Shown: in pieces, positions 1-64,000 of the stretch | Position numbering within the stretch: position 1 is the stretch's first letter | Layout: each line of letters opens with the position of its first letter | IMG/VR virus record: IMGVR_UViG_3300032675_000001 | Location: 1-64,000 of that record | Reading direction: 5' to 3' (one strand) | Length of the DNA: 64,000 bases | The notes under the pieces: model-generated | Told to the model about the DNA's origin: nothing | What the model saw: only the letters and a program-made list of their open reading frames with translations | Database searches by the model: none | Translations under genes and position numbers: made by a program

Positions 1-1060
1 CATTTCCAGTGACGTTTGCGCCTGTAATAGAGCTAAGTGCTGCACCATTACCGAAGTGATTTGCAGTGACATTAGCACCAGAAATGTTACCTGTTACTGC
101 AAGTGAAGTCAAAGTGCCAACTGATGTGATGTTTGGTTGAGCAGCAGTTGTTAGATTTCCCGATACTGACGTAAATACTGCATTGTTTCCACCAATGTTA
201 CCTACATTGGCATTACCTGTTGCATTTAAAGTTCCAGATACATTTGCACCAGTAGCCGTGACTATTAATACGTTTGCTGTGCCACTTACTGAAACTCCAA
301 CATTTCCATTCGCAGTATTGATGTTAACATTGGAAGTGCCATTAGCAATTGTTGGTCCTGTTACTGCAAGAACTCCAGTTAACTGTGAACCATTACCGAT
401 GAAATAATTTGCTTTGATATTTCCTGCATTGGCATAGATGTTTCCAGAATTGGTTATCGTGTTACTCACGACATTGTTTGCACCAACTGTTCCTGAGTTT
501 GCATATATGTTTCCAGCAGTATTAAAATTGCTTCCAGATACATTACCTGTTGCGGCTATTACATAAGTGCCTAAATTGCCTACATTAGCATTACCCGTAA
601 CAGCCAATGATCCTGTTGTGGTTAAGTTTCCACCAGAAATATTTCCAGTTACAGATGCAATATTACCAATGAGACCGTTGGCTGTCACGTTTCCGGTAGT
701 GGCATTCACGTTGCCAGAAACGGTGATATTAGTTACTCCGGTGATATTTGCAGGAAGGTCAATATATAAAACTTGAGTTGCCTGTGTAATGGCAGCATAT
801 GATGCACCATTGGAACCGGCACCTATACTCAATGTGCTTGTTTGAAACTGCACTTCCGAAATGTTGGCATTGATTATTACATTGCCAGTAGGATTGTTTA
901 CAGTAATTCCCGACCCAGCATTAACGGTGAGAACAGCCTGAGACTGTAATCCAGAAAACAGTTCTGTAAAGTTCGTCTGAACTTTTTGGAATGCTGTTCT
1001 GATTGCATCTGCGCTCGAATCGTTAGGAAATGAACCGAAGTCAATATTCTGTTGTGCCAT
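1..1060 (-). CDS. Partial tail fibre/baseplate-like structural protein (runs off the window start)
   Basis: Read by eye: ATG at 1060 gives MAQQNIDFGSFPNDSSADAIRTAFQKVQTNFTELF, a T4 gp9/gp10-type N-terminal motif, followed by G/N/T-rich beta repeats (GNANVGNL); late promoter ATAAATA upstream. Confidence 0.75.
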   Translation of the reverse strand, partial: MAQQNIDFGSFPNDSSADAIRTAFQKVQTNFTELFSGLQSQAVLTVNAGSGITVNNPTGNVIINANISEVQFQTSTLSIGAGSNGASYAAITQATQVLYIDLPANITGVTNITVSGNVNATTGNVTANGLIGNIASVTGNISGGNLTTTGSLAVTGNANVGNLGTYVIAATGNVSGSNFNTAGNIYANSGTVGANNVVSNTITNSGNIYANAGNIKANYFIGNGSQLTGVLAVTGPTIANGTSNVNINTANGNVGVSVSGTANVLIVTATGANVSGTLNATGNANVGNIGGNNAVFTSVSGNLTTAAQPNITSVGTLTSLAVTGNISGANVTANHFGNGAALSSITGANVTGN

Positions 1061-1115
1061 GTTTCTAAATCACCTTATGTTGTATTTATCATTATTGGCA
1101 AGAACGCTAGCCTCC

Positions 1116-1149
1116 AAAAAAATAGCCGGGAACTAGCCCGGCTATTTTT
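1116..1149. terminator. Intrinsic terminator (A tract / T tract, possibly bidirectional)
   Basis: AAAAAAATAGCCGGG-aactag-CCCGGCTATTTTT. Confidence 0.85.
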
Positions 1150-1170
1150 ATTACTAGTATTATGTGGTAG

Positions 1171-3504
1171 TTACTTTCTAATACCAGCTAACTTTGCCCA
1201 ATCACTAGCTGACTCATTGATATCTTTAGTGTTTAGGTGTGAGTGCATACGATCATCTTGACCAGCAACCACTGGAATAGTAGTTTGACCAGTTGACTTA
1301 GGTTTGTTCAATCCGCCTGAGATTACCTTAGTCATGAACTCAATGTCTGCTTCCCAATCTTCATCATTGTTTCTGCGAGCATTATTGGCCCATTCGTCTA
1401 GCTTGTTATCTGGCTTATTATCAAACGGATTGCCATTGTTCTTCATCTTGTCTTTGATTTCTTGTTGATGATAACCATTTACACCTTCTTCTAGATCATC
1501 TTCTTCATCTAGTTCTTTGCTGGTGTCATACCATTGTTTACCATAGTCTGGCTCATCTTCTTCATCTTCGCCATCTTCGTCGTAGTATGGGCCGCTCTTT
1601 TTGCGCTTGAAATGCTCGTCCCAAGCTTTTTGAGTATCTGGATGAACTGCTTCATCTACCTCTTCATTTTCTTGTGGACCGTTTTCTTCTTTCTGTGAAG
1701 CGTCATAACCGGCTGCTGCATTATTTGCTGCACTGTTGCCCTTTGTAGCATTCTGTGAGTTTGCTGCACCATTGTCTGAAGGGTTCTGTGGCTGTGCAGG
1801 AGATTGTCCTTGCTGTGGTTCTCCCTCATCTTCTGCCATTTCATATGACATCTGATCTTCTGACTCAACTTCGTCAAGCTTGCCTTCATCACATTCACAT
1901 TCAGATTCTGGCATACCGCAGTTTTCACATTCTGCTTCTTCACCTTCGCCAGCATCATCACCATCATGTTGAATACCAGATAGCTTCTTCATCAAACCAA
2001 GCATACCGTCATTGTCATCTACAACTTCAATATCGCCCGGTGTGTTTACTTCACTTGAAGGAGCTTGAATGCTGAAACCTCTTGGTTCATCACTAAGTTC
2101 TTCGTGACCACCTTCTCCACCGAAAATGCCCAAACCAGCTTGACGAACTAGAGCAAGAACTTGGTCTGCTTCTGCGTCAGTGGCGCTGATGTTTACAGAA
2201 TCGGGTGCGCCCTGCTGTCCCTTGGAAACAGAAACAGTTAATCCCTCAGTAAGTGACTTCTTTGAAGACTTTTTACTTTCGTTAATTTGCTTACCTTCAT
2301 TGATGAGGTTTTCAAGTTCACGATCCCATGCTTCAAACGCGAAATCCTCTTCGCCAAGATGTGAATCATAATGAGAAGTATCAGTAAATGATTTTCCGCC
2401 CACTGTGAACTTGCCACCGTGTGGTGTTCTTGCGAGGCCAGCAGTGAAAGCATTACCTTCATCCATCTCACCAGTATAAGGATCACGTGCAGCTTGATCT
2501 GCCATGCCGTGTGTAGTTGCTGGCATGTGAGGAGTTGCCATACCATAGCATTCGTCCATCATACCATAGCATTCATCAAGACCTTCTTTATAACCTTCAT
2601 GATATGCTCTGCATTCTTCCATGTCTTCATAGTTCTTACCGGCATAAGAGTGGCCTTTAAGTCCATGTGATTTACCCTCAAGACGGGCTGCTCTGATACG
2701 GTTACTCATATTTTCCTTCACTGCCTTTTTCTTATCTGCTGCGGCCTTTTTCATTGATTCTTTCTTGTCGCCGTCTTTGTCTAAATCTAGGAAGTCTGGC
2801 TTAGCTTTTTTAGCTTCAAGAGTAGTTCTACTTCTACCTGCTCCTAATGCTGCACCATAAGTATCAACTCCTGATGCTGATGGAATATCGCCTTCTTTGA
2901 CACCCTTCTTCCAGGCGCCCTTTGCACGAATAGCAAAGTTAAGTTCCTGCTGCTTAGTATATTCAGGTGAACCCTTTTTGTGAGGACCTGACTTGTGAAG
3001 TGCTGCAAGTTGCTTTTCCAACTCAGCCTTGGTTTTACCTTTGAACATTCCCTTCTTAGAAGGATTCAATTCAGTGTCTCCGCCCCACTTTTCGTCAAGC
3101 TCTTCTTCTTGGACAGCCTGAGTTGAACTTGTCTGCATAGTTGCACCGCCCTGCTGTGCTTGGTTGCCCTGTTGCTTTTGTTGTCCCTGCATTGGCTGCT
3201 GTTGAGTCATGACAACCTGAACATCTTGTGGATCAAGATTTGAAAGCATTTTTGAAACTGCTGGATTTTGACTAGTTACAACACCCATTCCTGCTTTTTT
3301 ATTTGTTGGGTCTAGAACTGGAAGTGGTTTTTGTCCCGGAGCCATTGCTTCATCCAACTGTCTGAACATATCTTTCAAAGACATATTCTTTGGTTCAACC
3401 TTTACTGGCTGAGCAGGAGCAGATTCCTTGAGAATCTTTTTCTTAGGTGGGGCTTTTGGAGCAGAAGCTTCTAACTGGCTCATCTTTTTCAACAAGTCTT
3501 TCAT
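1171..3504 (-). CDS. Large acidic low-complexity protein, probable prohead core/internal head protein
   Basis: 777 aa, E/D-rich, many LxE sites, PDFLDLDKDGDKKE motif, ends WAKLAGIRK. Confidence 0.55.
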   Translation of the reverse strand: MKDLLKKMSQLEASAPKAPPKKKILKESAPAQPVKVEPKNMSLKDMFRQLDEAMAPGQKPLPVLDPTNKKAGMGVVTSQNPAVSKMLSNLDPQDVQVVMTQQQPMQGQQKQQGNQAQQGGATMQTSSTQAVQEEELDEKWGGDTELNPSKKGMFKGKTKAELEKQLAALHKSGPHKKGSPEYTKQQELNFAIRAKGAWKKGVKEGDIPSASGVDTYGAALGAGRSRTTLEAKKAKPDFLDLDKDGDKKESMKKAAADKKKAVKENMSNRIRAARLEGKSHGLKGHSYAGKNYEDMEECRAYHEGYKEGLDECYGMMDECYGMATPHMPATTHGMADQAARDPYTGEMDEGNAFTAGLARTPHGGKFTVGGKSFTDTSHYDSHLGEEDFAFEAWDRELENLINEGKQINESKKSSKKSLTEGLTVSVSKGQQGAPDSVNISATDAEADQVLALVRQAGLGIFGGEGGHEELSDEPRGFSIQAPSSEVNTPGDIEVVDDNDGMLGLMKKLSGIQHDGDDAGEGEEAECENCGMPESECECDEGKLDEVESEDQMSYEMAEDEGEPQQGQSPAQPQNPSDNGAANSQNATKGNSAANNAAAGYDASQKEENGPQENEEVDEAVHPDTQKAWDEHFKRKKSGPYYDEDGEDEEDEPDYGKQWYDTSKELDEEDDLEEGVNGYHQQEIKDKMKNNGNPFDNKPDNKLDEWANNARRNNDEDWEADIEFMTKVISGGLNKPKSTGQTTIPVVAGQDDRMHSHLNTKDINESASDWAKLAGIRK

Positions 3505-3507
3505 GTC

Positions 3508-4134
3508 TTATCCTTTACTTGCGCCAGTTTGTGGCTTTGCTGGTCTGGTGATGGTTGACATCGGGCTGTGAATGCCACGTGGGTCATTATCTAAATATGG
3601 CTTGAATGGATCAAACGCATCCGGAGTTCTCTTGCCATCAAATGTGTATTGAATTCTATCATCTTTGGATTGATCTTTGATGCTTTCAAGATATGAATCG
3701 CCATATGCTTTAGATGCAGCTTTCGCACCCTTTTCTTCTTCCATTTCTTCATGTGTAAGAACAGGGTTATGTCTCATCTGATTGGCATATTCATCCATTT
3801 CATCATTGATACTGTCATCATATGATGTTTTGACAACACGAACAAGATTCACGTTATACCCAAGTAACTGTGCAATCTGTTGGATCATTGGTTCAGTAGC
3901 AGGATACCTAAAGACAGCCTTGATGATAGTTACTGACTCGTTTTCCAAATTAGGAAAACCGTATGGGTCTTTCTGAATTGGAGTTGATTTTGGTTCAGAG
4001 ATTTCAACAGGATCAAACTTCTTCAAGTTGAAACGAAACATGTCAAGAAAGTTCTTATCAACGTTCCCTGCGATCTTGATAGTGTATGCATAGGTGCGGA
4101 CACTTTCTGCGATGAAATGTTTTAGGCTTTTCAT
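3508..4134 (-). CDS. Hypothetical virion protein
   Basis: 208 aa ORF; N-terminus MKSLKHFIAE resembles the T4 capsid-targeting sequence; late promoter upstream. Confidence 0.55.
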   Translation of the reverse strand: MKSLKHFIAESVRTYAYTIKIAGNVDKNFLDMFRFNLKKFDPVEISEPKSTPIQKDPYGFPNLENESVTIIKAVFRYPATEPMIQQIAQLLGYNVNLVRVVKTSYDDSINDEMDEYANQMRHNPVLTHEEMEEEKGAKAASKAYGDSYLESIKDQSKDDRIQYTFDGKRTPDAFDPFKPYLDNDPRGIHSPMSTITRPAKPQTGASKG

Positions 4135-4167
4135 AGTAATCCTTGCAATAGCTTTATATTATATTTA

Positions 4168-4650
4168 TCATTGATCTGTATTTTTGTTGTTCAACATTTT
4201 GAGCAACTCATTGCGATCAAACGATTGTCCTTCACCGATGGGCTTAGTCTGTATCTCTTCGCTTTTAGCTTGCATTTTTTGATCAAGTTGAGCCTTTTTC
4301 AGTTGCATATCAAGCATTTTGAGTTTTTTGTTGATCTTTGCCGTTTTGGCAGTAATAGCATGACCAAGGAACCCGCTTGCTGCACTGAATATGTCTGCGC
4401 TGAATCTGGAATCAACTTGCATACCTAAATCTACTAGGTCTTTGTAGCTGGCAGTAGCTAGATCAGCCAATTCGTCCATCTCTTCGTCGGCTGCTTCCAG
4501 CCCTTTTACTTGAGGTAGCGCATTGTCAATCTTTTCCAGATTGCTTACTGCTTCTTGTGTTATTTCTCTTGCGTGTTCAAAGATTGGCTGAGTAAGATCA
4601 TCATCTTCGCTCGTTGCCAACTCAAACAGTTCTTCTAGCTTTTTATTCAT
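4168..4650 (-). CDS. Coiled-coil protein, possible terminase small subunit
   Basis: 160 aa, helical, late promoter CTAAATA upstream, next to the head-completion gene. Confidence 0.4.
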   Translation of the reverse strand: MNKKLEELFELATSEDDDLTQPIFEHAREITQEAVSNLEKIDNALPQVKGLEAADEEMDELADLATASYKDLVDLGMQVDSRFSADIFSAASGFLGHAITAKTAKINKKLKMLDMQLKKAQLDQKMQAKSEEIQTKPIGEGQSFDRNELLKMLNNKNTDQ

Positions 4651-4662
4651 GTAAGTATTTAG

Positions 4663-5097
4663 TTACTTGCGTCCATTATAGAACAAATCATCTTCAGTAA
4701 TGACACGAAAAGTCAATCCCTGAGCCTTACAATAAGCATTTGCTGCCGCCCACTTGGCATGGTTTATAGCAACAGTCATTCTGTCCTTTGCGCTTGCGGT
4801 CTTACTCTCAATGATGCTTTGTTTCTTCGGCTTGATTTCAACAACTTCAGCAAGGGTTTTGCCGTGTTTGTTCTTATACACAACGAAGAAATCAGGAATG
4901 TAGTTTGTTGGTTTGCCAGTAAACGGATGGCGATATTTAATAGCCATTGATTCACTTGCCCAATGTAACACGTTATCATTGTTGTCACAAAAGGTCATGA
5001 ATGTGAGTTCCCAGCCAGAACGATATCTAGGCTGGTGCTTTCCTATATACTTTTGTGGATTTTTTGGGGTATAAAGACCTTGTGCCCACTTAGCCAT
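4663..5097 (-). CDS. Head completion nuclease (T4 gp4-like, TnsA-N fold)
   Basis: PKNPQKYIG...YRSGWE...WASE...YIPDF...EIKP...KWAAA...ITE motifs. Confidence 0.9.
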   Translation of the reverse strand: MAKWAQGLYTPKNPQKYIGKHQPRYRSGWELTFMTFCDNNDNVLHWASESMAIKYRHPFTGKPTNYIPDFFVVYKNKHGKTLAEVVEIKPKKQSIIESKTASAKDRMTVAINHAKWAAANAYCKAQGLTFRVITEDDLFYNGRK

Positions 5098-5098
5098 A

Positions 5099-5452
5099 TT
5101 ACTGCACTACGTTACGCTGCACGGCCTGATTTGGAGTAGGAATACTTCCAGTCCCATATAGTGCTACTTTAGACTTAAATGTGTTTAAATAATAGCATAT
5201 TACACTATTCATCTGTAATGTGTTGTTTGATCCTTTTATGATTTGAAGAAGTTCAATAACACTAGTGCCACTTTGCTGAGCAATATTAAACAGTATTGCA
5301 GTAAAGTTATTTGCTATAGTTCTATTATTTGATGTTCCATAGAAGTATGAGTAGACGAGATCATAATCAACAGCATTTACAACACTAGAGTTATTGTAAA
5401 AACTATCATATATTAATACGGTTTGATCGGGGTTTACAGTAATAGTTGCCAT
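5099..5452 (-). CDS. Hypothetical structural protein
   Basis: ORF track 5099..5509; start more likely MATITVNP at 5452, after a GATAAATA promoter. Confidence 0.55.
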   Translation of the reverse strand: MATITVNPDQTVLIYDSFYNNSSVVNAVDYDLVYSYFYGTSNNRTIANNFTAILFNIAQQSGTSVIELLQIIKGSNNTLQMNSVICYYLNTFKSKVALYGTGSIPTPNQAVQRNVVQ

Positions 5453-5480
5453 ATTCTTATTTATCTCATGGAAATGTGAG

Positions 5481-7103
5481 TTATCCCATTGATCCATCAT
5501 TGAAATCATTCAATGCGGTGACAGGAGATGGAGGATTTGCTGCCAAATCACTTGCATTATACTGTGATCCAGCATCAGTAGTGATTGGGAATGGAGGCAC
5601 TGATGCTGATATTCCAGCTAGCTGATCTGCTGTAGTAGCATTAATAGCTATAGGTGTATTTTGAGTGGAGGCAAGCGGAGGAACCTCTGTACTAGAAATC
5701 GGTGGAATAATTGGTGTATTAAGAGAAGATAAATCCACATTTGCAACCAGCGGCGCATTATTAGCATAGATAGATGCTAGCGTGGCATTGTTTTCTGCTA
5801 ATAAGGTAGCAGTTTGATCCGTTGCAGAATAGGCATTACCGCTTTGTGTATACACTGCATCATATGCAACGGATGGTGGAGCTATATCACCATCAATGAC
5901 AGGTGCACCTGCCGTACCTGCTGGTCCAGGAGTAGATTGCGCAACAGGTGTACTAAATGGTGTATTTCTGTTGGTAGGAGCATTTCCTAGTACAGTTGAC
6001 AACATGGCCCCAATGGCATTAGGTATTGAATTATTAGATGGTGATTGGAATGCGTTGTATGCAACATTCTGCGCTTGAATGGCAGCACTAAGTTGACTTG
6101 AGCCACCGACAATAGCTTCAATCGCTCCGCCAGCAGCATTAACCAATCCACCTTGTCCAAGGGCTGCACTGTTTGATCCTTCAAGTGCAATAGGACTCAA
6201 CGTGTTATCATAGTTGGCTGGATCACCAAAACCAGTGACGATTTGGCCTGGGTCTTGCCCATCCATTGTTCCATAATTGTAGACCACAGTTTCGTAATCT
6301 ATAGTCATTTTGTTTGACATGGTGCCACCACCCTCAGCGTATGCATAGGTATCATGACTAAAGGATGTGATGATAGGATTTATTAAAGTATAAGCAGTAA
6401 ACTGGTGCTGATTAAATCCGAATACTGTAATGTTTTTGAAGAATGCTTGTCTAACACCAGTTGATGTTGTAGTTTGGCCAGTTACGAATCCCCAATCATC
6501 TTGCCCAGAAATACTAGTATTATAAATGTTTCTTGAGTTGTAATCGGCACCGCCACTTCCAGACCCTATTCCTGACAGGTTTCCAGCAGTGTTCAACAAG
6601 TTACTTATGCCGCCGCCCTGTAAAACTGAACCGGGCTTATTTGAATCATTATAGTAATATGTATAATACGCCTGCCAAAGTTTGTTTATCTGATTCGCAT
6701 TATCATCATGAAAAGTGATGTCAATAGGCTCGTACTTTATCTTTGTTTGTATGATTCTTTTTCTATTGTACTGATTAAGCTGTGTAGTATTAAAAGTGAA
6801 TGTTGGAAGTTTCACATCTTTTACCATTAACCCGTAATTCGGATTGCCTCCGCCACCCAAACTGATACCAATAGAATTTAATGATCCCTGTATCAAAGTT
6901 TGTAATGCAGATGATGATGAGGTGGCTATTGATGCATTAATGGTAAAATACGTATGAAAGAGAAATTTTAGTTTTGGTGCATTTTGATAAGAGTTTGTTC
7001 TAAAAACTCTAGAAGCATGTTGGTAGTCTCTAACATTAACACCTCCGGAAGAGGATGCTCCTCCGGAGGGGTCTTGTAGAAGATTTATGTTAAATCCCGA
7101 CAT
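5481..7103 (-). CDS. Tail-tube-like/baseplate tube-initiator protein with low-complexity C-terminus
   Basis: PKLKFLFH...VKLP...YNRKRIIQTKIKYEPIDITFHDD tube-fold motifs; directly after the tube gene. Confidence 0.7.
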   Translation of the reverse strand: MSGFNINLLQDPSGGASSSGGVNVRDYQHASRVFRTNSYQNAPKLKFLFHTYFTINASIATSSSSALQTLIQGSLNSIGISLGGGGNPNYGLMVKDVKLPTFTFNTTQLNQYNRKRIIQTKIKYEPIDITFHDDNANQINKLWQAYYTYYYNDSNKPGSVLQGGGISNLLNTAGNLSGIGSGSGGADYNSRNIYNTSISGQDDWGFVTGQTTTSTGVRQAFFKNITVFGFNQHQFTAYTLINPIITSFSHDTYAYAEGGGTMSNKMTIDYETVVYNYGTMDGQDPGQIVTGFGDPANYDNTLSPIALEGSNSAALGQGGLVNAAGGAIEAIVGGSSQLSAAIQAQNVAYNAFQSPSNNSIPNAIGAMLSTVLGNAPTNRNTPFSTPVAQSTPGPAGTAGAPVIDGDIAPPSVAYDAVYTQSGNAYSATDQTATLLAENNATLASIYANNAPLVANVDLSSLNTPIIPPISSTEVPPLASTQNTPIAINATTADQLAGISASVPPFPITTDAGSQYNASDLAANPPSPVTALNDFNDGSMG

Positions 7104-7121
7104 TCAAACTTATCTTATCTA

Positions 7122-7775
7122 TTAAGAAGTTGCAGTAGTTCCGCCGATGCCTGTTACAGAACCAGTAGAGCTATCAGAAACGCGAGTGATTGGAGTACCA
7201 ACACCGGAACCAAGTGGTGCCTGAATTGCGTTGTCAAAGCGAATAGTCAATGCGATAGTTACTACTTCGTTTGTGCCATAGTTCAATGTATTGTAGTTTG
7301 CCGTCTGCAAGAAGCAGCCATAAACTTCCCAAGTTTCAAGAACTACCGGTGCGGCAGTACCATTACCACCATCTAGAATTTCAATGTTAGTTTGGAACTT
7401 ATAGTCCTGACCAGTTGCAGCAGATGCCTGTTCAACGAAGTCAAGTTGCTTCTGTAACTGTTCACCAACAGCTTTTGAAACGCTACCGGATGCATCATCA
7501 CGAATGTTTACAGTCATTGTCTGCCATTGGTGCTTACCGGCAAGATACAGAGTTGAGTTGTAAACTGGAAGTGTGATTTCTTGGAACTGAACGTTTGGTC
7601 GTGAGCAATCAACGACTTGTTTAGTCAAATTTAAACCGCTTGATGAGCTTACGCCAAAGTTCAGGAAGTTAACTCTAAATCTGAACTGTAGTTTTGGCAT
7701 CAACAAGCCTTGGTTGCCACCAGCGTTGTCTGATGCTACCGTCATGTTGAACAATGATTGTGAGGCTGTTGCCAT
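7122..7775 (-). CDS. Tail tube protein (gp19-like)
   Basis: PKLQFRFRV, LAGKHQWQTMTVNIRDD, ETWEVYGCF, LTIRFDNA; follows the sheath gene. Confidence 0.85.
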   Translation of the reverse strand: MATASQSLFNMTVASDNAGGNQGLLMPKLQFRFRVNFLNFGVSSSSGLNLTKQVVDCSRPNVQFQEITLPVYNSTLYLAGKHQWQTMTVNIRDDASGSVSKAVGEQLQKQLDFVEQASAATGQDYKFQTNIEILDGGNGTAAPVVLETWEVYGCFLQTANYNTLNYGTNEVVTIALTIRFDNAIQAPLGSGVGTPITRVSDSSTGSVTGIGGTTATS

Positions 7776-7805
7776 TTGTATTCTCCTGTTATATGTATTT
7801 ATCTT

Positions 7806-7836
7806 AATGTGAGGGTCTTGCGACCCTCACATTTTT
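7806..7836. terminator. Hairpin between sheath and tube genes (terminator or stabiliser)
   Basis: AATGTGAGGGTC-ttgc-GACCCTCACATT perfect 12-bp stem. Confidence 0.7.
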
Positions 7837-7842
7837 ATTTCA

Positions 7843-10800
7843 TTACCCGTTGTTGTTACCGAGTGTGCCGGTAGCAAGAAGACGAACTGGGATATAGATG
7901 AATTCAACAGCCTTAACTGGTTCAATAGCAACGTCTACCCAAAGTTCATTTTGATCAATTGTTGTTGGTGTATTGTTTGAGAGATCGCATACTACCAAGT
8001 AGTCATAGATACCTCTTGTTGCAACAAGATTTACCAACAGCGATTGTACCACGCCAGTGATCTGACTTCTTGTGATGGCGTCATTAGGTTCAAAGACAAA
8101 TGGTCTTGCGGCAATTGTCAACTGACGGCGCAAGTATGCAACAAGTCTTGCAACGTTGATTCTATCAAGTGATGAGTTTGATTCATAACTTGAAATGTTA
8201 CCATAGCACAACAGACCTTGACCAGTGAAGAACACGAGTGGGTTGATGTTGTTTTCATACAATGTATCACGAATACCCAAGCTAGTCTTGATAGACACAA
8301 AGTTTCCTGTTGTCTGATCAATATAACCAATGCTTGTTGCGTTATCAATGACACCACGGCGAGTACCTGCTGCCGCAAACCAAGGATAAGCAATATTATC
8401 ATTACGCAAGAATGTTCTGATCATCATGTGTGATGGTGGAACCGCAACAATATTACCGCTTAGATCGGTTGTAGTGCCTGATGGATAGAACAGACCCATG
8501 TATGTGTCACGAGTTACGCAACCCTGTAGACCTGTTGTGTCTGCACCAGCAGCATTAGTTGCCCAGTTGACAAGACTTGTTGCATCAGCAGGAAGTGTCA
8601 TTGGAGTATCACCAACGATGAAACCAGTCTGACCTCTATTATCGTTCAGTGTAACCATGTCTGGTTGCAATTCTGGATAGTTAGGGCAGGCGATCAAGTT
8701 GAAGAATGTATCTTCATCAAGGATTGCGGTGTTGGTGTTGATAGTAGCAGCCAATGCCTTGACAACCATCGCTCTCTGAGCTTGGCTACCCATATAAGGA
8801 GCACCATTTGACATATTACCCGATGCAGTTACCCAAGCAGCAGTTTGTGCAGGATATGAAGACTGTCCTGGGAAATTAGTAGTGTTGAAGTAGCTTGAAT
8901 TATACTGCTTCACATTGTAACCAGAACGTCTTGTATTGAACAGAAGCATACCAACTGGATAAAGCGAACTGCTTGGAGCATCCAAATCAAGATAGTTACT
9001 AGTCAACAATGATTGGATTGTTGGAATAGCATCGGTTGCTGGATTTGTAGTTCCATTTGTTGCCCAACGTGCATCTTGGAAGATAATACCAGATGAACTT
9101 ATGTCGTCAGTATTGTTAATCAATACCCATTGTGCAGTTTGGTTTCCGATTGGACCGGAAAGCTCCCAACGATAGATGATTGGATAATTAACAAGATCGC
9201 TAGTATCAATCCAAAGATCACCATATTGAAGTGGAGTGCCAGCATACTGAGTAGTTGGCATTGTTGCACTTACGATTGGACCATTTGGATCAGTAGCTGG
9301 TGTTCCGCTTGGAAGTGGGAAACCACTTGAATTATAAGTTACATTTCTGTATCCCTTCCAGCCAGTTGTCGTATTGACCATGATGTCAACTTGATCAACT
9401 ACTGAGTAGAACCAGTTAGTACCATTAGCAGGGGCAAGATATGGAGCACCAGTATCGGCTTCCATAGTGAATTCCTGCCAGTTTGACAACTGAACTGAAT
9501 ATGCGATAGCGCCAGTACCAGAGTAATAGCTAATTGCCGTTACAGCGCCAGCATTTACAGATTCAACTGTAACAACCAAGTCGTTTGTTGTGTTTACACC
9601 ACCAAGGCTTGCACCATGGAAAGTGACCTTATCTCCAACTGCATAACCAGAACCAGCATTGCCGAAGCTGGTTGGGTTCACGTAGTATGTTTGATAATAG
9701 TTAGTTACATTAATCTGTAGACCAGAACCAACACCAGTAGTTGATGTCTGTGTTGGAGTATAGCTTACGACTGCGAAAGGCCCTTCTTTAACGCCCTGAG
9801 TAGTTGCGATAATGAAACCAGCATCATACATTAAACCATTACTTAAACCAGTTGATGAACTTACGTCATTGACGATAATAACACCACCTTGAGTGTGTGT
9901 AAGCTGAATTGCTCCTGTTGCTGTTACTGATGCGGAAGTATAAGGAATACCTGCCGCTGCCCATGCTGTTACAAAGTCAGTTGCAGTGGTCAAAGTGCCA
10001 CTGAAAGTATACGCACTTGACAATGAGCTTGAACCAGGAATTGATACAAATACGCTTGCAGTGTAAGAAGTTCCACCAAAAGATGGAGCATTATTACTTC
10101 CAGTAATGACAGTAGGACCAGTTGCAATTCTTTCCCAATAATAAAGAGGTGCATTTGTCCATCCATTTCTTACATCTTTGTCATACCAATATTGTGTATA
10201 GATGCTTCCTGCTGGAATTACTTGACCACCGGTTGAATCAAGTGCGGCAATTGCACTCCAATCGTCAGTTGCATAACTTACCGATTGTGGAACCCATGAT
10301 GCTGTTGCAGTATTATATTGATTGATTACTGAATTCAACCCATTACCAGCAGAACCGACTTTGAACCATACTGAACCGGTTGGCATTGGTGTTGCCTGTC
10401 CTGCCTGCCATAATGGCTGCTGAGCAGAAGTTCCATATGTTGCTGATGGCTGGTAATATGTTACGCTTGGAAGGATTTGCACAGCAGTTCCAGTTCCAGT
10501 TCCAGTTCCAGTAGCAGTGAATACCGTTCCGACCGTGTTTGAACCTGCACCAATTGATGTCCAACTAGTAGTACCAACGGAAACGATCTGATAAGTGTTT
10601 CCACTAGTTACAGATGTAGCTGCTACAGTTGTGGTTTCATTGAGACCCAATGCAGCAAGCAATGTATTAGTTCCAGTAACGGTAATGTAGAATGGGTTGC
10701 TTACGTTACTAAATGCTCCACCTGTCTGGTGTGAGAAAAGTTGGAACTTGCCTCCTACTGATCCTGCATTCAAATAAGTTAAATTCAATGCATTAATAGC

Positions 10801-11610
10801 GCCTACCAGACCATTAATGTTGTTATTAGGTGAAGACGGTACTGCTACCGTGCTTGATCCCCCACCACTTAAATTGATAGTGATTGTATCACCAGCATTG
10901 AGTGTTGGATTTGAGTTTGTACCAATAACAGTTGGAATAGAAGCTAACCATTGCTGACTTCCGATAGGCTGCCAAGTGTTGTTTGCAACTTTTTGGAAGA
11001 ACATAGGAGCATTTGATGCACTTGGGTAGTTATAATTTGGAATAGCTACTACCGCATATTGTCCGATGCTACCAATGCTGCTCAAAGGAACATTTCCTGA
11101 AACCTGAGTTGGATCAGTTATTACGATTGGTGTCTGAAGAGTGAACTGACCAGTTGTTGCGTTGAACTGATAAATGCCCCAAGTAGTATTAGTAGCGTCT
11201 AGCCAGTAAGTTCCACTTGCTGGGTTTCCAACTGGACGGCCAGTTGATCCAACTAGGCTTGCCAAGTCAATATCTGCTCTCAAGCAGTATACCTGATTGG
11301 TAATACCAAGTGCGGAATAAGCAGCAAGCAAACCATACTCATTCAATTCATATCCCTGAATTGGAGTTCCGTTAGTTGTAGTATAGAAGAATGGATTACC
11401 ATAAGTGTTAACCAAGTCCTGCTGACTAGTGATCAAATAAAGCTGACCAGCATTAGCAGCAGTAGTACCAGGTGCCACAGATGTTGAATTAGGTTGTGCT
11501 TTATTCTGTGCAGTAGCAAACAGAATAAATGGGACAGAGTTTGTTGGTGCTGGCAGATATTGAGACTGGTCAATAACTGTAACTGATACACCTGGAGATA
11601 CTAGTGTCAT
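7843..11610 (-). CDS. Contractile tail sheath protein (gp18-like), unusually long
   Basis: LVSPGVSVTVIDQS N-terminus; PWFAAAGTRRG, LYENNINP, RINVARL, FVFEPND, IEPVKAVEFIYI C-terminal sheath motifs. Confidence 0.95.
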   Translation of the reverse strand: MTLVSPGVSVTVIDQSQYLPAPTNSVPFILFATAQNKAQPNSTSVAPGTTAANAGQLYLITSQQDLVNTYGNPFFYTTTNGTPIQGYELNEYGLLAAYSALGITNQVYCLRADIDLASLVGSTGRPVGNPASGTYWLDATNTTWGIYQFNATTGQFTLQTPIVITDPTQVSGNVPLSSIGSIGQYAVVAIPNYNYPSASNAPMFFQKVANNTWQPIGSQQWLASIPTVIGTNSNPTLNAGDTITINLSGGGSSTVAVPSSPNNNINGLVGAINALNLTYLNAGSVGGKFQLFSHQTGGAFSNVSNPFYITVTGTNTLLAALGLNETTTVAATSVTSGNTYQIVSVGTTSWTSIGAGSNTVGTVFTATGTGTGTGTAVQILPSVTYYQPSATYGTSAQQPLWQAGQATPMPTGSVWFKVGSAGNGLNSVINQYNTATASWVPQSVSYATDDWSAIAALDSTGGQVIPAGSIYTQYWYDKDVRNGWTNAPLYYWERIATGPTVITGSNNAPSFGGTSYTASVFVSIPGSSSLSSAYTFSGTLTTATDFVTAWAAAGIPYTSASVTATGAIQLTHTQGGVIIVNDVSSSTGLSNGLMYDAGFIIATTQGVKEGPFAVVSYTPTQTSTTGVGSGLQINVTNYYQTYYVNPTSFGNAGSGYAVGDKVTFHGASLGGVNTTNDLVVTVESVNAGAVTAISYYSGTGAIAYSVQLSNWQEFTMEADTGAPYLAPANGTNWFYSVVDQVDIMVNTTTGWKGYRNVTYNSSGFPLPSGTPATDPNGPIVSATMPTTQYAGTPLQYGDLWIDTSDLVNYPIIYRWELSGPIGNQTAQWVLINNTDDISSSGIIFQDARWATNGTTNPATDAIPTIQSLLTSNYLDLDAPSSSLYPVGMLLFNTRRSGYNVKQYNSSYFNTTNFPGQSSYPAQTAAWVTASGNMSNGAPYMGSQAQRAMVVKALAATINTNTAILDEDTFFNLIACPNYPELQPDMVTLNDNRGQTGFIVGDTPMTLPADATSLVNWATNAAGADTTGLQGCVTRDTYMGLFYPSGTTTDLSGNIVAVPPSHMMIRTFLRNDNIAYPWFAAAGTRRGVIDNATSIGYIDQTTGNFVSIKTSLGIRDTLYENNINPLVFFTGQGLLCYGNISSYESNSSLDRINVARLVAYLRRQLTIAARPFVFEPNDAITRSQITGVVQSLLVNLVATRGIYDYLVVCDLSNNTPTTIDQNELWVDVAIEPVKAVEFIYIPVRLLATGTLGNNNG

Positions 11611-11749
11611 ATTCTTTTTTCCTTTTGTATGATTATAAGGTCTACCACCTGACCTAAAGTGTTAATCTAGGTTTCTAAATGTATTTACCAATATTTATGA
11701 TTTTTTGCTTATTAAGGTGGCCTCCGAAGGGTTTTTTGATAAGTAAAAG

Positions 11750-12094
11750 ATGAAACGACCAATATGCACTATTTGTAACAAGAATCATTGTGCTGTAAAC
11801 TATAGGCGTGACAACATCACTCACTATAGGAGTATCTGTGACGGTTGCAGAAAATCAAAATCCAAATCCAGACTTCGATTTTATTTGTGGGAGAAAGCTG
11901 GATACACAAAAAAACCCACATGTGACCTATGTGGGTTTAAGAGTGCCTATCCTAGTCAGATGACCGTGTTTCATATTGATGGTGATTTAAATAATGTATC
12001 TTTCACCAATCTCAGAAGCATATGTTTAAATTGTGTGGAGGTAGTCAAACGAAAAGCCGTCAATTGGAAAAGAGGGGATTTGATCCCAGATTGA
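11750..12094 (+). CDS. Small Cys-rich zinc-binding protein with HNH-like motif
   Basis: Several CxxC pairs plus FHIDGDLNN...NLRSICLNC. Confidence 0.7.
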   Translation: MKRPICTICNKNHCAVNYRRDNITHYRSICDGCRKSKSKSRLRFYLWEKAGYTKKPTCDLCGFKSAYPSQMTVFHIDGDLNNVSFTNLRSICLNCVEVVKRKAVNWKRGDLIPD

Positions 12095-12245
12095 TAAATA
12101 AAAAAGAAGAAATTCACAATTGGGTGAAAAGAGTGTTAGGTACGGTAAAAAGGACCCTGTATTTGAATGCCCACATTGTCATAAGAATGTAGCGGGCATG
12201 GGCAACTTCAAACGTTGGCATAATTCAAATTGTAGATTGGCGTAA
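12093..12245 (+). pseudogene. Relic of a homing-endonuclease cassette (late promoter plus C-terminal NUMOD3-like and zinc-finger segment)
   Basis: GATAAATAAAAAAG, then an open frame ...LGEKSVRYGKKDPVFECPHCHKNVAGMGNFKRWHNSNCRLA* that matches the C-termini of the intact cassettes; no nuclease domain. Confidence 0.7.
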
Positions 12246-12869
12246 AATACTCTCAATTTGTTCGTGCAACTCTGTTACCGTCTTATTGTTATCTAAGTGA
12301 TAATCGTAGTCAAGACCAACGCTTGAATATTCACTAGCATGGATACCTAAATCCTGCTCAAGTTGATTCTTGTAGATGTCTTTTAGATTGAGATTGGTAG
12401 TTTGATTGTATTGGGTAGCCATATGAATCCACTCTGGTTGTTCCCCACGATGAGTTCGCATAGTGATGCCACCCGCGTTTTTAATAGCATTGAGTTCGTT
12501 AGGGAAACGACAGTCAGTGATTACTATATCTTCCTTAGTATTACGAAGCTTGTTCTGTACTGATGCAATCCAGATATCATCATGGAATGACCTGCGGGCA
12601 ACTTCTGTTCCCCACTGCTGTAGAACCCAACGAGGAGTTAGATTGGGAAGGTTGAGTCTTGCCGCCCACCATTCATCAACTTGTTCTCGCCATTCCCGGC
12701 TTGCCTTTGTTGATCCTTCAAGTAGTTCTCTATCCCAACTGAATATCGCAGCAACAGCATCCTTAAGAGATGCTGCAAAGCTCATACGCTTGAAACCGTG
12801 AAATGTGCAGAGATAGTCTGCGGCAGTATCTTTGCCGCTTCCGATAAGTCCAGTAATGCCAATAATCAT
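12225..12869 (-). CDS. Deoxynucleoside monophosphate kinase (T4 gp1-like)
   Basis: IIGITGLIGSGKDT P-loop, SFAASLKD, PRWVLQQWGTE, ITDCRFPNE. Confidence 0.92.
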   Translation of the reverse strand: MIIGITGLIGSGKDTAADYLCTFHGFKRMSFAASLKDAVAAIFSWDRELLEGSTKASREWREQVDEWWAARLNLPNLTPRWVLQQWGTEVARRSFHDDIWIASVQNKLRNTKEDIVITDCRFPNELNAIKNAGGITMRTHRGEQPEWIHMATQYNQTTNLNLKDIYKNQLEQDLGIHASEYSSVGLDYDYHLDNNKTVTELHEQIESILRQSTI

Positions 12870-12875
12870 TTTTGT

Positions 12876-12904
12876 AATATACTATAAAGTTAGAGGAATG
12901 TCAA
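12876..12904 (-). promoter_or_regulatory. Sigma70-type promoter for the dNMP kinase
   Basis: TTGACA-N17-TATATT on the minus strand. Confidence 0.75.
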
Positions 12905-12911
12905 GAATTAA

Positions 12912-13697
12912 TTAGCCCTGAATCCAAGTTAGTGGCTGGCTGTAGTCCACATAGTTCTTGAGGTCATTGATCAAACGCTCTTGCTCAGCTTTGGCTTCAT
13001 TCTTCATAGCAGTACCGTTAAGAGTAGTGCCTCCACCGGGACCAACAACACTTCCATACTTTTCACGTGCTTCACCAATGATCATCTTGCACTGAGCAAG
13101 CATGAAGTCACCAATCCAGATGCCAGCACCGGGGTCTTGAAGAAGTTCCCATTCTGAGCGTTGAATGTCAGCCCAAATAAGAATGCGTTCACCAGTGCCC
13201 TTGAAGTCACGAGTGATCTTCAATGCCTTTGTTACAGGATTGAAAGTATAAGTGAGATAGCCACCAAACATACGAGCGGCAAGTTCAACATAACCTGCGT
13301 AGAAGTCATATGTTGCCATACCACCGGTATAGTTATAGTTCAACAGGTAAGTGTTGAGAATGGCACTTGAAAAAGGGTCAAATGAAGATGATGATGGACC
13401 GGTTTCAAGACCTACTGTTCGTCTGAATAGTGAACGAACGTTGATAAACTCTGATGGCAAAGTGTATGTGTCAACGTTCTTTACAACCGTCATAAGAGTG
13501 TATGACTCTACGGTGGCATTCTGCGCTCGTTGACGATAAACCTTGATCGTATAGTTGTAAGCAGCCTCATAGTGCTGTGGATCAAGTTCAAGGTCAATGA
13601 TATCACCGCCTAAACGAAGACGGATGTTTTCAAAAAATGCGTCTTTTATTTGGTCAAGATCAAGACCAGTTGGTGTTGATAGAATGCTTGCAGTCAT
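12912..13697 (-). CDS. Neck protein (gp13-like)
   Basis: IRLRLGGDIIDLELDPQH, GEAREKY, GPGGGTTLNG. Confidence 0.85.
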   Translation of the reverse strand: MTASILSTPTGLDLDQIKDAFFENIRLRLGGDIIDLELDPQHYEAAYNYTIKVYRQRAQNATVESYTLMTVVKNVDTYTLPSEFINVRSLFRRTVGLETGPSSSSFDPFSSAILNTYLLNYNYTGGMATYDFYAGYVELAARMFGGYLTYTFNPVTKALKITRDFKGTGERILIWADIQRSEWELLQDPGAGIWIGDFMLAQCKMIIGEAREKYGSVVGPGGGTTLNGTAMKNEAKAEQERLINDLKNYVDYSQPLTWIQG

Positions 13698-13735
13698 AGT
13701 CGTTTCCTCATAATGTTATTTATCAGGAAACGACT
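13698..13735 (-). promoter_or_regulatory. Late promoter inside an SD-sequestering hairpin
   Basis: Minus strand AGTCGTTTCCT-GATAAATA-acattatg-AGGAAACGACT-ATG. Confidence 0.75.
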
Positions 13736-13934
13736 GACCTTTGTTCTCTTTATAAATGGTAGTGGCTAGAGAGATCATTTCTTGATCTTCTTTCGGGTAC
13801 ATCCATAGGTGGTGACTGCACCAAAAGCCACATTTGGGGCAGAGCCAATCTCCCTGACATCCGGGTTTCTCTTTGTTAGGGTGGTATTCTGCAATCAATT
13901 CGCAGTTTTCGCATACAGGAGGTCCTAGTCCCAA
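13716..13934 (-). CDS. Small zinc-ribbon protein
   Basis: CENC...CPKCG; overlaps the upstream ORF. Confidence 0.55.
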   Translation of the reverse strand: MGLGPPVCENCELIAEYHPNKEKPGCQGDWLCPKCGFWCSHHLWMYPKEDQEMISLATTIYKENKGQSFPDK

Positions 13935-14155
13935 AGAAACGAATCCTCAGGCTTATGACGTTCCATCTTGCGAATGAGTGCTTCCAGACGATCCATGACT
14001 TCATCCGTCAATCCTTCACGTTCAATGGTTGCAACTTCTTTATCAATCGCAATAAGTTCGTTTCTGATGTCAGCACGACCGATATCATATCGGTTGTCAT
14101 GAAACCACTTCATCCTCTTAGAGAGTGACGCTATCCTGCTGACACGATCAGTCAT
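13925..14155 (-). CDS. Hypothetical protein
   Basis: 76 aa, TAATG-coupled within the operon. Confidence 0.55.
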   Translation of the reverse strand: MTDRVSRIASLSKRMKWFHDNRYDIGRADIRNELIAIDKEVATIEREGLTDEVMDRLEALIRKMERHKPEDSFLWD

Positions 14156-14334
14156 TACAAATCGCCGTCTTCTTTAAGGTAATGATCAATATATGCTACA
14201 AGGAATGCCCGTTGCATAGACATGATAACATCAATTGCGCCTTCCTTACCGAAAGTTTCAATAAATCCCGGAAGGCTGCTCTTTTCAAGAACAAACGTTT
14301 CAAACACGCTTTCTGTCTGCGGTTGGCCTGCCAT
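14155..14334 (-). CDS. Small hypothetical protein (59 aa, below the ORF-track cutoff)
   Basis: MAGQPQTESVFETF...KEDGDL*; TAATG-coupled at both ends. Confidence 0.55.
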   Translation of the reverse strand: MAGQPQTESVFETFVLEKSSLPGFIETFGKEGAIDVIMSMQRAFLVAYIDHYLKEDGDL

Positions 14335-14747
14335 TACAGGTCGCCTTCTTTGCGGTTTTCAGAATAGTGAGCATCAAACTTGCCACCAGGATAGCGAGCT
14401 TCCAGCTTATTCACGTTCTCTGCGATCACTTCGTTGGGATCAAGCCCAAGTGCATTACATGCATTGGTCCAATACCAAATGATATCTCCGAGTTCACGCT
14501 TCATGTGAAAAATGGTATCCTCGTTCAGTGGCTTGCCCTGAAAGAAAACCTTCTTCACGATTTCTTCAAATTCGCCACCTTCGCTACCAAGACCGATGCC
14601 AGCCGTAAGAAGCAATGGGATATTAACATTGCTGTTATTGTGCAGTCTGCGAATGTGCTCCACGAAAGTCACTACATCCTTGCTCGTGTCACTGCACACT
14701 GCGAGGACAAATTCACCGTACTTGTTTAGATCAATCTGATTAGACAT
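14334..14747 (-). CDS. mazG: MazG-like nucleotide pyrophosphohydrolase
   Basis: GLGSEGGEFEEIVKK...RELGDIIWY...NVNKLEARYP. Confidence 0.9.
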   Translation of the reverse strand: MSNQIDLNKYGEFVLAVCSDTSKDVVTFVEHIRRLHNNSNVNIPLLLTAGIGLGSEGGEFEEIVKKVFFQGKPLNEDTIFHMKRELGDIIWYWTNACNALGLDPNEVIAENVNKLEARYPGGKFDAHYSENRKEGDL

Positions 14748-14759
14748 TATTTTTCCTTA

Positions 14760-15995
14760 TTAAAATGCTTTGAGAATAACCATTGACTCGTTGAAACGAC
14801 CGTTTGGAATCGTTGCAACAGCCTTGATGTCATTAAAAAACTTGCGGGCAGCAGGTTTACTACCCATGACTTCTTTTATCTGTTCTGCCGGTTTGCGAAG
14901 TGTTTTTACGCCACTTTCTTTTTTGTCAAACCCAAGCAATGTGTTGCCTTTGATAGTCAAGCACTGGCTATAGCTATCAGCAACGTAGTGATGCAGCTTG
15001 CGCTTTGCAGTGTCATACACCCAAGCTTCCTGACAGTTATGAAGTTTTGTTGGAGAAACGCTTGTCAAGTTAAGTTTAAGCGTAGGATCGTTGAAGACTT
15101 TGAGATACTTCAACTTGGATACAATCTTCTCAACAGGAACAGCCTTTTTTGGGCGAGCAACGCGAGTTGCCTGCTTGATTGCAATATATGCATTCAGGTC
15201 ATCAATGATCTGAGTAGCAAACTTGATCTTATTGTTGATCTGAGTGCGGGTATATCGTGAATAGGACTCTTTCAAGTCGGTATCTTTACCCAGCTTTGCG
15301 CCTTCATATTCAGCCTTGACGTTTTCCCAATACTTAATATACCCACCAAGGTGTTGTGGAAGAACCTTCTGCTCATTGAGAAATCCCAAGACTTTATCCC
15401 GAGTTGGAAAATCCTTGGGGCACCCAGCATTAATAAACTCATCAGTGAGACCTTCAATCTCACCGCAAGCTTCGCTGGCGCGCTCCCTCATCAGTTCTTG
15501 AATATTCACACGGCTAACAGGTTTTGGAGTTTCTTCTTTTTCCTGAATGACTTGTACTGAAGAATTTATGGCGCGGTCAATCATTTCCCTAAGATAAACA
15601 TCCAAGGGTTTAAGTTCTCCGACCGTTCCGGGAAGAGTCTTCCAATGTTCTGCCTCAGCTTTATTGAAGATCGGACAGCCAGTGTGAATCATCTTGCAGA
15701 TGATGGCTGGCCAAACACTAATGCTATTCCAACCAGAAGCCGCCTTAGCCTTCTTGATGTCAGCAGCAGAATACTTGTTTTCCTTCATCCACAACCAAAC
15801 CTCAGGAAGCAAATCTGCTTCCTGATAGTTTTCATAGTAGAAGTACTTTGCATCGTGCTTAAATTTACTAAACTGTGCACCAGTCCACTTTTCCCAACCG
15901 GTAAAGTCTGGACCAGTCATCTTTTTTCCACGACGAACCGTAGGTGCGGCTCGTGTAGTCTTTTTTGTCTTAATAAGTGAGGGGCGTTTAGCCAT
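14760..15995 (-). CDS. Basic hypothetical protein (411 aa)
   Basis: Long ORF with SD GGAGA and an upstream promoter. Confidence 0.7.
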   Translation of the reverse strand: MAKRPSLIKTKKTTRAAPTVRRGKKMTGPDFTGWEKWTGAQFSKFKHDAKYFYYENYQEADLLPEVWLWMKENKYSAADIKKAKAASGWNSISVWPAIICKMIHTGCPIFNKAEAEHWKTLPGTVGELKPLDVYLREMIDRAINSSVQVIQEKEETPKPVSRVNIQELMRERASEACGEIEGLTDEFINAGCPKDFPTRDKVLGFLNEQKVLPQHLGGYIKYWENVKAEYEGAKLGKDTDLKESYSRYTRTQINNKIKFATQIIDDLNAYIAIKQATRVARPKKAVPVEKIVSKLKYLKVFNDPTLKLNLTSVSPTKLHNCQEAWVYDTAKRKLHHYVADSYSQCLTIKGNTLLGFDKKESGVKTLRKPAEQIKEVMGSKPAARKFFNDIKAVATIPNGRFNESMVILKAF

Positions 15996-16016
15996 TAGTA
16001 TCTCCGTTTGAAGTTA

Positions 16017-16045
16017 CTTATACTCGCAAGTCGGAATAATGTCAA
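16017..16045 (-). promoter_or_regulatory. Sigma70-type promoter
   Basis: TTGACA-N17-TATAAG. Confidence 0.75.
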
Positions 16046-16062
16046 TAACTTTCGTGAAGACG

Positions 16063-16431
16063 CTAAACGATCTTGATTTTACGATTCTTGTTTTGGTTGG
16101 TGAACAAGCAGACACCCTTCTTGCGAGTTATGTCAGCAGCAGCTTGAGGACTGTTATCCCACCAATCCCATAGATTGTGTTCCGTCATGCTTTCATCACA
16201 ATCCATAGCGTAAATCTCGTAGCTACGCTCTGTATTGAAGCGGGCACGGATTGTAATGGCACTAAGAAGGTCATCGAGCGGGTTCTTACCTGTAGGTTCT
16301 CCTTTAAGGATATTCCACATGTCCTGCTTGCTTTGATCTTCATATTTTGTGATCGGCACGATAGCTTCGATGCCGTGACAACTCCACATAAAGAGGTAAG
16401 CGTTAGTAGTCATCTTTATCAAAACTCCCAA
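16063..16431 (-). CDS. Hypothetical protein
   Basis: 122 aa ORF in an early-gene cluster. Confidence 0.55.
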   Translation of the reverse strand: MGVLIKMTTNAYLFMWSCHGIEAIVPITKYEDQSKQDMWNILKGEPTGKNPLDDLLSAITIRARFNTERSYEIYAMDCDESMTEHNLWDWWDNSPQAAADITRKKGVCLFTNQNKNRKIKIV

Positions 16432-16637
16432 ATCTTGACGCCACGACGAAGAAGTTCTTTGGCGATCAGTTTTTCCGTTTGTTCAACTTGCTTAACGAGT
16501 CTTTCACTCAGCTTCTCACGATTACATTCGGAGAGAAAAAAGAGTGTCGCTTCAAGGTCATCGGTTGCCTGAAAACGAATCGTGATAGGGGCAAACAGTT
16601 GACGGATATTCATATTCAAACTCCAATGCAGAGACAA
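16419..16637 (-). CDS. Hypothetical protein
   Basis: Short ORF; real start is probably MNIRQ after SD GGAG. Confidence 0.45.
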   Translation of the reverse strand: MSLHWSLNMNIRQLFAPITIRFQATDDLEATLFFLSECNREKLSERLVKQVEQTEKLIAKELLRRGVKIWEF

Positions 16638-16664
16638 TCTATATACATGAACCGCAACACAGTG

Positions 16665-16853
16665 TCAATCTATTTTTTTGCAAAAATACTGAACCTCAAT
16701 GAACTCATTGTTTTCAACGAGATATTTGTATCTGTCACCTTGCGCTTTGCATTCTTCCATAGATTCTTGTTCTATGGCTTCGCTCCATGCGAGTTTAACT
16801 TTATGGGTACTCGGGTCCATATAGTACACAAGTATAAACAGCAAAACCTTCAT
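16665..16853 (-). CDS. Small hypothetical protein with hydrophobic N-terminus
   Basis: 62 aa, SD GAAGG. Confidence 0.45.
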   Translation of the reverse strand: MKVLLFILVYYMDPSTHKVKLAWSEAIEQESMEECKAQGDRYKYLVENNEFIEVQYFCKKID

Positions 16854-16975
16854 ACCAAACTACCTTCGTCATAACCATAACATATCCATAAGGAAAATGG
16901 TTAATTTTCATTAAACATTGCTCCCCGTATCAGAAACACCGGCCCATGTCAATCTATTTTTTGATAAATAAGTGT

Positions 16976-18697
16976 ATGCCACGTTTATCACTCTGGAAAC
17001 CCAATAAGCAAAATGATTATCGTTTCTTTGACAGAACGATATCAGAACAATTAACTGTGGGAGGCACAGACCTGTATATCCACAAGTATGCTGGTGTCTC
17101 CAATCAGGGACCATCTATTGACGCCACCCAGCCTCAGTATCTGGAACCAAGTCCAACACAGATTCAAGATTTGCTGTTTTTAGAAAACCGTGATAGAATC
17201 TACGATCCAAACATCTATCGTCTTCGTGGTCACTACTCTGTTCAGAACCTTGACTTTGATCTCAGTCAGTTCGGTTTGTTCCTAAACAACGACATCATTT
17301 TTATCACTGTTCATTACAATGACATGATTGATATCATTGGGAGAAAGTTGATGGTAGGGGACGTTCTTGAACTCCCACATCTTATTGACTACAACCCATT
17401 AGACGAAACCATTCCAGTTGCACTGAAGCGTTTTATGCAAATCACTGATGCCAACTTCGCAAGTGAGGGATTTTCACAGACTTGGTTCCCGCATTTATGG
17501 CGCATTAAATGTGAACCTCTCGTCAATTCCGAAGAGTTTGCTGATATTCTTAATCAACCTATTCAACAAGACAACTATTTGGGTGATTTTGATCCATCTA
17601 AAACTTATCCTCAAGGATACACTGTGACGTATGCCGGAACCATTTACCAATCAACAGGTCCTGTTCCTGCAGGCATTACGCCACCAAATGCAGCATATTG
17701 GTCTGTTGTGCCTAATGGTAGCCTTTCTGATATTCTGTCCACCTATAACAAAAACATTGCAATCAATGACGCTAATCTTCAAGAAGCAGAACGCTTGTTA
17801 CCTAAATCAGGCTATGATAACAGCAATCTTTATGTAGTTCCAACTTACGGTGCATATCAATCGGATGGTACATTATCGGATCATCCCAATGAACCGGCAC
17901 CACCTATTGATATTATCATTAATACTACTAACACTCAGCCCATTGTAACAGGAAACGTTGTTATGATTCGCGATCCTAGATATCGTGTCCCGAGTGCTGG
18001 CATCAAGATTTCCAAAGAAGCATTACAGAGTATTTGGGACATGACGGTGGATGCTGAAGGATTATCTGACAAGATTGACAAGTTTGTTGCGGCAAATTTA
18101 TCGGTTATTGAAGTTGCACCTGAAAAAACCGCTGGTGGCTCCGGATCAGTGGAAACAACTAAACTGTTGGCTGTACAGTCATTAGGAATGGCCACAGGCC
18201 CATATGGTACTGCCGATAATACATATGCAACTGCCGATCAAGACCCTACTGCGGCTGGATTTACGGGTGACATAACCCAGCAAATGGACTATCGTGCAGA
18301 CTGTGATCCTGCTTACCAATACATTGCTCGTGCTACCCCACGATCATTTGGATATGCTGCTGGTTATCTTACCGGAGATGGTCAAGCACCAGATGGATTC
18401 CCAGTTGCTGCTGGAATTGCATTTCCTCAAAACCCACAAGTTGGTGATTATTTCTTGCGTATTGATTATCTACCACAATTGCTATTTCGTTGGGACGGAA
18501 CATTATGGGTAAGAATATCTGAAAACGTAAGAACTCAGACAGGCTTTGCCGATACGTCCAATCAGTCACAACTTTCATCATTTATTAATAACGACAATCA
18601 AATTTATGTAAATAACGATAATGCATTTGTACCTGAAAAGCAAGGTCTATCAACGATATTAAGAATTGCTCCAGATACACTTCCACCAGAAGATTGA
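16976..18697 (+). CDS. Neck/head-tail protein (gp14-like) with extra domains
   Basis: Start MPRLSLW after GATAAATA; FDLSQFGLFL, GDVLELPHL; next to the gp15-like gene; internal CBM5/12-like segment. Confidence 0.75.
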   Translation: MPRLSLWKPNKQNDYRFFDRTISEQLTVGGTDLYIHKYAGVSNQGPSIDATQPQYLEPSPTQIQDLLFLENRDRIYDPNIYRLRGHYSVQNLDFDLSQFGLFLNNDIIFITVHYNDMIDIIGRKLMVGDVLELPHLIDYNPLDETIPVALKRFMQITDANFASEGFSQTWFPHLWRIKCEPLVNSEEFADILNQPIQQDNYLGDFDPSKTYPQGYTVTYAGTIYQSTGPVPAGITPPNAAYWSVVPNGSLSDILSTYNKNIAINDANLQEAERLLPKSGYDNSNLYVVPTYGAYQSDGTLSDHPNEPAPPIDIIINTTNTQPIVTGNVVMIRDPRYRVPSAGIKISKEALQSIWDMTVDAEGLSDKIDKFVAANLSVIEVAPEKTAGGSGSVETTKLLAVQSLGMATGPYGTADNTYATADQDPTAAGFTGDITQQMDYRADCDPAYQYIARATPRSFGYAAGYLTGDGQAPDGFPVAAGIAFPQNPQVGDYFLRIDYLPQLLFRWDGTLWVRISENVRTQTGFADTSNQSQLSSFINNDNQIYVNNDNAFVPEKQGLSTILRIAPDTLPPED

Positions 18698-18707
18698 GAG
18701 ATAATAC

Positions 18708-20084
18708 GTGGCTGAATTTTTTTATGACGAACAGATTAGACGTTACCTTATACAGTTCGGTAAGATTTTTAGTTCTTGGAATGTAACAAAGGGAAACGAT
18801 CCTCAGGGTAATCCTATTATTGTTCGTGTTCCTATTATGTATGGGGATCAAAGTAGACAAGCAGCGACTATTATTGCCAATAACTCTGCTAGCAATCTCC
18901 CGAGTGCACCGATGATTACATATTATATCAGCGGTGTTGAGTATAACCAAAAATGGGCTACCGATCCTACTTTTATTGATAAACTCAACGTAAGACAGCG
19001 TACATATAATAGTGAAACTCAGTCCTACGAGACTACACAAGCTCAAGCATTTACTATTGAGCGACAAATGCCTGTTCCATATACTCTTCGTATCACTGTT
19101 GATTTTTGGACCACAAACTATAACCAAAAGTTGCAACTATTGGAACAGCTTGGAACACTGTTTAATCCTGCTCTTGAAATTCAAAGCACTGATAACTTTG
19201 TTGACTGGACTTCTTTGTCATCTGTATTCCAAGACGGATTGAATTTTAGTAGTAAAACTATTCCTGTTGGTGGTAACAACCCAATTGATATTATGACTTG
19301 GAAGTTTTATATGCCTATTTGGCTATCAACTCCTGCTAAGTTAAAGAAACTTGGGGTTGTAGAAAAAATCATTGCCTCAATATATCAGGGAACCGCGTTA
19401 CAAGATGTGCAAAACGAAGATTTACTGCTAGGGACGAGACAAAAGATTACCCCATATGGCTACCAAGTGTTGCTTCTTGGAAATCAACTACAGTTGCTTC
19501 CACAAAATGCAGCCCCGTATCCACCAAATGATCAGTTTGCATTACCAAGCAATCCAAATACCGATCTATATTGGACATCATTCTTGAACGTATATGGAGC
19601 AATCAGACCGGGGATTTCTCAGATTTGGCTACAGAATCCATATATGACAACTGATATAGTTGGAACTATAGTTCTTAATCCAACTGATGATAGATTTTTA
19701 ATCTATAATATTGATCCAAATACTTTGCCACAAAACACTCTTGATCCTGTGGACAGTATCATTAATCCATTAGTAACTGGACCTAACGCTGGATTGCCCG
19801 GTCCTACACCAAATAAAAGATATCTGATAGTAGAGGATATCGGGAGCGATGGTGATACTACAGTTGCTTGGGGTGGACTAGTTGCCAATGCTAATGATAT
19901 TATTCAGTATAACGCGACAACAAATAAATGGTTTGTTGCATTTAATGCTGAAGGTTCAAGCGAGGTTGAATTTGTTACCAATATGACAACAGGAGTTCAA
20001 TACCGATATGATACTGATCAAAACATATGGGTAAAATCATACGAAGGCTTTTATGAAGCTGGGAATTTCAGTATCGTTATATGA
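18708..20084 (+). CDS. Tail sheath stabiliser/terminator (gp15-like)
   Basis: FFYDEQIRRYLIQFGKIFS, RVPIMYG, MPVPY, LLEQLGTLFNP. Confidence 0.88.
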   Translation: MAEFFYDEQIRRYLIQFGKIFSSWNVTKGNDPQGNPIIVRVPIMYGDQSRQAATIIANNSASNLPSAPMITYYISGVEYNQKWATDPTFIDKLNVRQRTYNSETQSYETTQAQAFTIERQMPVPYTLRITVDFWTTNYNQKLQLLEQLGTLFNPALEIQSTDNFVDWTSLSSVFQDGLNFSSKTIPVGGNNPIDIMTWKFYMPIWLSTPAKLKKLGVVEKIIASIYQGTALQDVQNEDLLLGTRQKITPYGYQVLLLGNQLQLLPQNAAPYPPNDQFALPSNPNTDLYWTSFLNVYGAIRPGISQIWLQNPYMTTDIVGTIVLNPTDDRFLIYNIDPNTLPQNTLDPVDSIINPLVTGPNAGLPGPTPNKRYLIVEDIGSDGDTTVAWGGLVANANDIIQYNATTNKWFVAFNAEGSSEVEFVTNMTTGVQYRYDTDQNIWVKSYEGFYEAGNFSIVI

Positions 20085-20485
20085 CAAATACTGCTGCTGG
20101 TGTTTTTTTCTATAGTTCTTCCACCAATCGTTATCTATACCTACTACGTGCAGATTCACGAAGTCCTACTTGGAGTATGCCGGGAGGAGGAATAAACGCA
20201 GATGAAACTCTTTTAGAGGGGATTGCTCGTGAATGTAGGGAAGAAATGGATTTTGACATTTCTGATTTAAAACTGATACCAATTCAAAAGTTTGTTAATA
20301 ACACATTCACTTATCATACTTTTTTCTGTGCAGTCAGAGAAGAATTTATTCCAAAATTAAATGAAGAACATGTCGGGTATGCTTGGGTTGGAGAAGGACA
20401 GTATCCAAAACCACTTCATCCAGGCCTGTTTTCTACTGTCAATATTGATATTGTTACTGAGAAGTTAAATTCACTGGCAAAATAA
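20081..20485 (+). CDS. NUDIX hydrolase
   Basis: PGGGINADETLLEGIARECREE Nudix box. Confidence 0.9.
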   Translation: MTNTAAGVFFYSSSTNRYLYLLRADSRSPTWSMPGGGINADETLLEGIARECREEMDFDISDLKLIPIQKFVNNTFTYHTFFCAVREEFIPKLNEEHVGYAWVGEGQYPKPLHPGLFSTVNIDIVTEKLNSLAK

Positions 20486-20506
20486 TAGGGACCGAAGCCC
20501 CTATTA
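20483..20506. terminator. Bidirectional terminator between convergent genes
   Basis: TAATAGGG-accgaagc-CCCTATTA. Confidence 0.7.
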
Positions 20507-20827
20507 TCATAGTCCGAAAACTTTGCCTACAACATGAAATCCTAAAGCGCCAGCAAGTGCTGCACCTCCCATTACCATCCATCTCCACTTTTCTAAAGCA
20601 GTGATCTTTTCTTCAAGTTTGGTATGTGCAGTCTTGCTACTATCTTCCATTGATTTAATGGCTGTCATTGTAGCAGTCGTGCTTGCTTTAACGCTTTCAC
20701 TAACTTCCTTCAAGCCAGTTTTCAAATCGTCAACTTTTTCATTGAGATTTGAATACTGGACTCGAAGGACCGCGATTTCAGTCTCGGTCTGCTGGTTAAC
20801 CTGTTGTGCTGTTGAACGAGAGACCAT
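20507..20827 (-). CDS. Coiled-coil protein with C-terminal transmembrane helix (holin/XhlA-like)
   Basis: Heptad repeats, then WRWMVMGGAALAGALG. Confidence 0.55.
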   Translation of the reverse strand: MVSRSTAQQVNQQTETEIAVLRVQYSNLNEKVDDLKTGLKEVSESVKASTTATMTAIKSMEDSSKTAHTKLEEKITALEKWRWMVMGGAALAGALGFHVVGKVFGL

Positions 20828-20839
20828 GACTTATTTTCC

Positions 20840-22252
20840 TTATGCGTTGTTGATAGTGATGATAGGCATTGGCTGACCAGATACTCTTGATGTTTGACTA
20901 TCAATTGGATTGGTACCAGGATATGTATTTGCAGCATAGGCAGTACCGAATGTCGCAATGACAGTTGGGTAAGCGTTTGCAGCAATTGCAAATCCAGTTC
21001 CAGCAACGTTACCTGTTGCAGTGAAAGTAATGCCAGTCATATTGTCGCGTGCGCCAACTGATGTCCAGAGAGTATTGCCTGCGTTTGCAATAGTATACTG
21101 AGTACCGGCTACGAGTGCATTGGAATAAGTCCATGCAGTATATGCTTCTGATTGATAATCATCAAGATTGAACAAGTTCACAGTTGATGAGTTTGCGTAA
21201 GTACCTGTGATAATCATGGTGTTTGGCAACATTGCAGTATTTGCAACATTTGCAGTATAGCACTGTGATGTGAGACCAGAAGTTAATCCGATTACAAGAT
21301 ACTTGGTCTTGCCTTTTTGGCGCTGAATGAATCCAGTTTCAGGTGTTGCCTGAATGAATGCACTGTTTGAAACCGCAACTGCTGCATTTGCAGTGAATGT
21401 TATGGTATCTTGTAGAGCATTTGCAGTTACGCTTGCGTTAGATGACAATTGTACTGGTGCTCCACCAACTGATGTTGAAACAGTGAATGCAGCAGCGTTT
21501 GGAGTGGTCTTGACATAATAAACGTTGCCAGCAGTTAGCCCACCGAAGGTAGTGTCGAAAATGACAGGCGCATTTGCGATCAATGTCAATGCATTTCCTG
21601 AGGTACCGATTACGTTGCCAGTTGCGGTCGTGTTTGCAACTACAACTGCGTTATTACCTGGAGTACCAGTTACATAACCTACTGTAGTGTAGTCAGTTTG
21701 AATACCATTGATGTTTGCTACTGGGATTTGAATTACAGCACCGTTTGCTACGTTAGTAGCAAAGTTAGTATTCAATCCTGCTGCTCTTGGGCTAGTAGTT
21801 GAAGTGAAGAGAGTACCTGTACCGTTTGCACCGATTGCGACAGTTACGGAAACTTGTGAACCATATTGTGCAGTATTACCACCGACAACACCGTATGATG
21901 TTGCGTTAGTTGCAGTGTTTGATCCATTTGGATTACTGAATCCAGAATCAACCATACCAACAGTTGCTGCAATTGATTGACCAGTTGTAGTAGTTAGAGT
22001 TGGAACAGTCTGTGGCTGAACGCTAAGCTGAGTGCTTGATACCGAAAAGGTAGTTGAAGAAGCAACACTATTTACGTAGTAAGTAGTGCCAGCGACCAAC
22101 CCACCGATGTTTGCAGATACCACGAATGGCATACCTTTGGTTACGTTGGTTGCAGTTAGGTTACCAGAAGTAGTTACTAACTGAGTGGATGCAGTTGTTG
22201 CTGTAAGAGTTAGGACAGCCTGCGATTGTGCAATTTTTAGTGGACGACCCAT
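20840..22252 (-). CDS. Virion structural protein (T/A/N/G-rich)
   Basis: 470 aa; MGRPLK start, FIQRQKGKTKYLV, repeated GGLxAGxxYYV modules. Confidence 0.65.
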   Translation of the reverse strand: MGRPLKIAQSQAVLTLTATTASTQLVTTSGNLTATNVTKGMPFVVSANIGGLVAGTTYYVNSVASSTTFSVSSTQLSVQPQTVPTLTTTTGQSIAATVGMVDSGFSNPNGSNTATNATSYGVVGGNTAQYGSQVSVTVAIGANGTGTLFTSTTSPRAAGLNTNFATNVANGAVIQIPVANINGIQTDYTTVGYVTGTPGNNAVVVANTTATGNVIGTSGNALTLIANAPVIFDTTFGGLTAGNVYYVKTTPNAAAFTVSTSVGGAPVQLSSNASVTANALQDTITFTANAAVAVSNSAFIQATPETGFIQRQKGKTKYLVIGLTSGLTSQCYTANVANTAMLPNTMIITGTYANSSTVNLFNLDDYQSEAYTAWTYSNALVAGTQYTIANAGNTLWTSVGARDNMTGITFTATGNVAGTGFAIAANAYPTVIATFGTAYAANTYPGTNPIDSQTSRVSGQPMPIITINNA

Positions 22253-22366
22253 TTGTTTTTCCTTTTGTTATGCCGGGTTCTAGCCGGTACGCAGTGGGTG
22301 CTGCATAAACTCTCCGCATGAGAGTGTATGAAAGTATTTATACTTTTTGCGTAAAAATGAGGATGG

Positions 22367-22924
22367 TTACTGGCTGATGCCGCCGTTTGCTGGGTCAATA
22401 TTTACACCAGATGTTCCAGTATAAGCATAAGGCATACCCAACTCAGTGACTGAGAAAGGTGCGGCTGTTGCACCTGATACATTCAAGAATGAAATAATGT
22501 TACCTTGCCCCACATAGAAGCTACGTTCAACTGTGTTTGCTGGAATGATTTCGCTATTTGCAGTTGCAACAGCATAAGGAACACCGTATGGATTAAAAGT
22601 TGCTCCTGCCCCAGAGATTGCCACATTGGCATTTGCAGTGAGAGTTAAACTTGTGTTATTGGCTATTGATTTTACGATACCTACAGTTACTCCTGTAGCG
22701 TTTCCAATCCATGCACCAACATTTAACTGTGTAAAAAATGAAGAGCTTGATCCAGTTACAATATTGCTTGAGGTATTGGCAGTTACCGTGCCAGTTACAG
22801 CAACGTTAGGATAACTCGCTACAACTTGAATAGGCGAAGATGTAGTTGCAATTCTGACCTTATCAGTCTGAATGTTTGCAGTTGCCTGTGCCGTTGAGTT
22901 TGCTGTGTATACGTAAGATGCCAT
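22367..22924 (-). CDS. Virion structural protein
   Basis: 185 aa, beta-rich, late promoter upstream. Confidence 0.6.
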   Translation of the reverse strand: MASYVYTANSTAQATANIQTDKVRIATTSSPIQVVASYPNVAVTGTVTANTSSNIVTGSSSSFFTQLNVGAWIGNATGVTVGIVKSIANNTSLTLTANANVAISGAGATFNPYGVPYAVATANSEIIPANTVERSFYVGQGNIISFLNVSGATAAPFSVTELGMPYAYTGTSGVNIDPANGGISQ

Positions 22925-22957
22925 TTTTGTTTATTCCTCTAAACTTATTTATTCTTA

Positions 22958-25027
22958 TTAGTCATAAGTTGCGTTGAGTGTGTACCACTGTCCGCCCGGA
23001 GCAGTTGCATTTGTTGTGCAAATAAAATCAAGTCTTGATCCTGCTGGCTGAGCATATGCTACGTTTGCGGATTGCGAGTTAATAATACCATTACCTAATG
23101 GATACACGTTCAGTATGTTTGCTGAAGTGTTTAAGATTGTAATACGATATCCTGCAACTGCTGTAGGGAGCGACACACCATTTGCTCCAGATGATACCGT
23201 AGATACTACGTTAAAATCATTTGTCAGAGCAGTTGCTGTTCCCTGAGTTGACCCCGCTGCTGAAACCGCTCCCGCCACACTGAATATATGATGCGAAGTT
23301 GCAGATACGTTACCAACAGAAACGTTGCCAGTTACACTCAATGTAGTCAATATGCCAATAGATGTCAAATTAGTGGCAGTGGTCAAGTTCGGTTGTGAGG
23401 AAGTAGTGATTGTTCCAGCAGTTGTAGCTGATCCGGCTGTAGTTGCTGTAGTAGCACTTCCCGCACTTGTTGCATATGTTGCATTTGCCACAGGACCGCT
23501 TACATTAGAACCGGCTACTGAGTTTGCAATTGTTGCATATGCCACAGGACCACTTACATTAGAACCAGCTACTGAGTTTGCAGTTGTTGCATATGTTACT
23601 GGACCACTGACATTAGCGCCCGTAATAGAGCTAAGTGCTGCACCATTACCAAAATGATTACCCGTTATATTAGCACCAGATATATTGCCAGTTGCTATTA
23701 ATATATTGGTGCCTAGATTTCCAACATTTGCATTTCCGGAAATAGTCAACGTGGTTCCGGAATGCAAGTTTCCGTAAATATTACCGTTGGTATCTCTTAC
23801 GACGATGGTATTTGCTGCAATGGTGATTGTTGGGTTATAGCCATCCACCAAGTCAGCATTTAAATTGGCTACCTTTGTAGACGAGTTGACTGTCAATGGA
23901 GCAGTGCCATTTGCAATGTTTGAAGCAAACGAAACGGCAGAAACAACGGCAGTAGAATTTAGATTACCTACGTTTGCGTTCCCATTAACAGTTAGGATAT
24001 TATTAGCAAAATCAAATGTGAAGGTTGACGCTGATCCAAGGATACCGGCATCATTGAACTGCACTTGAGTGTTTGTTCCAGCGGCAACAGTTCCTCCCGA
24101 TCCACCACCAACCAAAGATGTTATTTGTCCACCAGTTTCATAAACACTTGCGGAAAGTCCATTTGCTGTTTGAAGGGCAAGAACTGGACCAGCCGTGCCA
24201 TTAGGATATACATTACTGGAAATCGTAATGGTTGTGCCGGTTGGTATGGAATTAATATAATATGTGGTATTATTGAGAATGCCACTAGTTGACATATTAC
24301 CAACAAACTGAACCGGTTTGTTTACTGAAAGTACGGCACTGTTTCCTACTGTTACAGTATTAACACTAGTTGTAGTATTTGATACAGTAGTATAAGCATA
24401 TGCATTATAAGAAGAAGTGTTTAATGTACTGGAAGATGCCGCAGCGTCAGTATATAGAGCAAAAGTTGTCGGAGTCAATACGTTTGCATAGTATGAATTT
24501 CCATTCAACTGAGTCATTCCTTGAGACCCAGTAATGGTTACCGCTGCACCTTTTGTTAAATTATGATTGGAAGTTGTTGTTACGACACCCGGATTTGCCT
24601 GTGTAACGTTTTCTATGAATGCAAGTAATGTTCCCTTTGGGGTCCATGAAAGATTTCCCAATCCATCAGTTTGCAAAATATAACCAATTGCACCACCACT
24701 GATGCTAACATTTGAAATATTACCAAGATTAATATTTCCACCAGCATTTCCGCCACTATTTACCCAGTTAGTCCCGTCATATGCCAATATTTCTCCTGCC
24801 GCTATAGTGACAGGATTCATGTTTAGATTTCCTATACTTCCATCAATTTGACTGAAGGCAATATTGGAATATGCGGTCAAAACTTCTACGTTTTGGTTTG
24901 GTGATGTCTTACCGATGAACAGACGGTTGTTGTCGGAAGCCCAACCGAACTCACCTTCGTCAAGTTGTGGCAGGTCTACTAGGTTGCCTGATCGTTGCTG
25001 GAGTTTCGAAATCTGTAAAATTGACAT
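22958..25027 (-). CDS. Tail fibre-like protein
   Basis: ISKLQQRSG...LPQLDEGEFGWASDNNRLFIG N-terminal module, GNANVGNL repeats, VANLNADLVDG. Confidence 0.75.
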   Translation of the reverse strand: MSILQISKLQQRSGNLVDLPQLDEGEFGWASDNNRLFIGKTSPNQNVEVLTAYSNIAFSQIDGSIGNLNMNPVTIAAGEILAYDGTNWVNSGGNAGGNINLGNISNVSISGGAIGYILQTDGLGNLSWTPKGTLLAFIENVTQANPGVVTTTSNHNLTKGAAVTITGSQGMTQLNGNSYYANVLTPTTFALYTDAAASSSTLNTSSYNAYAYTTVSNTTTSVNTVTVGNSAVLSVNKPVQFVGNMSTSGILNNTTYYINSIPTGTTITISSNVYPNGTAGPVLALQTANGLSASVYETGGQITSLVGGGSGGTVAAGTNTQVQFNDAGILGSASTFTFDFANNILTVNGNANVGNLNSTAVVSAVSFASNIANGTAPLTVNSSTKVANLNADLVDGYNPTITIAANTIVVRDTNGNIYGNLHSGTTLTISGNANVGNLGTNILIATGNISGANITGNHFGNGAALSSITGANVSGPVTYATTANSVAGSNVSGPVAYATIANSVAGSNVSGPVANATYATSAGSATTATTAGSATTAGTITTSSQPNLTTATNLTSIGILTTLSVTGNVSVGNVSATSHHIFSVAGAVSAAGSTQGTATALTNDFNVVSTVSSGANGVSLPTAVAGYRITILNTSANILNVYPLGNGIINSQSANVAYAQPAGSRLDFICTTNATAPGGQWYTLNATYD
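23488..23617 (-). repeat. 54-nt (18-aa) tandem repeat, about 2.5 copies, GPVxYATxANSVAGSNVS
   Basis: Visible in both the protein and the DNA. Confidence 0.8.
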
Positions 25028-25086
25028 AAGAGTATGTTTCACCCATTTGAATATACTCTTATTTATGCTTTACAGAACGGAAACCT

Positions 25087-25800
25087 TTAAACAAACTGAG
25101 AGTAGTATTTCTCTAGTCTGGAATACCACATATCGGTATATTTGTCAAATTCATTACCTTCAATAATGAATTCCATATACTGTGGCTTAGTCCACACGTT
25201 ATCCAGAAGTTCTGGCTTGATGCACATAAATATTACCCCTTTGCGAATCTTTGTTCCATATACTTCATTGTGTGCTAATGCGTATGCTGAGGTCTGAACA
25301 AAGTAATCATCAATCCACTCGCGTTTCTTTATCTTGTTGGATTGTTTGTGGTCCATGATAGCTTCTGCTCCTTCATGGACGCCACATAGGTCAGTCGTTC
25401 CTGCATATACCTCTGGGAAATGTAGGGATACTTCTGTACCCCAAAACTCATCACACTTACTTAATCCATTTGTGATGATTTCGTTCGCCATTAAATGACT
25501 TTGCTGACTATATGGATTGCTTCCGGGTTCTCCGATGATATCCAATTTGATAAAGTCTTCAATCCATTTGTGCATACGAGTACCTCTACTGGCAGCTTCA
25601 TTTGTGATAGCCTGTGCCTGTTTGTGACCGACACGATTTCGCCAGTTATTTAATGCTCGTTTAGTTTCTTCTGATTTGGTTGCATCCAAGATCGTAGTTA
25701 CACTAGGAACTTTGGAACCATCTGGAGTTAGATACCGACGCGATCCGTCAACATTAACCCTCTTCATTTCTGCGTAGGGGAATTTTTGAGTTATAGCCAT
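25087..25800 (-). CDS. PD-(D/E)XK exonuclease
   Basis: PSVTTIL, RGTRMH, YAGTTD, IMDHKQS, QTSAYA. Confidence 0.88.
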   Translation of the reverse strand: MAITQKFPYAEMKRVNVDGSRRYLTPDGSKVPSVTTILDATKSEETKRALNNWRNRVGHKQAQAITNEAASRGTRMHKWIEDFIKLDIIGEPGSNPYSQQSHLMANEIITNGLSKCDEFWGTEVSLHFPEVYAGTTDLCGVHEGAEAIMDHKQSNKIKKREWIDDYFVQTSAYALAHNEVYGTKIRKGVIFMCIKPELLDNVWTKPQYMEFIIEGNEFDKYTDMWYSRLEKYYSQFV

Positions 25801-25806
25801 TTGTTG

Positions 25807-25835
25807 ATTATACTATCAATATACTGAAATGTCAA
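25807..25835 (-). promoter_or_regulatory. Consensus sigma70 promoter for the exonuclease (near-leaderless mRNA)
   Basis: TTGACA-N17-TATAAT, with the ATG 6 nt downstream of the -10. Confidence 0.85.
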
Positions 25836-25839
25836 TATA

Positions 25840-26172
25840 TTATTTTTTCATTGCCGATTTTGCCATATTGGCGACTGTTTTTTGGTTATCGTCCTGAGGC
25901 GCTTCGGCTGGGGCAGGCTCATGACCCTTGAAAACTACCCTATCACCTTCAATGTTACTGATAAGGGATTTCAATGGATTTACCTTAATCATGTTGTATA
26001 GATCGTTTTTGTCAAGAATAACATCATACATTTGAAAGTATTCAAGAAGATCATCAACCGAAAAGTTATCAGGATCGCCCTCACCATTATCAATATCATG
26101 CTTCAACTGGTTAGTCAAAGCAATGATTTTTGATACCTGAGCACTATCCTGATTGAACTCAAAAAGAAACAT
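25840..26172 (-). CDS. Hypothetical protein (probable head-associated)
   Basis: 110 aa, MFLFEF start. Confidence 0.55.
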   Translation of the reverse strand: MFLFEFNQDSAQVSKIIALTNQLKHDIDNGEGDPDNFSVDDLLEYFQMYDVILDKNDLYNMIKVNPLKSLISNIEGDRVVFKGHEPAPAEAPQDDNQKTVANMAKSAMKK

Positions 26173-26175
26173 CCG

Positions 26176-26934
26176 TTATCTCTTTGGGCGACCTGCGCCA
26201 CCCATTCTTGGATTTGGTTCTCTTTCTTCTGGCTTCTTTGAAGGGATATTTGGGATTGGAGGAAGTTCAGTATCAGCGTCGGAATCCATGTCCATATCCA
26301 TGTCAGCACCAAGAGCATCTTCGTCACCGGCAAGATCGGCACCCATTTCAGCACCCATATCTCCGCCGAAACCACCCATATCACCTTGACCAGTGATGCT
26401 ATTCAATGCACTCTTGAGTGTTGCCTGAGTTTCTTGAAGTGAGGCATTGAGGGATGCAAGAGCCTCAGATACTTGTGAGTTAAACTGTTCGCTTTCGTTG
26501 GCACCGATTTCAGACTGAATTGAATCTGAAAGTGCTGGGAGTTCCTTAACGAGCATGTCGCTAACTTCTTCAACCATCTTCTGTACTGAGTCAACCATAT
26601 CCTGTGCAGCAAGAATGACCTGTGATTTTTCAACTTCTTCGTTTTCAACCACAATGCGTGGCTTAGGCATAGAGTTTAAATAATCAAGACGGCTTGTGAG
26701 CGCCTGTTCCATGAACACAAGCTTCATGTGAGTTGGATTTGAGTGATTTCTGTGGAAATCATGTGACTGTCTTGATTCTTTAATCAAGCCACGCACCTTG
26801 GAAAGCATAGTGCGCGTAGTTGACTTATCCATCTTTGATGTATTGAAGTTATGCGCAAAGTTTTCCTTCAAGGCTCTGCTTGCAACGTTCTTTTTATCTA
26901 GGTCATTAAGGTTCATAGTGGTTAACTCTTCCAT
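26176..26934 (-). CDS. Coiled-coil protein, possible prohead scaffold
   Basis: 252 aa helical protein with acidic G/D/M tail; late promoter. Confidence 0.55.
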   Translation of the reverse strand: MEELTTMNLNDLDKKNVASRALKENFAHNFNTSKMDKSTTRTMLSKVRGLIKESRQSHDFHRNHSNPTHMKLVFMEQALTSRLDYLNSMPKPRIVVENEEVEKSQVILAAQDMVDSVQKMVEEVSDMLVKELPALSDSIQSEIGANESEQFNSQVSEALASLNASLQETQATLKSALNSITGQGDMGGFGGDMGAEMGADLAGDEDALGADMDMDMDSDADTELPPIPNIPSKKPEEREPNPRMGGAGRPKR

Positions 26935-26949
26935 GTTGTTATCTATTTA

Positions 26950-27438
26950 TCATAGATATCTAAAATTTTGGTGCTCCGATTTATGGAACTTCTGTTCCTG
27001 TATCCTCTTAGAAGTATTTATATGATAACTTATTTCTTCTAACATTAAGTTCTGTTTTAAGAGGTCTTCTTCTATCTTTACCACATAAAGAAATCGTGTG
27101 GACGGTGTAGTTGAGTTCTTGAGAAGCCTTGCGTGATTTTCTATATCCATTTTGATACTACTCAGCTTCAAGTCCAGCATTACCATTCGTCTTGCTTCCT
27201 TGAATCTTCCTGCATTATGTAGAGTGCACCAAGAAGCAGCGTGTATTAAAGATGAAAACTCGTATTCCTCCACATGCTTTGGTGTAAATGCTTTGAACCC
27301 TTTAGATAATGCTGGCATGATAGTATATTTCCCAAAAAGAGAATACTTTCCCTGCTTGTCACATGTTATCAGTATGTCCTTAATATCAGATTTAAGTCCA
27401 TGCTCAAATATCTCATCAAGTTTTGCTACGTTTTTCAT
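26950..27438 (-). CDS. Hypothetical protein
   Basis: 162 aa ORF overlapping the upstream stop. Confidence 0.6.
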   Translation of the reverse strand: MKNVAKLDEIFEHGLKSDIKDILITCDKQGKYSLFGKYTIMPALSKGFKAFTPKHVEEYEFSSLIHAASWCTLHNAGRFKEARRMVMLDLKLSSIKMDIENHARLLKNSTTPSTRFLYVVKIEEDLLKQNLMLEEISYHINTSKRIQEQKFHKSEHQNFRYL

Positions 27439-27881
27439 ATCACCTCAAAGTAAACGTTTTTCAACTCGTCTGATACGTCAAGGAAAGAAGGCATTTTTTC
27501 TATTTGATCCTTGCATTGTATCATTGGAACACCTTCACAATCTCTATAAAGTGATCCCAATGGAGTGATTCCATTTTCAAATACACTGCTGTGATGAATC
27601 TCAAACTCAAATCTCCAACAGTAGCTTGGTTTATCTTCTGAGTATTCGTATAAAAACCCAAATCGTGCAAAATCATCTTCTTTTATTTCCAGTCTTATGG
27701 GAAGTTTAATGACTTCCGGCTGTGAACGTAAAGAGATAACTTGTAAAAGTGTATCAAAGTTACATTGCGTATTGCGACGATGAATCCATTCTTCAATGTC
27801 ATCAACATTGGGCTTTGAACGATTCATTACACCAGTTTGAGTAATATCAAAAAGTGTATAGGCGGCGATGCGATGTGACAT
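27435..27881 (-). CDS. Hypothetical protein
   Basis: 148 aa; YTLFDITQTG, NFDTLLQVISLRSQP. Confidence 0.65.
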   Translation of the reverse strand: MSHRIAAYTLFDITQTGVMNRSKPNVDDIEEWIHRRNTQCNFDTLLQVISLRSQPEVIKLPIRLEIKEDDFARFGFLYEYSEDKPSYCWRFEFEIHHSSVFENGITPLGSLYRDCEGVPMIQCKDQIEKMPSFLDVSDELKNVYFEVI

Positions 27882-27899
27882 ATATGTATTTAGAGCAAC

Positions 27900-27930
27900 A
27901 AAAAACCCGAGGAAAAATCCTCGGGTTTCT
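27900..27930 (-). terminator. Intrinsic terminator
   Basis: AAAAAACCCGAGGA-aaaa-TCCTCGGGTTT. Confidence 0.85.
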
Positions 27931-27953
27931 TATTCTTGCGATAGGTTTTAAAC

Positions 27954-28340
27954 TTAGTTGTCTGAACCTGCAATGAAAGTTGCACCTGCAGTAACAGTTG
28001 CGCCTGCTGCCCAACCTGCATTAGTTACAAGTGAAGTTGCAAGAGCAGTGTTGTTTACGGCACCTACTGGGTATGAAGCGAAAGCAAAAGTTGCGTTAGC
28101 TGTGTTACCATACTGATAGATGTAGATAGTTGAAAGCTGCTGAATAGTCTGAACACCAGCAAGAATCTGAGTGCCAGTCAAAGCGCCATTTGCAGTTGCA
28201 GTGAAGAACTCAAGCTTTGGACCCTGTGGCTGAACTGCTACGTTTGGAGTTACAGCATTGATACCTGAGTTGGTATATGCTGGGGAGTCCAAGTGCATTA
28301 CTGGAAGAAAGTCACCATTGACCTTTGTAAACTGTGCCAT
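27954..28340 (-). CDS. Small structural protein (possible capsid decoration)
   Basis: 128 aa with its own late promoter, strong SD and terminator. Confidence 0.55.
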   Translation of the reverse strand: MAQFTKVNGDFLPVMHLDSPAYTNSGINAVTPNVAVQPQGPKLEFFTATANGALTGTQILAGVQTIQQLSTIYIYQYGNTANATFAFASYPVGAVNNTALATSLVTNAGWAAGATVTAGATFIAGSDN

Positions 28341-28417
28341 TTTATTTTTCCTTTAAATATGTGAGCATCATGCTCATACATTTATTTATCTTTTTGCACA
28401 AAAAAGGGTGTTTTAGG

Positions 28418-29563
28418 TTATTTTCCAGCAAGATTTTGTCGTGAGAATCCAAGACGATCAACAAACTTGAGTCCTTGAGCCACAAATCCTTCTTGGGATG
28501 ATCTTCCGTCCGCCAAATGACCACGAACAGGGCTTGATTCTGCTGCTTTGTTAAGCTGATTTACCACGTCCATCTTGAGATTATATAGCGCGGCCCAAAT
28601 CTTGAATGCGCCAATGATACCTTGTTTATGTTGGTTCAGGTGTTGAGCAATCTTAGCTTTCATCGCTGGTGACATTTTTCTGGCTTCCACAAAATCCATG
28701 AAATCACGTGCAAGATTTGTAAGGCTACCAGACACAATCTTTTTGTTAACAAAAACAGTAAACAACTGATTGAATGTTTTGCGTGACTGGGGCGCGGTTG
28801 TCATCAGTTCACGAACAGCCTCACCATATTGTGCCAATGCGTTTTCAGCAGCTTTCTTTAAGGTATTGTTAATCTTTAACTTTGGAGTCATTGGCATTTT
28901 GCTCGGAACAATAGCAACATTTGAAGCATTTTGTAGATTGCCAATAGAACCATCCAATGATACCGCTTGATCAGTTGTTATAGCATCAGCAGGAATGAAC
29001 TGGTGAACGGCAATTGCTGCTTCTTTACCTGCAAGAAGCTTGCCAACTTCGCTATCAGCATCAACTTCGTATGCAATACCATTTGGGTTTGCTTTGAACT
29101 TGTATACTCCACCATGATCTTCTAGTGGGTGGGCAAACAGTAAATCTCCCCAATAATACCCATTTCCAGCACGATCATCTTTTTCAAGCCCTTGCCATAA
29201 GCGGGCGATCACTTCGTGCAAATCACTGCGATCTACCCCACGCTTTGCATCATATTGCGCAAAAGCTTGTGGACTGAATACTTCGCGACCGGTGCCGTCT
29301 TTTTTATTGAACATGTGCTTATCCATGATAGAAAACTTCCCATCAGGTCCGCGTCCAAAAATCAAAGCTGGATATCCATCCCATTTGATGGTGATTGATT
29401 GTGGATTTTCTACCGTAGCAGAAATCGCATCAATAGCCCGTCTTGCACCCTGTTCATCCCCGATGAATACCAAATCCTCTGGATGCTCAAGGTGTCCTTT
29501 ACCTTCAGCAATCACAGTATTGATTGTTTCCATCTTAGTGATTAGGTCACGAATATCGGTCAT
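28418..29563 (-). CDS. Conserved T4-like-phage protein (HLEHPED...KWDG family)
   Basis: HLEHPED, TIKWDGYPALIFG, EGFV...KFVDRLGFSRQN. Confidence 0.65.
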   Translation of the reverse strand: MTDIRDLITKMETINTVIAEGKGHLEHPEDLVFIGDEQGARRAIDAISATVENPQSITIKWDGYPALIFGRGPDGKFSIMDKHMFNKKDGTGREVFSPQAFAQYDAKRGVDRSDLHEVIARLWQGLEKDDRAGNGYYWGDLLFAHPLEDHGGVYKFKANPNGIAYEVDADSEVGKLLAGKEAAIAVHQFIPADAITTDQAVSLDGSIGNLQNASNVAIVPSKMPMTPKLKINNTLKKAAENALAQYGEAVRELMTTAPQSRKTFNQLFTVFVNKKIVSGSLTNLARDFMDFVEARKMSPAMKAKIAQHLNQHKQGIIGAFKIWAALYNLKMDVVNQLNKAAESSPVRGHLADGRSSQEGFVAQGLKFVDRLGFSRQNLAGK

Positions 29564-30813
29564 TTTTTACCTTGAGCTTGAGCTTGAGCCATATATTTTG
29601 CGAATAACTCTGGATTGTTCTTTTTTATTGCATCAAGTTGAGCAAATGTTTCTTTATCCGCAGATGCGTTTGGTGTGGATTGATATCCACCGGCACCAAA
29701 GTTATTGATACCAGATAAGCCTGTCTGGCTTGATCCGCCACTTTGCTTTGAAGATTTAGAAGTTGCTGGACCAGAAATAGCATATGCTGCCTTGGCAAGC
29801 TGCTTTATAGCCGCTTTACCTTTGTCTCTTCCCCAAGAATATTCTATGTTTTGGAGCAATGGAATGACTCTCTGTTTATATTTTTCCCAGTTAGTACCTT
29901 GCATATAACCCTCAAACCAGTCAAGCATATATTGTCCTATAGACATCATTTCTGCTCCATCTTCTTCTCCGGCTTCCATGATGCTTTCAAAGATTGCATT
30001 AAGACGGCGATATTCACTTTCTGATAGCCCTGCTGCCTTCATTGCAAGCTTGTCTGCTGCTGTTCTTTGAAAGCCTGGCTTTGCCGCTGCTGCTTTTCCT
30101 GCTGCCTGAACATTCTGTGCGTTAGCAATGCCCTGTCTATGTTGCTGTGCTGCTGCTACAGTCTGTTGTGCAGATGTTGGTGCTGCCTGTTTTGGAGCCT
30201 GTGCCGGGGCCGCTGGTTGTGCTGCTGGTTGTGCTGCTGGTTGTGCTGCTGGTTGTGCTGCTGGTTGTGCTGCTGGTTTTGCTTGATATCCCAATCCACC
30301 AGAAGTGATTCCCCCAGTTGCAGGGGCTGCTGTAGCTGGCTTAACCGTAGTAGTAACATTGTTAGACTTAAGGGCAGGTGCAGTTAATGGATTAGCCTGC
30401 GGCGCTGGTGGTGTCGCTTTTCTGACATTTGCTGATGTCGGGCTTCCATAGAAGTTTGCTGGCTTCTCATCAGTCGGCTCTGCTTGTGTGGGATTTTCTT
30501 CTGGTTCACCCGATGATGAATTTCCTTCTCCGCCACCTTGTGGCTGCTTGGAATGTGGCGTACCTATTTCAGCATGATAGTCCGGATTAACTATACCACT
30601 TTTCACCGCATTTCTTAAAGAGTTGGATGCATCGTTAATAAAGTCTTTGAAAAACAAATCTTGGGTAAGCTGTTCTTTAGTGCCTTTCCCAGTAAGTGCC
30701 CCTTTAATAGCTGACACTGCATGATCACCAACAAGTGCTCTTGCTGCACCGCCAATAGCATCACCTAGACCTTCGTCTAGTTGTTCTGTTTTCTTGAACT
30801 CATTGATCTTCAT
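29560..30813 (-). CDS. Probable internal head protein with A/P/Q linker
   Basis: MKINEF start, LDEG site, QPAA repeats. Confidence 0.55.
   Translation of the reverse strand: MKINEFKKTEQLDEGLGDAIGGAARALVGDHAVSAIKGALTGKGTKEQLTQDLFFKDFINDASNSLRNAVKSGIVNPDYHAEIGTPHSKQPQGGGEGNSSSGEPEENPTQAEPTDEKPANFYGSPTSANVRKATPPAPQANPLTAPALKSNNVTTTVKPATAAPATGGITSGGLGYQAKPAAQPAAQPAAQPAAQPAAQPAAPAQAPKQAAPTSAQQTVAAAQQHRQGIANAQNVQAAGKAAAAKPGFQRTAADKLAMKAAGLSESEYRRLNAIFESIMEAGEEDGAEMMSIGQYMLDWFEGYMQGTNWEKYKQRVIPLLQNIEYSWGRDKGKAAIKQLAKAAYAISGPATSKSSKQSGGSSQTGLSGINNFGAGGYQSTPNASADKETFAQLDAIKKNNPELFAKYMAQAQAQGKK
30212..30278. repeat. 12-nt tandem repeat GCTGGTTGTGCT, 5 copies plus partial (encodes AQPA)
   Basis: Perfect in-frame copies. 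Confidence 0.9.
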
Positions 30814-31048
30814 TTTTCTTCCTTATAGACTTTGAGAATCTTGATTGGTCCCTACCCTTGATTGCACTAAGCAGCTTTTTTTCAAGTAACTCTGCCTTTT
30901 CAGGAGAATAGTTTTTCTGCATCAACTCAATGAGATTTATTGCACTAGTTATGATGTTAGAAGCACGTGACTCAATGATATTGTTAATATCACGAGAATC
31001 GCCATACGATTGTAGTTCTTCCAATAGGCTTTTAGTTTTCTTTTGCAT
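30800..31048 (-). CDS. Hypothetical protein
   Basis: 82 aa, late promoter CTAAATA. Confidence 0.6.
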   Translation of the reverse strand: MQKKTKSLLEELQSYGDSRDINNIIESRASNIITSAINLIELMQKNYSPEKAELLEKKLLSAIKGRDQSRFSKSIRKKNEDQ

Positions 31049-31091
31049 TAGTGTAGGGGTCCTATAAGAGTATTTAGTCTAAAGGTATATT

Positions 31092-32498
31092 TTATTTCTT
31101 AAGTGAGTTAAGCATTGCTTTGAGTTTCGCACCCTGTGTGTCGCCATGGACACGTTTTGACGGGTCTTCTAAAGTCTCTTGGACCAAATCATTAGTGGAA
31201 AACACTTTACTGGATTGTTTTATCTGACTCATAATCTGATTTGCACTTTGCTGTGGTTTATCACCAGAATCTGGGTCTTCGTCTGTAATACGCATCGTTT
31301 CAATGTTGTATTCTAAGTCAATCTTCTGACCAACACCAGTAGAACTACGAGATTTCATGCATTGAATCTGATACTTACCACGTTCACGCATACTTCTACT
31401 CGTGAAGATACCAAACACATAGTCGGCAGTATTGATCTTTGAAATACCACCTGCGATGTGACTATGATCAAACTCAATCTCTTCAACTGCACTACGATTT
31501 AACTGTGATGCAGTTACCATCAGAATACCCAACTCTTTCGCGAGATTGCGTAGTTCTTCCGATACATACTTGTCTTTGATAAACTGGTCATTGGGATTAA
31601 CCTTTACCGACACTGGCATAACCAAGTCAAGATAGTCAATCATCACAAAGTCAACTTTAATGCCTGTCTGAATCTGAACTTCTTTCAGGTATGCGCGGAT
31701 ATCATTGACATTGCTCTGTGCTGGTAGACCCTTGACGCGATACTGACCAGACTTCTTTGCCACCATCTTAACCTTGAGTTCCGCAGTATCCATGTCTCTG
31801 CGAATCTCTTTGGTGCTCATGCTTGTGAGCATTGCGTCGGTGCGAAGTGAAGTGAGTTCTTCTGAAAGTTCAAGGGTGATATACACGCCACTCAATCCAG
31901 CCTGTAGCCAGTTAAGTGCAATGTTCATCATAACGAGTGACTTACCCGAACCGGAACCACCCGCAAAGATATTCAACTCACCACGAGACATACCACCATA
32001 CATAACGCGGTCAAGCTGCGGCCAGCCCGTACTTACCTGACCACCAGCATTGAAGTATTTGTTGAGACGTTCTTTCGGATCGGCAAAGTAGTCTGTTCCC
32101 ATATCTCTCTGTAGAGAGATTTGAACAGCATCTTTCACCAACTTTTCTACTGGATTAAAGTCTCCCTTCTCCAATAAATCTGCCGCTTTAAGGATTGCGC
32201 GTTCAAGTTCTTTGCGTTTGGTGAATGATTCAAACTCTTCCAGAAACCAATCATAATGGCCGGAATCAAGACCTTCAATAGTTTCAATCTCAACTCCAGT
32301 TGTAGCTTTGATCTGAATAGGATCAGGCATAACACTATACTTGTTAGTGTGTTCCGCCAAAAAAGTAGCAACTGGCCTTAACGTGCGATCAAAGTTTTCT
32401 GCGTTCATGATGTTCATAACACGGGTATAAAGTTCCGCATTGGTGACCATCATTCTAAGAAACAAGGTTTGTATTTCTAAGTTATGCTCTGTTATCAA
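31092..32498 (-). CDS. Replicative DnaB-family helicase (gp41-like)
   Basis: GGSGSGKS Walker A, ITLELSE, IDYLDL, TASQLNR, MKSR; real start is probably TTG at 32498 rather than 32597. Confidence 0.92.
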   Translation of the reverse strand: MITEHNLEIQTLFLRMMVTNAELYTRVMNIMNAENFDRTLRPVATFLAEHTNKYSVMPDPIQIKATTGVEIETIEGLDSGHYDWFLEEFESFTKRKELERAILKAADLLEKGDFNPVEKLVKDAVQISLQRDMGTDYFADPKERLNKYFNAGGQVSTGWPQLDRVMYGGMSRGELNIFAGGSGSGKSLVMMNIALNWLQAGLSGVYITLELSEELTSLRTDAMLTSMSTKEIRRDMDTAELKVKMVAKKSGQYRVKGLPAQSNVNDIRAYLKEVQIQTGIKVDFVMIDYLDLVMPVSVKVNPNDQFIKDKYVSEELRNLAKELGILMVTASQLNRSAVEEIEFDHSHIAGGISKINTADYVFGIFTSRSMRERGKYQIQCMKSRSSTGVGQKIDLEYNIETMRITDEDPDSGDKPQQSANQIMSQIKQSSKVFSTNDLVQETLEDPSKRVHGDTQGAKLKAMLNSLKK

Positions 32499-32562
32499 GT
32501 TTTCTTCTCGCCATCTGAATCTTAATCTTACACTATGTTTGTAGTAAATGCAATAGTATTGG
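32482..32562 (-). pseudogene. Decayed duplicate of the primase 3' end
   Basis: Translates PILLHLLQT*CKIKIQMARRKLDNRA*, versus primase PTLLSILQNATTSKIKIELAKKRILRH. Confidence 0.75.
32525..32553 (-). promoter_or_regulatory. Candidate sigma70 promoter for the helicase, inside the primase remnant
   Basis: TTGCAT-N17-TAAGAT. Confidence 0.55.
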
Positions 32563-32646
32563 GATAAATAAAAGCGTAGTTCACGGTGGTGGAACACCTA
32601 ACTACTCTAATGTCATAGAAGGAAACATCAGCAATGACTATTTATT
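32563..32646 (+). ncRNA. Conserved structured endonuclease leader, copy 1
   Basis: GATAAATA..GTAGTT CAC GGTG gtggaa CACC T AACTAC TCTAA TGTC atagaagg AAACA TCAGCA ATG ACTATTTAT. Confidence 0.8.
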
Positions 32647-33284
32647 CACCTACTGGTCACCGAAAGATATATGAACATCATTTCGGTTCCATCCCCAAAG
32701 ATACAACCGGGCGCTCGTATGAGATACATCACATAGATGGTGATCATTCAAATAATGACCCAACTAACCTAAAATGTGTTACCATTCAAGAACATTATGA
32801 TATCCATTATTCGCAAGGTGATTGGGCCGCATGTCTGTTGATTGCGAACCGAATGAAAGTAACAACGAAGGAAAAATCCGAGTTGAGCACTCAGGCAAAT
32901 ACTAAACGAGTAGCAGACGGTTCACATAACTTCTTAGGAAAAAATAACCCATCACACGATAGAGTAGCAAAAGGTATACATAACTTTCAAGGTGAATCTA
33001 ATCCTGCCAAGCAAAAAGTTAAATCCGGCACATATCACATGCAAGAAAAAAATAATCCATCGAAACTTCGCGTAGATGATGGTACACACAACTTCTTAGG
33101 TGAAAGCAACCCATCACATAAAAGAGTGGCAAACGGCACGCACAACTGGCAACAACCAGTTAATGAAAATCATCCAACTCAGTTTAAATGGAAGTGTCCA
33201 CATTGTGATAAAGAGGGCAAAGGCAAAAGTATGTTTAAACGGTGGCATGGTAACAAATGCGGTTCACTGCTCCAAATGTCGTAA
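32634..33284 (+). CDS. Free-standing HNH homing endonuclease with GxHNF repeats and C-terminal zinc finger
   Basis: YEIHHIDGDHSNNDPTNL...EHYDIH; five 18-aa repeats; CPHC...RWHGNKC. Confidence 0.9.
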   Translation: MTIYSPTGHRKIYEHHFGSIPKDTTGRSYEIHHIDGDHSNNDPTNLKCVTIQEHYDIHYSQGDWAACLLIANRMKVTTKEKSELSTQANTKRVADGSHNFLGKNNPSHDRVAKGIHNFQGESNPAKQKVKSGTYHMQEKNNPSKLRVDDGTHNFLGESNPSHKRVANGTHNWQQPVNENHPTQFKWKCPHCDKEGKGKSMFKRWHGNKCGSLLQMS

Positions 33285-34250
33285 TATTCGTTTTTTAGCG
33301 AGTTCTATTTTAATCTTACTGGTAGTTGCGTTTTGTAAGATTGACAAAAGCGTCGGTAGCTTACCATAGGTGCGACTCGCATCATTTACGTCTTTAACAT
33401 CAGTGTCCCAGTTTGGAATACTGACCTGAAAACCCAACTCAAGTGCTTGGTCACAGATAGTCAGTCCCGTTTTATCCTGATCGGGGACTACGATGATAGT
33501 TCTGTTTAGATTTCGCAGAATATCAATCTGTGTTTCATGTATGGTGTTAGAAGTTAATGCACACCCACCAATACTTAAAGCATCAAATATACCTTCTACT
33601 ACAATACAGCAATGTGAATCTGGCTTTTGGAGGTCATATCCAAACAAATATCCCACCTGCTGATCTTTGATATATTTCGGGGTGCGATCATCAAGATAAC
33701 GGCTTACATGACCAACAATCTTGTTTTTAAAAGTATATGGAATGATGATGCGATTGGAATTGCGACCCTCATCATTTGGCGTAACCATATATGGATAATC
33801 TTTGTAGTTCATCCCACGCTTTGTTAGATAATCAATGAACACTTGATGGGCAGGATTGTTTTCGTCAATCAGTTCTGCATTAGGAAGCAAAACTTCCTTA
33901 AACTTGATTGCCTTTTTCTTCTTGACAACTTTAGCAAGATCAAGTAAGTCTCGGTGTTTTAAACTTTCCAAGTTCCATTTAGTGACTTGAGAATCGTCAA
34001 TACCCAACCAACGCATCATTAGCTTGGTATTACCACTGAGTTGCTTCCCTAACGTGAAACCACATTTAAATCCACAGTTGAAGCAATGATATGACCAGTT
34101 AACACCTTCACTGAGTTTGACTCCACCTCTCATACGTTTGTCGGGCTTATGGCCACGATGATGGCAACAGAACGCATTAACGCTTATCCAGCCACTAACC
34201 GTGTGTTTTTTCTTTCCCGGTATTAGAGATAGGACATCAAACATAAACAC
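33264..34250 (-). CDS. DNA primase (gp61-like)
   Basis: N-terminal zinc motif (HCFNCG), RIIIPY, VVEGIFDAL TOPRIM, PDQD, KDVND. Confidence 0.9.
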   Translation of the reverse strand: MFMFDVLSLIPGKKKHTVSGWISVNAFCCHHRGHKPDKRMRGGVKLSEGVNWSYHCFNCGFKCGFTLGKQLSGNTKLMMRWLGIDDSQVTKWNLESLKHRDLLDLAKVVKKKKAIKFKEVLLPNAELIDENNPAHQVFIDYLTKRGMNYKDYPYMVTPNDEGRNSNRIIIPYTFKNKIVGHVSRYLDDRTPKYIKDQQVGYLFGYDLQKPDSHCCIVVEGIFDALSIGGCALTSNTIHETQIDILRNLNRTIIVVPDQDKTGLTICDQALELGFQVSIPNWDTDVKDVNDASRTYGKLPTLLSILQNATTSKIKIELAKKRILRHLEQ

Positions 34251-34291
34251 ATTGTAACATACTTGACGTAAAAATCAAGTGTTATGGTAAC

Positions 34292-35080
34292 TTATCGTGA
34301 TAGAACGTTTGTGACGGCACCAGCATTACTGGTGAACATTACGCGGACATAAGGATGGTATCCTTTAATCACATATCCAAAAGTATCAGTTACATTTGAA
34401 TATACTGTGTTTGTGATTGGATACCAGTCAGCATCTACTTGACATGAACCTTGAATAGTTACGTTTCCAACATATTCATACAATGAGGTTTGAATAGTGA
34501 GGACTGGATTTTCATTTGTATTGATAACGCTAGTATAATAAATGTTGGCATTTGCGTTGCTGATTGGTTGACCATTTGAATATGTCTGATTTGTATTTGG
34601 GAATGGTTGACCGGTAGGAATGGTGACAACATTTGATGGAACAAAGTATGGGTAAACAGAGTTAACGATATTCATATCCCCACGTGCTCCAGCATTCTGG
34701 TCAACGAACACAGGATAGTTTAAGTCCCCTGATGGGAAAATGAGAGAATAGTATGCCTTCTGTGCATCAATGTCTACGAGGTCTGCTGACGTAAGATCAA
34801 GTGTTGCAATACCGTTTGCAGGAAGTTGTAGATTAAGAGTGGAGGATAATAAAATCTGACTCCCATCATAGCTAATGATGTTACATGTGATTGCCAAACC
34901 AGTGATGTCAACAGGCTTCTGTTCTTGATTCAGAAACTGGAACTGAATCTGGTTGTCAACTCCTTTGTTTAATGTTAGTGGTTTTGCATACTGTGGCATA
35001 TAGACCCTCGGTGAAAATCCTGTTTGTATGATAACATATTGCCTCTGAGTATATACAAAGACTGAAGTTGCATAAGACAT
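34292..35080 (-). CDS. Structural protein (baseplate-upper/BppU-like)
   Basis: KGVDNQIQFQFLNQEQKPVDITG; late promoter. Confidence 0.55.
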   Translation of the reverse strand: MSYATSVFVYTQRQYVIIQTGFSPRVYMPQYAKPLTLNKGVDNQIQFQFLNQEQKPVDITGLAITCNIISYDGSQILLSSTLNLQLPANGIATLDLTSADLVDIDAQKAYYSLIFPSGDLNYPVFVDQNAGARGDMNIVNSVYPYFVPSNVVTIPTGQPFPNTNQTYSNGQPISNANANIYYTSVINTNENPVLTIQTSLYEYVGNVTIQGSCQVDADWYPITNTVYSNVTDTFGYVIKGYHPYVRVMFTSNAGAVTNVLSR

Positions 35081-35169
35081 ATTATACTGTTACCCTTTTC
35101 ATCCAGTATTTAGTCTTTGAAATATGAAAATATTAAGTTTTGGATCACCAAACTAAATATACAAAGTAT

Positions 35170-35550
35170 ATGGATAGCAACGACTTTTTCAGTAAATTGA
35201 GCGAAAATCACCCGTTTATAACGGTCTGTTCTTACGCGGGACAAGACTATGTGGGGATTATTCAAAACAGAGATGATATGGTAACGACCATATACGACTA
35301 TGGATCAATTGTAGAACCAGAGTTGAAGTCAAGATTTTTGGAGTTGGGTGATATATGGTGGTGGGAATCAAATAGAACGATTCCCATCAATCTTTTTTTG
35401 AAGCAAGATTGGAACATCTTCAAACCATATATCAAGACGTTCAATAATAAAAGTTTAGTTATACTTCATGGACCAGTGGTGAGCATTAATGATTTCTTGA
35501 AAAAGAGAACCAAAAGACGCTCAATCACCATGGTCAAACGCCTGCCCTAG
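35170..35550 (+). CDS. Hypothetical protein
   Basis: Start MDSNDF after CTAAATA; FLELGDIWWWESNR.IPINLFL. Confidence 0.65.
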   Translation: MDSNDFFSKLSENHPFITVCSYAGQDYVGIIQNRDDMVTTIYDYGSIVEPELKSRFLELGDIWWWESNRTIPINLFLKQDWNIFKPYIKTFNNKSLVILHGPVVSINDFLKKRTKRRSITMVKRLP

Positions 35551-36037
35551 CTTTCTTCTTTTGATCTTTTGTTCTGCGTTCTTTGGCCAACTTAAAAGTT
35601 AAATCGCCAACACGCTGATCAAAGGTGATTCCGATCAAATGGTCATATTCATGTAAGAATACACGGGCTTCCATTCCAGTTATTTCTCTTTCAATGCCTT
35701 CGCCTGCTATATTTTGATACTGCACAATGCATGATACAGGACGCTTTACTTTCATGAATAAGTCAGGGAATGACAGACAACCTTCCATTCCAGACACACG
35801 ATCTTCTGACAGAGAAACAACCTTAGGATTGATGCAAGCAACCATCTTAGTAAAGTTGCCCATGATAAAGATGCGCTTGCTGATTCCGACTTGCGGTGCA
35901 GCGAGACCAACTCCACCATTGTTGATCATGAACTTCATCATTTCCTTGATGAGTTCTTCCGGTGAACCGTCAACCTCAAAGTCCCATTCTGCTGAGACTT
36001 CTGATAGTTCGGGGCTGTTTTCTTTAAGTAGTTCCAT
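35534..36037 (-). CDS. def: Peptide deformylase
   Basis: GVGLAAPQVG, EGCLS, HEYDHL. Confidence 0.95.
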   Translation of the reverse strand: MELLKENSPELSEVSAEWDFEVDGSPEELIKEMMKFMINNGGVGLAAPQVGISKRIFIMGNFTKMVACINPKVVSLSEDRVSGMEGCLSFPDLFMKVKRPVSCIVQYQNIAGEGIEREITGMEARVFLHEYDHLIGITFDQRVGDLTFKLAKERRTKDQKKKARAGV

Positions 36038-36050
36038 TGTTAATCCTTAG

Positions 36051-36242
36051 TCATTTTGCAAGCGTATGCCATAGTATATCACCTTCATTTACCCAAACGA
36101 GAATGGCATCACCTTGACGGTAAAGGTCTTCACTCAGTCCCTCACGCATTTCATCAAACGTGGTTTTTCCACCGTTAGGTATTTTTGCATGTTCCCATCT
36201 TACGGGAGGAAGCTGAAAATCAGGTGGATACTGAGAACTCAT
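36051..36242 (-). CDS. Hypothetical protein
   Basis: 63 aa, ATGA-coupled. Confidence 0.45.
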   Translation of the reverse strand: MSSQYPPDFQLPPVRWEHAKIPNGGKTTFDEMREGLSEDLYRQGDAILVWVNEGDILWHTLAK

Positions 36243-36514
36243 CGTGTCAAAACTTCCATCATCTTTTTCTTGGATTCCTGATCCAATCTAGTATGATGTT
36301 CGTAACGAGAGACGATGCCCATCCCAAGAAAAAACAAACAACAAATGATTGGGAAAACTATAAATCCAAATTTGCTTGAAAGGTATATAAGCAGACCACC
36401 AAATGTGATCCCTGCCAAAGCGGCTCCAACTCCAATTGCAGCATACCCGGCAACATCTTTAATAGCCTTGCCAAGAATATACCATTTAATCACTGGTGTG
36501 TTCCTTTTCCACAT
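36239..36514 (-). CDS. Small membrane protein
   Basis: Two hydrophobic segments. Confidence 0.55.
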   Translation of the reverse strand: MWKRNTPVIKWYILGKAIKDVAGYAAIGVGAALAGITFGGLLIYLSSKFGFIVFPIICCLFFLGMGIVSRYEHHTRLDQESKKKMMEVLTR

Positions 36515-36649
36515 TGTGTTTCAACCATTCTCTGCAAATCATGATAAACTCATCGCGTTGCCAAGCAATCTTTTCGTGACTCAGTTCAACATAATCATTT
36601 GCAATGAAACGAATCAACTGTTCAGCGGTCAGTTGTCTAGTATATTTGC

Positions 36650-36982
36650 TCATTCGTCACGTTCCTTCAACTTCTTCTTTAAAGCTTCGTTTTCTCGCTT
36701 GATCTTGGAAATCTTGTATTGAGACCAGCTAAGTTCATCATACTTTTTCATGATAGCTGAAATCTCGTCTACATTGATTTCGCGCAATTCGTCACCATCT
36801 GGAGTGATGAATAAGGTGTTGGCATCCCAATCAAACCCAAGATAAATGTTCTTGACCGGAACGGTGCTGCGAGGACCTATTTGACCAACACGGAATACAG
36901 GAATAGCCACCTGTACTTCTTCTGGATATCGGTGCCTAGACACGATATTATCAATCACTGTTTTGAGTTCAACTAGGTTCAC
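36650..36982 (-). CDS. Hypothetical protein
   Basis: 110 aa; GFDWD motif. Confidence 0.55.
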   Translation of the reverse strand: MNLVELKTVIDNIVSRHRYPEEVQVAIPVFRVGQIGPRSTVPVKNIYLGFDWDANTLFITPDGDELREINVDEISAIMKKYDELSWSQYKISKIKRENEALKKKLKERDE

Positions 36983-36987
36983 TTGTT

Positions 36988-37563
36988 CTAATATCCCTGT
37001 TCAGACAATATATTGGCGTGTATAACAACTAATTGTGCATAAGATATCGCATGACTACGTTTATATGCGTATCCAGTATCGTCTTTGTCCCAAACTGTTT
37101 TACTAACCTCTTTCCAAGTCTTGCCCAATAGATGTCGCTTTGCGGGGCGAATCGCTGCAAGAAACATGGCAAGACGAGGAATAGAGTCAATCGGCTCAGG
37201 CATCCTCTGAATGAAGTCGTAACTGTTGTTTAGGTGAATCAACTGTTCCACGAAAGAACGATCTTTCAGTTTAGTCCAGTCTGGATCACGCATCAACTCA
37301 ACAAGATGCTCTTCACTCTTCACATAGTTATACACATGAACGTTAAGTAAGTCAAGCTTAAAGTAGCCGCGTTTCTCAGCTTCCTTGTAATCAAGTGCAG
37401 CCATGTCATACACAGGATCATAGGGAATCTCGGTAATGTGGACTCCAGTATTATGATTACGAATCGGATTTACCTTTCGCATTGACGCAGGAATATGGTT
37501 GATCAGTGCTAGAATTTGGTCACGATCACCCAAATCAATGTCTACGTCAGAATCAATAATCAT
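36988..37563 (-). CDS. Minimal DnaE/Pol III alpha-like (family C) polymerase core fragment
   Basis: SDVDID, HNTGV, GYFKLDLL, AAIRP, YAYKRSHAISYA. Confidence 0.85.
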   Translation of the reverse strand: MIIDSDVDIDLGDRDQILALINHIPASMRKVNPIRNHNTGVHITEIPYDPVYDMAALDYKEAEKRGYFKLDLLNVHVYNYVKSEEHLVELMRDPDWTKLKDRSFVEQLIHLNNSYDFIQRMPEPIDSIPRLAMFLAAIRPAKRHLLGKTWKEVSKTVWDKDDTGYAYKRSHAISYAQLVVIHANILSEQGY

Positions 37564-37564
37564 A

Positions 37565-37852
37565 TTATTCCCATTTCAATAGAAAGTAAGTATACAACTT
37601 TTCGTCTACTACTTCAAACTTATCGGTGATTCTTCCATCAATCATATTCATTTTGATGCCATAGTTCTTTTCTACGTATTCTTCAAACTCGTAAGCATCA
37701 AACTGACCTTGAAGCTGGTCCAAAGTTGCCATATACTCAACCCGAATCTTCTTTAATGTTCCCCAGTAGTCCCAACGCTTCTTTCGAAACTCAATGTCGG
37801 GATCATCCGGGTCATAGTCTTCAAGGCCGTTACCTAGTGGAACTTTAACCAT
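37565..37852 (-). CDS. Small protein, F-x-L-x-W C-terminal family
   Basis: Ends YTYFLLKWE. Confidence 0.6.
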   Translation of the reverse strand: MVKVPLGNGLEDYDPDDPDIEFRKKRWDYWGTLKKIRVEYMATLDQLQGQFDAYEFEEYVEKNYGIKMNMIDGRITDKFEVVDEKLYTYFLLKWE

Positions 37853-38148
37853 TATTCACACAACTTCCAATGAGTGTATGTCTGTTCTTTCATGACAATA
37901 TATCCTGCAACTTTGTACCATGGACCCTGATGTTTCGGTGGACCATATTGTTCCCCGCACCATTTTTCCAGATTAGGTGTAGAATAGATACGATAAAACA
38001 ACACATCTTCCCATTCGTTTATAGTATAGTTCCATACCTTTTTATTGGAAGGCGCAAATGGTGATAAGTTGCGGTCGCCATGATGAACGATATAGCTTTG
38101 ATCTTCGTTGACGAATGGGACTCTTATCCCCATGTTAGATTGAACCAT
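37852..38148 (-). CDS. Small protein of the same cluster
   Basis: WCGEQYG...YTHWKLCE. Confidence 0.55.
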   Translation of the reverse strand: MVQSNMGIRVPFVNEDQSYIVHHGDRNLSPFAPSNKKVWNYTINEWEDVLFYRIYSTPNLEKWCGEQYGPPKHQGPWYKVAGYIVMKEQTYTHWKLCE

Positions 38149-38357
38149 ACGTAATCTTTCTGATATCTAAACTTGACATCCATCGTGTCACCCTGATATA
38201 TCCAGCGACAGTGACGTTCATGCATATCAATGTGTTCTTTGAGCCAACGTAGAACATCGGCATATTTCTTGATAGTACCATTAATATTCACTGATACTTC
38301 ATACCATCCCGGGTTGGTGTTTTCCCACCCACGTTCTCGGTCATAATGATCTAACAT
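38124..38357 (-). CDS. Small protein, F-x-L-x-W C-terminal family
   Basis: Ends FRYQKDYVWFNLTWG. Confidence 0.6.
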   Translation of the reverse strand: MLDHYDRERGWENTNPGWYEVSVNINGTIKKYADVLRWLKEHIDMHERHCRWIYQGDTMDVKFRYQKDYVWFNLTWG

Positions 38358-38358
38358 A

Positions 38359-38577
38359 TCATAACCATCTCAGAGAAAACAGCATTGCAGATTTTTCGTT
38401 GTCAAAATAAAATGTTTTAATCGCAACATGCTCACTTCTAACCGGATACATTTCTTGAAAGTTGCAATATGTACCAAGAAAACCATCACAGTTGCGAAGT
38501 GCCCATTGTTCTAAATCCCCATCATCAACAAATCTATTTTGATAATCCATGTTGACTAGGACGATTCTGTTATCCAT
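38359..38577 (-). CDS. Small protein, F-x-L-x-W C-terminal family
   Basis: Ends FDNEKSAMLFSLRWL. Confidence 0.6.
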   Translation of the reverse strand: MDNRIVLVNMDYQNRFVDDGDLEQWALRNCDGFLGTYCNFQEMYPVRSEHVAIKTFYFDNEKSAMLFSLRWL

Positions 38578-39305
38578 CAGTAGCCTCCTGCTGCCAAGAG
38601 TTGCTTGACTTGAGATACCATTTCTGGATCACGCTTGAACTTTACTGCCCATTGCTCAGGATTGATATACTCCAGAATATATTTCTGTTGCACTTCATCC
38701 AATCCTTCCAGAAAGGCTATGCCACTCTCACTATGGAACAGCATCCACGGGCTAATCTTACCGTTTGTGACTGCTTGTGCGAGGCGATTGCGGTTTACGT
38801 AACGCAAGCAATCTTTGGTTTGTACACCTGCTTCTTTAGCAAGATCAATCGTAGTTTCAATGCTACGTGCCACTGCATCAAGAGGGTCTTCATCTTTGAG
38901 ATATTGAACTAAGAACATATTGTAGTTCACGTCACTACACCAGTTGTCAATCTTGATCTTATTATCAAGAAGCCAATCAGCATATCTATTTACGTTCAAT
39001 GCCTTGATATTAACACAATAATGACCAAACTTTACAAAAGCAATATAGTATGCAGACTTTGCAAAGTCCAAATATGTGAGACTTTTCTTAGCGGTATTCT
39101 TTTTATAGAAACGAATCCAAGACTGGAAACCGATACGATTTCCAGCCAAATCACGGTCTTGCCACCTACGCTTACTTTCGCACAGGTGTTTTACCATCGT
39201 GGTTTCCTTTTGAAAACTACGATTGCAAAACTCACACTGAAACTCTGGCTTAGTTTCCGAGAGCTTCTTCGTAGTTTTTGATATCTTGATCCGTGATAAG
39301 TTCAC
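38577..39305 (-). CDS. Zinc-finger protein in the replication cluster
   Basis: CEFC...HLC N-terminal motif; GKISPW. Confidence 0.65.
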   Translation of the reverse strand: MNLSRIKISKTTKKLSETKPEFQCEFCNRSFQKETTMVKHLCESKRRWQDRDLAGNRIGFQSWIRFYKKNTAKKSLTYLDFAKSAYYIAFVKFGHYCVNIKALNVNRYADWLLDNKIKIDNWCSDVNYNMFLVQYLKDEDPLDAVARSIETTIDLAKEAGVQTKDCLRYVNRNRLAQAVTNGKISPWMLFHSESGIAFLEGLDEVQQKYILEYINPEQWAVKFKRDPEMVSQVKQLLAAGGY

Positions 39306-39837
39306 TTAATAACTCTATTTCATCATATTTAATGGTTGGAAACTTATCTGAAAGATACATCTTTATCTTGTGATTGTCAACATAAACATTACTCAAAAGT
39401 TCAATGTCGCTATCACTATAAGATGGGTATATTTTTTTAAAATACTCCTTAATATCTTTGGATTTTGGAGACTCGTGCAGTTTACTCACTCGGTCTTTGA
39501 TGTGCGGAATCCACTGGTGGAATTGTTTGCCTATGCCCGGTGCAGCAGCACAAAGCATCAGCCATACCAAATCCGGATGTTTCTGTATATTCTCATTAAA
39601 TAGATACATATTAGCATGATATTCAGTGCTTTGTAAGTAATATGACTGGATATCTTTATTGCCTTTGATGGCGCTCATCCATTGTACCAGCATATAGAAA
39701 CTAATACTTTTTTTCTGGGATTCATTGAGGTTTTTATAATAATTATAATCTTTGCGATCTAGTGCAGCCAATACATCAAACAAGTTGACTGTTTGGTTTT
39801 CTAGTTGGTGTTCTACTGGTAAATTTTTCTTTGACAT
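39250..39837 (-). CDS. Possible clamp-loader small subunit (gp62-like)
   Basis: Size, replication context and weak motif similarity (LVQWMS...N...HPDLVW...FHQWI). Confidence 0.45.
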   Translation of the reverse strand: MSKKNLPVEHQLENQTVNLFDVLAALDRKDYNYYKNLNESQKKSISFYMLVQWMSAIKGNKDIQSYYLQSTEYHANMYLFNENIQKHPDLVWLMLCAAAPGIGKQFHQWIPHIKDRVSKLHESPKSKDIKEYFKKIYPSYSDSDIELLSNVYVDNHKIKMYLSDKFPTIKYDEIELLSELITDQDIKNYEEALGN

Positions 39838-39843
39838 TTTTAT

Positions 39844-39872
39844 ATAATATCACACTGATTGGGTTCTGTCAA
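39844..39872 (-). promoter_or_regulatory. Sigma70 promoter immediately after the GIY-YIG stop codon
   Basis: TTGACA-N17-TATTAT. Confidence 0.75.
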
Positions 39873-40571
39873 CTATTTTGGTTTCTGTTTGCACTTATCA
39901 CCATGATACTTACTGAAGTTTGGCTTGCCTACCATTTTATCACAGTAAATACAAGTTACTCGGATTGTATTTGGGTTCGGGATATTACGAGCAATGCGGG
40001 TAGCTTTTTGTTTTTGTATACTCTCGTCTGTGCGTTTATCGGTCCCGTTCTGTCTTCTAGTATCCCATCGTTTTGCGTTGCTTTCAGGCGTGTTTGGATT
40101 CATAGTTCCGTTACGTTTTCTAGATTCAAGCTGTTTGACAACCCGTTCTGGTGTTTGGGTATTAATGGTTCCATTCTTCCGGCGAGATTTTATTAAACTG
40201 GCAGTATGTTCCGGTGTCCTATCGTATGATCCGTTTTCTTTTCTAATAGTCACTGCCTTTTTGATTGTCTCTTCCGTGTGTTCTATGCCTTCGCCTGATT
40301 CTGGAATTAGATTAGCCCATGTCTTGTGTCCGAATTCGTCCCGTTCATACACTACATTCCATAACTCACTGTAGTATAATCCCCAGTGACGAAGTTCATC
40401 ATTAGTCTGACATTCCTTGAGTATTTCCGTAGTAACATCATATCCGTGTTTTCTAAGGTGCGGTTTCCATAGGTCACCTGACCCTTTGTATTTGTAGGGG
40501 TCTTGCGAGGTTTTTCCAAGGTATTTAAACCCTGTTTTGTTATGGGTCTTCTTATACAAATAAATAGTCAT
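39873..40571 (-). CDS. Free-standing GIY-YIG-like (Seg-like) homing endonuclease with RxxNGT repeats and zinc finger
   Basis: IYLYKKTH..TG.KYLGKT..DPYKYKGSG..W..HL...WANLIPESG; CIYC...YHGDKC. Confidence 0.85.
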   Translation of the reverse strand: MTIYLYKKTHNKTGFKYLGKTSQDPYKYKGSGDLWKPHLRKHGYDVTTEILKECQTNDELRHWGLYYSELWNVVYERDEFGHKTWANLIPESGEGIEHTEETIKKAVTIRKENGSYDRTPEHTASLIKSRRKNGTINTQTPERVVKQLESRKRNGTMNPNTPESNAKRWDTRRQNGTDKRTDESIQKQKATRIARNIPNPNTIRVTCIYCDKMVGKPNFSKYHGDKCKQKPK

Positions 40572-40647
40572 AGCTGATGCTCCTTCTAAGCGTTAGTGTA
40601 GTTGGGAATTGGCGTTCCGTGAGCTACATCAGATATGACTATTTATC
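40560..40647 (-). ncRNA. Conserved structured endonuclease leader, copy 2
   Basis: GATAAATAGTCATATCTGAT GTAGCT CAC GGAA cgccaa TTCC C AACTAC ACTAA CGCT tagaagg AGCA TCAGCT ATG ACTATTTAT. Confidence 0.8.
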
Positions 40648-40689
40648 CCAAACCACATCTTTATTCTATTAAAGGGGTCTCTTTAGCCA

Positions 40690-40971
40690 TTAGATTGCCT
40701 GTGGGTTTTGATAAATCATATTCTTGCCATCATAAGAAATAACAAAGACAGACACATCCATATCACTATTGTACCATTTATTCAAGCATTCATTGTATGC
40801 TTTCTTAATCGCAGCATCAAGATCACAATTTGGAATCGTTAAATCTTCCAGCTTGAATGGCTGTTTGAGGATTTCTGTACCCCCTGCTGTACGTCGAAGA
40901 ACGTGAAAGTAGAAGTTTGGCTTATACCCTACTGGTTCTACATTGATACGAGCGACTTTGATATCACTCAT
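40690..40971 (-). CDS. Hypothetical protein
   Basis: 93 aa, ATGA-coupled. Confidence 0.5.
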   Translation of the reverse strand: MSDIKVARINVEPVGYKPNFYFHVLRRTAGGTEILKQPFKLEDLTIPNCDLDAAIKKAYNECLNKWYNSDMDVSVFVISYDGKNMIYQNPQAI

Positions 40972-41267
40972 CGCTTAAGCGCCTCATAGGTGATGATATG
41001 TGCTAATGCCTGCCCCAAATCTTCATCCTTCGGAATAACATGCAGGGAAGTGGATGAACGATCATTCGCAACATCATAGTAAGTTACTTCCACAACTGTT
41101 CCACCATTAGCATTGTATGTACGAAATGAAGTACTTGGTGAGTTTAAATCGCGTGATATGGAATTCCTGCGAGAATAGTTAACATCCGGCATCAAAACTG
41201 GTTCATTTTGCACCTTTTCCCATGCTTTGCGAGATTGCTTTAGAAACCAATTGTCAAACCACTTCAC
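40968..41267 (-). CDS. Hypothetical protein
   Basis: 99 aa; ANGGTVVE...LHVIP. Confidence 0.6.
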   Translation of the reverse strand: MKWFDNWFLKQSRKAWEKVQNEPVLMPDVNYSRRNSISRDLNSPSTSFRTYNANGGTVVEVTYYDVANDRSSTSLHVIPKDEDLGQALAHIITYEALKR

Positions 41268-41401
41268 TTCTTTTTCCCTCTCTTAGTTGGAATAGAGATT
41301 TCAATATTTGGATACAAAGTGCGAATAACACCCATAATATCAGAATCCTGATTACGCTTCTGAAACTCTTTGATTGACGATTCCTTAATCATATTTTCTC
41401 C

Positions 41402-41905
41402 TTAAAAAGCCAACGAATAATCTACTACTTCACAGTTACGGCTGATTTCTTTGACGAAATAAACGCATCTTGGTTTTTCTCCGTCATCAATAGGCACACA
41501 TAAAAACTGCCCATTACGAAGTCTTGGTGCGAACCAAGTTACATCTGGATATATGTCTAATATTTCAATAGGTAAGAATGAAGGCGAGAACGATGTTAAT
41601 GGATTAAACTCAAATGCATGAAACCCTCTATCGTTTAAGCTAGAAAGGGGCAGAGTCTCCAAATCGCCATGTTCCTGTTCTCCGATTAGCACTTGCCAAT
41701 CAACAGGCATCTTGATCGTTTTATCAGCAATCTTTAGTACGAGTGCTGGAGAGTTAAATGATTCCAGAAAGATCAATGGTATGAAATGATAATCAACGTT
41801 AGATGGTGTTGAGTTGTCAAGTATTGCGAAACGCATATCATCTATTTCTTCTGGAAGCTGCTCAAGATTGAAGAATGTGTTTTCTTCTAATGTTAATATT
41901 CTCAT
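41402..41905 (-). CDS. Hypothetical protein
   Basis: 167 aa; TTGACA-N17-TACAAT promoter at 41912-41940. Confidence 0.65.
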   Translation of the reverse strand: MRILTLEENTFFNLEQLPEEIDDMRFAILDNSTPSNVDYHFIPLIFLESFNSPALVLKIADKTIKMPVDWQVLIGEQEHGDLETLPLSSLNDRGFHAFEFNPLTSFSPSFLPIEILDIYPDVTWFAPRLRNGQFLCVPIDDGEKPRCVYFVKEISRNCEVVDYSLAF

Positions 41906-41944
41906 GATGTTATTGTATCAAATATTGTGTTGTATGTCAACATG

Positions 41945-42781
41945 TTAGTAGTCCAACTTCTTTATTGTAAATGGATACTGTGCTTCCTTATAAAAAGCCT
42001 TACGTTGCGTTAGGTGTCTCTTTGCAAACTTGCAGGTACTTGTTAGGTCCCAAATCTGCACAAAATCCTTGTCTTCCGCTTTTCTTACACCACGCCCAAT
42101 GCTCTGAATAACACGAACAAACGACTTACCAGGTTCAATAAGTACCAAGTTAAAGATACGAGGAATATTGATACCGACAGCCGCAACGCCATACGTGGCG
42201 ACAATAATCTTGTCATCACTCGTGGCCACTTCATCGTATTCTTCCTTTCTTTCTGTTAGTTTAGTGTTTCCGTTGACAAACACCGCGTTGTCCAATCGGC
42301 TCACTAACTCTTTTCCTGCATTCACACGGTCTACTAGGACCAACGTGTTGCCAGTTTTATTGATTTCTTTGATTAGAGAAGCCATCTTATCTAATCGCTT
42401 TTCATCTTCTAAGAGATGTTTGAGTTCAGCCTGATAGTTGGAAAACTCCTTGTTATCTTTCATCTGAATGATGTTTACGTGGCAGTTAGCCAGAACTCCC
42501 TTATCCTGTAGTTCTTTTGCGCCAAGCTTTCCGACAACTGGACCAAGAGATACTAACAGTGATACTTGATCCATCAAATCCTTTGGAATCGTCCCTGTCA
42601 ATCCCCAACGAATAGGTATGTCAGAAAACACTCCTGTTAGCATAGTCTTAAGTACATCGGCCTTTGCCATGTGGCAGTTGGAAACTACTGCTCCATCAAC
42701 TATGTAATTATGATCATTTTCAATATGGAGATTGAACACTTCGTCGGGTTTATCAATTTCAGTTTTTCTTATTAGCTTCAT
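41945..42781 (-). CDS. uvsW: Split intein C-part (35 aa) fused to the C-terminal half of a UvsW-like SF2 helicase
   Basis: VFNLHIENDHNYIVDGAVVSN|CH; GLTGT, GINIP, QSIGRGVR helicase motifs III, V and VI. Confidence 0.92.
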   Translation of the reverse strand: MKLIRKTEIDKPDEVFNLHIENDHNYIVDGAVVSNCHMAKADVLKTMLTGVFSDIPIRWGLTGTIPKDLMDQVSLLVSLGPVVGKLGAKELQDKGVLANCHVNIIQMKDNKEFSNYQAELKHLLEDEKRLDKMASLIKEINKTGNTLVLVDRVNAGKELVSRLDNAVFVNGNTKLTERKEEYDEVATSDDKIIVATYGVAAVGINIPRIFNLVLIEPGKSFVRVIQSIGRGVRKAEDKDFVQIWDLTSTCKFAKRHLTQRKAFYKEAQYPFTIKKLDY

Positions 42782-43673
42782 ATAACTTCCTTATTTTTGT
42801 TGCGGTTTTTTCATCGAATCCGGAGAGGTCAGTGGGACAGCCATTAGTCAATAGCCATTCCTGTGTCACGATAATGACTCTAAAACCATTTTGGTTAGCC
42901 CACTCGTTGAGTGCAACTATTTTTGCGTCAAATATCTCACCTTTACATAACTCCGCCGGTTTCACTTCCGCTACCTGTTTGGTTTCATAGTCAACAAAAT
43001 CAGCTATGTATATTTTTCGATTACCGTTGATAGTGTATTCCAATCTCAACGTTTCATATTCTGCATCCGGATACATATACTGAAACAACGCTTCCCAGCT
43101 TGATCTATATTTCTTTCCGTTAAATTCTGCTGCCCAATGCGTATTTCGATTGTTAGAATTTGGGGTAAAGTCTCCGGCTAATATTTTAGCTTTCATCACA
43201 TCTGACCGGTGTTGTTTATCTTGGTCAGACATTTTTACACCATGCATTCCGTTTGCTTCCCCGCTATTTGCTCGGGAGGCGATGCGGCTATCGGTGTGTT
43301 TAGTCAACCCCTTTGCCCATGAAGTTTGGAGTCCGGTCTTTCCTTTATTCCATGGCACTCCTGTATTTAAATTGCGGCTACTAAGTTCAGGATGTAGTTT
43401 ATGGACTGCTTCACCACCAATTGCGGCAAGCTTGGCCTTTATTTCCCGATCGGTTATCAATCCAGCGAGAAGCAAATCCATGTTCTTCACCCAAAGATCA
43501 GTCTTGATATTCATCACTCTCTTTTTGAACTTGCCAAACTCGGGCTGTATTAATATCTCGCCAGTTGATAATTCTAATGTTGCTTTTCCAAAATCAACTA
43601 CCCTTACCCGTTGGTCATATGTTTCTAGTCGTCCATTTAATCGGACTTTCCATTGTTCATATGTAATTTTCAT
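42759..43673 (-). CDS. Free-standing endonuclease (TnsA-N/PD-(D/E)XK-like with NUMOD3-like motifs) between the split-intein halves
   Basis: PWNKG, GEANGMHG, YRSSWE...YE...YIADF...EVKP; start is likely MKITY at 43673 after SD AGGAG. Confidence 0.8.
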   Translation of the reverse strand: MKITYEQWKVRLNGRLETYDQRVRVVDFGKATLELSTGEILIQPEFGKFKKRVMNIKTDLWVKNMDLLLAGLITDREIKAKLAAIGGEAVHKLHPELSSRNLNTGVPWNKGKTGLQTSWAKGLTKHTDSRIASRANSGEANGMHGVKMSDQDKQHRSDVMKAKILAGDFTPNSNNRNTHWAAEFNGKKYRSSWEALFQYMYPDAEYETLRLEYTINGNRKIYIADFVDYETKQVAEVKPAELCKGEIFDAKIVALNEWANQNGFRVIIVTQEWLLTNGCPTDLSGFDEKTATKIRKLYEANKKN

Positions 43674-43700
43674 AAATACTCCTGCCTTAGCCATATGTAT

Positions 43701-44717
43701 TTATGTTTTGTTTACGATTTCGTGATTTTCAGTAAGTTCGTCTGCCCGACACCATCCTAGGTTTGTTAGAAACTTATGATTTCCGGTAACCCTAATTACA
43801 CTTCCATTATCAAATTCCATTTCATACATTTTTTCAGTGGAAGATATTGTAAGATTCCGGTGTTGTTTTACTACTGTATCTTCCTTAAAGATTCCGGACT
43901 GTTCGCAATAATTGATTATTTTATCTCCAACTTTAACGTCCTTGATTGGTAGATGCCCATTCGGGGTTAGCACTCTGGCTTCTCCATCAAAACATTCGTC
44001 AACCATCACACATACAACGTCTTCAAAAAAGAATTCGTCCATTTCTGGATCAGCATCTTCATCCTTAACCGATTTGAATAGGTTATTTAGAGATTGCCAT
44101 GTGCAAATGGTATGTGTCTTACCGTATTCTTTACGATCACCAAAGTAGACACCCACATCTAGTCCAAGATTGATGTAGTCTGCCTCTGTTTGCACCACCA
44201 GAGACTTGTTAGGGACGATTACAAGCGATCTACCATATCTTTCTATACATTGTGATAGTCCAGCAGTGATAAGCGTCTTACCGGCTCCTGTGGCAACTTC
44301 TTGCAATGCCTGTGGATTAGATAAAAAGGTGTTAATAATCTCAACCTGATAGTCTCGCAATAAGATTGGTTTTCCTTCTGCTGGATGACCCTTTGGCCAT
44401 AGTGTTTCAGCGAAGGTATCTTCTTTGATCAAATCAAATTCTAGGTCTTGACGGCTGCGATGATCTTCCAACTCAATATCATAATCATGATCTATCAAAT
44501 ATGGAATGATCTGATCTAACAGGTTGAGATATGTGCTTCCGGCTAGAGAGAAGTAACTTACTTTTCCGTTCCACCTACCAAGTCTTACGGCAGGTAAAAA
44601 TCTTGCACCTGGTTTTTCGTACTCAAACTTTTTTGTTAATGCTCTTCGGACATCTAGTTCAAGTCCTTCTATTTTTACATTAACTTCATCTTTGATTATT
44701 ATTTTTGCTTCTCTCAT
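43701..44717 (-). CDS. uvsW: N-terminal half of a UvsW-like helicase fused to a split intein N-part (97 aa, 43704-43994)
   Basis: LRDYQ, ATGAGKT, VMVDE|CFDGEARVLTPNG (block A), VTGNHKF (block B). Confidence 0.92.
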   Translation of the reverse strand: MREAKIIIKDEVNVKIEGLELDVRRALTKKFEYEKPGARFLPAVRLGRWNGKVSYFSLAGSTYLNLLDQIIPYLIDHDYDIELEDHRSRQDLEFDLIKEDTFAETLWPKGHPAEGKPILLRDYQVEIINTFLSNPQALQEVATGAGKTLITAGLSQCIERYGRSLVIVPNKSLVVQTEADYINLGLDVGVYFGDRKEYGKTHTICTWQSLNNLFKSVKDEDADPEMDEFFFEDVVCVMVDECFDGEARVLTPNGHLPIKDVKVGDKIINYCEQSGIFKEDTVVKQHRNLTISSTEKMYEMEFDNGSVIRVTGNHKFLTNLGWCRADELTENHEIVNKT

Positions 44718-45700
44718 TTTACCTCTATTGGACGTGAATCTTTGACGATGATCATCTTATCAATGCGCGTAACAGAAGGAGGATTATCATAAACGGATAC
44801 GCACATTTGCTGTTCATCATCACTTGTTGCTGTTCGGAAACCGTTGGAAATAGTTATATCGGCTTTAGTCATTGATTCCCTGATTTGTTTACCAAGCATA
44901 CCATGTGCAAGGCCCCTGCCAAACACTATTTTGCTGCAACCAAGCCCCGTGATCATAGATGCCAGTGTTTCTGCCTCAGCAGCCTCAACGTATGTCGTTT
45001 GCTCTGCAGCAAACTTTAGAAATGGATCATGGTCAACCAACACGGGATCAACCCTGATTCCAAGCTGACTAAGTTTATACAGCGTCATTGGCTCAAGATT
45101 TAGCTCCATGTCACCTATCACATCTGCAAGTACAGATGACATTGCGGCAATCATTAGTTTGCCATTGACCGATGTAAGTGTCGGATTCCAGACCTGAGCA
45201 TCATACTGCTTCAAGTCTTCCAGAATCTGGTTAATGTTTTCACAGAACTGGACCGTTGAAAAATGTTTGTACAGTTCGGTTACAGCAATTTTGAGTGCAG
45301 TTGTTCTAAACGGAGACGTATAAAGTTTACGTTCCTTGTTCCACTGAAAAGTGTTGCTGGGAATTTCCCTAAATTTGGTAATGAAAGTCTTGTTAAACGG
45401 AACACGAATAGTGATGTCATCATCTACGATGCTCACTACTGCTCCGGTATATTCTGGTGTGCTTTGAACAACCATAGACTTCCACGGAAGAGCAATGACT
45501 GTCTTCCCATCAATACCCTGCTTGGTCATCTGCTTATTATATTTAGTTACCAGACGATCAAACAAATCTGCCTGATTGGATGTAACTCTATTATCATTGT
45601 GAATCATCGTCTGCAAGTTTGCAAGAAACTTGTAGTCATATTGGCTTAGACTAATCTTCCCCTGCAGGAAAAAGTAGAGCAGTTGTTCTTTCGTTTCCAT
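44714..45700 (-). CDS. Hypothetical protein
   Basis: 328 aa ORF coupled to uvsW. Confidence 0.65.
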   Translation of the reverse strand: METKEQLLYFFLQGKISLSQYDYKFLANLQTMIHNDNRVTSNQADLFDRLVTKYNKQMTKQGIDGKTVIALPWKSMVVQSTPEYTGAVVSIVDDDITIRVPFNKTFITKFREIPSNTFQWNKERKLYTSPFRTTALKIAVTELYKHFSTVQFCENINQILEDLKQYDAQVWNPTLTSVNGKLMIAAMSSVLADVIGDMELNLEPMTLYKLSQLGIRVDPVLVDHDPFLKFAAEQTTYVEAAEAETLASMITGLGCSKIVFGRGLAHGMLGKQIRESMTKADITISNGFRTATSDDEQQMCVSVYDNPPSVTRIDKMIIVKDSRPIEVK

Positions 45701-45734
45701 TGTATCACTATATCATAATCTGTAGCAAAAGCAA

Positions 45735-45765
45735 GAAAAAAGGGGAAGACCTAAGCCTCCCCCTG
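45735..45765 (-). terminator. Intrinsic terminator
   Basis: Minus strand AGGGGGAGGC-ttag-GTCTTCCCCT-TTTTT. Confidence 0.7.
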
Positions 45766-45799
45766 AGTTTACCACCGAAATGGTCTGGTGGAGAGAAAT

Positions 45800-45973
45800 T
45801 TAGAGTTTTTGGCGAATACGTACTGTCTCAAAGAGTGCAATAAGGGCGATGCAAAACGCTATGTGATCCATGCTTCCCCATTGACCACTGAAAATCCTGA
45901 TGACTGCTTCCAGTACAAAAACTTGCCATATGGTCCAGAGCCACGCAATAACAAACTTAATCTCGTCTTTCAT
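45800..45973 (-). CDS. Small hydrophobic protein (57 aa, not in the track)
   Basis: MKDEIKFVIAWLWTIWQVFVLEAV..., SD AGGGG. Confidence 0.45.
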   Translation of the reverse strand: MKDEIKFVIAWLWTIWQVFVLEAVIRIFSGQWGSMDHIAFCIALIALFETVRIRQKL

Positions 45974-45984
45974 TTCATTTCCCC

Positions 45985-47016
45985 TTAGCGCCGACGCATG
46001 ACAGTGGTTTCTGCCAGTGCGCGCCAGTTCTTGGGCGACACCTTCACGAGATCAGCGATCTTGAGAGCAGTACGAATAGACAGTTCACGCAACTTCGTGG
46101 AGTTCTCTTGCATGAAGTCAAGAACTTCCTGCCCTTCGTTTTCCATAAAGTTGTAGTCTCCAAACAGGCCACCATCACTATCACGGTGAACCTGCTTGAT
46201 ACGCAGCATCTTATCGCGTTCCGAGTCAATCGTCAGGTCAATAAAGTGACAACGCGATTCGAGTGCTTCAAGGTGATCTTGAAGCTTCTTGGAGCGAACA
46301 TTTTCAAACTTGAGGTTCGTAATGAAGATAGCCGAACCATTGAAGTTGAAGCTATTGGGAATACCTTCATCACGCAGCAGGCGCGAATCCGAATTCCAGC
46401 AAATACGCCGCCGCTTGCCGCTATCCAGTGCTGCCTTGAGGATGTTCAGTGACAGTTCATCAGCGAAGACGCTATCACAGTCATCAAACACCAGAACATT
46501 CTTCTTATCGCTATACTTGTAAAGCTGTGCATACAGACCCAGAGCGGTCATTGCACCCTTGACAACGTTGTGACGCAGCTTGTTTCCGGCAATCTGATCA
46601 AACATTGCAGACTTTTCAAGCTGCTGTTCAACCCCGAACGACTTGCCAACGCCCGGAGGACCCGAAACGATCATCGCACGAACATCGCCACGAATACACG
46701 CAGCGGCCATATCATCAAGAATTTGAAAACGAGAAGAGATGCGATCCATCGCTTCTTCGTCAGTCTCAGTCACCACAGGCTTTTTGCCTGCCTTCGCGAC
46801 CGGAGTATCATCAACAGGACCGTCAATGATTTCATAATGAGAAGTACTATCCACTTTAATCCTTACTTTGTTACAATCCACGGGAAACTTGTTGTCATTC
46901 AGAACGGTAATGAAAGAACCATGAACACCGTCTTGAATACCTTTGAGCATCACGAACTCCCGATTGATAACCGGCTTGCCGCGAAACTCACCATACTTTA
47001 CGATAATGTTGGTCAT
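45985..47016 (-). CDS. AAA+/P-loop ATPase
   Basis: GPPGVGKS, VLVFDDCD, FITN, ALESR. Confidence 0.85.
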   Translation of the reverse strand: MTNIIVKYGEFRGKPVINREFVMLKGIQDGVHGSFITVLNDNKFPVDCNKVRIKVDSTSHYEIIDGPVDDTPVAKAGKKPVVTETDEEAMDRISSRFQILDDMAAACIRGDVRAMIVSGPPGVGKSFGVEQQLEKSAMFDQIAGNKLRHNVVKGAMTALGLYAQLYKYSDKKNVLVFDDCDSVFADELSLNILKAALDSGKRRRICWNSDSRLLRDEGIPNSFNFNGSAIFITNLKFENVRSKKLQDHLEALESRCHFIDLTIDSERDKMLRIKQVHRDSDGGLFGDYNFMENEGQEVLDFMQENSTKLRELSIRTALKIADLVKVSPKNWRALAETTVMRRR

Positions 47017-47048
47017 AACAATCTCCTGTGTGTTTGGTGAGGCAATCT

Positions 47049-47561
47049 CTACACACAGGAGATTATGTTGTCAAGCAGAAAAACAGTAATCTTTGAAAAA
47101 CCTTCCTCTTCGGTTGGAAGGGTCAAAGACTTAACCATAGTCCCCAGTACATGCTGAGGAATAGTCTTGCCTTTACGAGAGTTTAGCCTGCGTTCCCACT
47201 CATCCTGTTCAGGAGTCGGAAACACCACTGCTTCAAACGTGTATCCATGATTCTTAAAGAAATCAATAAACCTCTTACGAGACTTTACCGACAGATTAGT
47301 GCGATCAATGATCACGCTTTCACCATTTTCTGCACACTCAGTAGCATAGTCCCACATGACCTTTTCAGCAAACCCAACGAGTTCCTTGAATCCCTGATCA
47401 TACGTGTAGCCATACTGGTGTGCTACTTCCTCAATGATCTTGTCAGTGGAAAGCACCACATCATGGCCACGCTTGAACACGTTTTCCACCCTACGCTGAG
47501 CAGTCCACGTGGACTTCCCAGAGCCAGGCACACCGACAAGAATAGTACAGGTCTTAGTCAT
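47049..47561 (-). CDS. Polynucleotide-kinase-like P-loop kinase (kinase domain only)
   Basis: GVPGSGKST, IIDRTNL...R; downstream of the RNA ligase. Confidence 0.75.
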   Translation of the reverse strand: MTKTCTILVGVPGSGKSTWTAQRRVENVFKRGHDVVLSTDKIIEEVAHQYGYTYDQGFKELVGFAEKVMWDYATECAENGESVIIDRTNLSVKSRKRFIDFFKNHGYTFEAVVFPTPEQDEWERRLNSRKGKTIPQHVLGTMVKSLTLPTEEEGFSKITVFLLDNIISCV

Positions 47562-47721
47562 CTTCTTTTTCCTTCAATAGATTGCGAGTTCGTTCCACAA
47601 TACAGTTGCCTTTGTCTTCCAAAAAATGTGCCTGACAATAGCCGTGATGATCATGATGACATGGTTCATCGTGAATGTCAAGCCATTCTTGTAGCAGTTT
47701 GGTTAATTCGTTAGTCATCAT
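47554..47721 (-). CDS. Small His/Cys-rich protein (55 aa)
   Basis: MMTNELTKLLQEWLDIHDEPCHHDHHGYCQAH...C; promoter TTGACA-N17-TATAAA at 47739-47767. Confidence 0.5.
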   Translation of the reverse strand: MMTNELTKLLQEWLDIHDEPCHHDHHGYCQAHFLEDKGNCIVERTRNLLKEKEDD

Positions 47722-47774
47722 AACTACCCTTCATTGTTTTTATATACAAAAATAATTCATATGTCAAGAAGAGA

Positions 47775-47854
47775 GATAAATAGTCGTGAGTCGCGGAAGC
47801 CCAATTCCCACTCACTCTAATGCTATGAAGGAGCAATCAGCATGACTACTTATT
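47775..47854 (+). ncRNA. Conserved structured endonuclease leader, copy 3
   Basis: GATAAATAGTC GTGAGT CGC GGAA gcccaa TTCC C ACTCAC TCTAA TGCT atgaagg AGCA ATCAGC ATG ACTACTTAT. Confidence 0.8.
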
Positions 47855-48540
47855 CAAAAAACAGAACACCCAGCAAAATTTATCGTAAAATTTACGAAGA
47901 TTACTATGGTCCAATCCCAATAGATGCTGATGGAAAATCCTATGAAATTCATCATATAGACGGCAATCATAAAAATAACGACCCATCTAATTTAATCGCA
48001 GTATCTGCACAAGAACATTATGATATTCATTATTCCCAAGGCGATTGGGGAGCTTGCTGGTTAATGGCAGAAAGACTGAAGTTGTCATCAAAAGAAATAT
48101 CAGAATTGGCACGATTGGCGGCGAATAGAAGAGTAGAAAATGGAACTCACAACTTCCAAGATTCGGAGTCCCAGAGAGAAAAAGCACTGAGAATGGTCCG
48201 TGAAGGGACAAATGTTTTTGTTGGCGGCGAAATTCAACGCCAACACAATAGACGCAGAGTAAATGATGGTTCACACCATTTACTCAAACGTCCCGATGGA
48301 ACAAGTCACTCATCAGATAGAGTTAATGCAGGAACCCATAATTTTCAAGACAGCAAGTCTCAGCAGGAAAGAGCATTGAAAAGGGTTAAAAATAAAACTC
48401 ACAATTTTCAAAAAAGAGAAGGATATGAACATCCTTCAACGTCCGAAAAATGGTATTGCCATACTTGCAAAAAAGAAGGAAAGAATGCGGGAAGTAGAGG
48501 TAGATACCACAAAGGACATGAGGTTACTATAATTAAATAG
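47842..48540 (+). CDS. Free-standing HNH homing endonuclease with GTHNF repeats and zinc finger
   Basis: YEIHHIDGNHKNNDPSNL...EHYDIH; CHTC...RYH. Confidence 0.9.
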   Translation: MTTYSKNRTPSKIYRKIYEDYYGPIPIDADGKSYEIHHIDGNHKNNDPSNLIAVSAQEHYDIHYSQGDWGACWLMAERLKLSSKEISELARLAANRRVENGTHNFQDSESQREKALRMVREGTNVFVGGEIQRQHNRRRVNDGSHHLLKRPDGTSHSSDRVNAGTHNFQDSKSQQERALKRVKNKTHNFQKREGYEHPSTSEKWYCHTCKKEGKNAGSRGRYHKGHEVTIIK

Positions 48541-49768
48541 CATTAAACTTTACGTTGTGGAACCATTTGTCTCGCAGTGCTTCATACTTAGTATTGCGAG
48601 ACAAATTGTTAATAATAACACTATATATTGCATCTTTAACTTGCTCTTTAGTGCCTTCTTTATCCCACAAAGAGAACATAATAGGGCGCGTGAAGCTATC
48701 AAAGTTGGTTGCGTGATTAATTGCAAATTCTTTACGATCACCGATATACTTATCAGATTTATAAAATTGAACATCAGACCAAATTTTATTAACCCTCTGA
48801 TTGATTGCTTTGTTAAAGTCATTTTCAAACACAGTAATTGCATCGCGATCCTCTACGGGTAGATGTGCCTTAACATCATCGATGGTGTTTTCCAATATCA
48901 TTTGCACTACATTGCGATCTTGCAGGATTGCTTCCTTCGCCTTATGAATCTGGAGATACCAATGGCACTTCAACTTCAACATATGCCCATCATCAAAACG
49001 AACCACGAATCCTTCAAGGTCTTCCAGATCACGAACGTATTCAAGGAAAGCCTTCATATCAGTCTGCGGCTCGAATGCACGAACTACAGGAAGATATCCG
49101 CCCTTAAATGTAAATGCATTAACATTACCGACCATAGCATCATGTGTAAGATATCGGCCCGTGTCCATCTGGCGAATAGCAGTCAGAACAAGCTGATCTT
49201 CTTTATAATCAAGAACGATACGTTGCTTACGCGAACACCATTCAAAGATAGGCGTTAGGCCAGCCAGAAGCATTTCAACTGCAAACTCTTCATAAAGAGG
49301 ATTGTTCTTGACGAACTCCTCAACAGGCTTTGCCACATCGGTAGCACCCATCTTCGTGCCCCAGATCATCTGACCATCCACAATGAACGGTGCAATCATG
49401 GAACCATCCAGCTTCTCAAGGATCACATGAGGACGCGACAGATCAATGACATGATCCTGAGTCTCTTCACGCTCGTTCACGTTGAAGAACTTATGGAACG
49501 GACGACGAATGATGTCACCAGTCTTCGAGTCGAAGATGATACCACGACATTCACGGCGAATACGAGCATGAAGATTTTCTATTTCATAATGATCATGATT
49601 ACCACGCAAATCATTAGAAGCAATCACATCAGGAAACGTATCAGCCATCATCACATTGTAAGAAATACAAGTATAAGGACCTTTATCCGCAATAATGAAC
49701 TCGTCCCTGCCTTCGATAGCAGGGAGCACATCAGAAATATTTTTAATAATCGGGAAGGTATAATTCAT
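48533..49768 (-). CDS. rnlA: RNA ligase 1 (T4 Rnl1-like)
   Basis: RECRGIIF, PFHKFFN, EKLDGS motif I, FEW, EGFVV, LKLK. Confidence 0.92.
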   Translation of the reverse strand: MNYTFPIIKNISDVLPAIEGRDEFIIADKGPYTCISYNVMMADTFPDVIASNDLRGNHDHYEIENLHARIRRECRGIIFDSKTGDIIRRPFHKFFNVNEREETQDHVIDLSRPHVILEKLDGSMIAPFIVDGQMIWGTKMGATDVAKPVEEFVKNNPLYEEFAVEMLLAGLTPIFEWCSRKQRIVLDYKEDQLVLTAIRQMDTGRYLTHDAMVGNVNAFTFKGGYLPVVRAFEPQTDMKAFLEYVRDLEDLEGFVVRFDDGHMLKLKCHWYLQIHKAKEAILQDRNVVQMILENTIDDVKAHLPVEDRDAITVFENDFNKAINQRVNKIWSDVQFYKSDKYIGDRKEFAINHATNFDSFTRPIMFSLWDKEGTKEQVKDAIYSVIINNLSRNTKYEALRDKWFHNVKFNAI

Positions 49769-49829
49769 GATGTATCTCCCATTTCACTGTCACTGTTATA
49801 GCACATATAATGATGATGTCAAGCAGAAA

Positions 49830-49911
49830 GATAAATAAAGTTGTAGTTCGCGGAATGGGGATTCCCAACTACTCTAACGCTTAAGAGGAGCAATCAGCAT
49901 GAATATTTATC
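49830..49911 (+). ncRNA. Conserved structured endonuclease leader, copy 4
   Basis: GATAAATAAAGTT GTAGTT CGC GGAAT gggg ATTCC C AACTAC TCTAA CGCT taagagg AGCA ATCAGC ATG AATATTTATC. Confidence 0.8.
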
Positions 49912-50627
49912 ACGCGACAAATGACCGTTCACCTTACACATATTTGATCGGATGGACAAAACATAATATATGGTATTATGGAGTAAGATATGCTAAAGGG
50001 TGTCACCCATCCGAATTCTGGATAAAATACAAAACTTCATCGAATTATGTAGCAGACTTCGTGGCGGTGCATGGTGATCCAGATATTATACAAATAAGAA
50101 AAACATTTACTAATGTTGAATCCGCCAGGCAGTGGGAAACCAAAGTACTCAAAAGATTAAAAGTAATCAAATTAGAGAAATGGCTGAATAAACATGATGG
50201 TAAGGCAGTAGACCCTGCAATCCTATCTATCACAACAGCCCGCATGAATGCGAACATGACTTCGGAAGAAAAAACTCAACGCGGAAAGAAAGGTATGGAT
50301 TCAAGATGGTCTACGGATTCTTCCCTTCGTCCAATAATAGAAATAGTTTGTCCTGTTTGCGGAACACGCATTATCACAAGGGACCCGCATATATCCACGT
50401 GCAGTAAAAAATGTGGATATATTAATAGACCATCACAAAAAAACATACCAAAACTGAAAAACAGTAAAACATATATCATTCAATATCCAGATAATACTGA
50501 ACACATTATTACAGGACTTCGTAAATTCTGCATAGAACATTGTCTCACAGAAAGAATACTATCCAGTACTCTTTCCGGTAAAAGAAACAAACAACATAAG
50601 GGATACAAAATTGTAAAGGCATTATAA
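49899..50627 (+). CDS. Free-standing GIY-YIG-like homing endonuclease with zinc ribbon and NUMOD1-like C-terminus
   Basis: PYTYLIGW...WYYGVRY...YKTSS...WETKVL...WLN; CPVCG...CSKKC; FCIEH...HKGY. Confidence 0.8.
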   Translation: MNIYHATNDRSPYTYLIGWTKHNIWYYGVRYAKGCHPSEFWIKYKTSSNYVADFVAVHGDPDIIQIRKTFTNVESARQWETKVLKRLKVIKLEKWLNKHDGKAVDPAILSITTARMNANMTSEEKTQRGKKGMDSRWSTDSSLRPIIEIVCPVCGTRIITRDPHISTCSKKCGYINRPSQKNIPKLKNSKTYIIQYPDNTEHIITGLRKFCIEHCLTERILSSTLSGKRNKQHKGYKIVKAL

Positions 50628-50642
50628 TTCTATTTGATCGTC

Positions 50643-51053
50643 TTACCCCTTAATTGATCCAAAGAACCGAATGATGTTTTCCATCACGGTGTCCGTGCGT
50701 TTACTGTTGCAGGAGCTACACACGAACTCACAGTTATGACAAAGAGTTGATCCATAACGATACGGAATAACGTGGTCTGCCGTTGCCTCAGGACAAAATC
50801 CATATTCGTTAATATGGAACTGAACGCCACAATCTTTACATTTGAAATCCTGCAAAGACAAAAGGTAAATTTTTCTTTGCCTATCTTTTTCGCTTTTGCT
50901 AAAAGACCTGCTACTTCTCCGAATCCTCTTAGGCGGCAGCCGACTATTGAGGAAGTTCTGCAAAGCAATATAGTTGCGGTGCATTCCTTGGGTTAGAACC
51001 AATTCGGATTTCACGGTAAACAATCTCTCTTTTGCTACATTCTCACCATACAC
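50643..51053 (-). CDS. HNH nuclease (McrA-like zinc-binding type, no conserved leader)
   Basis: CKDCG...ADHVIP...G...NCEFVCSSCNSKR. Confidence 0.8.
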   Translation of the reverse strand: MYGENVAKERLFTVKSELVLTQGMHRNYIALQNFLNSRLPPKRIRRSSRSFSKSEKDRQRKIYLLSLQDFKCKDCGVQFHINEYGFCPEATADHVIPYRYGSTLCHNCEFVCSSCNSKRTDTVMENIIRFFGSIKG

Positions 51054-51068
51054 GATTCTGGAATAGTG

Positions 51069-51269
51069 TCAAGAGTGGATTTGGATATCTTTGAGATGCG
51101 GAGCGATCTGCTTGGCAGAATATTGCACCTCGTTGATTTCAAAGAACCAACGACCAGACTCTTCTCGTTTCAGTTTCAGTGCTTCACCTTCACGAAATGG
51201 CGAGATGCCCCAAGTCCAAGGCCGACCCGTTTGAAGCTCAAATACTCCACCTGAAATCTTCGTGATCAT
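51069..51269 (-). CDS. Hypothetical protein
   Basis: 66 aa, SD GGGAG. Confidence 0.55.
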   Translation of the reverse strand: MITKISGGVFELQTGRPWTWGISPFREGEALKLKREESGRWFFEINEVQYSAKQIAPHLKDIQIHS

Positions 51270-51281
51270 AGCAAATCTCCC

Positions 51282-51566
51282 TCAACCAACCACGCTATCA
51301 ATGATATGAACCAAATCTTCGGCATACACGCCTTCATACTGTTTGGTCATGTTGATATCATAGTTACGAATCTTGAAGAAGTCAAGATCATAAAGGTCAG
51401 CGCCTTCATTATACTTGACATACACATAGCCCTTCCACTTGACCATGCCAGAAGTCTTGAACTTGAGACCGTTGCCCATATTCACATATTCTTTTGCGCC
51501 CCAAGCCCAAGTGGCACGAGGGTCAATCGTCTTAATCTGCGAAAGAATGGTTTGTGCAATGCTCAT
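51282..51566 (-). CDS. Early hypothetical protein
   Basis: 94 aa, SD GGAG, TTGACA-N17-TATATC promoter. Confidence 0.65.
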   Translation of the reverse strand: MSIAQTILSQIKTIDPRATWAWGAKEYVNMGNGLKFKTSGMVKWKGYVYVKYNEGADLYDLDFFKIRNYDINMTKQYEGVYAEDLVHIIDSVVG

Positions 51567-51637
51567 GTCAATCTCCGTCTTCTCAGTGTGTGTTTGATAT
51601 ACACACCGGAAGAACGGATGTCAACATGTTTTTCATA

Positions 51638-52402
51638 TTATTTTATTTCCCATTTGTGCTGGGAAGAATAATACTGCAAATGGTCCTTGTAGGATTTGAT
51701 GAACTTTGCTTCTACTGAGATTGGCGTAGATGCAATGTGGGTTTCCCATAACGGAATCAATGGGTTGGCCTTCTCAACTTCAAGAACAACCTTATTCTCA
51801 TTTTCATCGCGGAACCAATATTCAAATCGTGGCTTACTCTTTTTGTTAGCATCAAGCTTCTTGATGTAAGTAAGAGTTTTCTTACCTTGTTCTTCTGTAT
51901 TGCCACCAACAATTGAATACTCAGTTCCAAAAATGTCAATCAACCCAAGATCATACTCGTAGAAATATGGGAGTTTGTATGCAATCTTGCACTGAGTATC
52001 GGTATACTGATTAGTGGTGTTAGAAAACAATGCACAAAGGCGTTCTCTGAAATCTGATAGTTTTTCACCACGCAGTTTCAGAACAATAATCTTCTGTTCG
52101 TAGTGCTTCTTGATATCAGAGGCGAGAATACGATCTTCATCAGTAATGAATGGTGCGATGATTTTTTGATCTTCACCAATGATGAGAACCTGAACCGGTT
52201 TACGTAAAGTATTCAGTTCATGATTATTTGGATCATCCTTGTACATCTGCTTGAGACGCTTGACAGTACAAGAAAGAACAATGGGGTCCTCAGTTATATC
52301 ATATGTCGCTTCATATGTTTTGATAGAAGTGCCAAAACTGCCAAAAGCAGCATCAGCAGTTATTGAGGGTAGTTGTGCTATATTGAATACATTGTTTTTC
52401 AT
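51638..52402 (-). CDS. Hypothetical protein
   Basis: 254 aa; AYKLPYFYEYD. Confidence 0.65.
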   Translation of the reverse strand: MKNNVFNIAQLPSITADAAFGSFGTSIKTYEATYDITEDPIVLSCTVKRLKQMYKDDPNNHELNTLRKPVQVLIIGEDQKIIAPFITDEDRILASDIKKHYEQKIIVLKLRGEKLSDFRERLCALFSNTTNQYTDTQCKIAYKLPYFYEYDLGLIDIFGTEYSIVGGNTEEQGKKTLTYIKKLDANKKSKPRFEYWFRDENENKVVLEVEKANPLIPLWETHIASTPISVEAKFIKSYKDHLQYYSSQHKWEIK

Positions 52403-52445
52403 GTTTTCACTTTACATTAGTTTGAGTTAAAATACAAGGATAAAG

Positions 52446-52904
52446 TTATCCAATCGTGATATCTTCCATACCAGCAGTTCTGAGACGAACAATGTGTCCC
52501 AATTGCCACTGCTTAGTATCAATACCTTTCATTATGCCTAACCATTTGTTACGCAACAGAGCGACTTCGTTTATAAGAACTTCCATATCAATAACTTCAT
52601 CTTCGCCATCCGCGTATTTTTCAGCATCTCTACTGGTCAATGCTCTAGCATATCCTTCAAGATATTTCTTGAAGTGTTTTTTATGTATCTTTTTTAGTTG
52701 AATGTTTAGAAAGTTGAGAACCGCTTCAATCTCTTGAAGTTGGTTGAAGCGGAACTCTGTTATACCTGGTAGTTTAGAAATGTTCTTTTCAACATTCCCA
52801 TATACTTTTACGTCATTCTTGGCTGATAATAACTCATTTTCATAATGAGTAATAAAGTCGGGAAGGACGCTTAAATCTTGTGTGATTTGGCTATACCAAG
52901 ACAT
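52446..52904 (-). CDS. uvsY: Recombination mediator (UvsY-like)
   Basis: Helical; YLEGY...DAEKYADG...GIMKGIDTKQWQL; downstream of uvsX. Confidence 0.75.
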   Translation of the reverse strand: MSWYSQITQDLSVLPDFITHYENELLSAKNDVKVYGNVEKNISKLPGITEFRFNQLQEIEAVLNFLNIQLKKIHKKHFKKYLEGYARALTSRDAEKYADGEDEVIDMEVLINEVALLRNKWLGIMKGIDTKQWQLGHIVRLRTAGMEDITIG

Positions 52905-53173
52905 TACCAATCTTCATCTTCATCTTCGTGATAATCATCAAATAGATCATCAACTTGTTCATGATATAGTCCATCTTCCGGTGATTCCATGAAAAATTCA
53001 AGTGCATCCTTAATTTCTTTGTCACCACGGAAAGTATATTTGATTTCTGCAGGAGAATAGTCTTCTTCAATGAGATAGTTGACTAGCGTTTCTGCTGCTT
53101 CATCGGCAACATTACCAGAATCAAGACTTGGCTTGAGTGTCTTCCAGATTTCATTGATAAGTGCTAAACTCAT
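52904..53173 (-). CDS. Acidic hypothetical protein
   Basis: 89 aa, coupled between uvsX and uvsY. Confidence 0.6.
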   Translation of the reverse strand: MSLALINEIWKTLKPSLDSGNVADEAAETLVNYLIEEDYSPAEIKYTFRGDKEIKDALEFFMESPEDGLYHEQVDDLFDDYHEDEDEDW

Positions 53174-54231
53174 TCCATCACCTCATCTTCAATGTGTTTG
53201 ATTGTCAATGGCTGCTTATTGAACTCTTCCATAATCGTATCCAAGCAACCGTCTGCATTTGCTTCCCATGCTTTGCGGAACTTTTTGATAAGGGTTCCAT
53301 CAATCTTGGTATAGACAAGTGAGTTGCCTTCCTTTTTTAGGAGTTCCATACCCTCAAACATATCAGTAAGACCAGAATATGGATTCATGCCGGTATCATA
53401 TGGAATTTTGACTTGAACGGATTCAAATGGCTTGGCATAACGGGTCTTCATGATCTTGCAGGCGGCGCGAATACCATTAACCTGACTTGTTTTGTTGCCG
53501 TCTTCGTCTTCCTTGAGCTTAAGCTTACGCATAGCTACAACGATAGATGAGGCGTAAATAAAGCCCTGACCACCTGAAATCTTGTCATCTGGATCAAACA
53601 TGTCCTGTGAAGCATAAGTATGATTTGTTGCAACAAGACCAACATTATGGCTACCGAACATGTTTACACAGTTGCGAACAAGTGCAGTTAATGCCTTTGG
53701 CTTACGACCCATATCACCCTTCAAATCACCACCTTCAAACTGATTAACATCAGTTGGAGTTAGCAACATGCCTAGTGAGTCAATGATGAATAAAACCTTA
53801 GGCTTGTCAGCATCTGATATTGCCTTGTATCCCTTCATGAACTCGCTGATAGTCTTAGCAACGTCATCAATCATTGCCATATTCAACTTGAGTAACTTAT
53901 TTTCATCAGTGCTCACACCAAGAGCATGAAGCCATGCTTCATCAAGTGCGTTTTCACTATCAATCAGAACAACAAAGATGCCTTGTTCTTGTGCATGTTT
54001 AATCAGATTGCCCGAGCAAATGTAAGACTTTCCTGCACCCGATTCGCCCGCGAATACAGTAACTTTACCAAGAGGAACACCCTTATTGAAGTCGCTGCTG
54101 ATGCGAAAATTTAATGCGTAGTTGCCTGTGCTAACCCAATCTGTTGGGTCATTAAACCCGATACTAAGACCGTCAATAGCCTTAGTGATATCTTTACGGA
54201 ACTTTGAAACGTCAAAGGGTTTCGTTGTCAA
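53170..54231 (-). CDS. uvsX: RecA-family recombinase (UvsX)
   Basis: GESGAGKS, IDSENA, IDSLG, TNHTY, SGGQG. Confidence 0.95.
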   Translation of the reverse strand: MTTKPFDVSKFRKDITKAIDGLSIGFNDPTDWVSTGNYALNFRISSDFNKGVPLGKVTVFAGESGAGKSYICSGNLIKHAQEQGIFVVLIDSENALDEAWLHALGVSTDENKLLKLNMAMIDDVAKTISEFMKGYKAISDADKPKVLFIIDSLGMLLTPTDVNQFEGGDLKGDMGRKPKALTALVRNCVNMFGSHNVGLVATNHTYASQDMFDPDDKISGGQGFIYASSIVVAMRKLKLKEDEDGNKTSQVNGIRAACKIMKTRYAKPFESVQVKIPYDTGMNPYSGLTDMFEGMELLKKEGNSLVYTKIDGTLIKKFRKAWEANADGCLDTIMEEFNKQPLTIKHIEDEVME

Positions 54232-54244
54232 GTATAATCTCCTA

Positions 54245-54475
54245 TTATCGTGCGATTTGTTTTAATTTATCATTATGTGAATATTTTTCAAGCATTTCTG
54301 GATTGTTCAGTGCAAGTTGATCAATCTCGTAATCACTTGGAAAGTGTCGTAGAATGCCACGTGCGCGGTCACGAATAATGCTTGGGACTCTTGGAGTCTT
54401 ACCGGGATCACAAAGTTCTTCTAAAAGTTTCTTGCCCTGCTTTAATGATCGGTATCTATCCTCTGCGGTTGTCAT
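54245..54475 (-). CDS. Small protein (RVP..IR..AR..LRHFP family)
   Basis: 76 aa, SD GGAG. Confidence 0.6.
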   Translation of the reverse strand: MTTAEDRYRSLKQGKKLLEELCDPGKTPRVPSIIRDRARGILRHFPSDYEIDQLALNNPEMLEKYSHNDKLKQIAR

Positions 54476-54495
54476 AAGACATCTCCTTAAAGAAT

Positions 54496-54517
54496 GGGGA
54501 GGGCATGACCCCTCCCC
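54496..54517 (-). terminator. Hairpin after the SSB gene
   Basis: GGGGAGGG-catgac-CCCTCCCC. Confidence 0.6.
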
Positions 54518-54524
54518 TGTCTAA

Positions 54525-55505
54525 TCACTTAGACTGACGTGCACGGATCATCTGCAAAATGTCCTGTGCCTTGTCGCTTGAAGTTGACTTCTGTGGAACC
54601 ACGATAGGATCAACATCAAACGGAGGTGTGTCATCTTCCGCAGGGGTAGATGCTACCGAATCCGTTTCGTTTGTGTTGGCAGGTGCCGATTGCTGTGCTG
54701 GAGTTGTACCAGCAGGAGCTTCCAATCCATAAGGACGGTAATAAGCACCCCACTTATCATTGTCGTAAGGGCGACCATCAACAGATGCTTCAAACATTTC
54801 CTTAATGATGCGAAGTTCAGCTTCGCTTGGCTTCTTAGGAAGGAAACTCTTAAGGTCAAAAAGACCATGTGCATCAATAGCTGCCAACTCTGCTTCAGTC
54901 AACGGGGTTTCCTTACGTGCATAGTTGGAAGTTGAGTAGTCTGCATAACCACCCTTGCTGGTCTTACGGATAATGAAATCCAAACCTGCATTGTAGTCAG
55001 TTGGCAGTTCGCTCATTTCAGGGTCCATCAAACCAGTCTTAATGATAGGAATGATCTGTGGGCTGATAACGAGACGGCGAATCGGATTAGGTGGGGTTAC
55101 ATCATCACCAAGAGGATTCTGACGAACGAAGCCCTGAAACAGGTAAGTACGCTTCTTCCAGTACTTGTTAGCAAGTTCCTTAAGAGAGTCATCCTTGTAC
55201 CAAGGGCGAACTTCGGCAAGAACTGGGCAGTTATCGCCATACATTTCTACGCAAGGAACCTGAACGATAATCTGCTTGCTGTCGCCACCTTTTACACCAT
55301 TGAAAGGCAGCTTGAGCATTGCTCTTTCTACCCAGAAAAATGAGTTGGTAGGATCGTTGTCAGGAAGAAAACGAACGGTTGCCGAAGAACCTTCGCTGAT
55401 GTTCCAGAACGGATAGATTGCGTTATCGGATTGAGTGTTGGGACCCTTGTTCTGTCCCTTGTCTTGTGCTGCTAAGCGAGCACGTATTTCTGCTAAACTT
55501 GCCAT
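54525..55505 (-). CDS. Single-stranded DNA-binding protein (gp32-like)
   Basis: VRFLP, PCVEMYGDNCPV, GLDFIIRK, GYADYSTS, acidic tail. Confidence 0.9.
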   Translation of the reverse strand: MASLAEIRARLAAQDKGQNKGPNTQSDNAIYPFWNISEGSSATVRFLPDNDPTNSFFWVERAMLKLPFNGVKGGDSKQIIVQVPCVEMYGDNCPVLAEVRPWYKDDSLKELANKYWKKRTYLFQGFVRQNPLGDDVTPPNPIRRLVISPQIIPIIKTGLMDPEMSELPTDYNAGLDFIIRKTSKGGYADYSTSNYARKETPLTEAELAAIDAHGLFDLKSFLPKKPSEAELRIIKEMFEASVDGRPYDNDKWGAYYRPYGLEAPAGTTPAQQSAPANTNETDSVASTPAEDDTPPFDVDPIVVPQKSTSSDKAQDILQMIRARQSK

Positions 55506-55589
55506 TGTGTATTCTCCTTTAAAATGTGCTAAATGTTGAGCTAGGTTTGAGTTTCATGTTTTGCTGTCGGAGACAACTAACACTTTATG

Positions 55590-55618
55590 GTTATATAACA
55601 ATAACCACTTAGTGTCAA
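55590..55618 (-). promoter_or_regulatory. Sigma70 promoter of the SSB gene
   Basis: TTGACA-N17-TATAAC. Confidence 0.75.
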
Positions 55619-55663
55619 GATATTTAGTAATGTTTGTGGACCAAAATATGTTATTATATTGCG

Positions 55664-57571
55664 TCAGGGCCTGAAACGAACAATGTCCATCAAGCGACGA
55701 AGATCATCATATTCTTTGCTTTCGCAAGAACCGACTAGCTTTCCAACTGTCCCTTTTTTGCCGATCTTTTCGGTCGGACCAAGCTGACCTACACGCTTTT
55801 GTTCTGGTCCTAGGTCTTCGTCAAGTTCTTCGCCATCAAAGTTATCGTGAACAGAATCAACTTTATCTGATGCCAATGCGATAAGCTGTTGCTGCCAAGG
55901 CTCCAGACTTTCCTTATTGCCCATCTTTTTAACTGCTTTGGCTAAACGAACTGAATCCTTTGCCATGGTCTTGAGATTTGCAAGAGCCATACCGTTTTCT
56001 TCTTCGGTGTGACCTTCATCGTTTTCGTCAGTACGTCTTCCTATCCCAAACTTTGTTGGTCTAACAGGGTTGTTAATGATATCATCAGTGGTTTTCTTAT
56101 CGTCAAAGTTTTCTCTGCGCCACTTTTTATACTCTTCGCCTTGTTTATCTTCGCCTTCTGGAATGCCAACAGGATTGTTTGAAGTCAGACTTTCGCCATC
56201 TGCTTCTTCAATCTTATCCTTGTCTTTTCTGAACTTCTTTTTCCAAGGCTTTTCACCCTTCCAAACAACTTCTTCTTCCTCTGCAAGACCAAATGCCTTT
56301 AGATTCTTTTCTTCTGTTGATTGATTATGCTTTAGGGTTTGGGCACCCGGTGCTTCATCCAAGCCAATCGGTCTATCAAGAGTAGAAATATGATGACGTG
56401 TTACCTTGCCGTCCTTATCCTTGATGGAATATGATTCACCATTATCATGCTTTTTTACAACGGTTCCACGAAGACCTTTGTGATCTCCACTGATGACCTT
56501 TGTGCGATCACCGGGTTCCATTTCAAACTCCCAGTTCTTAAAATCTTCATCAAGTTCAAGGGTTTCATTTACAAGATTGTCTGCCCATGCAGCCAGTTCA
56601 TCAACTTCCTTGGCTTCCAATACGTTCTTATGTAAACGTGAAAGAATAGGCATTACTGATTCAATGCGTGGATCAAGGCTTGAACTCATGAACATTTCAC
56701 TGATGTCAGTTGAGCCTTCATCTTCCATTAGGGTTGGGGTCCATGATTCAAAATACATGTTGTAACCGCGATGACTGGTTAATCTATTGAGACTTTCACG
56801 TAGGTTATTATAATGACTTACGCCTTCTGCAACAAGTGCTTGGACTGACTCATTAAACTGTCCATTGCGAGTTGCGCGAACAAATCCACCCATCTTGTTA
56901 TATTCTTCGCATAGACTTTTGATATGGTTCCAACGATCATCATTAGGAACGCCACCTTCTGCGATATGGCGAGCATACACACGTGCAATACCGGGACGAG
57001 TAGTAGGAGCCAGAAAGCGTTCTCCATCTACGTTTTCAAGATAAATCTTGGCGATGTTACGATAACGCTGCTCACCTTCTTCTAGAGCACGATTGTGCTG
57101 CAACACAATCTTTACGTTTGGAACAGCATCGTTGTATGATGCTTTCTTACCCATTGGATGATAACTTTCACCAATCTTTTCTTTCATTTTTTGATGCTCT
57201 CTTTGCTTCATATCATCGCCCAAGCGATCTTTGTTTGCTAACTCAAAACTCATCTGTCTACGCTGTGCCCACTGTTTCAACATCTTTAGGAAACCAAGCC
57301 AAGTGTCATCATAATCAAGCCCCGGTGTTTCAACATCTGGGCTATCTTCCTGCTCAGAATCATAGTATACTGTGAGGTCTTGAGCGTCATCAATGCTTAT
57401 CCAGACTTTACCGTAGTCTTTGTTATCCTTCATGAAAGTAAACTCAATGACATCGGCGTCCTGTGATGCCTGAACTCGTTGATTCTTGGCACTCAGTGGC
57501 GTGGGTTTATACCCTCTCACTTTGAGAAGATCATAAAGCTTTTTGTTAAAGGATTCGTTGTCTATAGCCAT
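55664..57571 (-). CDS. Large virion/prohead-associated protein with an internal KOW-like motif
   Basis: 635 aa next to the terminase; GDRTKVISGDHKGLRGTV; many LxE sites; late promoter. Confidence 0.55.
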   Translation of the reverse strand: MAIDNESFNKKLYDLLKVRGYKPTPLSAKNQRVQASQDADVIEFTFMKDNKDYGKVWISIDDAQDLTVYYDSEQEDSPDVETPGLDYDDTWLGFLKMLKQWAQRRQMSFELANKDRLGDDMKQREHQKMKEKIGESYHPMGKKASYNDAVPNVKIVLQHNRALEEGEQRYRNIAKIYLENVDGERFLAPTTRPGIARVYARHIAEGGVPNDDRWNHIKSLCEEYNKMGGFVRATRNGQFNESVQALVAEGVSHYNNLRESLNRLTSHRGYNMYFESWTPTLMEDEGSTDISEMFMSSSLDPRIESVMPILSRLHKNVLEAKEVDELAAWADNLVNETLELDEDFKNWEFEMEPGDRTKVISGDHKGLRGTVVKKHDNGESYSIKDKDGKVTRHHISTLDRPIGLDEAPGAQTLKHNQSTEEKNLKAFGLAEEEEVVWKGEKPWKKKFRKDKDKIEEADGESLTSNNPVGIPEGEDKQGEEYKKWRRENFDDKKTTDDIINNPVRPTKFGIGRRTDENDEGHTEEENGMALANLKTMAKDSVRLAKAVKKMGNKESLEPWQQQLIALASDKVDSVHDNFDGEELDEDLGPEQKRVGQLGPTEKIGKKGTVGKLVGSCESKEYDDLRRLMDIVRFRP

Positions 57572-57588
57572 AGATGTATTTATACTTT

Positions 57589-59136
57589 TTAGCCTAGGAT
57601 GGCATAGAATGGTAATGGCATAATAATCTCATCATGGTCACGAATATGAGATTCAAGATCACCATGATAATCAGCAAGTTGTGTCATTATGCGAACAGCA
57701 AGTAACGATGCCATAACTAAGTCATCATGATCACCTATCTTTGCTGCATAACTGCCAGCATGTGCCACAAAGGCTTTTAGTTCTGAAATCAATGGGCGAC
57801 TATTAACAGTTAGCTTTTTTGATTCAAGAAGCGTCTTGAACTTAGCACAAGCAGCCAGTTTCGGTTTCTGACTAGTGTTGAAACCTCTGCGCTTTTTTCC
57901 CGGTTCACTGAGGAATACACCTTGAATGTTTGATTCACCATATTCATTTAGTGAAATAAGAGCGGCTTCACCTATGCTGTTGTTTTCAAGTGAATAATAG
58001 ATATTATTTGGCTCACCTGTGCATTCTGCTATGTATTTGTTGATTTCCGCCAACAGCTTGATCTGATTAGGAATATCAGTCTTGTTATGCTTCCATTCAC
58101 CAATCTGAGTGGTGGTAGATGCTTCAAATATCTGAATGGCGGCAGGATCGCCACCTGTTCCCAATGATGGGTCAAGAGCAACGACATAAAGATGTCCCTT
58201 TTCTGGCTTTTTATACCAACGAACTTGTCCCATGCGTGAGATTGGCTCAATGCCTTCAAGTTGGATAAGCGTATTTGGATTAATAAGTGTTTCGTCAGCG
58301 ATGATGAATTCACAACCGATTTCACGATTGAAACGATCTTCACCTAGCTGTGCTTGCATTTCCTGTGCCCATTTATCGTCTCTTCCTGGCTGCTCTTTCC
58401 AGTGTGCACGATAGGCTCTAAATCCGTTTACGCCTACTTCTGTGGTATTTCCAAACTCATCTTCTGTCTTGTTAGCACCTTTCCAAATGAGAGCAAACTG
58501 ATCTTCGTCAGAGTTTGGTGTTGATGTGATGATTGCTTTACCACCGGTTGCCAATGTAGGAGTAATGGCAGTCCAGAACTCTGTTGCGATTGATGGTCTA
58601 ACGAACGCAAACTCGTCCAGATATAACAATGAGATAGACATACCACGACCTGTATTTTCAGTTGTGGTGGCAGAAACGATACGTGAACCATTCTCAAAGT
58701 CAATAGAACCTTTGTTATAGGTTGTTACTCCTGCTTTAATATGATCTGGGCAGTTTTCATAAGCATAACGAATACGCTGCATGATTTCTTGAGCACCTTG
58801 ATATTTGTGTGCTGCAATCAGAATAGTAGAATCCTGCACAAACATCGCATACCAAAGTAGATATCCAGCGGCTGATGTTGATTTACCAGACTGACGAGGC
58901 ATCAATGAGATTGAGTAGCGATACTTATGATAAGTTTCAATCAGTCTCTCTTGATAAGGCCAAGGGTGATAATGCATTGCACCTCTTGTTGGGTGCTGAA
59001 TCATAAAGAAGTTATCCATAAAATACAGATAACCGGTAGCTGGATCACAACACTTTAGGAAATCATCCAGTTCTTTTTGAGTTTTATATACCGTCTTTTG
59101 GTATGGTGGTTTAATTAATGTTGGTGTATTTGCCAT
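57589..59136 (-). CDS. Terminase large subunit (gp17-like)
   Basis: PRQSGKST, LYLDEFAF, ITSTPN, ALDPSLG, HDDLVMA. Confidence 0.95.
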   Translation of the reverse strand: MANTPTLIKPPYQKTVYKTQKELDDFLKCCDPATGYLYFMDNFFMIQHPTRGAMHYHPWPYQERLIETYHKYRYSISLMPRQSGKSTSAAGYLLWYAMFVQDSTILIAAHKYQGAQEIMQRIRYAYENCPDHIKAGVTTYNKGSIDFENGSRIVSATTTENTGRGMSISLLYLDEFAFVRPSIATEFWTAITPTLATGGKAIITSTPNSDEDQFALIWKGANKTEDEFGNTTEVGVNGFRAYRAHWKEQPGRDDKWAQEMQAQLGEDRFNREIGCEFIIADETLINPNTLIQLEGIEPISRMGQVRWYKKPEKGHLYVVALDPSLGTGGDPAAIQIFEASTTTQIGEWKHNKTDIPNQIKLLAEINKYIAECTGEPNNIYYSLENNSIGEAALISLNEYGESNIQGVFLSEPGKKRRGFNTSQKPKLAACAKFKTLLESKKLTVNSRPLISELKAFVAHAGSYAAKIGDHDDLVMASLLAVRIMTQLADYHGDLESHIRDHDEIIMPLPFYAILG

Positions 59137-59160
59137 AGTATAATTATTTAGCTTAATATG

Positions 59161-59451
59161 CTACTTTTTTGAGAAGGGATGTTCCCCCGTAAGATGCGGT
59201 TTAGCAAACATTACTTTGAACCATTCAGGATCGCCCGGTCTGATGTTATTGTCTCGCATGTATTGAGCTTTTTGAGCGCCTGTTATTTCGTGGTTGTTGT
59301 CTAGTCTATCACCGTTTAGATCATAGTACTTGGGAATGCCAGCTAACCGCTTTAGTTCGTCTACTGACATATCTTTTTCTTCAGGAGGAGTAAACTCAGT
59401 GAACCCTTGGTAAGCGTTCATTAGCTTAGCTTGTTTGAATGGATCAAACAT
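59161..59451 (-). CDS. Hypothetical protein
   Basis: ELKRLAGI, NIRPGDPEWF. Confidence 0.6.
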   Translation of the reverse strand: MFDPFKQAKLMNAYQGFTEFTPPEEKDMSVDELKRLAGIPKYYDLNGDRLDNNHEITGAQKAQYMRDNNIRPGDPEWFKVMFAKPHLTGEHPFSKK

Positions 59452-60395
59452 TAATATCCGCCTGTTAATGGACTACGCTTCCAAGTATTTGTAGCAGTAC
59501 ATACATAGATATAGTTTGCATCCCAACATATTTGTCCGGGTGTTCCGGTGGCGTTAGATGCTTTAGTTGTTTGCGGTGCTTTCAATAAGCCTGTGATAGT
59601 GATGTTGTTGGCACCGATATTACCTGCGTAATCTTTTAACTGAGGGCCATATTTAAACTGACTGCCATCGTAAGTTACGATGTTGCCTTGACCATCAGTT
59701 GATCCTACTGAGCTTACATAGAATCCACCATTTACTGATAGTGTAGCACTGCCATTAAATGCGATATTACCATCAGTTCTTAATTCAATGATATCATTCT
59801 GATTGCTGTCCTGTACTAGTACATTGCCGGGTGTAGTTAATGTATTAGAGTCATCAAATGTCCAACTGTTGTCTGAACCAGCTACAGTTATAGTAACATT
59901 AGCATTTGTATCTAATGTTAATGTAGTGTTGCCATTAATTAAGTTTGATTGTAATCCTGTAGCACCGTTGACTTCTAAAACTCCGTCATGAACTGTTAGT
60001 CCCGCAATGTTTGCTGTATTTGCTGAGTCCGTGATATAGATAGTACCAGGCCCTAACCACAAGTTAGCCCAACGATGTGTTTCGTCACCTAAGAAATAAA
60101 TATTATCTGCGGCGGGTGATACATTAGCAGTGATTAATGTATTATCAATAAATGTCAGATTTGCTGAAGCACCAAATAAGTTGCCGCCTGCGTTGAATTG
60201 TACTGCGCCGACCGATCCGGCTGGCGCGCCATTGCCCGCAAGCCCAATTGGAAGCCCGCCCGGAGTGCTACCATCGCTGTAGTATAACGCATTAGTATCT
60301 GGATTCCACCAAATGCGACCCGTTTCACCTACATAGTTGGCCGAGTTAGCGTTATTGTCTCTACTCGTAAATACTTTTTGAATAAAACCACTCAA
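59451..60395 (-). CDS. Fibre-like structural protein
   Basis: SDGSTPGG, VQFN, LGDETHRWANLW, C-terminal GQICWDANYIYVCTATNTWKR. Confidence 0.7.
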   Translation of the reverse strand: MSGFIQKVFTSRDNNANSANYVGETGRIWWNPDTNALYYSDGSTPGGLPIGLAGNGAPAGSVGAVQFNAGGNLFGASANLTFIDNTLITANVSPAADNIYFLGDETHRWANLWLGPGTIYITDSANTANIAGLTVHDGVLEVNGATGLQSNLINGNTTLTLDTNANVTITVAGSDNSWTFDDSNTLTTPGNVLVQDSNQNDIIELRTDGNIAFNGSATLSVNGGFYVSSVGSTDGQGNIVTYDGSQFKYGPQLKDYAGNIGANNITITGLLKAPQTTKASNATGTPGQICWDANYIYVCTATNTWKRSPLTGGY

Positions 60396-60405
60396 GGTAA
60401 TCTCC

Positions 60406-60753
60406 TTAAACGTCTAGTGGTTCGTCATCACCCAATGCGTCTAGTACGACTGGATTGATACCTGCGTTACGTTTAATTGCAGCAAGTTCATTGTAGTGAT
60501 GAACTTCATCTTCTGATTCTTCTTCGGTGTCATAGATATTATCGACGCCAGTTGCTTTTTTGAGAAGTTCAAGTTTCATCTGCAACGGCGGAACAAAGAT
60601 ATCATCAGGTGCATGTGCAAGACCATTGTCATCACCGCATCCACAATCTTCACCGCCTTCAGATTCATAATCTGCGCCAGTTGCTGGGTGCATTCCGCCC
60701 TCTTTGGCATCAAGCATGTCTGCTAATCCACGTAATATTTCACTTGGTCTCAT
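60406..60753 (-). CDS. Acidic probable internal head protein
   Basis: MRPSEIL start, PPLQMKLELLKK, IKRNAGI. Confidence 0.55.
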   Translation of the reverse strand: MRPSEILRGLADMLDAKEGGMHPATGADYESEGGEDCGCGDDNGLAHAPDDIFVPPLQMKLELLKKATGVDNIYDTEEESEDEVHHYNELAAIKRNAGINPVVLDALGDDEPLDV

Positions 60754-60792
60754 AGTAAACTCCGTATGTTGTATTTATGCTTTACATAACAA

Positions 60793-60815
60793 ATCACCCG
60801 CAAAACGCGGGTGAC
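60793..60815 (-). terminator. Intrinsic terminator
   Basis: TCACCCGC-aaaac-GCGGGTGA. Confidence 0.7.
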
Positions 60816-60839
60816 TGTTCAATCAAATTTAAAAGGTGC

Positions 60840-61529
60840 TCACTTGATATCTAGTGGACGAGCCTTAGTTGCGACGATGCAGAAATATTTCTCTTTGACT
60901 GTCTTCTGTCCTTCTTCTCCATGTGACAGATTAACATCAAACTCAAGATTGTTAAACTTATCAATGTTGAAGCCGGTACGAATAAGAAGGGCGGCCAACT
61001 GATTAGCGCCGAAAACGCTATAATGATTTGGATTGTATTCGTGACCGCGTTCACAATCTGGTGCTGGAACTTCAATATAAATCTTTGAGCCTTGTTTCAA
61101 TACGCGATTGTATTCCATTAATGTGAAAATAGGATATGGTGAATGTTCAAGTGATTGGCGAGCAAAGATGAAATCTACAGATTCGTCATAATATCCCTCT
61201 TTCTGAGGCAAGAATGACATATCATACTTTTTAATAGTATGACCATTTGCTTCACAAATCTTGATATCTTCTGGACTCAAAGAAATTCCAACAAGATCGG
61301 TATAGCCACGGTCTTTCATTTCATCTAAGAAGTATCCTACGCCACATCCTATATCAAGAATCTTGGAATCCTTTGGGAGTTCCATAGGGTCAATATAAGT
61401 TTCTACTACCTGAGTGGTCAACTTCTTGTGGAAGTCGCTTTCCCCCTCATCATAGATGTGGCAATTAACTAGCCACTCATAGTAAAATTTAAGTTTAACA
61501 GCGTCAAAAACTTGGTTTATATCAATCAT
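60840..61529 (-). CDS. Class I SAM-dependent methyltransferase
   Basis: ILDIGCGVG, DFIFARQSLEH, RVLKQG..YIEVP; real start MIDINQ at 61529. Confidence 0.85.
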   Translation of the reverse strand: MIDINQVFDAVKLKFYYEWLVNCHIYDEGESDFHKKLTTQVVETYIDPMELPKDSKILDIGCGVGYFLDEMKDRGYTDLVGISLSPEDIKICEANGHTIKKYDMSFLPQKEGYYDESVDFIFARQSLEHSPYPIFTLMEYNRVLKQGSKIYIEVPAPDCERGHEYNPNHYSVFGANQLAALLIRTGFNIDKFNNLEFDVNLSHGEEGQKTVKEKYFCIVATKARPLDIK

Positions 61530-61593
61530 TTGTAATCCTGTATAAGTTATAAAATTACTTATGCTATGTTCAATCGTTAAATTTTTATTTGAT

Positions 61594-61675
61594 GATAAAT
61601 AAAAGTGTAGTTCGCGGGCGTCCACTCCCCAACTACTCTAATGCTATAAAGGAGCGATCAGCATGTCTATTTATC
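61594..61675 (+). ncRNA. Conserved structured endonuclease leader, copy 5
   Basis: GATAAATAAAAGT GTAGTT CGC GGG cgtccact CCC C AACTAC TCTAA TGCT ataaagg AGCG ATCAGC ATG TCTATTTATC. Confidence 0.8.
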
Positions 61676-62262
61676 GTAAAATATACGAACAGAATTTTGG
61701 ACCTATTCCAAAAGAGCCAAACGGAAGAACTTATGAAATTCACCATATTGATGGCAATCATGATAACAATGACCCTATAAATCTCAAGGCTGTAACAATC
61801 CAAGAACACTATGATATTCATTATTCACAGCAAGATTGGGGAGCTTGTCTATTAATAGGTAAGCGTCTCAATCTTTCTCCTGAAGAAATTTCTAGCATAT
61901 CAAGTAGAAATGCAAAAAAACAAATTGAGAACGGAACGCATCCTTTTCTTAATCCTGAAGTTGGTCGTAAAAGCATTATTAATGGAACGCACAATTTTTT
62001 CGGTGGTAGTATACAAAGTAAAAGCAATCAACGTAGACTAGCAAATGGTTCGCATCATTTATTAAGAGAAAATAGCCCACAAATACAAAATAAAACGCAT
62101 CATTTTTTCGGAGGTGATGTTCAGCGAAATAACAATTTTACGAGATTGGCAAATGGGACTCATCCATCGCAGACTGTTTGGAAATGTGAACATTGCGGCA
62201 AAACTGGACGAGGCAAAACTAATTATAATAGATATCACGGCGATTCGTGTAAAAATATTTAA
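61663..62262 (+). CDS. Free-standing HNH homing endonuclease with GTHxF repeats and zinc finger
   Basis: YEIHHIDGNHDNNDPINL...EHYDIH; CEHC...RYHGDSC. Confidence 0.9.
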   Translation: MSIYRKIYEQNFGPIPKEPNGRTYEIHHIDGNHDNNDPINLKAVTIQEHYDIHYSQQDWGACLLIGKRLNLSPEEISSISSRNAKKQIENGTHPFLNPEVGRKSIINGTHNFFGGSIQSKSNQRRLANGSHHLLRENSPQIQNKTHHFFGGDVQRNNNFTRLANGTHPSQTVWKCEHCGKTGRGKTNYNRYHGDSCKNI

Positions 62263-62627
62263 TTATTTTTTCTGTAATCGCCAACTTTTCTTGTTGGACT
62301 TACCTTGTTGGTATCTTCGCGTTCGGTGCTTTTAGATTTTGCCCATTTGCGACCACTTTTGTCCCCTACTTGTTTTGCAGCAAAGTCAAGCATCTTTTGT
62401 TCCGCATCAGTATAGGCATGGAACATCGGATTGCCTCCGATAAAGTTTTCAGATGGAGTCGGAAACTCAGGAGCACCCGCCAAAGCAATACCCATTCTCC
62501 AATGCATATATGAGTTACCATTACTGATATTCTGGTCATCATATGTGTTCACAGCACCCATTTCATTACCGAAGGATTCTGCATCCAACTTATGACTAGA
62601 TTCAGTAATGAACTCGTGTGCTCGCAT
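62259..62627 (-). CDS. Probable internal head protein, paralog of 62627..63007
   Basis: MRAHEFITE; YMHWRMGIALAGAPEFPTP; NKVSP. Confidence 0.65.
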   Translation of the reverse strand: MRAHEFITESSHKLDAESFGNEMGAVNTYDDQNISNGNSYMHWRMGIALAGAPEFPTPSENFIGGNPMFHAYTDAEQKMLDFAAKQVGDKSGRKWAKSKSTEREDTNKVSPTRKVGDYRKNN

Positions 62628-63007
62628 TATTTTTTGTAGCCTTTGACTTTTCTAACTGGACTTACTGTATTAGTATTTGACATTTCTGTGCTGCGATTAT
62701 CGCTTACCTTTTTCACTTTTCCGGCACCAACAGTCTTTGCAGCAATATTGATAATTTCAAGTTCTTCATCTGTATAAGTGGAAAGAAGCGGATCACCTGC
62801 CATTGGTCCTACTGGTGGCGTGGGATAATCTGGAGCACCAGCCATCGCAATACCAAATCTCCATGCGAGATAAGGAGAACCATTTGATTTGTTGATACTC
62901 AAATCGGGCATACTGATTGCGCCCTTTATAGCATCAAGTTGCCCTGCTGCAAAATCTTTAGGTTGAACCGGGGAATCAGCCTCTGTAATGAATTCTCTTG
63001 CTCTCAT
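62627..63007 (-). CDS. Probable internal head protein
   Basis: MRAREFITE; YLAWRFGIAMAGAPDYPTP; NTVSP. Confidence 0.65.
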   Translation of the reverse strand: MRAREFITEADSPVQPKDFAAGQLDAIKGAISMPDLSINKSNGSPYLAWRFGIAMAGAPDYPTPPVGPMAGDPLLSTYTDEELEIINIAAKTVGAGKVKKVSDNRSTEMSNTNTVSPVRKVKGYKK

Positions 63008-63032
63008 ATTAATATTCTTTCAGTTGCAATAC

Positions 63033-63911
63033 TTATTTATCAGAAGTGTGCTTCATTCCGTTGGAACTGAATGGTGGTTCACCATTGGTATCCTGCCACA
63101 ATGCTCTGTTACTAAGGATTTCCACCCAACAGTTTGTTTTTGGATGGTTAAGTGCCCAGAAATCAAACGATATATGACTTGAGATTGGGCGACAATAAAA
63201 CGTCTTTTCACTTGGAATGATCATTTCCTGTGCAGTGGTTCGCATCTTTTTACGTTCTGTGCTTGTTCTCATTACATTAAGCTGCGGACTATCAACATAG
63301 ATTCGGCACATTCCATTTACCATATCATCTTCATTTTCTGAAGTCATTACTATGCCCTGTGCCTGTAACATTCTGGATTCGCTGCTTATTCGGCTGAGAG
63401 TTTGTGATTCGTCATCTGGTGTTCTCTGATAACCGGCCCACGGCAACCATACACCGTGGTTAGTTCTTGCCACAACCTCATCATGCGGAATCTTTTTGCA
63501 AACGTAATGGTATTCATCATCTCTTTTGCAAGCTTCAAGTAAAAACAGAGTATCTTGATCATAGATAATCGTGTTCCCGGTCAACTCGTTTTCTATAGCA
63601 CGTTTTGCTGCACTGGTTGCATCTTTTTGAAGCAATGCGTCTGAAATCTTTTTACCATCTGGACTATGTTTAGTGGAAGTTTTGGTAACTTCCTTTTCAT
63701 CATCCTGAACCATCAAGCTTGCACTGAGGATTGCAACCCCACTGCTATTAAATCCTTCTTTATATCCAGTAACTTTGTCACAGAACATAAGTCTTTCAAG
63801 ACCATCTTTTTGAGAAACTTCAAATCCAATTTCTGGCACATAGTTTCTATCTCGGTTTTTTACTCCGACCCAGCCTTTATCTTCAAAGTATTTGGCAATG
63901 ATAACACACAT
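63033..63911 (-). CDS. Ntn-hydrolase-fold protein with N-terminal Cys nucleophile
   Basis: M-C-V-I start, KNRDR, EGFNSSGV, RTNH, SSESR. Confidence 0.7.
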   Translation of the reverse strand: MCVIIAKYFEDKGWVGVKNRDRNYVPEIGFEVSQKDGLERLMFCDKVTGYKEGFNSSGVAILSASLMVQDDEKEVTKTSTKHSPDGKKISDALLQKDATSAAKRAIENELTGNTIIYDQDTLFLLEACKRDDEYHYVCKKIPHDEVVARTNHGVWLPWAGYQRTPDDESQTLSRISSESRMLQAQGIVMTSENEDDMVNGMCRIYVDSPQLNVMRTSTERKKMRTTAQEMIIPSEKTFYCRPISSHISFDFWALNHPKTNCWVEILSNRALWQDTNGEPPFSSNGMKHTSDK

Positions 63912-63917
63912 TAAGTA

Positions 63918-64000
63918 TTAACTTCCTGACTGGTTAGTAGTAATGTCTCTTGAATCTTCGGTTTCCATTGCCGAGTTTGCATAACCATCAAGTGCTATAT
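63918..64000 (-). CDS. 3' end of an upstream gene (truncated by the window)
   Basis: Open frame ...IALDGYANSAMETEDSRDITTNQSGS*. Confidence 0.4.
   Translation of the reverse strand, partial: IALDGYANSAMETEDSRDITTNQSGS

What the first reader, a model, noticed from the sequence alone, without database searches (positions are those of the whole stretch)
40560..40647. Each leader is bracketed by an inverted repeat made of the late promoter and the first codons, and it is longest in the only co-oriented cassette
Seen: GATAAATA at the 5' end is complementary to TATTTAT(C) in codons 2-5 of each nuclease (one mismatch in copy 3). In the copy at 40571, the only one co-directional with its operon, the repeat extends to 19 of 20 bp (ATAAATAGTCATA-T-CTGATG / CATCAG-C-TATGACTATTTAT) and buries the AUG. 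Copy 3 has about 12 of 13 bp including a G-U pair; the other antisense-oriented copies have about 8-10 bp. Known: in T4, read-through early mRNA folds over the RBS, while late mRNA starting after the promoter lacks the 5' arm. Inference: this is a timing lock whose strength tracks exposure to read-through. The inner TATTTAT may also act as an opposing late promoter, producing antisense RNA across the leader and feeding the interrupted minus-strand operon.
Basis: partly seen in the sequence, partly recalled or inferred. Interest (0 to 1): 0.7.

Follow-up and report, generated by a model that had tools for sequence, protein, structure and literature searches.

The report
Two-faced leader of phage homing nucleases
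A conserved 90-base control module sits in front of the selfish nuclease genes of a giant freshwater phage. One copy carries a T4-style hairpin that should silence stray early messages, and every copy appears to encode a small antisense RNA against its own ribosome site. Antisense control of this kind is well known for transposons, and I found no report of it for homing nucleases.

Summary
All five leaders in the window are bracketed by (G)ATAAATA and TATTTAT(C), and the copy at 40560-40647 extends this to 19 of 20 bp.

The leader is not private to this window. The window is the first 64 kb of a complete 360.7-kb jumbo phage with 13 copies. More than 120 uncultivated lake-phage contigs carry the same module in front of at least three nuclease families.

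The inner TATTTA is fixed at the nucleotide level:
- it is kept in three reading frames;
- Ile is ATT in 87 of 87 cases;
- codon 2 is NNT in 93 of 93 cases;
- it keeps a fixed 5-nt distance from CAGC.

As an RNA lock, the bare hexamer pair is negligible (median about 0.5 kcal/mol), and its flanks do not covary. Real locks exist in only a few copies: this one (about 9-10 kcal/mol), one other lineage with compensatory changes, and an unrelated helicase-splitting nuclease at 43671-43705. The link between lock strength and orientation is a trend only (p about 0.05-0.14).

Read on the antisense strand, the leader pairs at 99.3% of positions against 90.5% on the sense strand (181 G·U cells against 5 A·C cells). 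It forms an anti-SD hairpin, a second hairpin and a U-rich tail, much like IS10 RNA-OUT.

No transcript data exist, so all start sites are inferred.

The parts
40640..40647 (-). Sense late-promoter box GATAAATA of cassette c2. The predicted +1 is at 40634.
   Evidence: Sequence. The TAAATA-N5-ATG leaderless arrangement at 7 or more genes sets +1 five nt after the box. A late sigma factor is encoded in the complete genome.
40627..40646 (-). 5' arm of the long outer stem (ATAAATAGTCATATCTGATG). It includes GTCATATCTG (40630-40639), which stands where other copies have 3 nt (net +7).
   Evidence: Homologous cassettes L012, L048, L030 and L069 lack the insertion.
40598..40627 (-). Internal hairpin. 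In consensus copies it starts exactly at the predicted +1.
   Evidence: Covariation: 97.5% of cells paired, 9 of 11 pairs with double changes, 0 of 500 shuffles as good. In c2 the basal stem has one C.A mismatch.
40580..40586 (-). Shine-Dalgarno sequence GAAGGAG.
   Evidence: Sequence.
40560..40579 (-). 3' arm of the outer stem (CATCAGCTATGACTATTTAT). It covers the SD-AUG spacer, the AUG (40569-40571) and codons 2-4.
40561..40566 (+). Inner hexamer. It reads TAAATA on the plus strand and is the proposed antisense late promoter of c2, with predicted +1 near 40572.
   Evidence: Nucleotide-level conservation in three frames and a fixed N5 distance from CAGC.
40572..40650 (+). Predicted antisense RNA of c2: an anti-SD hairpin and a second hairpin. 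The U-rich tail is displaced by the c2 insertion.
   Evidence: Covariance model R2 hit of 72.5 bits. Structure counts.
39873..40571 (-). Homing endonuclease gene of c2 (232 aa). It is GIY-YIG-like, with NUMOD-like repeats and a C-terminal zinc-finger-like motif.
   Evidence: A family representative matches phrog_314 'homing endonuclease' at E 1.9e-7, and Pfam SegE_GIY-YIG only at E 0.028.
39844..39872 (-). Sigma70-like promoter TTGACA-17-TATTAT directly after the c2 stop codon and 6 nt before the next gene's ATG.
   Evidence: It is absent at the empty site in three related genomes, where the two flanking genes overlap as TAATG.
40690..40971 (-). Orphan 93-aa gene upstream of c2. It is co-oriented and part of the same lineage-specific insertion (39838-40967).
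32563..32645 (+). Cassette c1 leader (HNH_3 nuclease at 32634-33284). The antisense RNA is predicted at 32559-32633 (-).
47775..47853 (+). Cassette c3 leader (HNH_3 nuclease at 47842-48540). Its inner box is TACTTA and its outer stem has 12 of 13 pairs.
47739..47767 (-). Outward sigma70-like promoter TTGACA-17-TATAAA, back to back with the c3 late promoter and facing the kinase gene.
49830..49911 (+). Cassette c4 leader (GIY-YIG-like nuclease at 49899-50627). Its inner box reads GATAAATA on the minus strand.
49795..49822 (-). Outward sigma70-like promoter TTGACA-16-TATAAC facing the RNA ligase gene.
61594..61675 (+). Cassette c5 leader (HNH_3 nuclease at 61663-62262). Its inner box reads GATAAATA on the minus strand.
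43671..43705 (-). Independent compact lock. CAUAAAUAC (late promoter) pairs with GUAUUUAUG (start codon) in front of an endonuclease gene that splits a helicase gene.
   Evidence: Fold of -10.4 kcal/mol with z -2.4; the late RNA is unstructured. Gene assignments.

Best explanation
The stretch is the leader of a free-standing homing endonuclease gene. It is one copy of a conserved module of about 90 nt that serves at least three nuclease families in a clade of roughly 350-kb freshwater jumbo phages with T4-like late transcription.

The module is bracketed by two inverted copies of the late-promoter hexamer TAAATA.
- The left copy is the sense late promoter. Its predicted start is the first G of a covarying hairpin, so late mRNA would begin with a 5'-terminal stem-loop and an open ribosome site.
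- The right copy lies inside codons 2-4. It most likely acts as a convergent late promoter for an antisense RNA of about 70 nt. This RNA has a 5' hairpin with the anti-Shine-Dalgarno sequence in its loop, then the complement of the +1 hairpin, then a U-rich tail made from the complement of the sense promoter.
- Such an RNA would pair with the ribosome site of its own leader. Because the leaders are so alike, it could also pair with those of the other 12 copies. This works like IS10 RNA-OUT acting on RNA-IN.

In c2, which is inserted co-directionally into an operon, 10 nt stand where other copies have 3. This lengthens the hexamer pair to a 19-of-20-bp stem. Read-through RNA from upstream genes then buries the spacer, the AUG and the first codons, while RNA started at the late promoter lacks the 5' arm. 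That is a T4 I-TevI / Aeh1 mobE-type timing lock.

Shown here: the sequences, their conservation, the structures and their strand asymmetry, and the energetics. Inferred: both start sites, the existence of the antisense RNA, and every regulatory effect.
For: Module and promoter:
- More than 120 IMG/VR loci carry the leader. Model R1 finds 144 hits and 124 unique leaders.
- There are 13 copies in the complete genome.
- Every downstream ORF tested is a homing endonuclease, falling into 8 N-terminal clusters.
- TAAATA occurs 45 times in 6.5 kb of intergenic DNA, and it precedes tail-tube and adaptor genes.
- The genome encodes a late sigma factor (phrog_12791, E 3e-74).

Inner box as a DNA signal:
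- It is kept in three reading frames at a constant distance from CAGC.
- Codon 2 is NNT in 93 of 93 cases, spread over 11 different codons.
- Ile is ATT in 87 of 87 cases against 40% ATT elsewhere in the same genes (p 5e-35).
- No wobble-compatible variants are seen.
- TATTTA near a start codon occurs in no ordinary gene of the 117-kb fragment: only the nuclease cassettes and the helicase-splitting endonuclease have it.

Antisense RNA:
- The SD segment folds better as antisense RNA in 121 of 121 leaders (-6.4 against -3.0 kcal/mol).
- An 8-bp helix pairs at every position in 119 of 119 leaders as antisense RNA. As sense RNA one pair is always A.C, and two polymorphic pairs fail in 14 and 68 leaders.
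- On the R2 alignment, 99.3% of cells are paired, 14 of 19 pairs show double changes, and 0 of 500 shuffles do as well.
- There are 181 G.U cells against 5 A.C cells.
- RNAalifold predicts both helices on its own.
- Cross-copy duplexes average -60 kcal/mol against -23 for shuffled targets.

The c2 lock:
- Read-through RNA folds at -28.5 kcal/mol against -10.3 for late RNA.
- Its specific opening cost of 8-9 kcal/mol ranks 4th of 119.
- c2 is an insertion relative to three related genomes and sits downstream of co-oriented genes with no terminator detected between them.
- A second lineage, L057, has a 14-15 bp stem with a T-A to C-G compensation and two kinds of G.U intermediate.
- A separate co-oriented nuclease in the window has a 9-bp promoter-to-AUG lock.

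Precedents: the T4 locks (PMC2988022) and IS10 (PMC5006887).
Against: - No RNA data exist. No RNA-seq run was listed, so neither start site has been observed.
- A bare TAAATA is only mildly avoided inside genes, so the hexamer alone may not be enough for promoter activity.
- The simple terminator scan does not flag the antisense hairpin, whose stem is bulged and AU-rich at its base.
- Alignments A3 and A6 were fitted to the models, and the leaders are related by descent. Counts of cells are therefore not independent events.
- The strand asymmetry could partly reflect selection to keep the sense ribosome site unpaired.
- Co-oriented copies c8, c9 and c12 lack a lock.
- The c2 stem could be a neutral product of a template-switch mutation. 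It is identical in the lake samples examined, so there is no population variation to test.
Confidence: 0.5

Rival explanations
1. The promoter / first-codon repeat is an RNA timing lock in every cassette, and selection tunes its length to how much sense read-through each cassette receives.
For: - The outer stem appears in the minimum-energy fold of all five read-through RNAs.
- Real 5' extensions raise the ribosome-site opening cost more than shuffled ones do (7.9 against 6.8 kcal/mol, p 2.5e-5).
- Co-oriented cassettes score higher: mean 1.75 against 0.73 overall, p 0.05 within c2's family, and the top 3 of 13 in the genome are co-oriented.
- The L057 lineage shows compensatory changes.
Against: - The median specific effect is about 0.5 kcal/mol.
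- Extension beyond the hexamers is barely above a swapped-partner null, 1.54 against 1.24.
- There is no covariation at the four flanking positions, p 0.3-0.9.
- TATTTA is at least as conserved in anti-oriented cassettes (96%) as in co-oriented ones (89%).
- c8, c9 and c12 are co-oriented but have no extension.
- Overall orientation tests give p 0.076-0.14.
- The model does not explain the antisense-only helix.
Confidence: 0.2
2. The long c2 stem has no function. One template-switch (quasi-palindrome) mutation copied the start region in inverted form next to the promoter, and the result has simply persisted.
For: - The 5' arm is a near-perfect inverted copy of c2's own start region and arises from a single insertion.
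- Close homologues lack it.
- There is no sequence variation in the stem across lake samples, so purifying selection cannot be shown.
- c2's leader is otherwise somewhat degenerate, with a lower model score and a broken basal pair.
Against: - Long stems built from the late promoter and the start region recur independently in co-oriented nucleases: the L057 lineage with compensatory and wobble changes and the helicase-splitting endonuclease.
- The energetic effect is large and falls exactly on the initiation region.
- The design matches tested T4 and Aeh1 cases.
Confidence: 0.2
3. TATTTA is conserved for reasons of protein or translation (the GIY motif, codon bias, or an AU-rich enhancer after the AUG). 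The inverted repeat with the promoter is then incidental.
For: - In the GIY-YIG-like families, residues 3-4 (I-Y) look like the catalytic GIY motif.
- The genome is AT-rich, and ATT and TAT are common codons.
- The box is unpaired in predicted late RNA.
Against: - The hexamer is kept in three reading frames that encode M-x-I-Y, M-I/L-F and M-Y-L.
- Codon 2 varies freely in its first two bases but is always NNT.
- ATT is used in 87 of 87 cases against 40% elsewhere.
- HNH families carry the box as an N-terminal add-on before their domain starts.
- Its distance is fixed to CAGC, not to the AUG.
Confidence: 0.05
4. No antisense RNA is made. The antisense-only pairing is a by-product of selection for an unpaired sense ribosome site, and the inner hexamer serves as a DNA site for another factor.
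For: - No transcripts have been observed.
- TAAATA alone is not strongly avoided in coding DNA.
- The terminator-like end is weak by simple criteria.
Against: - Selection for an open sense strand does not predict that all 8 pairs stay complementary.
- Both polymorphic sites change only in the wobble-compatible direction.
- Watson-Crick double changes occur at four pairs.
- The helix starts one nt after the start site predicted from the inner box.
Confidence: 0.2

Closest known systems
T4-type translational timing locks (I-TevI, I-TevII, I-TevIII, segB, Aeh1 mobE; also T4 e, soc, 49)
   Same: A late promoter lies inside the 5' arm of a hairpin whose 3' arm covers the initiation region of a nuclease gene embedded in an earlier transcription unit. 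Late RNA starts inside the stem and is translatable (PMC2988022). c2, the L057 lineage and the 43671-43705 hairpin fit this design.
   Different: In c2 the stem closes a loop of about 47 nt that holds another conserved hairpin, and the SD itself is enclosed rather than paired. Most copies of the module have only a 6-8 bp A.U version with negligible predicted effect. None has been tested.
IS10/Tn10 RNA-IN / RNA-OUT antisense control (multicopy inhibition); also IS200 art200
   Same: Convergent promoters face each other across the 5' end of a gene for a selfish DNA enzyme. A stem-loop antisense RNA of about 70 nt is complementary to the translation initiation region. It could act in trans on many near-identical copies (PMC5006887; PMC4513863).
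   Different: Here both promoters would be phage late promoters. The genes are homing endonucleases of several unrelated families sharing one leader. The anti-SD sits in a hairpin loop. The RNA and its effect are predicted only. There is no sequence homology to IS10.
Hairpin-plus-late-promoter 5' regions of metagenomic gene-splitting endonucleases (Dassa et al. 2009)
   Same: They found hairpins upstream of 15 of 16 environmental free-standing endonuclease genes, including Lake Gatun samples. Ten included TATAAATA, and two conserved motifs complemented each other on the stem (PMC2677866). This may be the same or a related leader.
   Different: That paper's sequences and motif logos are not held as text, so identity could not be checked. 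It reads the hairpin as an mobE-like translational attenuator and does not mention an inner inverted promoter box or an antisense RNA.
PeSL promoter-terminator cassettes of T4-like phages, and promoters embedded in T4 seg/mob genes
   Same: Small conserved stem-loop plus promoter units sit at the borders of variable genes. Invading nuclease cassettes bring promoters for the downstream host gene (PMC4122927; PMC2988022). Here sigma70-like outward promoters abut 24 of 80 anti-oriented cassettes and follow c2.
   Different: PeSLs pair a terminator with an early promoter and are not tied to nucleases. This module is built on late promoters and carries an SD and a start codon.

Membership tests
T4-type late-promoter / initiation-region hairpin lock | A T4-like late promoter lies immediately upstream of the gene. 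| tested here: met
   GATAAATA lies at 40640-40647. TAAATA is enriched upstream of structural genes, and a gp55-like sigma factor is encoded. Promoter activity itself was not measured.
T4-type late-promoter / initiation-region hairpin lock | The promoter lies in the 5' arm, so RNA started there lacks that arm. | tested here: met
   The predicted +1 (40634) falls inside the 5' arm. The late RNA folds at -10.3 kcal/mol against -28.5 for read-through RNA. The +1 is inferred from the TAAATA-N5-ATG rule.
T4-type late-promoter / initiation-region hairpin lock | The 3' arm sequesters the SD and/or the start codon. | tested here: met
   In c2 the AUG, the spacer and codons 2-4 are paired. Opening costs 16-17 kcal/mol against 6.3. 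This is not met in most other copies, where the median gain is about 0.5 kcal/mol.
T4-type late-promoter / initiation-region hairpin lock | The gene lies co-oriented inside an earlier polycistronic unit. | tested here: inconclusive
   c2 is co-oriented, inserted into an operon relative to three related genomes, and has no terminator detected upstream. The timing class of the operon is unknown.
T4-type late-promoter / initiation-region hairpin lock | Translation is confined to late infection. | not testable with these tools
   There is no cultured host and no RNA or protein data.
IS10 RNA-OUT-like cis-antisense control | A promoter inside the 5' end of the gene faces the sense promoter. | tested here: inconclusive
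   The inverted TAAATA is invariant, frame-independent and at a fixed N5 distance from the helix start. No transcription start data exist.
IS10 RNA-OUT-like cis-antisense control | A short, stably folded antisense RNA with a defined 3' end. | tested here: inconclusive
   Two helices are supported by covariation and by G.U strand asymmetry. A U-rich tail is present, but the simple terminator scan does not call it.
IS10 RNA-OUT-like cis-antisense control | Complementarity to the translation initiation region, with action in trans on other copies. | tested here: inconclusive
   Complementarity holds by construction. Cross-copy duplexes average -60 kcal/mol against -23 for shuffled targets. Inhibition was not tested.
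Rfam families | A match to a curated covariance model. | tested here: not met
   No family matches the leader at the gathering score or at E up to 10.
GIY-YIG homing endonucleases (c2 protein) | A profile match to the GIY-YIG catalytic domain. | tested here: inconclusive
   Pfam finds nothing for c2. A family representative gives SegE_GIY-YIG at E 0.028, below the cutoff, and phrog_314 'homing endonuclease' at E 1.9e-7. The N-terminal IY...YLG spacing looks right by eye.

The most novel reading that the evidence does not exclude
Homing endonucleases of several unrelated families in one giant phage share a single sense/antisense control module. Every copy would make a small late antisense RNA that masks the ribosome site of all copies. 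This amounts to copy-number-dependent 'multicopy inhibition' of selfish nucleases, analogous to IS10 but built from convergent T4-type late promoters. The need for cross-pairing would explain why the leader is far more conserved than the genes it serves.
Probability: 0.35. Interest if true: 0.8.

Novelty: new variant of a known kind. Interest (0 to 1): 0.6.

Why it matters
Homing endonucleases must be kept on a tight leash by the phages that carry them. The known leashes are T4's hairpin locks, autorepression and promoter choice.

This module shows the T4 lock principle in a distant, uncultivated jumbo-phage clade. It also points to a further layer, a shared antisense RNA, which I found no report of for homing endonucleases in the papers searched here.

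If real, the antisense RNA would explain three things: the extreme conservation of a mobile leader across nuclease families, the frame-independent hexamer inside the coding region, and how a genome tolerates 13 such genes.

The module is also a compact, portable late-expression and silencing unit, and a clean candidate for a new RNA family. More than 120 instances are available, with covariation and an unusually clear strand signal.

Tried and rejected
- GenBank phages hold no relative of the region or of the leader: megablast found none and sensitive blastn found none. No cultured model or published transcriptome is therefore available.
- Rfam gave no family for the leader.
- No RNA-seq run was listed. 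Laying DNA contigs from four lake runs showed only that assemblies break at the repeated leader and that the c2 stem is identical where it is spanned.
- A sense-strand helix enclosing the SD (AUGCU/AGCAU) was considered and rejected. It is broken by A.C in most leaders and pairs only on the antisense strand.
- Covariation at the positions flanking the hexamers was looked for and not found.
- Genome-wide avoidance of TAAATA inside genes is only mild, so it does not decide whether the hexamer alone is a promoter.
- The simple terminator scan did not call the antisense hairpin.
- T4 gp55 found nothing in the 117-kb fragment, but it did in the complete genome.
- The idea that the orphan gene upstream of c2 is a regular partner of co-oriented cassettes was rejected. 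It has no homologue in any fetched locus.
- The supplementary motifs of Dassa et al. 2009 are not held, so identity with their hairpin could not be checked.
Full report
WHAT IS THERE

The finding's coordinates (40560-40647, minus strand) span the region from GATAAATA (40647-40640) to the end of ATG ACT ATT TAT (40571-40560) of a 232-aa ORF at 39873-40571.

Four more copies of the same leader of about 70 nt lie on the plus strand, with start codons at 32634, 47842, 49899 and 61663. Three of the five ORFs are HNH_3 nucleases. Two are GIY-YIG-like with no Pfam hit.

It is 19 of 20 bp in c2, 12 of 13 bp (one G.U pair, one A.C mismatch) in c3, and 8-10 bp in the others. RNAfold places this outer stem in the best fold of all five read-through RNAs.

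CONTEXT

The window is identical, coordinate for coordinate, to the first 64 kb of a complete 360,683-bp virus record with terminal repeats. That genome carries 13 leader copies.

It encodes a late sigma factor (phrog_12791, E 3e-74) with weak similarity to T4 gp55. TAAATA is concentrated in intergenic DNA, 45 occurrences in 6.5 kb, in front of tail-tube, adaptor and other genes.

At least seven genes have TAAATA-N5-ATG. This suggests leaderless late mRNAs and places +1 five nt after the box, as in T4 (my own knowledge for T4).

A covariance model built only from the hairpin-to-ATG part found 144 hits and 124 unique leaders. The large contigs share the late sigma at 65-81% identity, so this is one clade of lake jumbo phages.

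Neither GenBank phages nor Rfam contain the leader. Every downstream ORF tested is a homing endonuclease, in eight N-terminal clusters covering GIY-YIG-like, HNH_3 and a phrog_655 HNH type.

THE INNER HEXAMER IS A NUCLEOTIDE-LEVEL SIGNAL

- TA[TC]TTA lies next to the start codon in 121 of 124 leaders, and 114 have exact TATTTA.
- It occurs in three reading frames (M-x-I-Y, M-I/L-F, M-Y-L) while keeping its distance from CAGC, which is 5 nt in 98 of 121 leaders.
- In the main frame, codon 2 uses 11 different codons, but all 93 end in T.
- Ile is ATT in 87 of 87 cases against 40% elsewhere in the same genes (p 5e-35).
- Among the 132 genes of the 117-kb fragment, TATTTA this close to a start occurs only in four of the five cassettes of the window and in one other nuclease (c3 has TACTTA).

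This rules out a purely protein or codon-bias explanation.

IS IT AN RNA LOCK?

I compared the cost of opening the ribosome site (-13 to +13) in three RNAs: read-through RNA, the predicted late RNA, and read-through RNA with a shuffled 5' extension.
- The means are 7.9, 5.55 and 6.8 kcal/mol. The real extension adds a median of only about 0.5 kcal/mol.
- Extension of the stem beyond the hexamers is barely above a swapped-partner null.
- The four flanking positions show no covariation.

Strong locks are rare:
- An orthologous lineage (L057 and 11 relatives) has a 14-15 bp stem in which both arms are coding. It shows a T-A to C-G compensation and two different G.U intermediates, and its upstream gene ends inside the promoter.
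- c2 has a specific gain of 8-9 kcal/mol and ranks 4th of 119.
- A few weaker cases exist.

Orientation:
- 80 cassettes are anti-oriented to their upstream neighbour and 36 are co-oriented.
- Co-oriented cassettes score higher: mean 1.75 against 0.73, Mann-Whitney p 0.14.
- Locks of 5 kcal/mol or more occur in 5 of 36 co-oriented against 3 of 78 anti-oriented cassettes, p 0.064.
- A test stratified by nuclease family gives p 0.076, and p 0.05 within c2's own family.
- Within the complete genome the three strongest of 13 are co-oriented, but c8, c9 and c12 are co-oriented with no lock.

WHY THE c2 LOCK IS STILL CREDIBLE

- c2 and an orphan 93-aa gene (39838-40967) are absent from the orthologous site of three related genomes, where the flanking genes overlap as TAATG.
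- c2 lies downstream of co-oriented genes with no terminator detected between them.
- The insert ends in a strong sigma70-like promoter, TTGACA-17-TATTAT, 6 nt before the next ATG.
- The same window holds an unrelated co-oriented endonuclease (42759-43694) that splits a helicase gene. In front of it, CAUAAAUAC (late promoter) pairs with GUAUUUAUG (start codon) in a 9-bp hairpin of -10.4 kcal/mol (z -2.4), and the late RNA is unstructured.
- This is the I-TevI / Aeh1 mobE design reviewed in PMC2988022.
- A neutral template-switch origin for the c2 stem cannot be excluded. The stem is invariant in the lake samples that span it.

THE ANTISENSE STRAND

- The segment between the hairpin and the start codon folds better as antisense RNA in 121 of 121 leaders (-6.4 against -3.0 kcal/mol).
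- The fold is an 8-bp helix, 5'-CUGAU.GCU [loop CCUUUAU, the anti-SD] AGC.RUUAG-3'.
- Every pair is a standard pair in 119 of 119 leaders when read as antisense RNA. When read as sense RNA, one pair is A.C in all 119, and two polymorphic pairs fail in 14 and 68 leaders.
- A second model built on the antisense strand gave 119 hits. On that alignment 99.3% of cells are paired, 14 of 19 pairs show double changes, and 0 of 500 shuffles do as well.
- There are 181 G.U cells against 5 A.C cells, so pairing is 99.3% as antisense RNA against 90.5% as sense RNA.
- RNAalifold predicts both helices without being given the structure.
- Fifteen of the G.U cells in the second hairpin correspond to the 'unpaired' cells seen earlier on the sense-fitted alignment.
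- Applying the N5 rule to the inner hexamer puts the antisense +1 on the G opposite the last C of CAGC, one nt before this helix. That explains the frame-independent spacing.
- After the second hairpin comes ACUUUUAUUUAU, the complement of the A-rich spacer and the sense promoter. The spacer is A-rich here, whereas a C often directly follows the box at other late promoters of the genome (by eye).
- The predicted product is an RNA of about 70 nt with the layout of IS10 RNA-OUT (PMC5006887).
- Antisense RNA from any of the 13 copies could pair with any leader: mean -60 kcal/mol against -23 for shuffled targets.

Caveats: the alignments were fitted to the models, the leaders are related by descent, the simple terminator scan does not call the hairpin, and no transcript has been observed.

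FEEDING THE INTERRUPTED OPERON

Sigma70-like promoters facing away from the nuclease abut the leader in 24 of 80 anti-oriented cassettes. The figure is 2 of 36 for co-oriented cassettes (p 0.002) and 1 of 80 for a sense-strand control. The -35 box lies mostly 9-11 nt beyond the late-promoter box. c3 and c4 are examples (TTGACA-17-TATAAA and TTGACA-16-TATAAC).

These promoters, rather than the inner hexamer, are the likelier way the neighbouring genes are kept expressed. This matches the embedded promoters of T4 seg and mob genes and resembles the terminator-promoter PeSL units.

PRIOR WORK AND VERDICT

Dassa et al. 2009 reported hairpins with TATAAATA and two mutually complementary motifs upstream of metagenomic endonuclease genes. 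This may be the same leader, but their motifs are not available to me.

- The c2 lock is a new member of a known kind.
- The shared module, with an inverted promoter box and a strand-specific antisense fold, is a new variant.
- Its proposed antisense control is unproven.

My confidence in the combined explanation is 0.5. Taken separately, I put the c2 lock at about 0.6 and the antisense RNA at about 0.45-0.5.

Noticed in passing
window 41945-44717 (-): A DNA helicase gene is split in two by an intervening endonuclease gene. The N-half is at 43701-44717, the C-half at 41945-42781, and the endonuclease (phrog_15427) at 42759-43694. The endonuclease has its own late-promoter / start-codon hairpin. 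This is a 'fractured gene' arrangement like Aeh1 nrdA-mobE. I did not check for split inteins.
   Followed up: partly
window 22250-22325 (-): An Rfam freshwater-2 RNA motif (RF02980, 61 bits against a gathering score of 49.9) lies in the 5' leader of the 470-aa gene at 20840-22252, just downstream of a TAAATA box at about 22335.
   Followed up: no
window 4656, 27887, 43698, 57577 (minus strand), more outside the window, and 39837-39872: Many genes have TAAATA followed by exactly 5 nt and then the ATG. One gene has a sigma70-like -10 box 6 nt before its ATG. This suggests widespread leaderless mRNAs in this phage.
   Followed up: partly
L121 2863-3040 (-), which is G001 about 90,140-90,300: A sixth cassette outside the window is a decayed copy. 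The leader and TATTTA are intact, but the GIY-YIG-like ORF stops after 30 codons. A late promoter with a leaderless ATG for the next gene follows.
   Followed up: partly
window 48561-48610: A 21-bp inverted repeat (86% complementary, 8-nt loop) lies 20 nt past the c3 stop codon, inside the 3' end of the convergent RNA ligase gene. It may be a terminator for the nuclease transcript.
   Followed up: no
window 30158-30292 and 23470-23631; also 6-98 against 23604-23696: There are 12-nt tandem repeats (GCTGCTGGTTGT) inside the gene at 29560-30813. There are 54-nt tandem repeats inside the 694-aa gene at 22958-25042. A 93-nt segment is shared at 83% identity with the gene at the window's start. These look like repeat-rich fibre-like proteins.
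   Followed up: no
G000/G001 about 91,790-91,812 (outside the window): A perfect 20-nt palindrome, TAAATATCATATGATATTTA, has TAAATA-N4-ATG on both strands. It looks like a relic of an M-I-F-I type nuclease start fused to its own inverted copy.
   Followed up: no
L127 and L137 (IMG/VR relatives of the L057 lineage): The nuclease start codon is ATA instead of ATG, while the long promoter / first-codon stem is intact. These are possibly decaying nucleases that keep their leaders.
   Followed up: no
window 40531-40614, in lake metagenome runs X1, X3, X17 and X19: Summed contig depth over the leader and the first codons is 5-10 times that of the flanks, and assemblies break there. The module is therefore abundant across many genomes in these lakes.
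   Followed up: no

Follow-up and report, generated by a model that had tools for sequence, protein, structure and literature searches.

A probable mobile fractured-gene cassette at the DExH box of a UvsW-like phage helicase

Three genes at the locus

The DNA analysed here, referred to as the window, is a stretch of 64,000 nucleotides covering positions 1 to 64,000 of the IMG/VR virus record IMGVR_UViG_3300032675_000001. Within it lie three minus-strand genes that together comprise a split UvsW-like helicase, a split intein and an endonuclease. This arrangement had been read from the sequence in an original prediction, the coordinates and sequences of which all proved correct. The features of the locus are as follows.

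43701-44717, minus strand: gene 1, 338 aa, N-extein followed by the N-terminal intein fragment (IntN)
43995-44717, minus strand: N-extein, residues 1-241, with UvsW_N and Walker A GAGKT, ending ...VMVDE in motif II
43704-43994, minus strand: IntN, 97 aa, CFDGEAR...EIVNKT, with Cys1 and block B TGNH
43701-43703, minus strand: IntN stop codon, TAA
43671-43705, minus strand: endonuclease control element (promoter-like box and hairpin)
42759-43694, minus strand: middle ORF in another reading frame, 311 aa, open from 43694
42759-43673, minus strand: putative free-standing homing endonuclease, 304 aa, ATG at 43673
41945-42781, minus strand: gene 3, 278 aa, C-terminal intein fragment (IntC) followed by C-extein
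42677-42781, minus strand: IntC, 35 aa, MKLIRK...AVVSN, with block F DHNY and terminal Ser-Asn
41945-42676, minus strand: C-extein, Cys+1 (42674-42676), then HMAKADVL... and Helicase_C, 243 aa plus stop

The cassette measures 1318 bp (42677-43994). The predicted end of gene 1, ...VMVDE followed by a 97-aa IntN (43704-43994), was borne out by a match of residues 242-318 to TIGR01445 intein_Nterm (37.2 bits; cut-off 24.5), and IntN also matches Pfam Hint (30.3 bits; cut-off 29.7). Likewise, gene 3 starts with the predicted 35-aa IntC (42677-42781) ahead of CHMAKA, residues 14-36 matching TIGR01443 intein_Cterm (21.8 bits; cut-off 15.6). The two fragments are encoded as separate polypeptides: IntN is closed by its TAA codon, and IntC has its own ATG and a Shine-Dalgarno sequence, AAGGAAG (42786-42792), that lies within the endonuclease gene. 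The first 23 nt of the IntC gene overlap the 3′ end of the endonuclease gene in a different frame.

A three-gene layout of this kind could be produced artificially if a single continuous ORF, encoding an intein that splices in cis and contains an endonuclease, had been broken by frameshift errors. We found no evidence in support of this explanation, to which we attach almost no weight, and several observations contradict it. Logan contigs from three runs of different lake and freshwater samples cover positions 41800-44800 end to end without a single difference or indel, the identical sequence is present on a 360,683-bp IMG/VR contig, and 95-100% of sampled words occur in 16 runs. The stops and frames are thus reproduced in independent assemblies. 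Moreover, 80 diverged loci and that of Salmonella phage S16 keep the three ORFs, the IntN stop, the separate Shine-Dalgarno sites and the overlap, and a separate start and control element serve the endonuclease.

An interrupted UvsW-like helicase

The two exteins together carry the UvsW N-terminal domain, SF2 motifs I and II and Helicase_C, the features that define the UvsW family: the N-extein matches Pfam UvsW_N (26.4 bits; cut-off 25.3) as well as ResIII and DEAD, and the C-extein matches Pfam Helicase_C. When compared with the uninterrupted helicase of phage Phosso, the N-extein aligns as far as DE and the C-extein from the H of DEAH onwards, so that the joined exteins are colinear with it and removal of the intein restores a conserved host protein. 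The top solved match of the Phosso orthologue is T4 UvsW (2oca; E 4e-22). The host is an uncultured freshwater jumbo phage, the target gene encoding a UvsW-like helicase of recombination and repair.

The insertion can be placed to the exact base from intein-less alleles of close relatives. IntN, the endonuclease gene (HEG) and IntC are missing from most of the 80 closest helicase loci, and all 27 junctions that were read out have DEVH or DEAH exactly at the cassette site. A relative that is about 92% identical carries a precise intein-less allele with DEVH, and in such close relatives the sole difference is Val or Ala in place of Cys at the +1 position. A contig from a pond metagenome omits 42674-44022 and has instead 31 letters that encode ...IIVDEV. 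A single clade contains empty sites, split inteins with or without the endonuclease, and a doubly fractured helicase.

Because the gene is interrupted, it might be regarded as a dead, disrupted pseudogene with intein-like ends that are decaying remnants. We consider this extremely improbable, given that all SF2 motifs are intact, that the intein blocks are conserved and that the extein halves are 75-85% identical in amino acids to those of a related locus, L085, despite saturated synonymous sites.

A predicted class 1 split intein

The residues expected of a splicing intein are present on both sides of the break. All 120 IntN homologues among the matches listed have DE directly before Cys, Cys1 itself and the block B His (TGNH in 113, SGNH in 6 and TKNH in 1). 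IntC ends in ...ENDHNYIVDGAVVSN immediately before the Cys+1 nucleophile, with a terminal Asn and the block F DH motif, and the junction of Asn with Cys is found in 79/79 related IntC sequences, where the last two residues are SN (59), AN (19) or TN (1). A penultimate His, which helps Asn cyclisation in many inteins and is common but not obligatory, is therefore absent from the window IntC, which has Ser, and from all 79 relatives. The original prediction had singled out this Ser-Asn end as unusual, and for inteins in general it is; among split inteins it is not, being the norm of the family (SN/AN) and shared with the DnaE split inteins (4kl6 and 7qil, ...IASN), and so it marks nothing special. 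As the solved DnaE split inteins end in ASN, the missing penultimate His does not exclude membership of class 1. These features support a class 1 split intein, for which splicing is predicted, that interrupts motif II precisely after DE, with (C)H following.

Structure modelling is consistent with this assignment. The predicted IntN-IntC complex scored 0.70, against 0.00 for the best control, with about 210 contacts; the mark used for this score is reached by 51/78 solved complexes and by 2/108 mismatched pairs. Because the model may have learned solved split inteins, a high score speaks for likeness to them rather than for binding by the window copy. IntN and IntC are accordingly only predicted to associate in one HINT fold.

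According to the mechanism that we propose, two polypeptides would be made, N-extein-IntN (338 aa) and IntC-C-extein (278 aa), the intein halves of which would associate into the HINT fold and undergo class 1 protein trans-splicing. An N-S acyl shift at Cys1 would be followed by trans-thioesterification to Cys+1, cyclisation of IntC Asn35 and an S-N shift, yielding a 484-aa helicase with the motif II sequence DECH, as in T4 UvsW. A search for further inteins across the 117-kb record returned the IntN and IntC halves and no others.

The intein fragments might instead hold the helicase halves together non-covalently, with no splicing or very slow splicing owing to the change of the penultimate His to Ser. 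The presence of Ser, Ala or Thr at this position across the clade fits such an arrangement, and phages are known to have split genes whose products come together with no splicing, Aeh1 nrdA, which mobE splits, being an example (PMC3045599). We nevertheless judge it improbable, because hundreds of diverged copies show no variation in Cys1, block B T/SxxH, block F DH, the terminal Asn or Cys+1, and the solved DnaE split inteins share the ...ASN end. Furthermore, the native Val or Ala at +1 is replaced by Cys in intein-bearing alleles only, which is sensible only if Cys+1 is the splicing nucleophile.

The endonuclease and its control element

The original prediction had placed a separate TnsA-like nuclease ORF, in another frame, between the intein halves; its own start, fold match and catalytic residues uphold this. 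The second ATG (43673; 304 aa), and not the first ATG of the 311-aa ORF, is the most likely start of translation, because AGGAG lies 6 nt upstream and most listed homologues are about 300-306 aa long, covering 94-98% of the 311-aa ORF. In the protein, an N-terminal domain is followed by DNA-binding motifs of the NUMOD3 type and, at the C-terminus, by a TnsA-like PD-(D/E)xK nuclease (RSSWE194...D225...E236-x-K238). It matches PHROG 22417 and 15427, both 'endonuclease', and shows weak similarity to the I-TevI DNA-binding domain (E 0.14). The window protein itself scores 18.8 bits against Tn7_TnsA-like_N (PF08722), below the cut-off of 26.5; within the family, 29/49 members match this domain (E <= 0.01, best 5.1e-7) and 23/49 match NUMOD3. 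In the AF2 model (mean pLDDT 85.5), residues 157-303 find TnsA (1t0f) with Z 8.1, the next match reaching 5.5, and E194, D225, E236 and K238 are invariant in the 49 endonuclease sequences.

An EDxHD or Vsr-like assignment was considered and ruled out. The EDxHD motif is a composite motif of a Vsr-type active site with a catalytic His (PMC3239194). The 49 sequences contain no invariant His in the catalytic domain and have an invariant Lys instead, the endonuclease has no profile match to 3r3p/I-Bth0305I or Vsr, and the fold matches are lower (Z 4.9 for I-Bth0305I, 3r3p, and 4.2 for Vsr). With matches to NUMOD3 and TnsA-like PD-(D/E)xK, the protein likewise falls outside the GIY-YIG and Vsr-like classes.

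Upstream of the endonuclease, a late-promoter-like box, CATAAATAC (43697-43705), spans the IntN stop codon and pairs with GTATTTATG (43671-43679), which holds the endonuclease ATG, to form a 9-bp hairpin (RNA fold -9.6 kcal/mol, z -4.46). The AGGAG Shine-Dalgarno sequence (43679-43683) straddles the loop and 3′ arm of this hairpin. The box motif recurs in 25 of 26 distinct diverged loci, 24-43 nt upstream of the first ATG that a script found downstream in any reading frame (32 nt in 15/25). No compensatory pairs were seen in the consensus fold of the hairpin alignment, as the 5′ arm is an invariant motif; the hairpin thus rests on conserved complementarity, the single-sequence z-score and inverted repeats of different sequence read by eye in three other loci (L090, L153 and L157). 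The motif YATAAATAC is also found 5′ of other genes in the window.

The same control design has been described for fractured genes (PMC2677866) and for T4 I-TevI and Aeh1 mobE. On this reading, CATAAATAC would act as a late promoter, and expression of the endonuclease would probably be limited to late infection. As the box supplies the 5′ arm that pairs with the start codon in the hairpin, we propose that only transcripts started at the promoter would be translatable.

Mobility and horizontal spread

The family comprises at least 192 IntN clusters and at least 153 endonuclease relatives. Megablast of the locus against GenBank phages returned no match, and relatives were found by protein-level searches only. 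The architecture was identical in all 80 endonuclease-homologue loci examined, the linkage to this insertion site being exclusive.

The cassette and its host gene have diverged to different extents. Compared with phage S16, IntN is 63% and IntC 49% identical, against 27-28% for the exteins; compared with L085, nucleotide identity is 85-94% in the cassette and 70-74% in the exteins, falling abruptly where IntC meets the extein. Of 97 homologues, 90 have a higher identity in IntN than in the exteins, which shows horizontal spread. The cassette is also under purifying selection: against L085, dN/dS is 0.18 for IntN and 0.15 for the endonuclease, and IntC has a dN of 0 at a dS of 0.37, with dS saturated in the exteins. 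Because synonymous sites are saturated, pairwise dN/dS is uninformative for most pairs of loci, and the usable values come from L084 versus L085 and a few other pairs.

The NUMOD3 motifs, the similarity to the I-TevI DNA-binding domain, the exclusive site linkage, the presence/absence polymorphism and the discordant divergence give indirect grounds for homing as the presumable role of the endonuclease. The enzyme presumably cuts intein-less DEVH or DEAH alleles of co-infecting relatives, after which recombinational repair would copy in the cassette along with the Cys+1 codon.

A more static history, in which the intein still splices and the cassette is a fixed relic with an inactive or domesticated endonuclease, has some appeal in view of a relative, L015, that lacks the endonuclease and retains the split intein, the sequence ATGA there combining the start of IntC with the stop of IntN; endonuclease loss evidently does occur. 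We hold this history to be unlikely for the window copy. Its catalytic E...D...ExK residues are invariant and its endonuclease dN/dS is low, the cassette dS of 0.4-0.6 is far under that of the flanking exteins, and intein-plus and intein-minus alleles occur together in one pond sample. The low dS of the cassette relative to the exteins, together with this co-occurrence, argues for recent movement.

Discussion

The locus is very probably a mobile fractured-gene cassette, for which we propose trans-splicing and homing, that splits the DExH box (motif II) after its Glu and ahead of the x residue; the change from Val or Ala to Cys in motif II is the mark of invasion. The original prediction had named it a candidate new orthogonal split intein. 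The UvsW host and the nuclease class are indeed new, whereas the copy in the window is one of hundreds of homologues, among them those of Salmonella and Proteus phages that are in culture and whose sequences date back years, and its Ser-Asn end is not distinctive. Support for its candidate splicing and orthogonality comes from the predicted IntN-IntC complex and from weak sequence similarity to the split inteins in use. A search confined to the open literature gave no description of a UvsW split intein or of a TnsA/NUMOD homing endonuclease. We see an even chance that the wider picture may be that of an undescribed, very widespread split-intein family at the UvsW DExH box, driven by an uncharacterised class of homing endonuclease, with some relatives adding a second, atypically split Walker A intein and a Vsr-like endonuclease to give a helicase from three polypeptides through two presumably orthogonal trans-splicing reactions.

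Natural split inteins are working parts for protein ligation, labelling, cyclisation and split-gene delivery, and the fast, mutually orthogonal split inteins in use are derived from phage loci of the fractured-gene kind. With its hundreds of variants, the cultured phage S16, a Cys1/Cys+1 junction with small DE/CH flanks and weak similarity to gp41-1, NrdJ-1 and DnaE, the present family would, judged from its sequences, be a reasonable source of orthogonal pairs.

The host helicase belongs to the same family as T4 UvsW (PDB 2oca), by UvsW_N and as the best solved match, and the DECH of the predicted spliced product is the motif II of T4; unlike it, T4 uvsW has no interruption, and the window helicase belongs to a jumbo-phage branch, with 51-58% identity to those of Phosso and Atu_ph07. 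The endonuclease has its best fold match in TnsA, the endonuclease subunit of the Tn7 transposase (PDB 1f1z, 1t0f; 139 residues, Foldseek probability 0.99), with which it shares the E/D/K catalytic pattern. Identity is only about 15%, however, the locus has no TnsB/TnsC partners or transposon context, and the domain, joined to NUMOD3 motifs in one protein, is always found within a fractured helicase gene. I-Bth0305I and the EDxHD Vsr-like homing endonucleases (PMC3239194, PDB 3r3p) share the reversed order, with NUMOD motifs N-terminal and a restriction-endonuclease fold C-terminal, and the niche between split-intein halves; they differ from the window family, in which the catalytic domain shows the canonical E...D...ExK, its Lys being invariant, and lacks a conserved catalytic His. 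The endonuclease would bring a TnsA-like PD-(D/E)xK lineage into the known homing endonuclease families.

Among split inteins, those of Npu and Ssp DnaE (PDB 4kl6, 7qil) have the canonical split site, fragments of similar size and a comparable IntC block F/G (VYDIGVERDHNF..FIASN versus VFNLHIENDHNY..AVVSN in the window), with a shared Ser-Asn end and Cys+1. Their halves, by contrast, are encoded at distant loci without an endonuclease and interrupt a different host protein, and sequence similarity is weak (E about 0.2 for IntN and 0.24 for IntC). A cultured counterpart is the homologous element of Salmonella phage S16 (gp114/gp114.1/gp115; NC_020416), with the same DE/CH site and three-gene layout and an endonuclease that is 37% identical (E 2e-38); elements of this type are also present in STP4-a, SEA1, CF-SP2 and Proteus phage PM2. 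The S16 host protein is a T4-type UvsW, 27-28% identical, and its IntC ends in His-Asn; as T4 UvsW reads DECH, Cys+1 is native in S16. The S16 genes are annotated merely as 'DNA helicase / hypothetical protein / UvsW'.

The locus is a textbook fractured gene of the kind described by Dassa 2009 (PMC2677866) for the gp41-1..8, NrdJ-1, IMPDH-1, NrdA, DnaE, ligase and terminase loci; the family to which it belongs is large, and sequences of it from cultured phages already exist. It shares with them the one-strand order of N-extein-IntN, free-standing endonuclease gene and IntC-C-extein, the overlap of the downstream gene start by the endonuclease 3′ end (23 nt in the window), a hairpin with a TATAAATA-type late-promoter element 5′ of the endonuclease, variants that lack the endonuclease, and a phage setting in genes of DNA metabolism. 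The window IntN weakly matches gp41-1 (E 0.07) and NrdJ-1 (E 0.008). Two components are new: the UvsW-type SF2 helicase, which lies outside their eight enzyme types, and the NUMOD3 plus TnsA-like PD-(D/E)xK endonuclease, theirs being GIY-YIG or Vsr-like. The findings extend the accepted view of the origin of fractured genes and do not alter it.

A UvsW-like helicase gene fractured by a split intein

In the window, a helicase resembling UvsW is encoded in two halves (the exteins), separated by the N- and C-terminal parts of an intein (IntN and IntC) and by an endonuclease gene. These three minus-strand genes are tightly packed, and their coordinates and sequences in the original prediction proved exact on re-reading.

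Genes and other features of the locus and its flanks
44714-45700, minus: conserved 328-aa ORF upstream, without a family match; its stop overlaps the helicase start (ATGA), and a terminator-like hairpin (45741-45764, minus) lies directly upstream of it
43701-44717, minus: gene 1, 338 aa, with UvsW_N, ResIII and DEAD domains; ...VMVDE, then the 97-aa IntN (CFDGEAR...TGNH...EIVNKT-stop)
42759-43694, minus: endonuclease ORF, in a frame different from that of the IntC gene overlapping its 3′ end
41945-42781, minus: gene 3, 278 aa; the 35-aa IntC (MKLIRK...ENDHNYIVDGAVVSN), then CHMAKADVL... and Helicase_C
41402-41905, minus: conserved 167-aa ORF downstream (PHROG 11279), syntenic at 4270-4770 in the related locus L113
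39873-40571, minus: 232-aa ORF, 1.4 kb downstream of the helicase; a second putative free-standing homing endonuclease gene

The 232-aa ORF matches PHROG 314 'homing endonuclease' (E = 6.9e-6) and zero Pfam or NCBIfam models; by eye its start (MTIYLYKK..TGFKYLGKT) is GIY-YIG-like, and NGT..TPE motifs are repeated.

Independent assemblies and an empty allele

Sixteen public runs contain 95-100% of the locus's sampled words, and the Logan contigs of three runs, drawn from different lake or freshwater samples, together span 41800-44800 with 0 differences and 0 indels. The predicted stops and frames of the split genes are thus reproduced in independent assemblies, which rules out an assembly artefact. 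The parent IMG/VR record is 117,345 bp long (completeness estimate 32%); an identical copy of the fractured locus on a 360,683-bp contig, together with the lake-water metagenome runs, indicates that the source is an uncultured jumbo phage. In a relative about 92% identical, from a pond sample, a 5.3-kb contig has 31 letters in place of the stretch between 42673 and 44023, and they encode ...GIAGIIVDEV. The site is precisely empty: it lacks the 1318-bp cassette (42677-43994) and has Val in place of the Cys+1 codon. The same sample also has a contig carrying the endonuclease and IntN. Elsewhere, Logan contigs of two lake runs (X1 and X9) break at the endonuclease gene borders and near the IntN 3′ end (42709-42809, 43618-43718 and 44628-44728). 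At these points the summed depth is two to three times higher, a pattern expected where several phages present together have conserved intein ends in common and differ in between.

The insertion lies inside the DExH box

The closest uninterrupted helicases are those of Sinorhizobium phage Phosso, Agrobacterium phage Atu_ph07 and Rak2/121Q-like jumbo phages (47-58% identity). The joined exteins are colinear with the Phosso helicase across IIDEAHQAKADVL, and the best solved match of the latter is T4 UvsW (2oca, 4e-22), whose motif II is DECH. Most of the 80 closest C-half loci in IMG/VR had no detected IntN, endonuclease or IntC. Junctions of such intein-less loci read DEVH or DEAH (27 of 27 read out), whereas every intein-bearing allele examined has DE/C-H, which places the element inside the DExH box and means that it brings or requires the Cys at x. 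The spliced helicase would have a T4-type DECH.

Salmonella phage S16 has an annotated homing endonuclease gene, gp113 (L001:3360-3995), directly upstream of its fractured uvsW. T4 has segE at this position, and the reported target of segE is uvsW; from these arrangements, selfish nucleases appear to have targeted UvsW repeatedly. In other relatives (L113:67-4238, in IMGVR_UViG_3300005805_000060, and proteins P0018, P0020, P0082, P0031 and P0087) the same helicase is broken twice, with a second intein at Walker A (GAGK/C...HHN/T) that is contiguous in P0018, P0020 and P0082. In L113 a 335-aa ORF divides this second intein, leaving a very short IntN of about 37 aa; the C-terminal motif of this ORF (...YGDYWHGNP...VLVIWEHE) is Vsr-like by eye. 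Assembly of the L113 helicase would involve three polypeptides and two distinct split inteins, both with a separate ORF between their halves.

Properties of the intein halves

Curated models matched both halves above their cut-offs (TIGR01445 intein_Nterm on IntN, 37.2 versus 24.5; TIGR01443 intein_Cterm on IntC, 21.8 versus 15.6), as did Pfam Hint (30.3 versus 29.7), and their lengths, 97 and 35 aa, fit a canonical split site. Cys1 and the block B His occur in all 120 IntN homologues listed (TGNH 113, TKNH 1, SGNH 6), block F DHNY throughout the related IntC sequences listed, and a terminal Asn with Cys+1 in 79 of 79 IntC. We predicted the complex of IntN and IntC, each with ten extein residues, alongside three controls: the pair scored 0.70 and the best control 0.00, a likeness rather than proof because split-intein complexes have already been solved. 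In a benchmark, 51 of 78 solved complexes and 2 of 108 mismatched pairs reached the 0.70 mark. The nearest solved inteins to IntN are DnaB mini-inteins (4o1r, E = 1.5e-5), followed by weaker matches to NrdJ-1 (E = 0.008), gp41-1 (E = 0.07) and Npu DnaE (E = 0.2). The Ser-Asn end of IntC, first considered distinctive, is instead the family norm (SN 59, AN 19, TN 1) and also that of the solved DnaE split inteins (...IASN), whereas phage S16 IntC ends His-Asn.

A TnsA-like nuclease between the halves

Translation of the endonuclease likely starts at the second ATG (43673), which has AGGAG 6 nt upstream and lies where most of its homologues, about 300-306 aa long, begin. Residues invariant across 49 members include RSSWE194, E207, R210, D225, E236, K238 and K251. 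Tn7_TnsA-like_N is matched by 29 of the 49 (best 5e-7) and NUMOD3 by 23 (best 9.5e-13); the sole PDB profile match, within the NUMOD3 stretch, is the I-TevI DNA-binding domain (E = 0.14). The AlphaFold model (mean pLDDT 85.5) best matches TnsA (Z 8.1, residues 157-303), clear of VRR_NUC (5.5), I-Bth0305I (4.9) and Vsr (4.2), in agreement with the nuclease class originally proposed. The EDxHD family has a 'reversed' organisation, in which N-terminal NUMODs that bind DNA precede a C-terminal catalytic domain (PMC3239194). The window endonuclease has the same domain order, but its active site is a canonical E...D...ExK, in contrast to the His-based site of Vsr. Our literature search found nothing connecting TnsA-like nucleases, NUMODs and homing.

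A widespread, mobile family

The element is not unique to the window. There are at least 192 clusters of IntN homologues; the 120 listed are mostly near 338 aa in length, the size of the helicase N half plus IntN. Endonuclease homologues form at least 375 protein clusters; among at least 153 endonuclease loci in IMG/VR, the order N-extein-IntN, endonuclease, IntC-C-extein was found in 80 of 80 examined. PHROGs has existing families for both halves, and in GenBank the matches of 27 phage records extend over the full N half and IntN. In S16, gp114, gp114.1 and gp115 are annotated 'DNA helicase', 'hypothetical protein' and 'UvsW'. Compared with the window, S16 is 63% identical in IntN, 49% in IntC and 37% in the endonuclease (2e-38), but 27-28% in the exteins. 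At the nucleotide level, locus L085 is 85-94% identical in the cassette and 70-74% in the exteins, the identity changing abruptly where IntC meets the extein; homologue P0001 has 99% identity in IntN and 81% in the extein, and P0002 has the reverse pattern. These contrasts point to movement. IntN (dN/dS 0.18), the endonuclease (0.15) and IntC (dN 0 at dS 0.37) are under purifying selection; extein synonymous sites are saturated. One locus (L015:3696-4105, IMGVR_UViG_3300023311_000653) has no endonuclease gene but keeps IntN and IntC, the stop of the former and the start of the latter sharing the tetranucleotide ATGA; it represents the stage of the fractured-gene model at which the endonuclease is lost.

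Putative control elements

The sequence CATAAATAC (43697-43705) straddles the IntN stop codon, and its reverse complement GTATTTATG (43671-43679) includes the endonuclease start codon; the computed fold is a 9-bp hairpin (-9.6 kcal/mol, z -4.46). A YATAAATAC box occurs in 25 of 26 distinct diverged loci, 24-43 nt upstream of the first ATG that a script found downstream (32 nt in 15 of 25), and this spacing holds whether the box lies inside the IntN coding sequence, across its stop or after it. In loci whose sequences differ there, different inverted repeats are visible by eye at the corresponding position; aligning the hairpin across loci gave zero compensatory pairs. The box occurs 6 times in the window, where 1.5 matches would be expected (a count of 6 was reached in 2 of 100 shuffles), which suggests that this phage uses T4-type late promoters. 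Further boxes, all on the minus strand, lie at 22334-22342, 27014-27022, 57576-57584 and 60771-60779; an ORF starts 4-17 nt downstream of three of the four, and none was found at 27014.

Comparison with known fractured genes

The element is real and well supported. No description of a UvsW split intein was found in the openly accessible literature searched. The locus could be useful as a split-intein source, its splicing and orthogonality being putative.

Every anatomical feature agrees with the fractured genes of Dassa et al. 2009 (PMC2677866). Hairpins occur at 15 of 16 published loci, 10 of these with TATAAATA (PMC2677866), and equivalent hairpins are reported for T4 I-TevI and segB and Aeh1 mobE; in such genes, only late transcripts initiated inside the hairpin are translatable. 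The window's hairpin and late-promoter-like box have this arrangement. The Shine-Dalgarno of the IntC gene (AAGGAAG) lies within the endonuclease gene, the two overlapping by 23 nt, as in published fractured genes (PMC2677866). The locus differs from the 2009 set in its endonuclease class and in its UvsW-like host protein, which falls outside the eight enzyme types described there.
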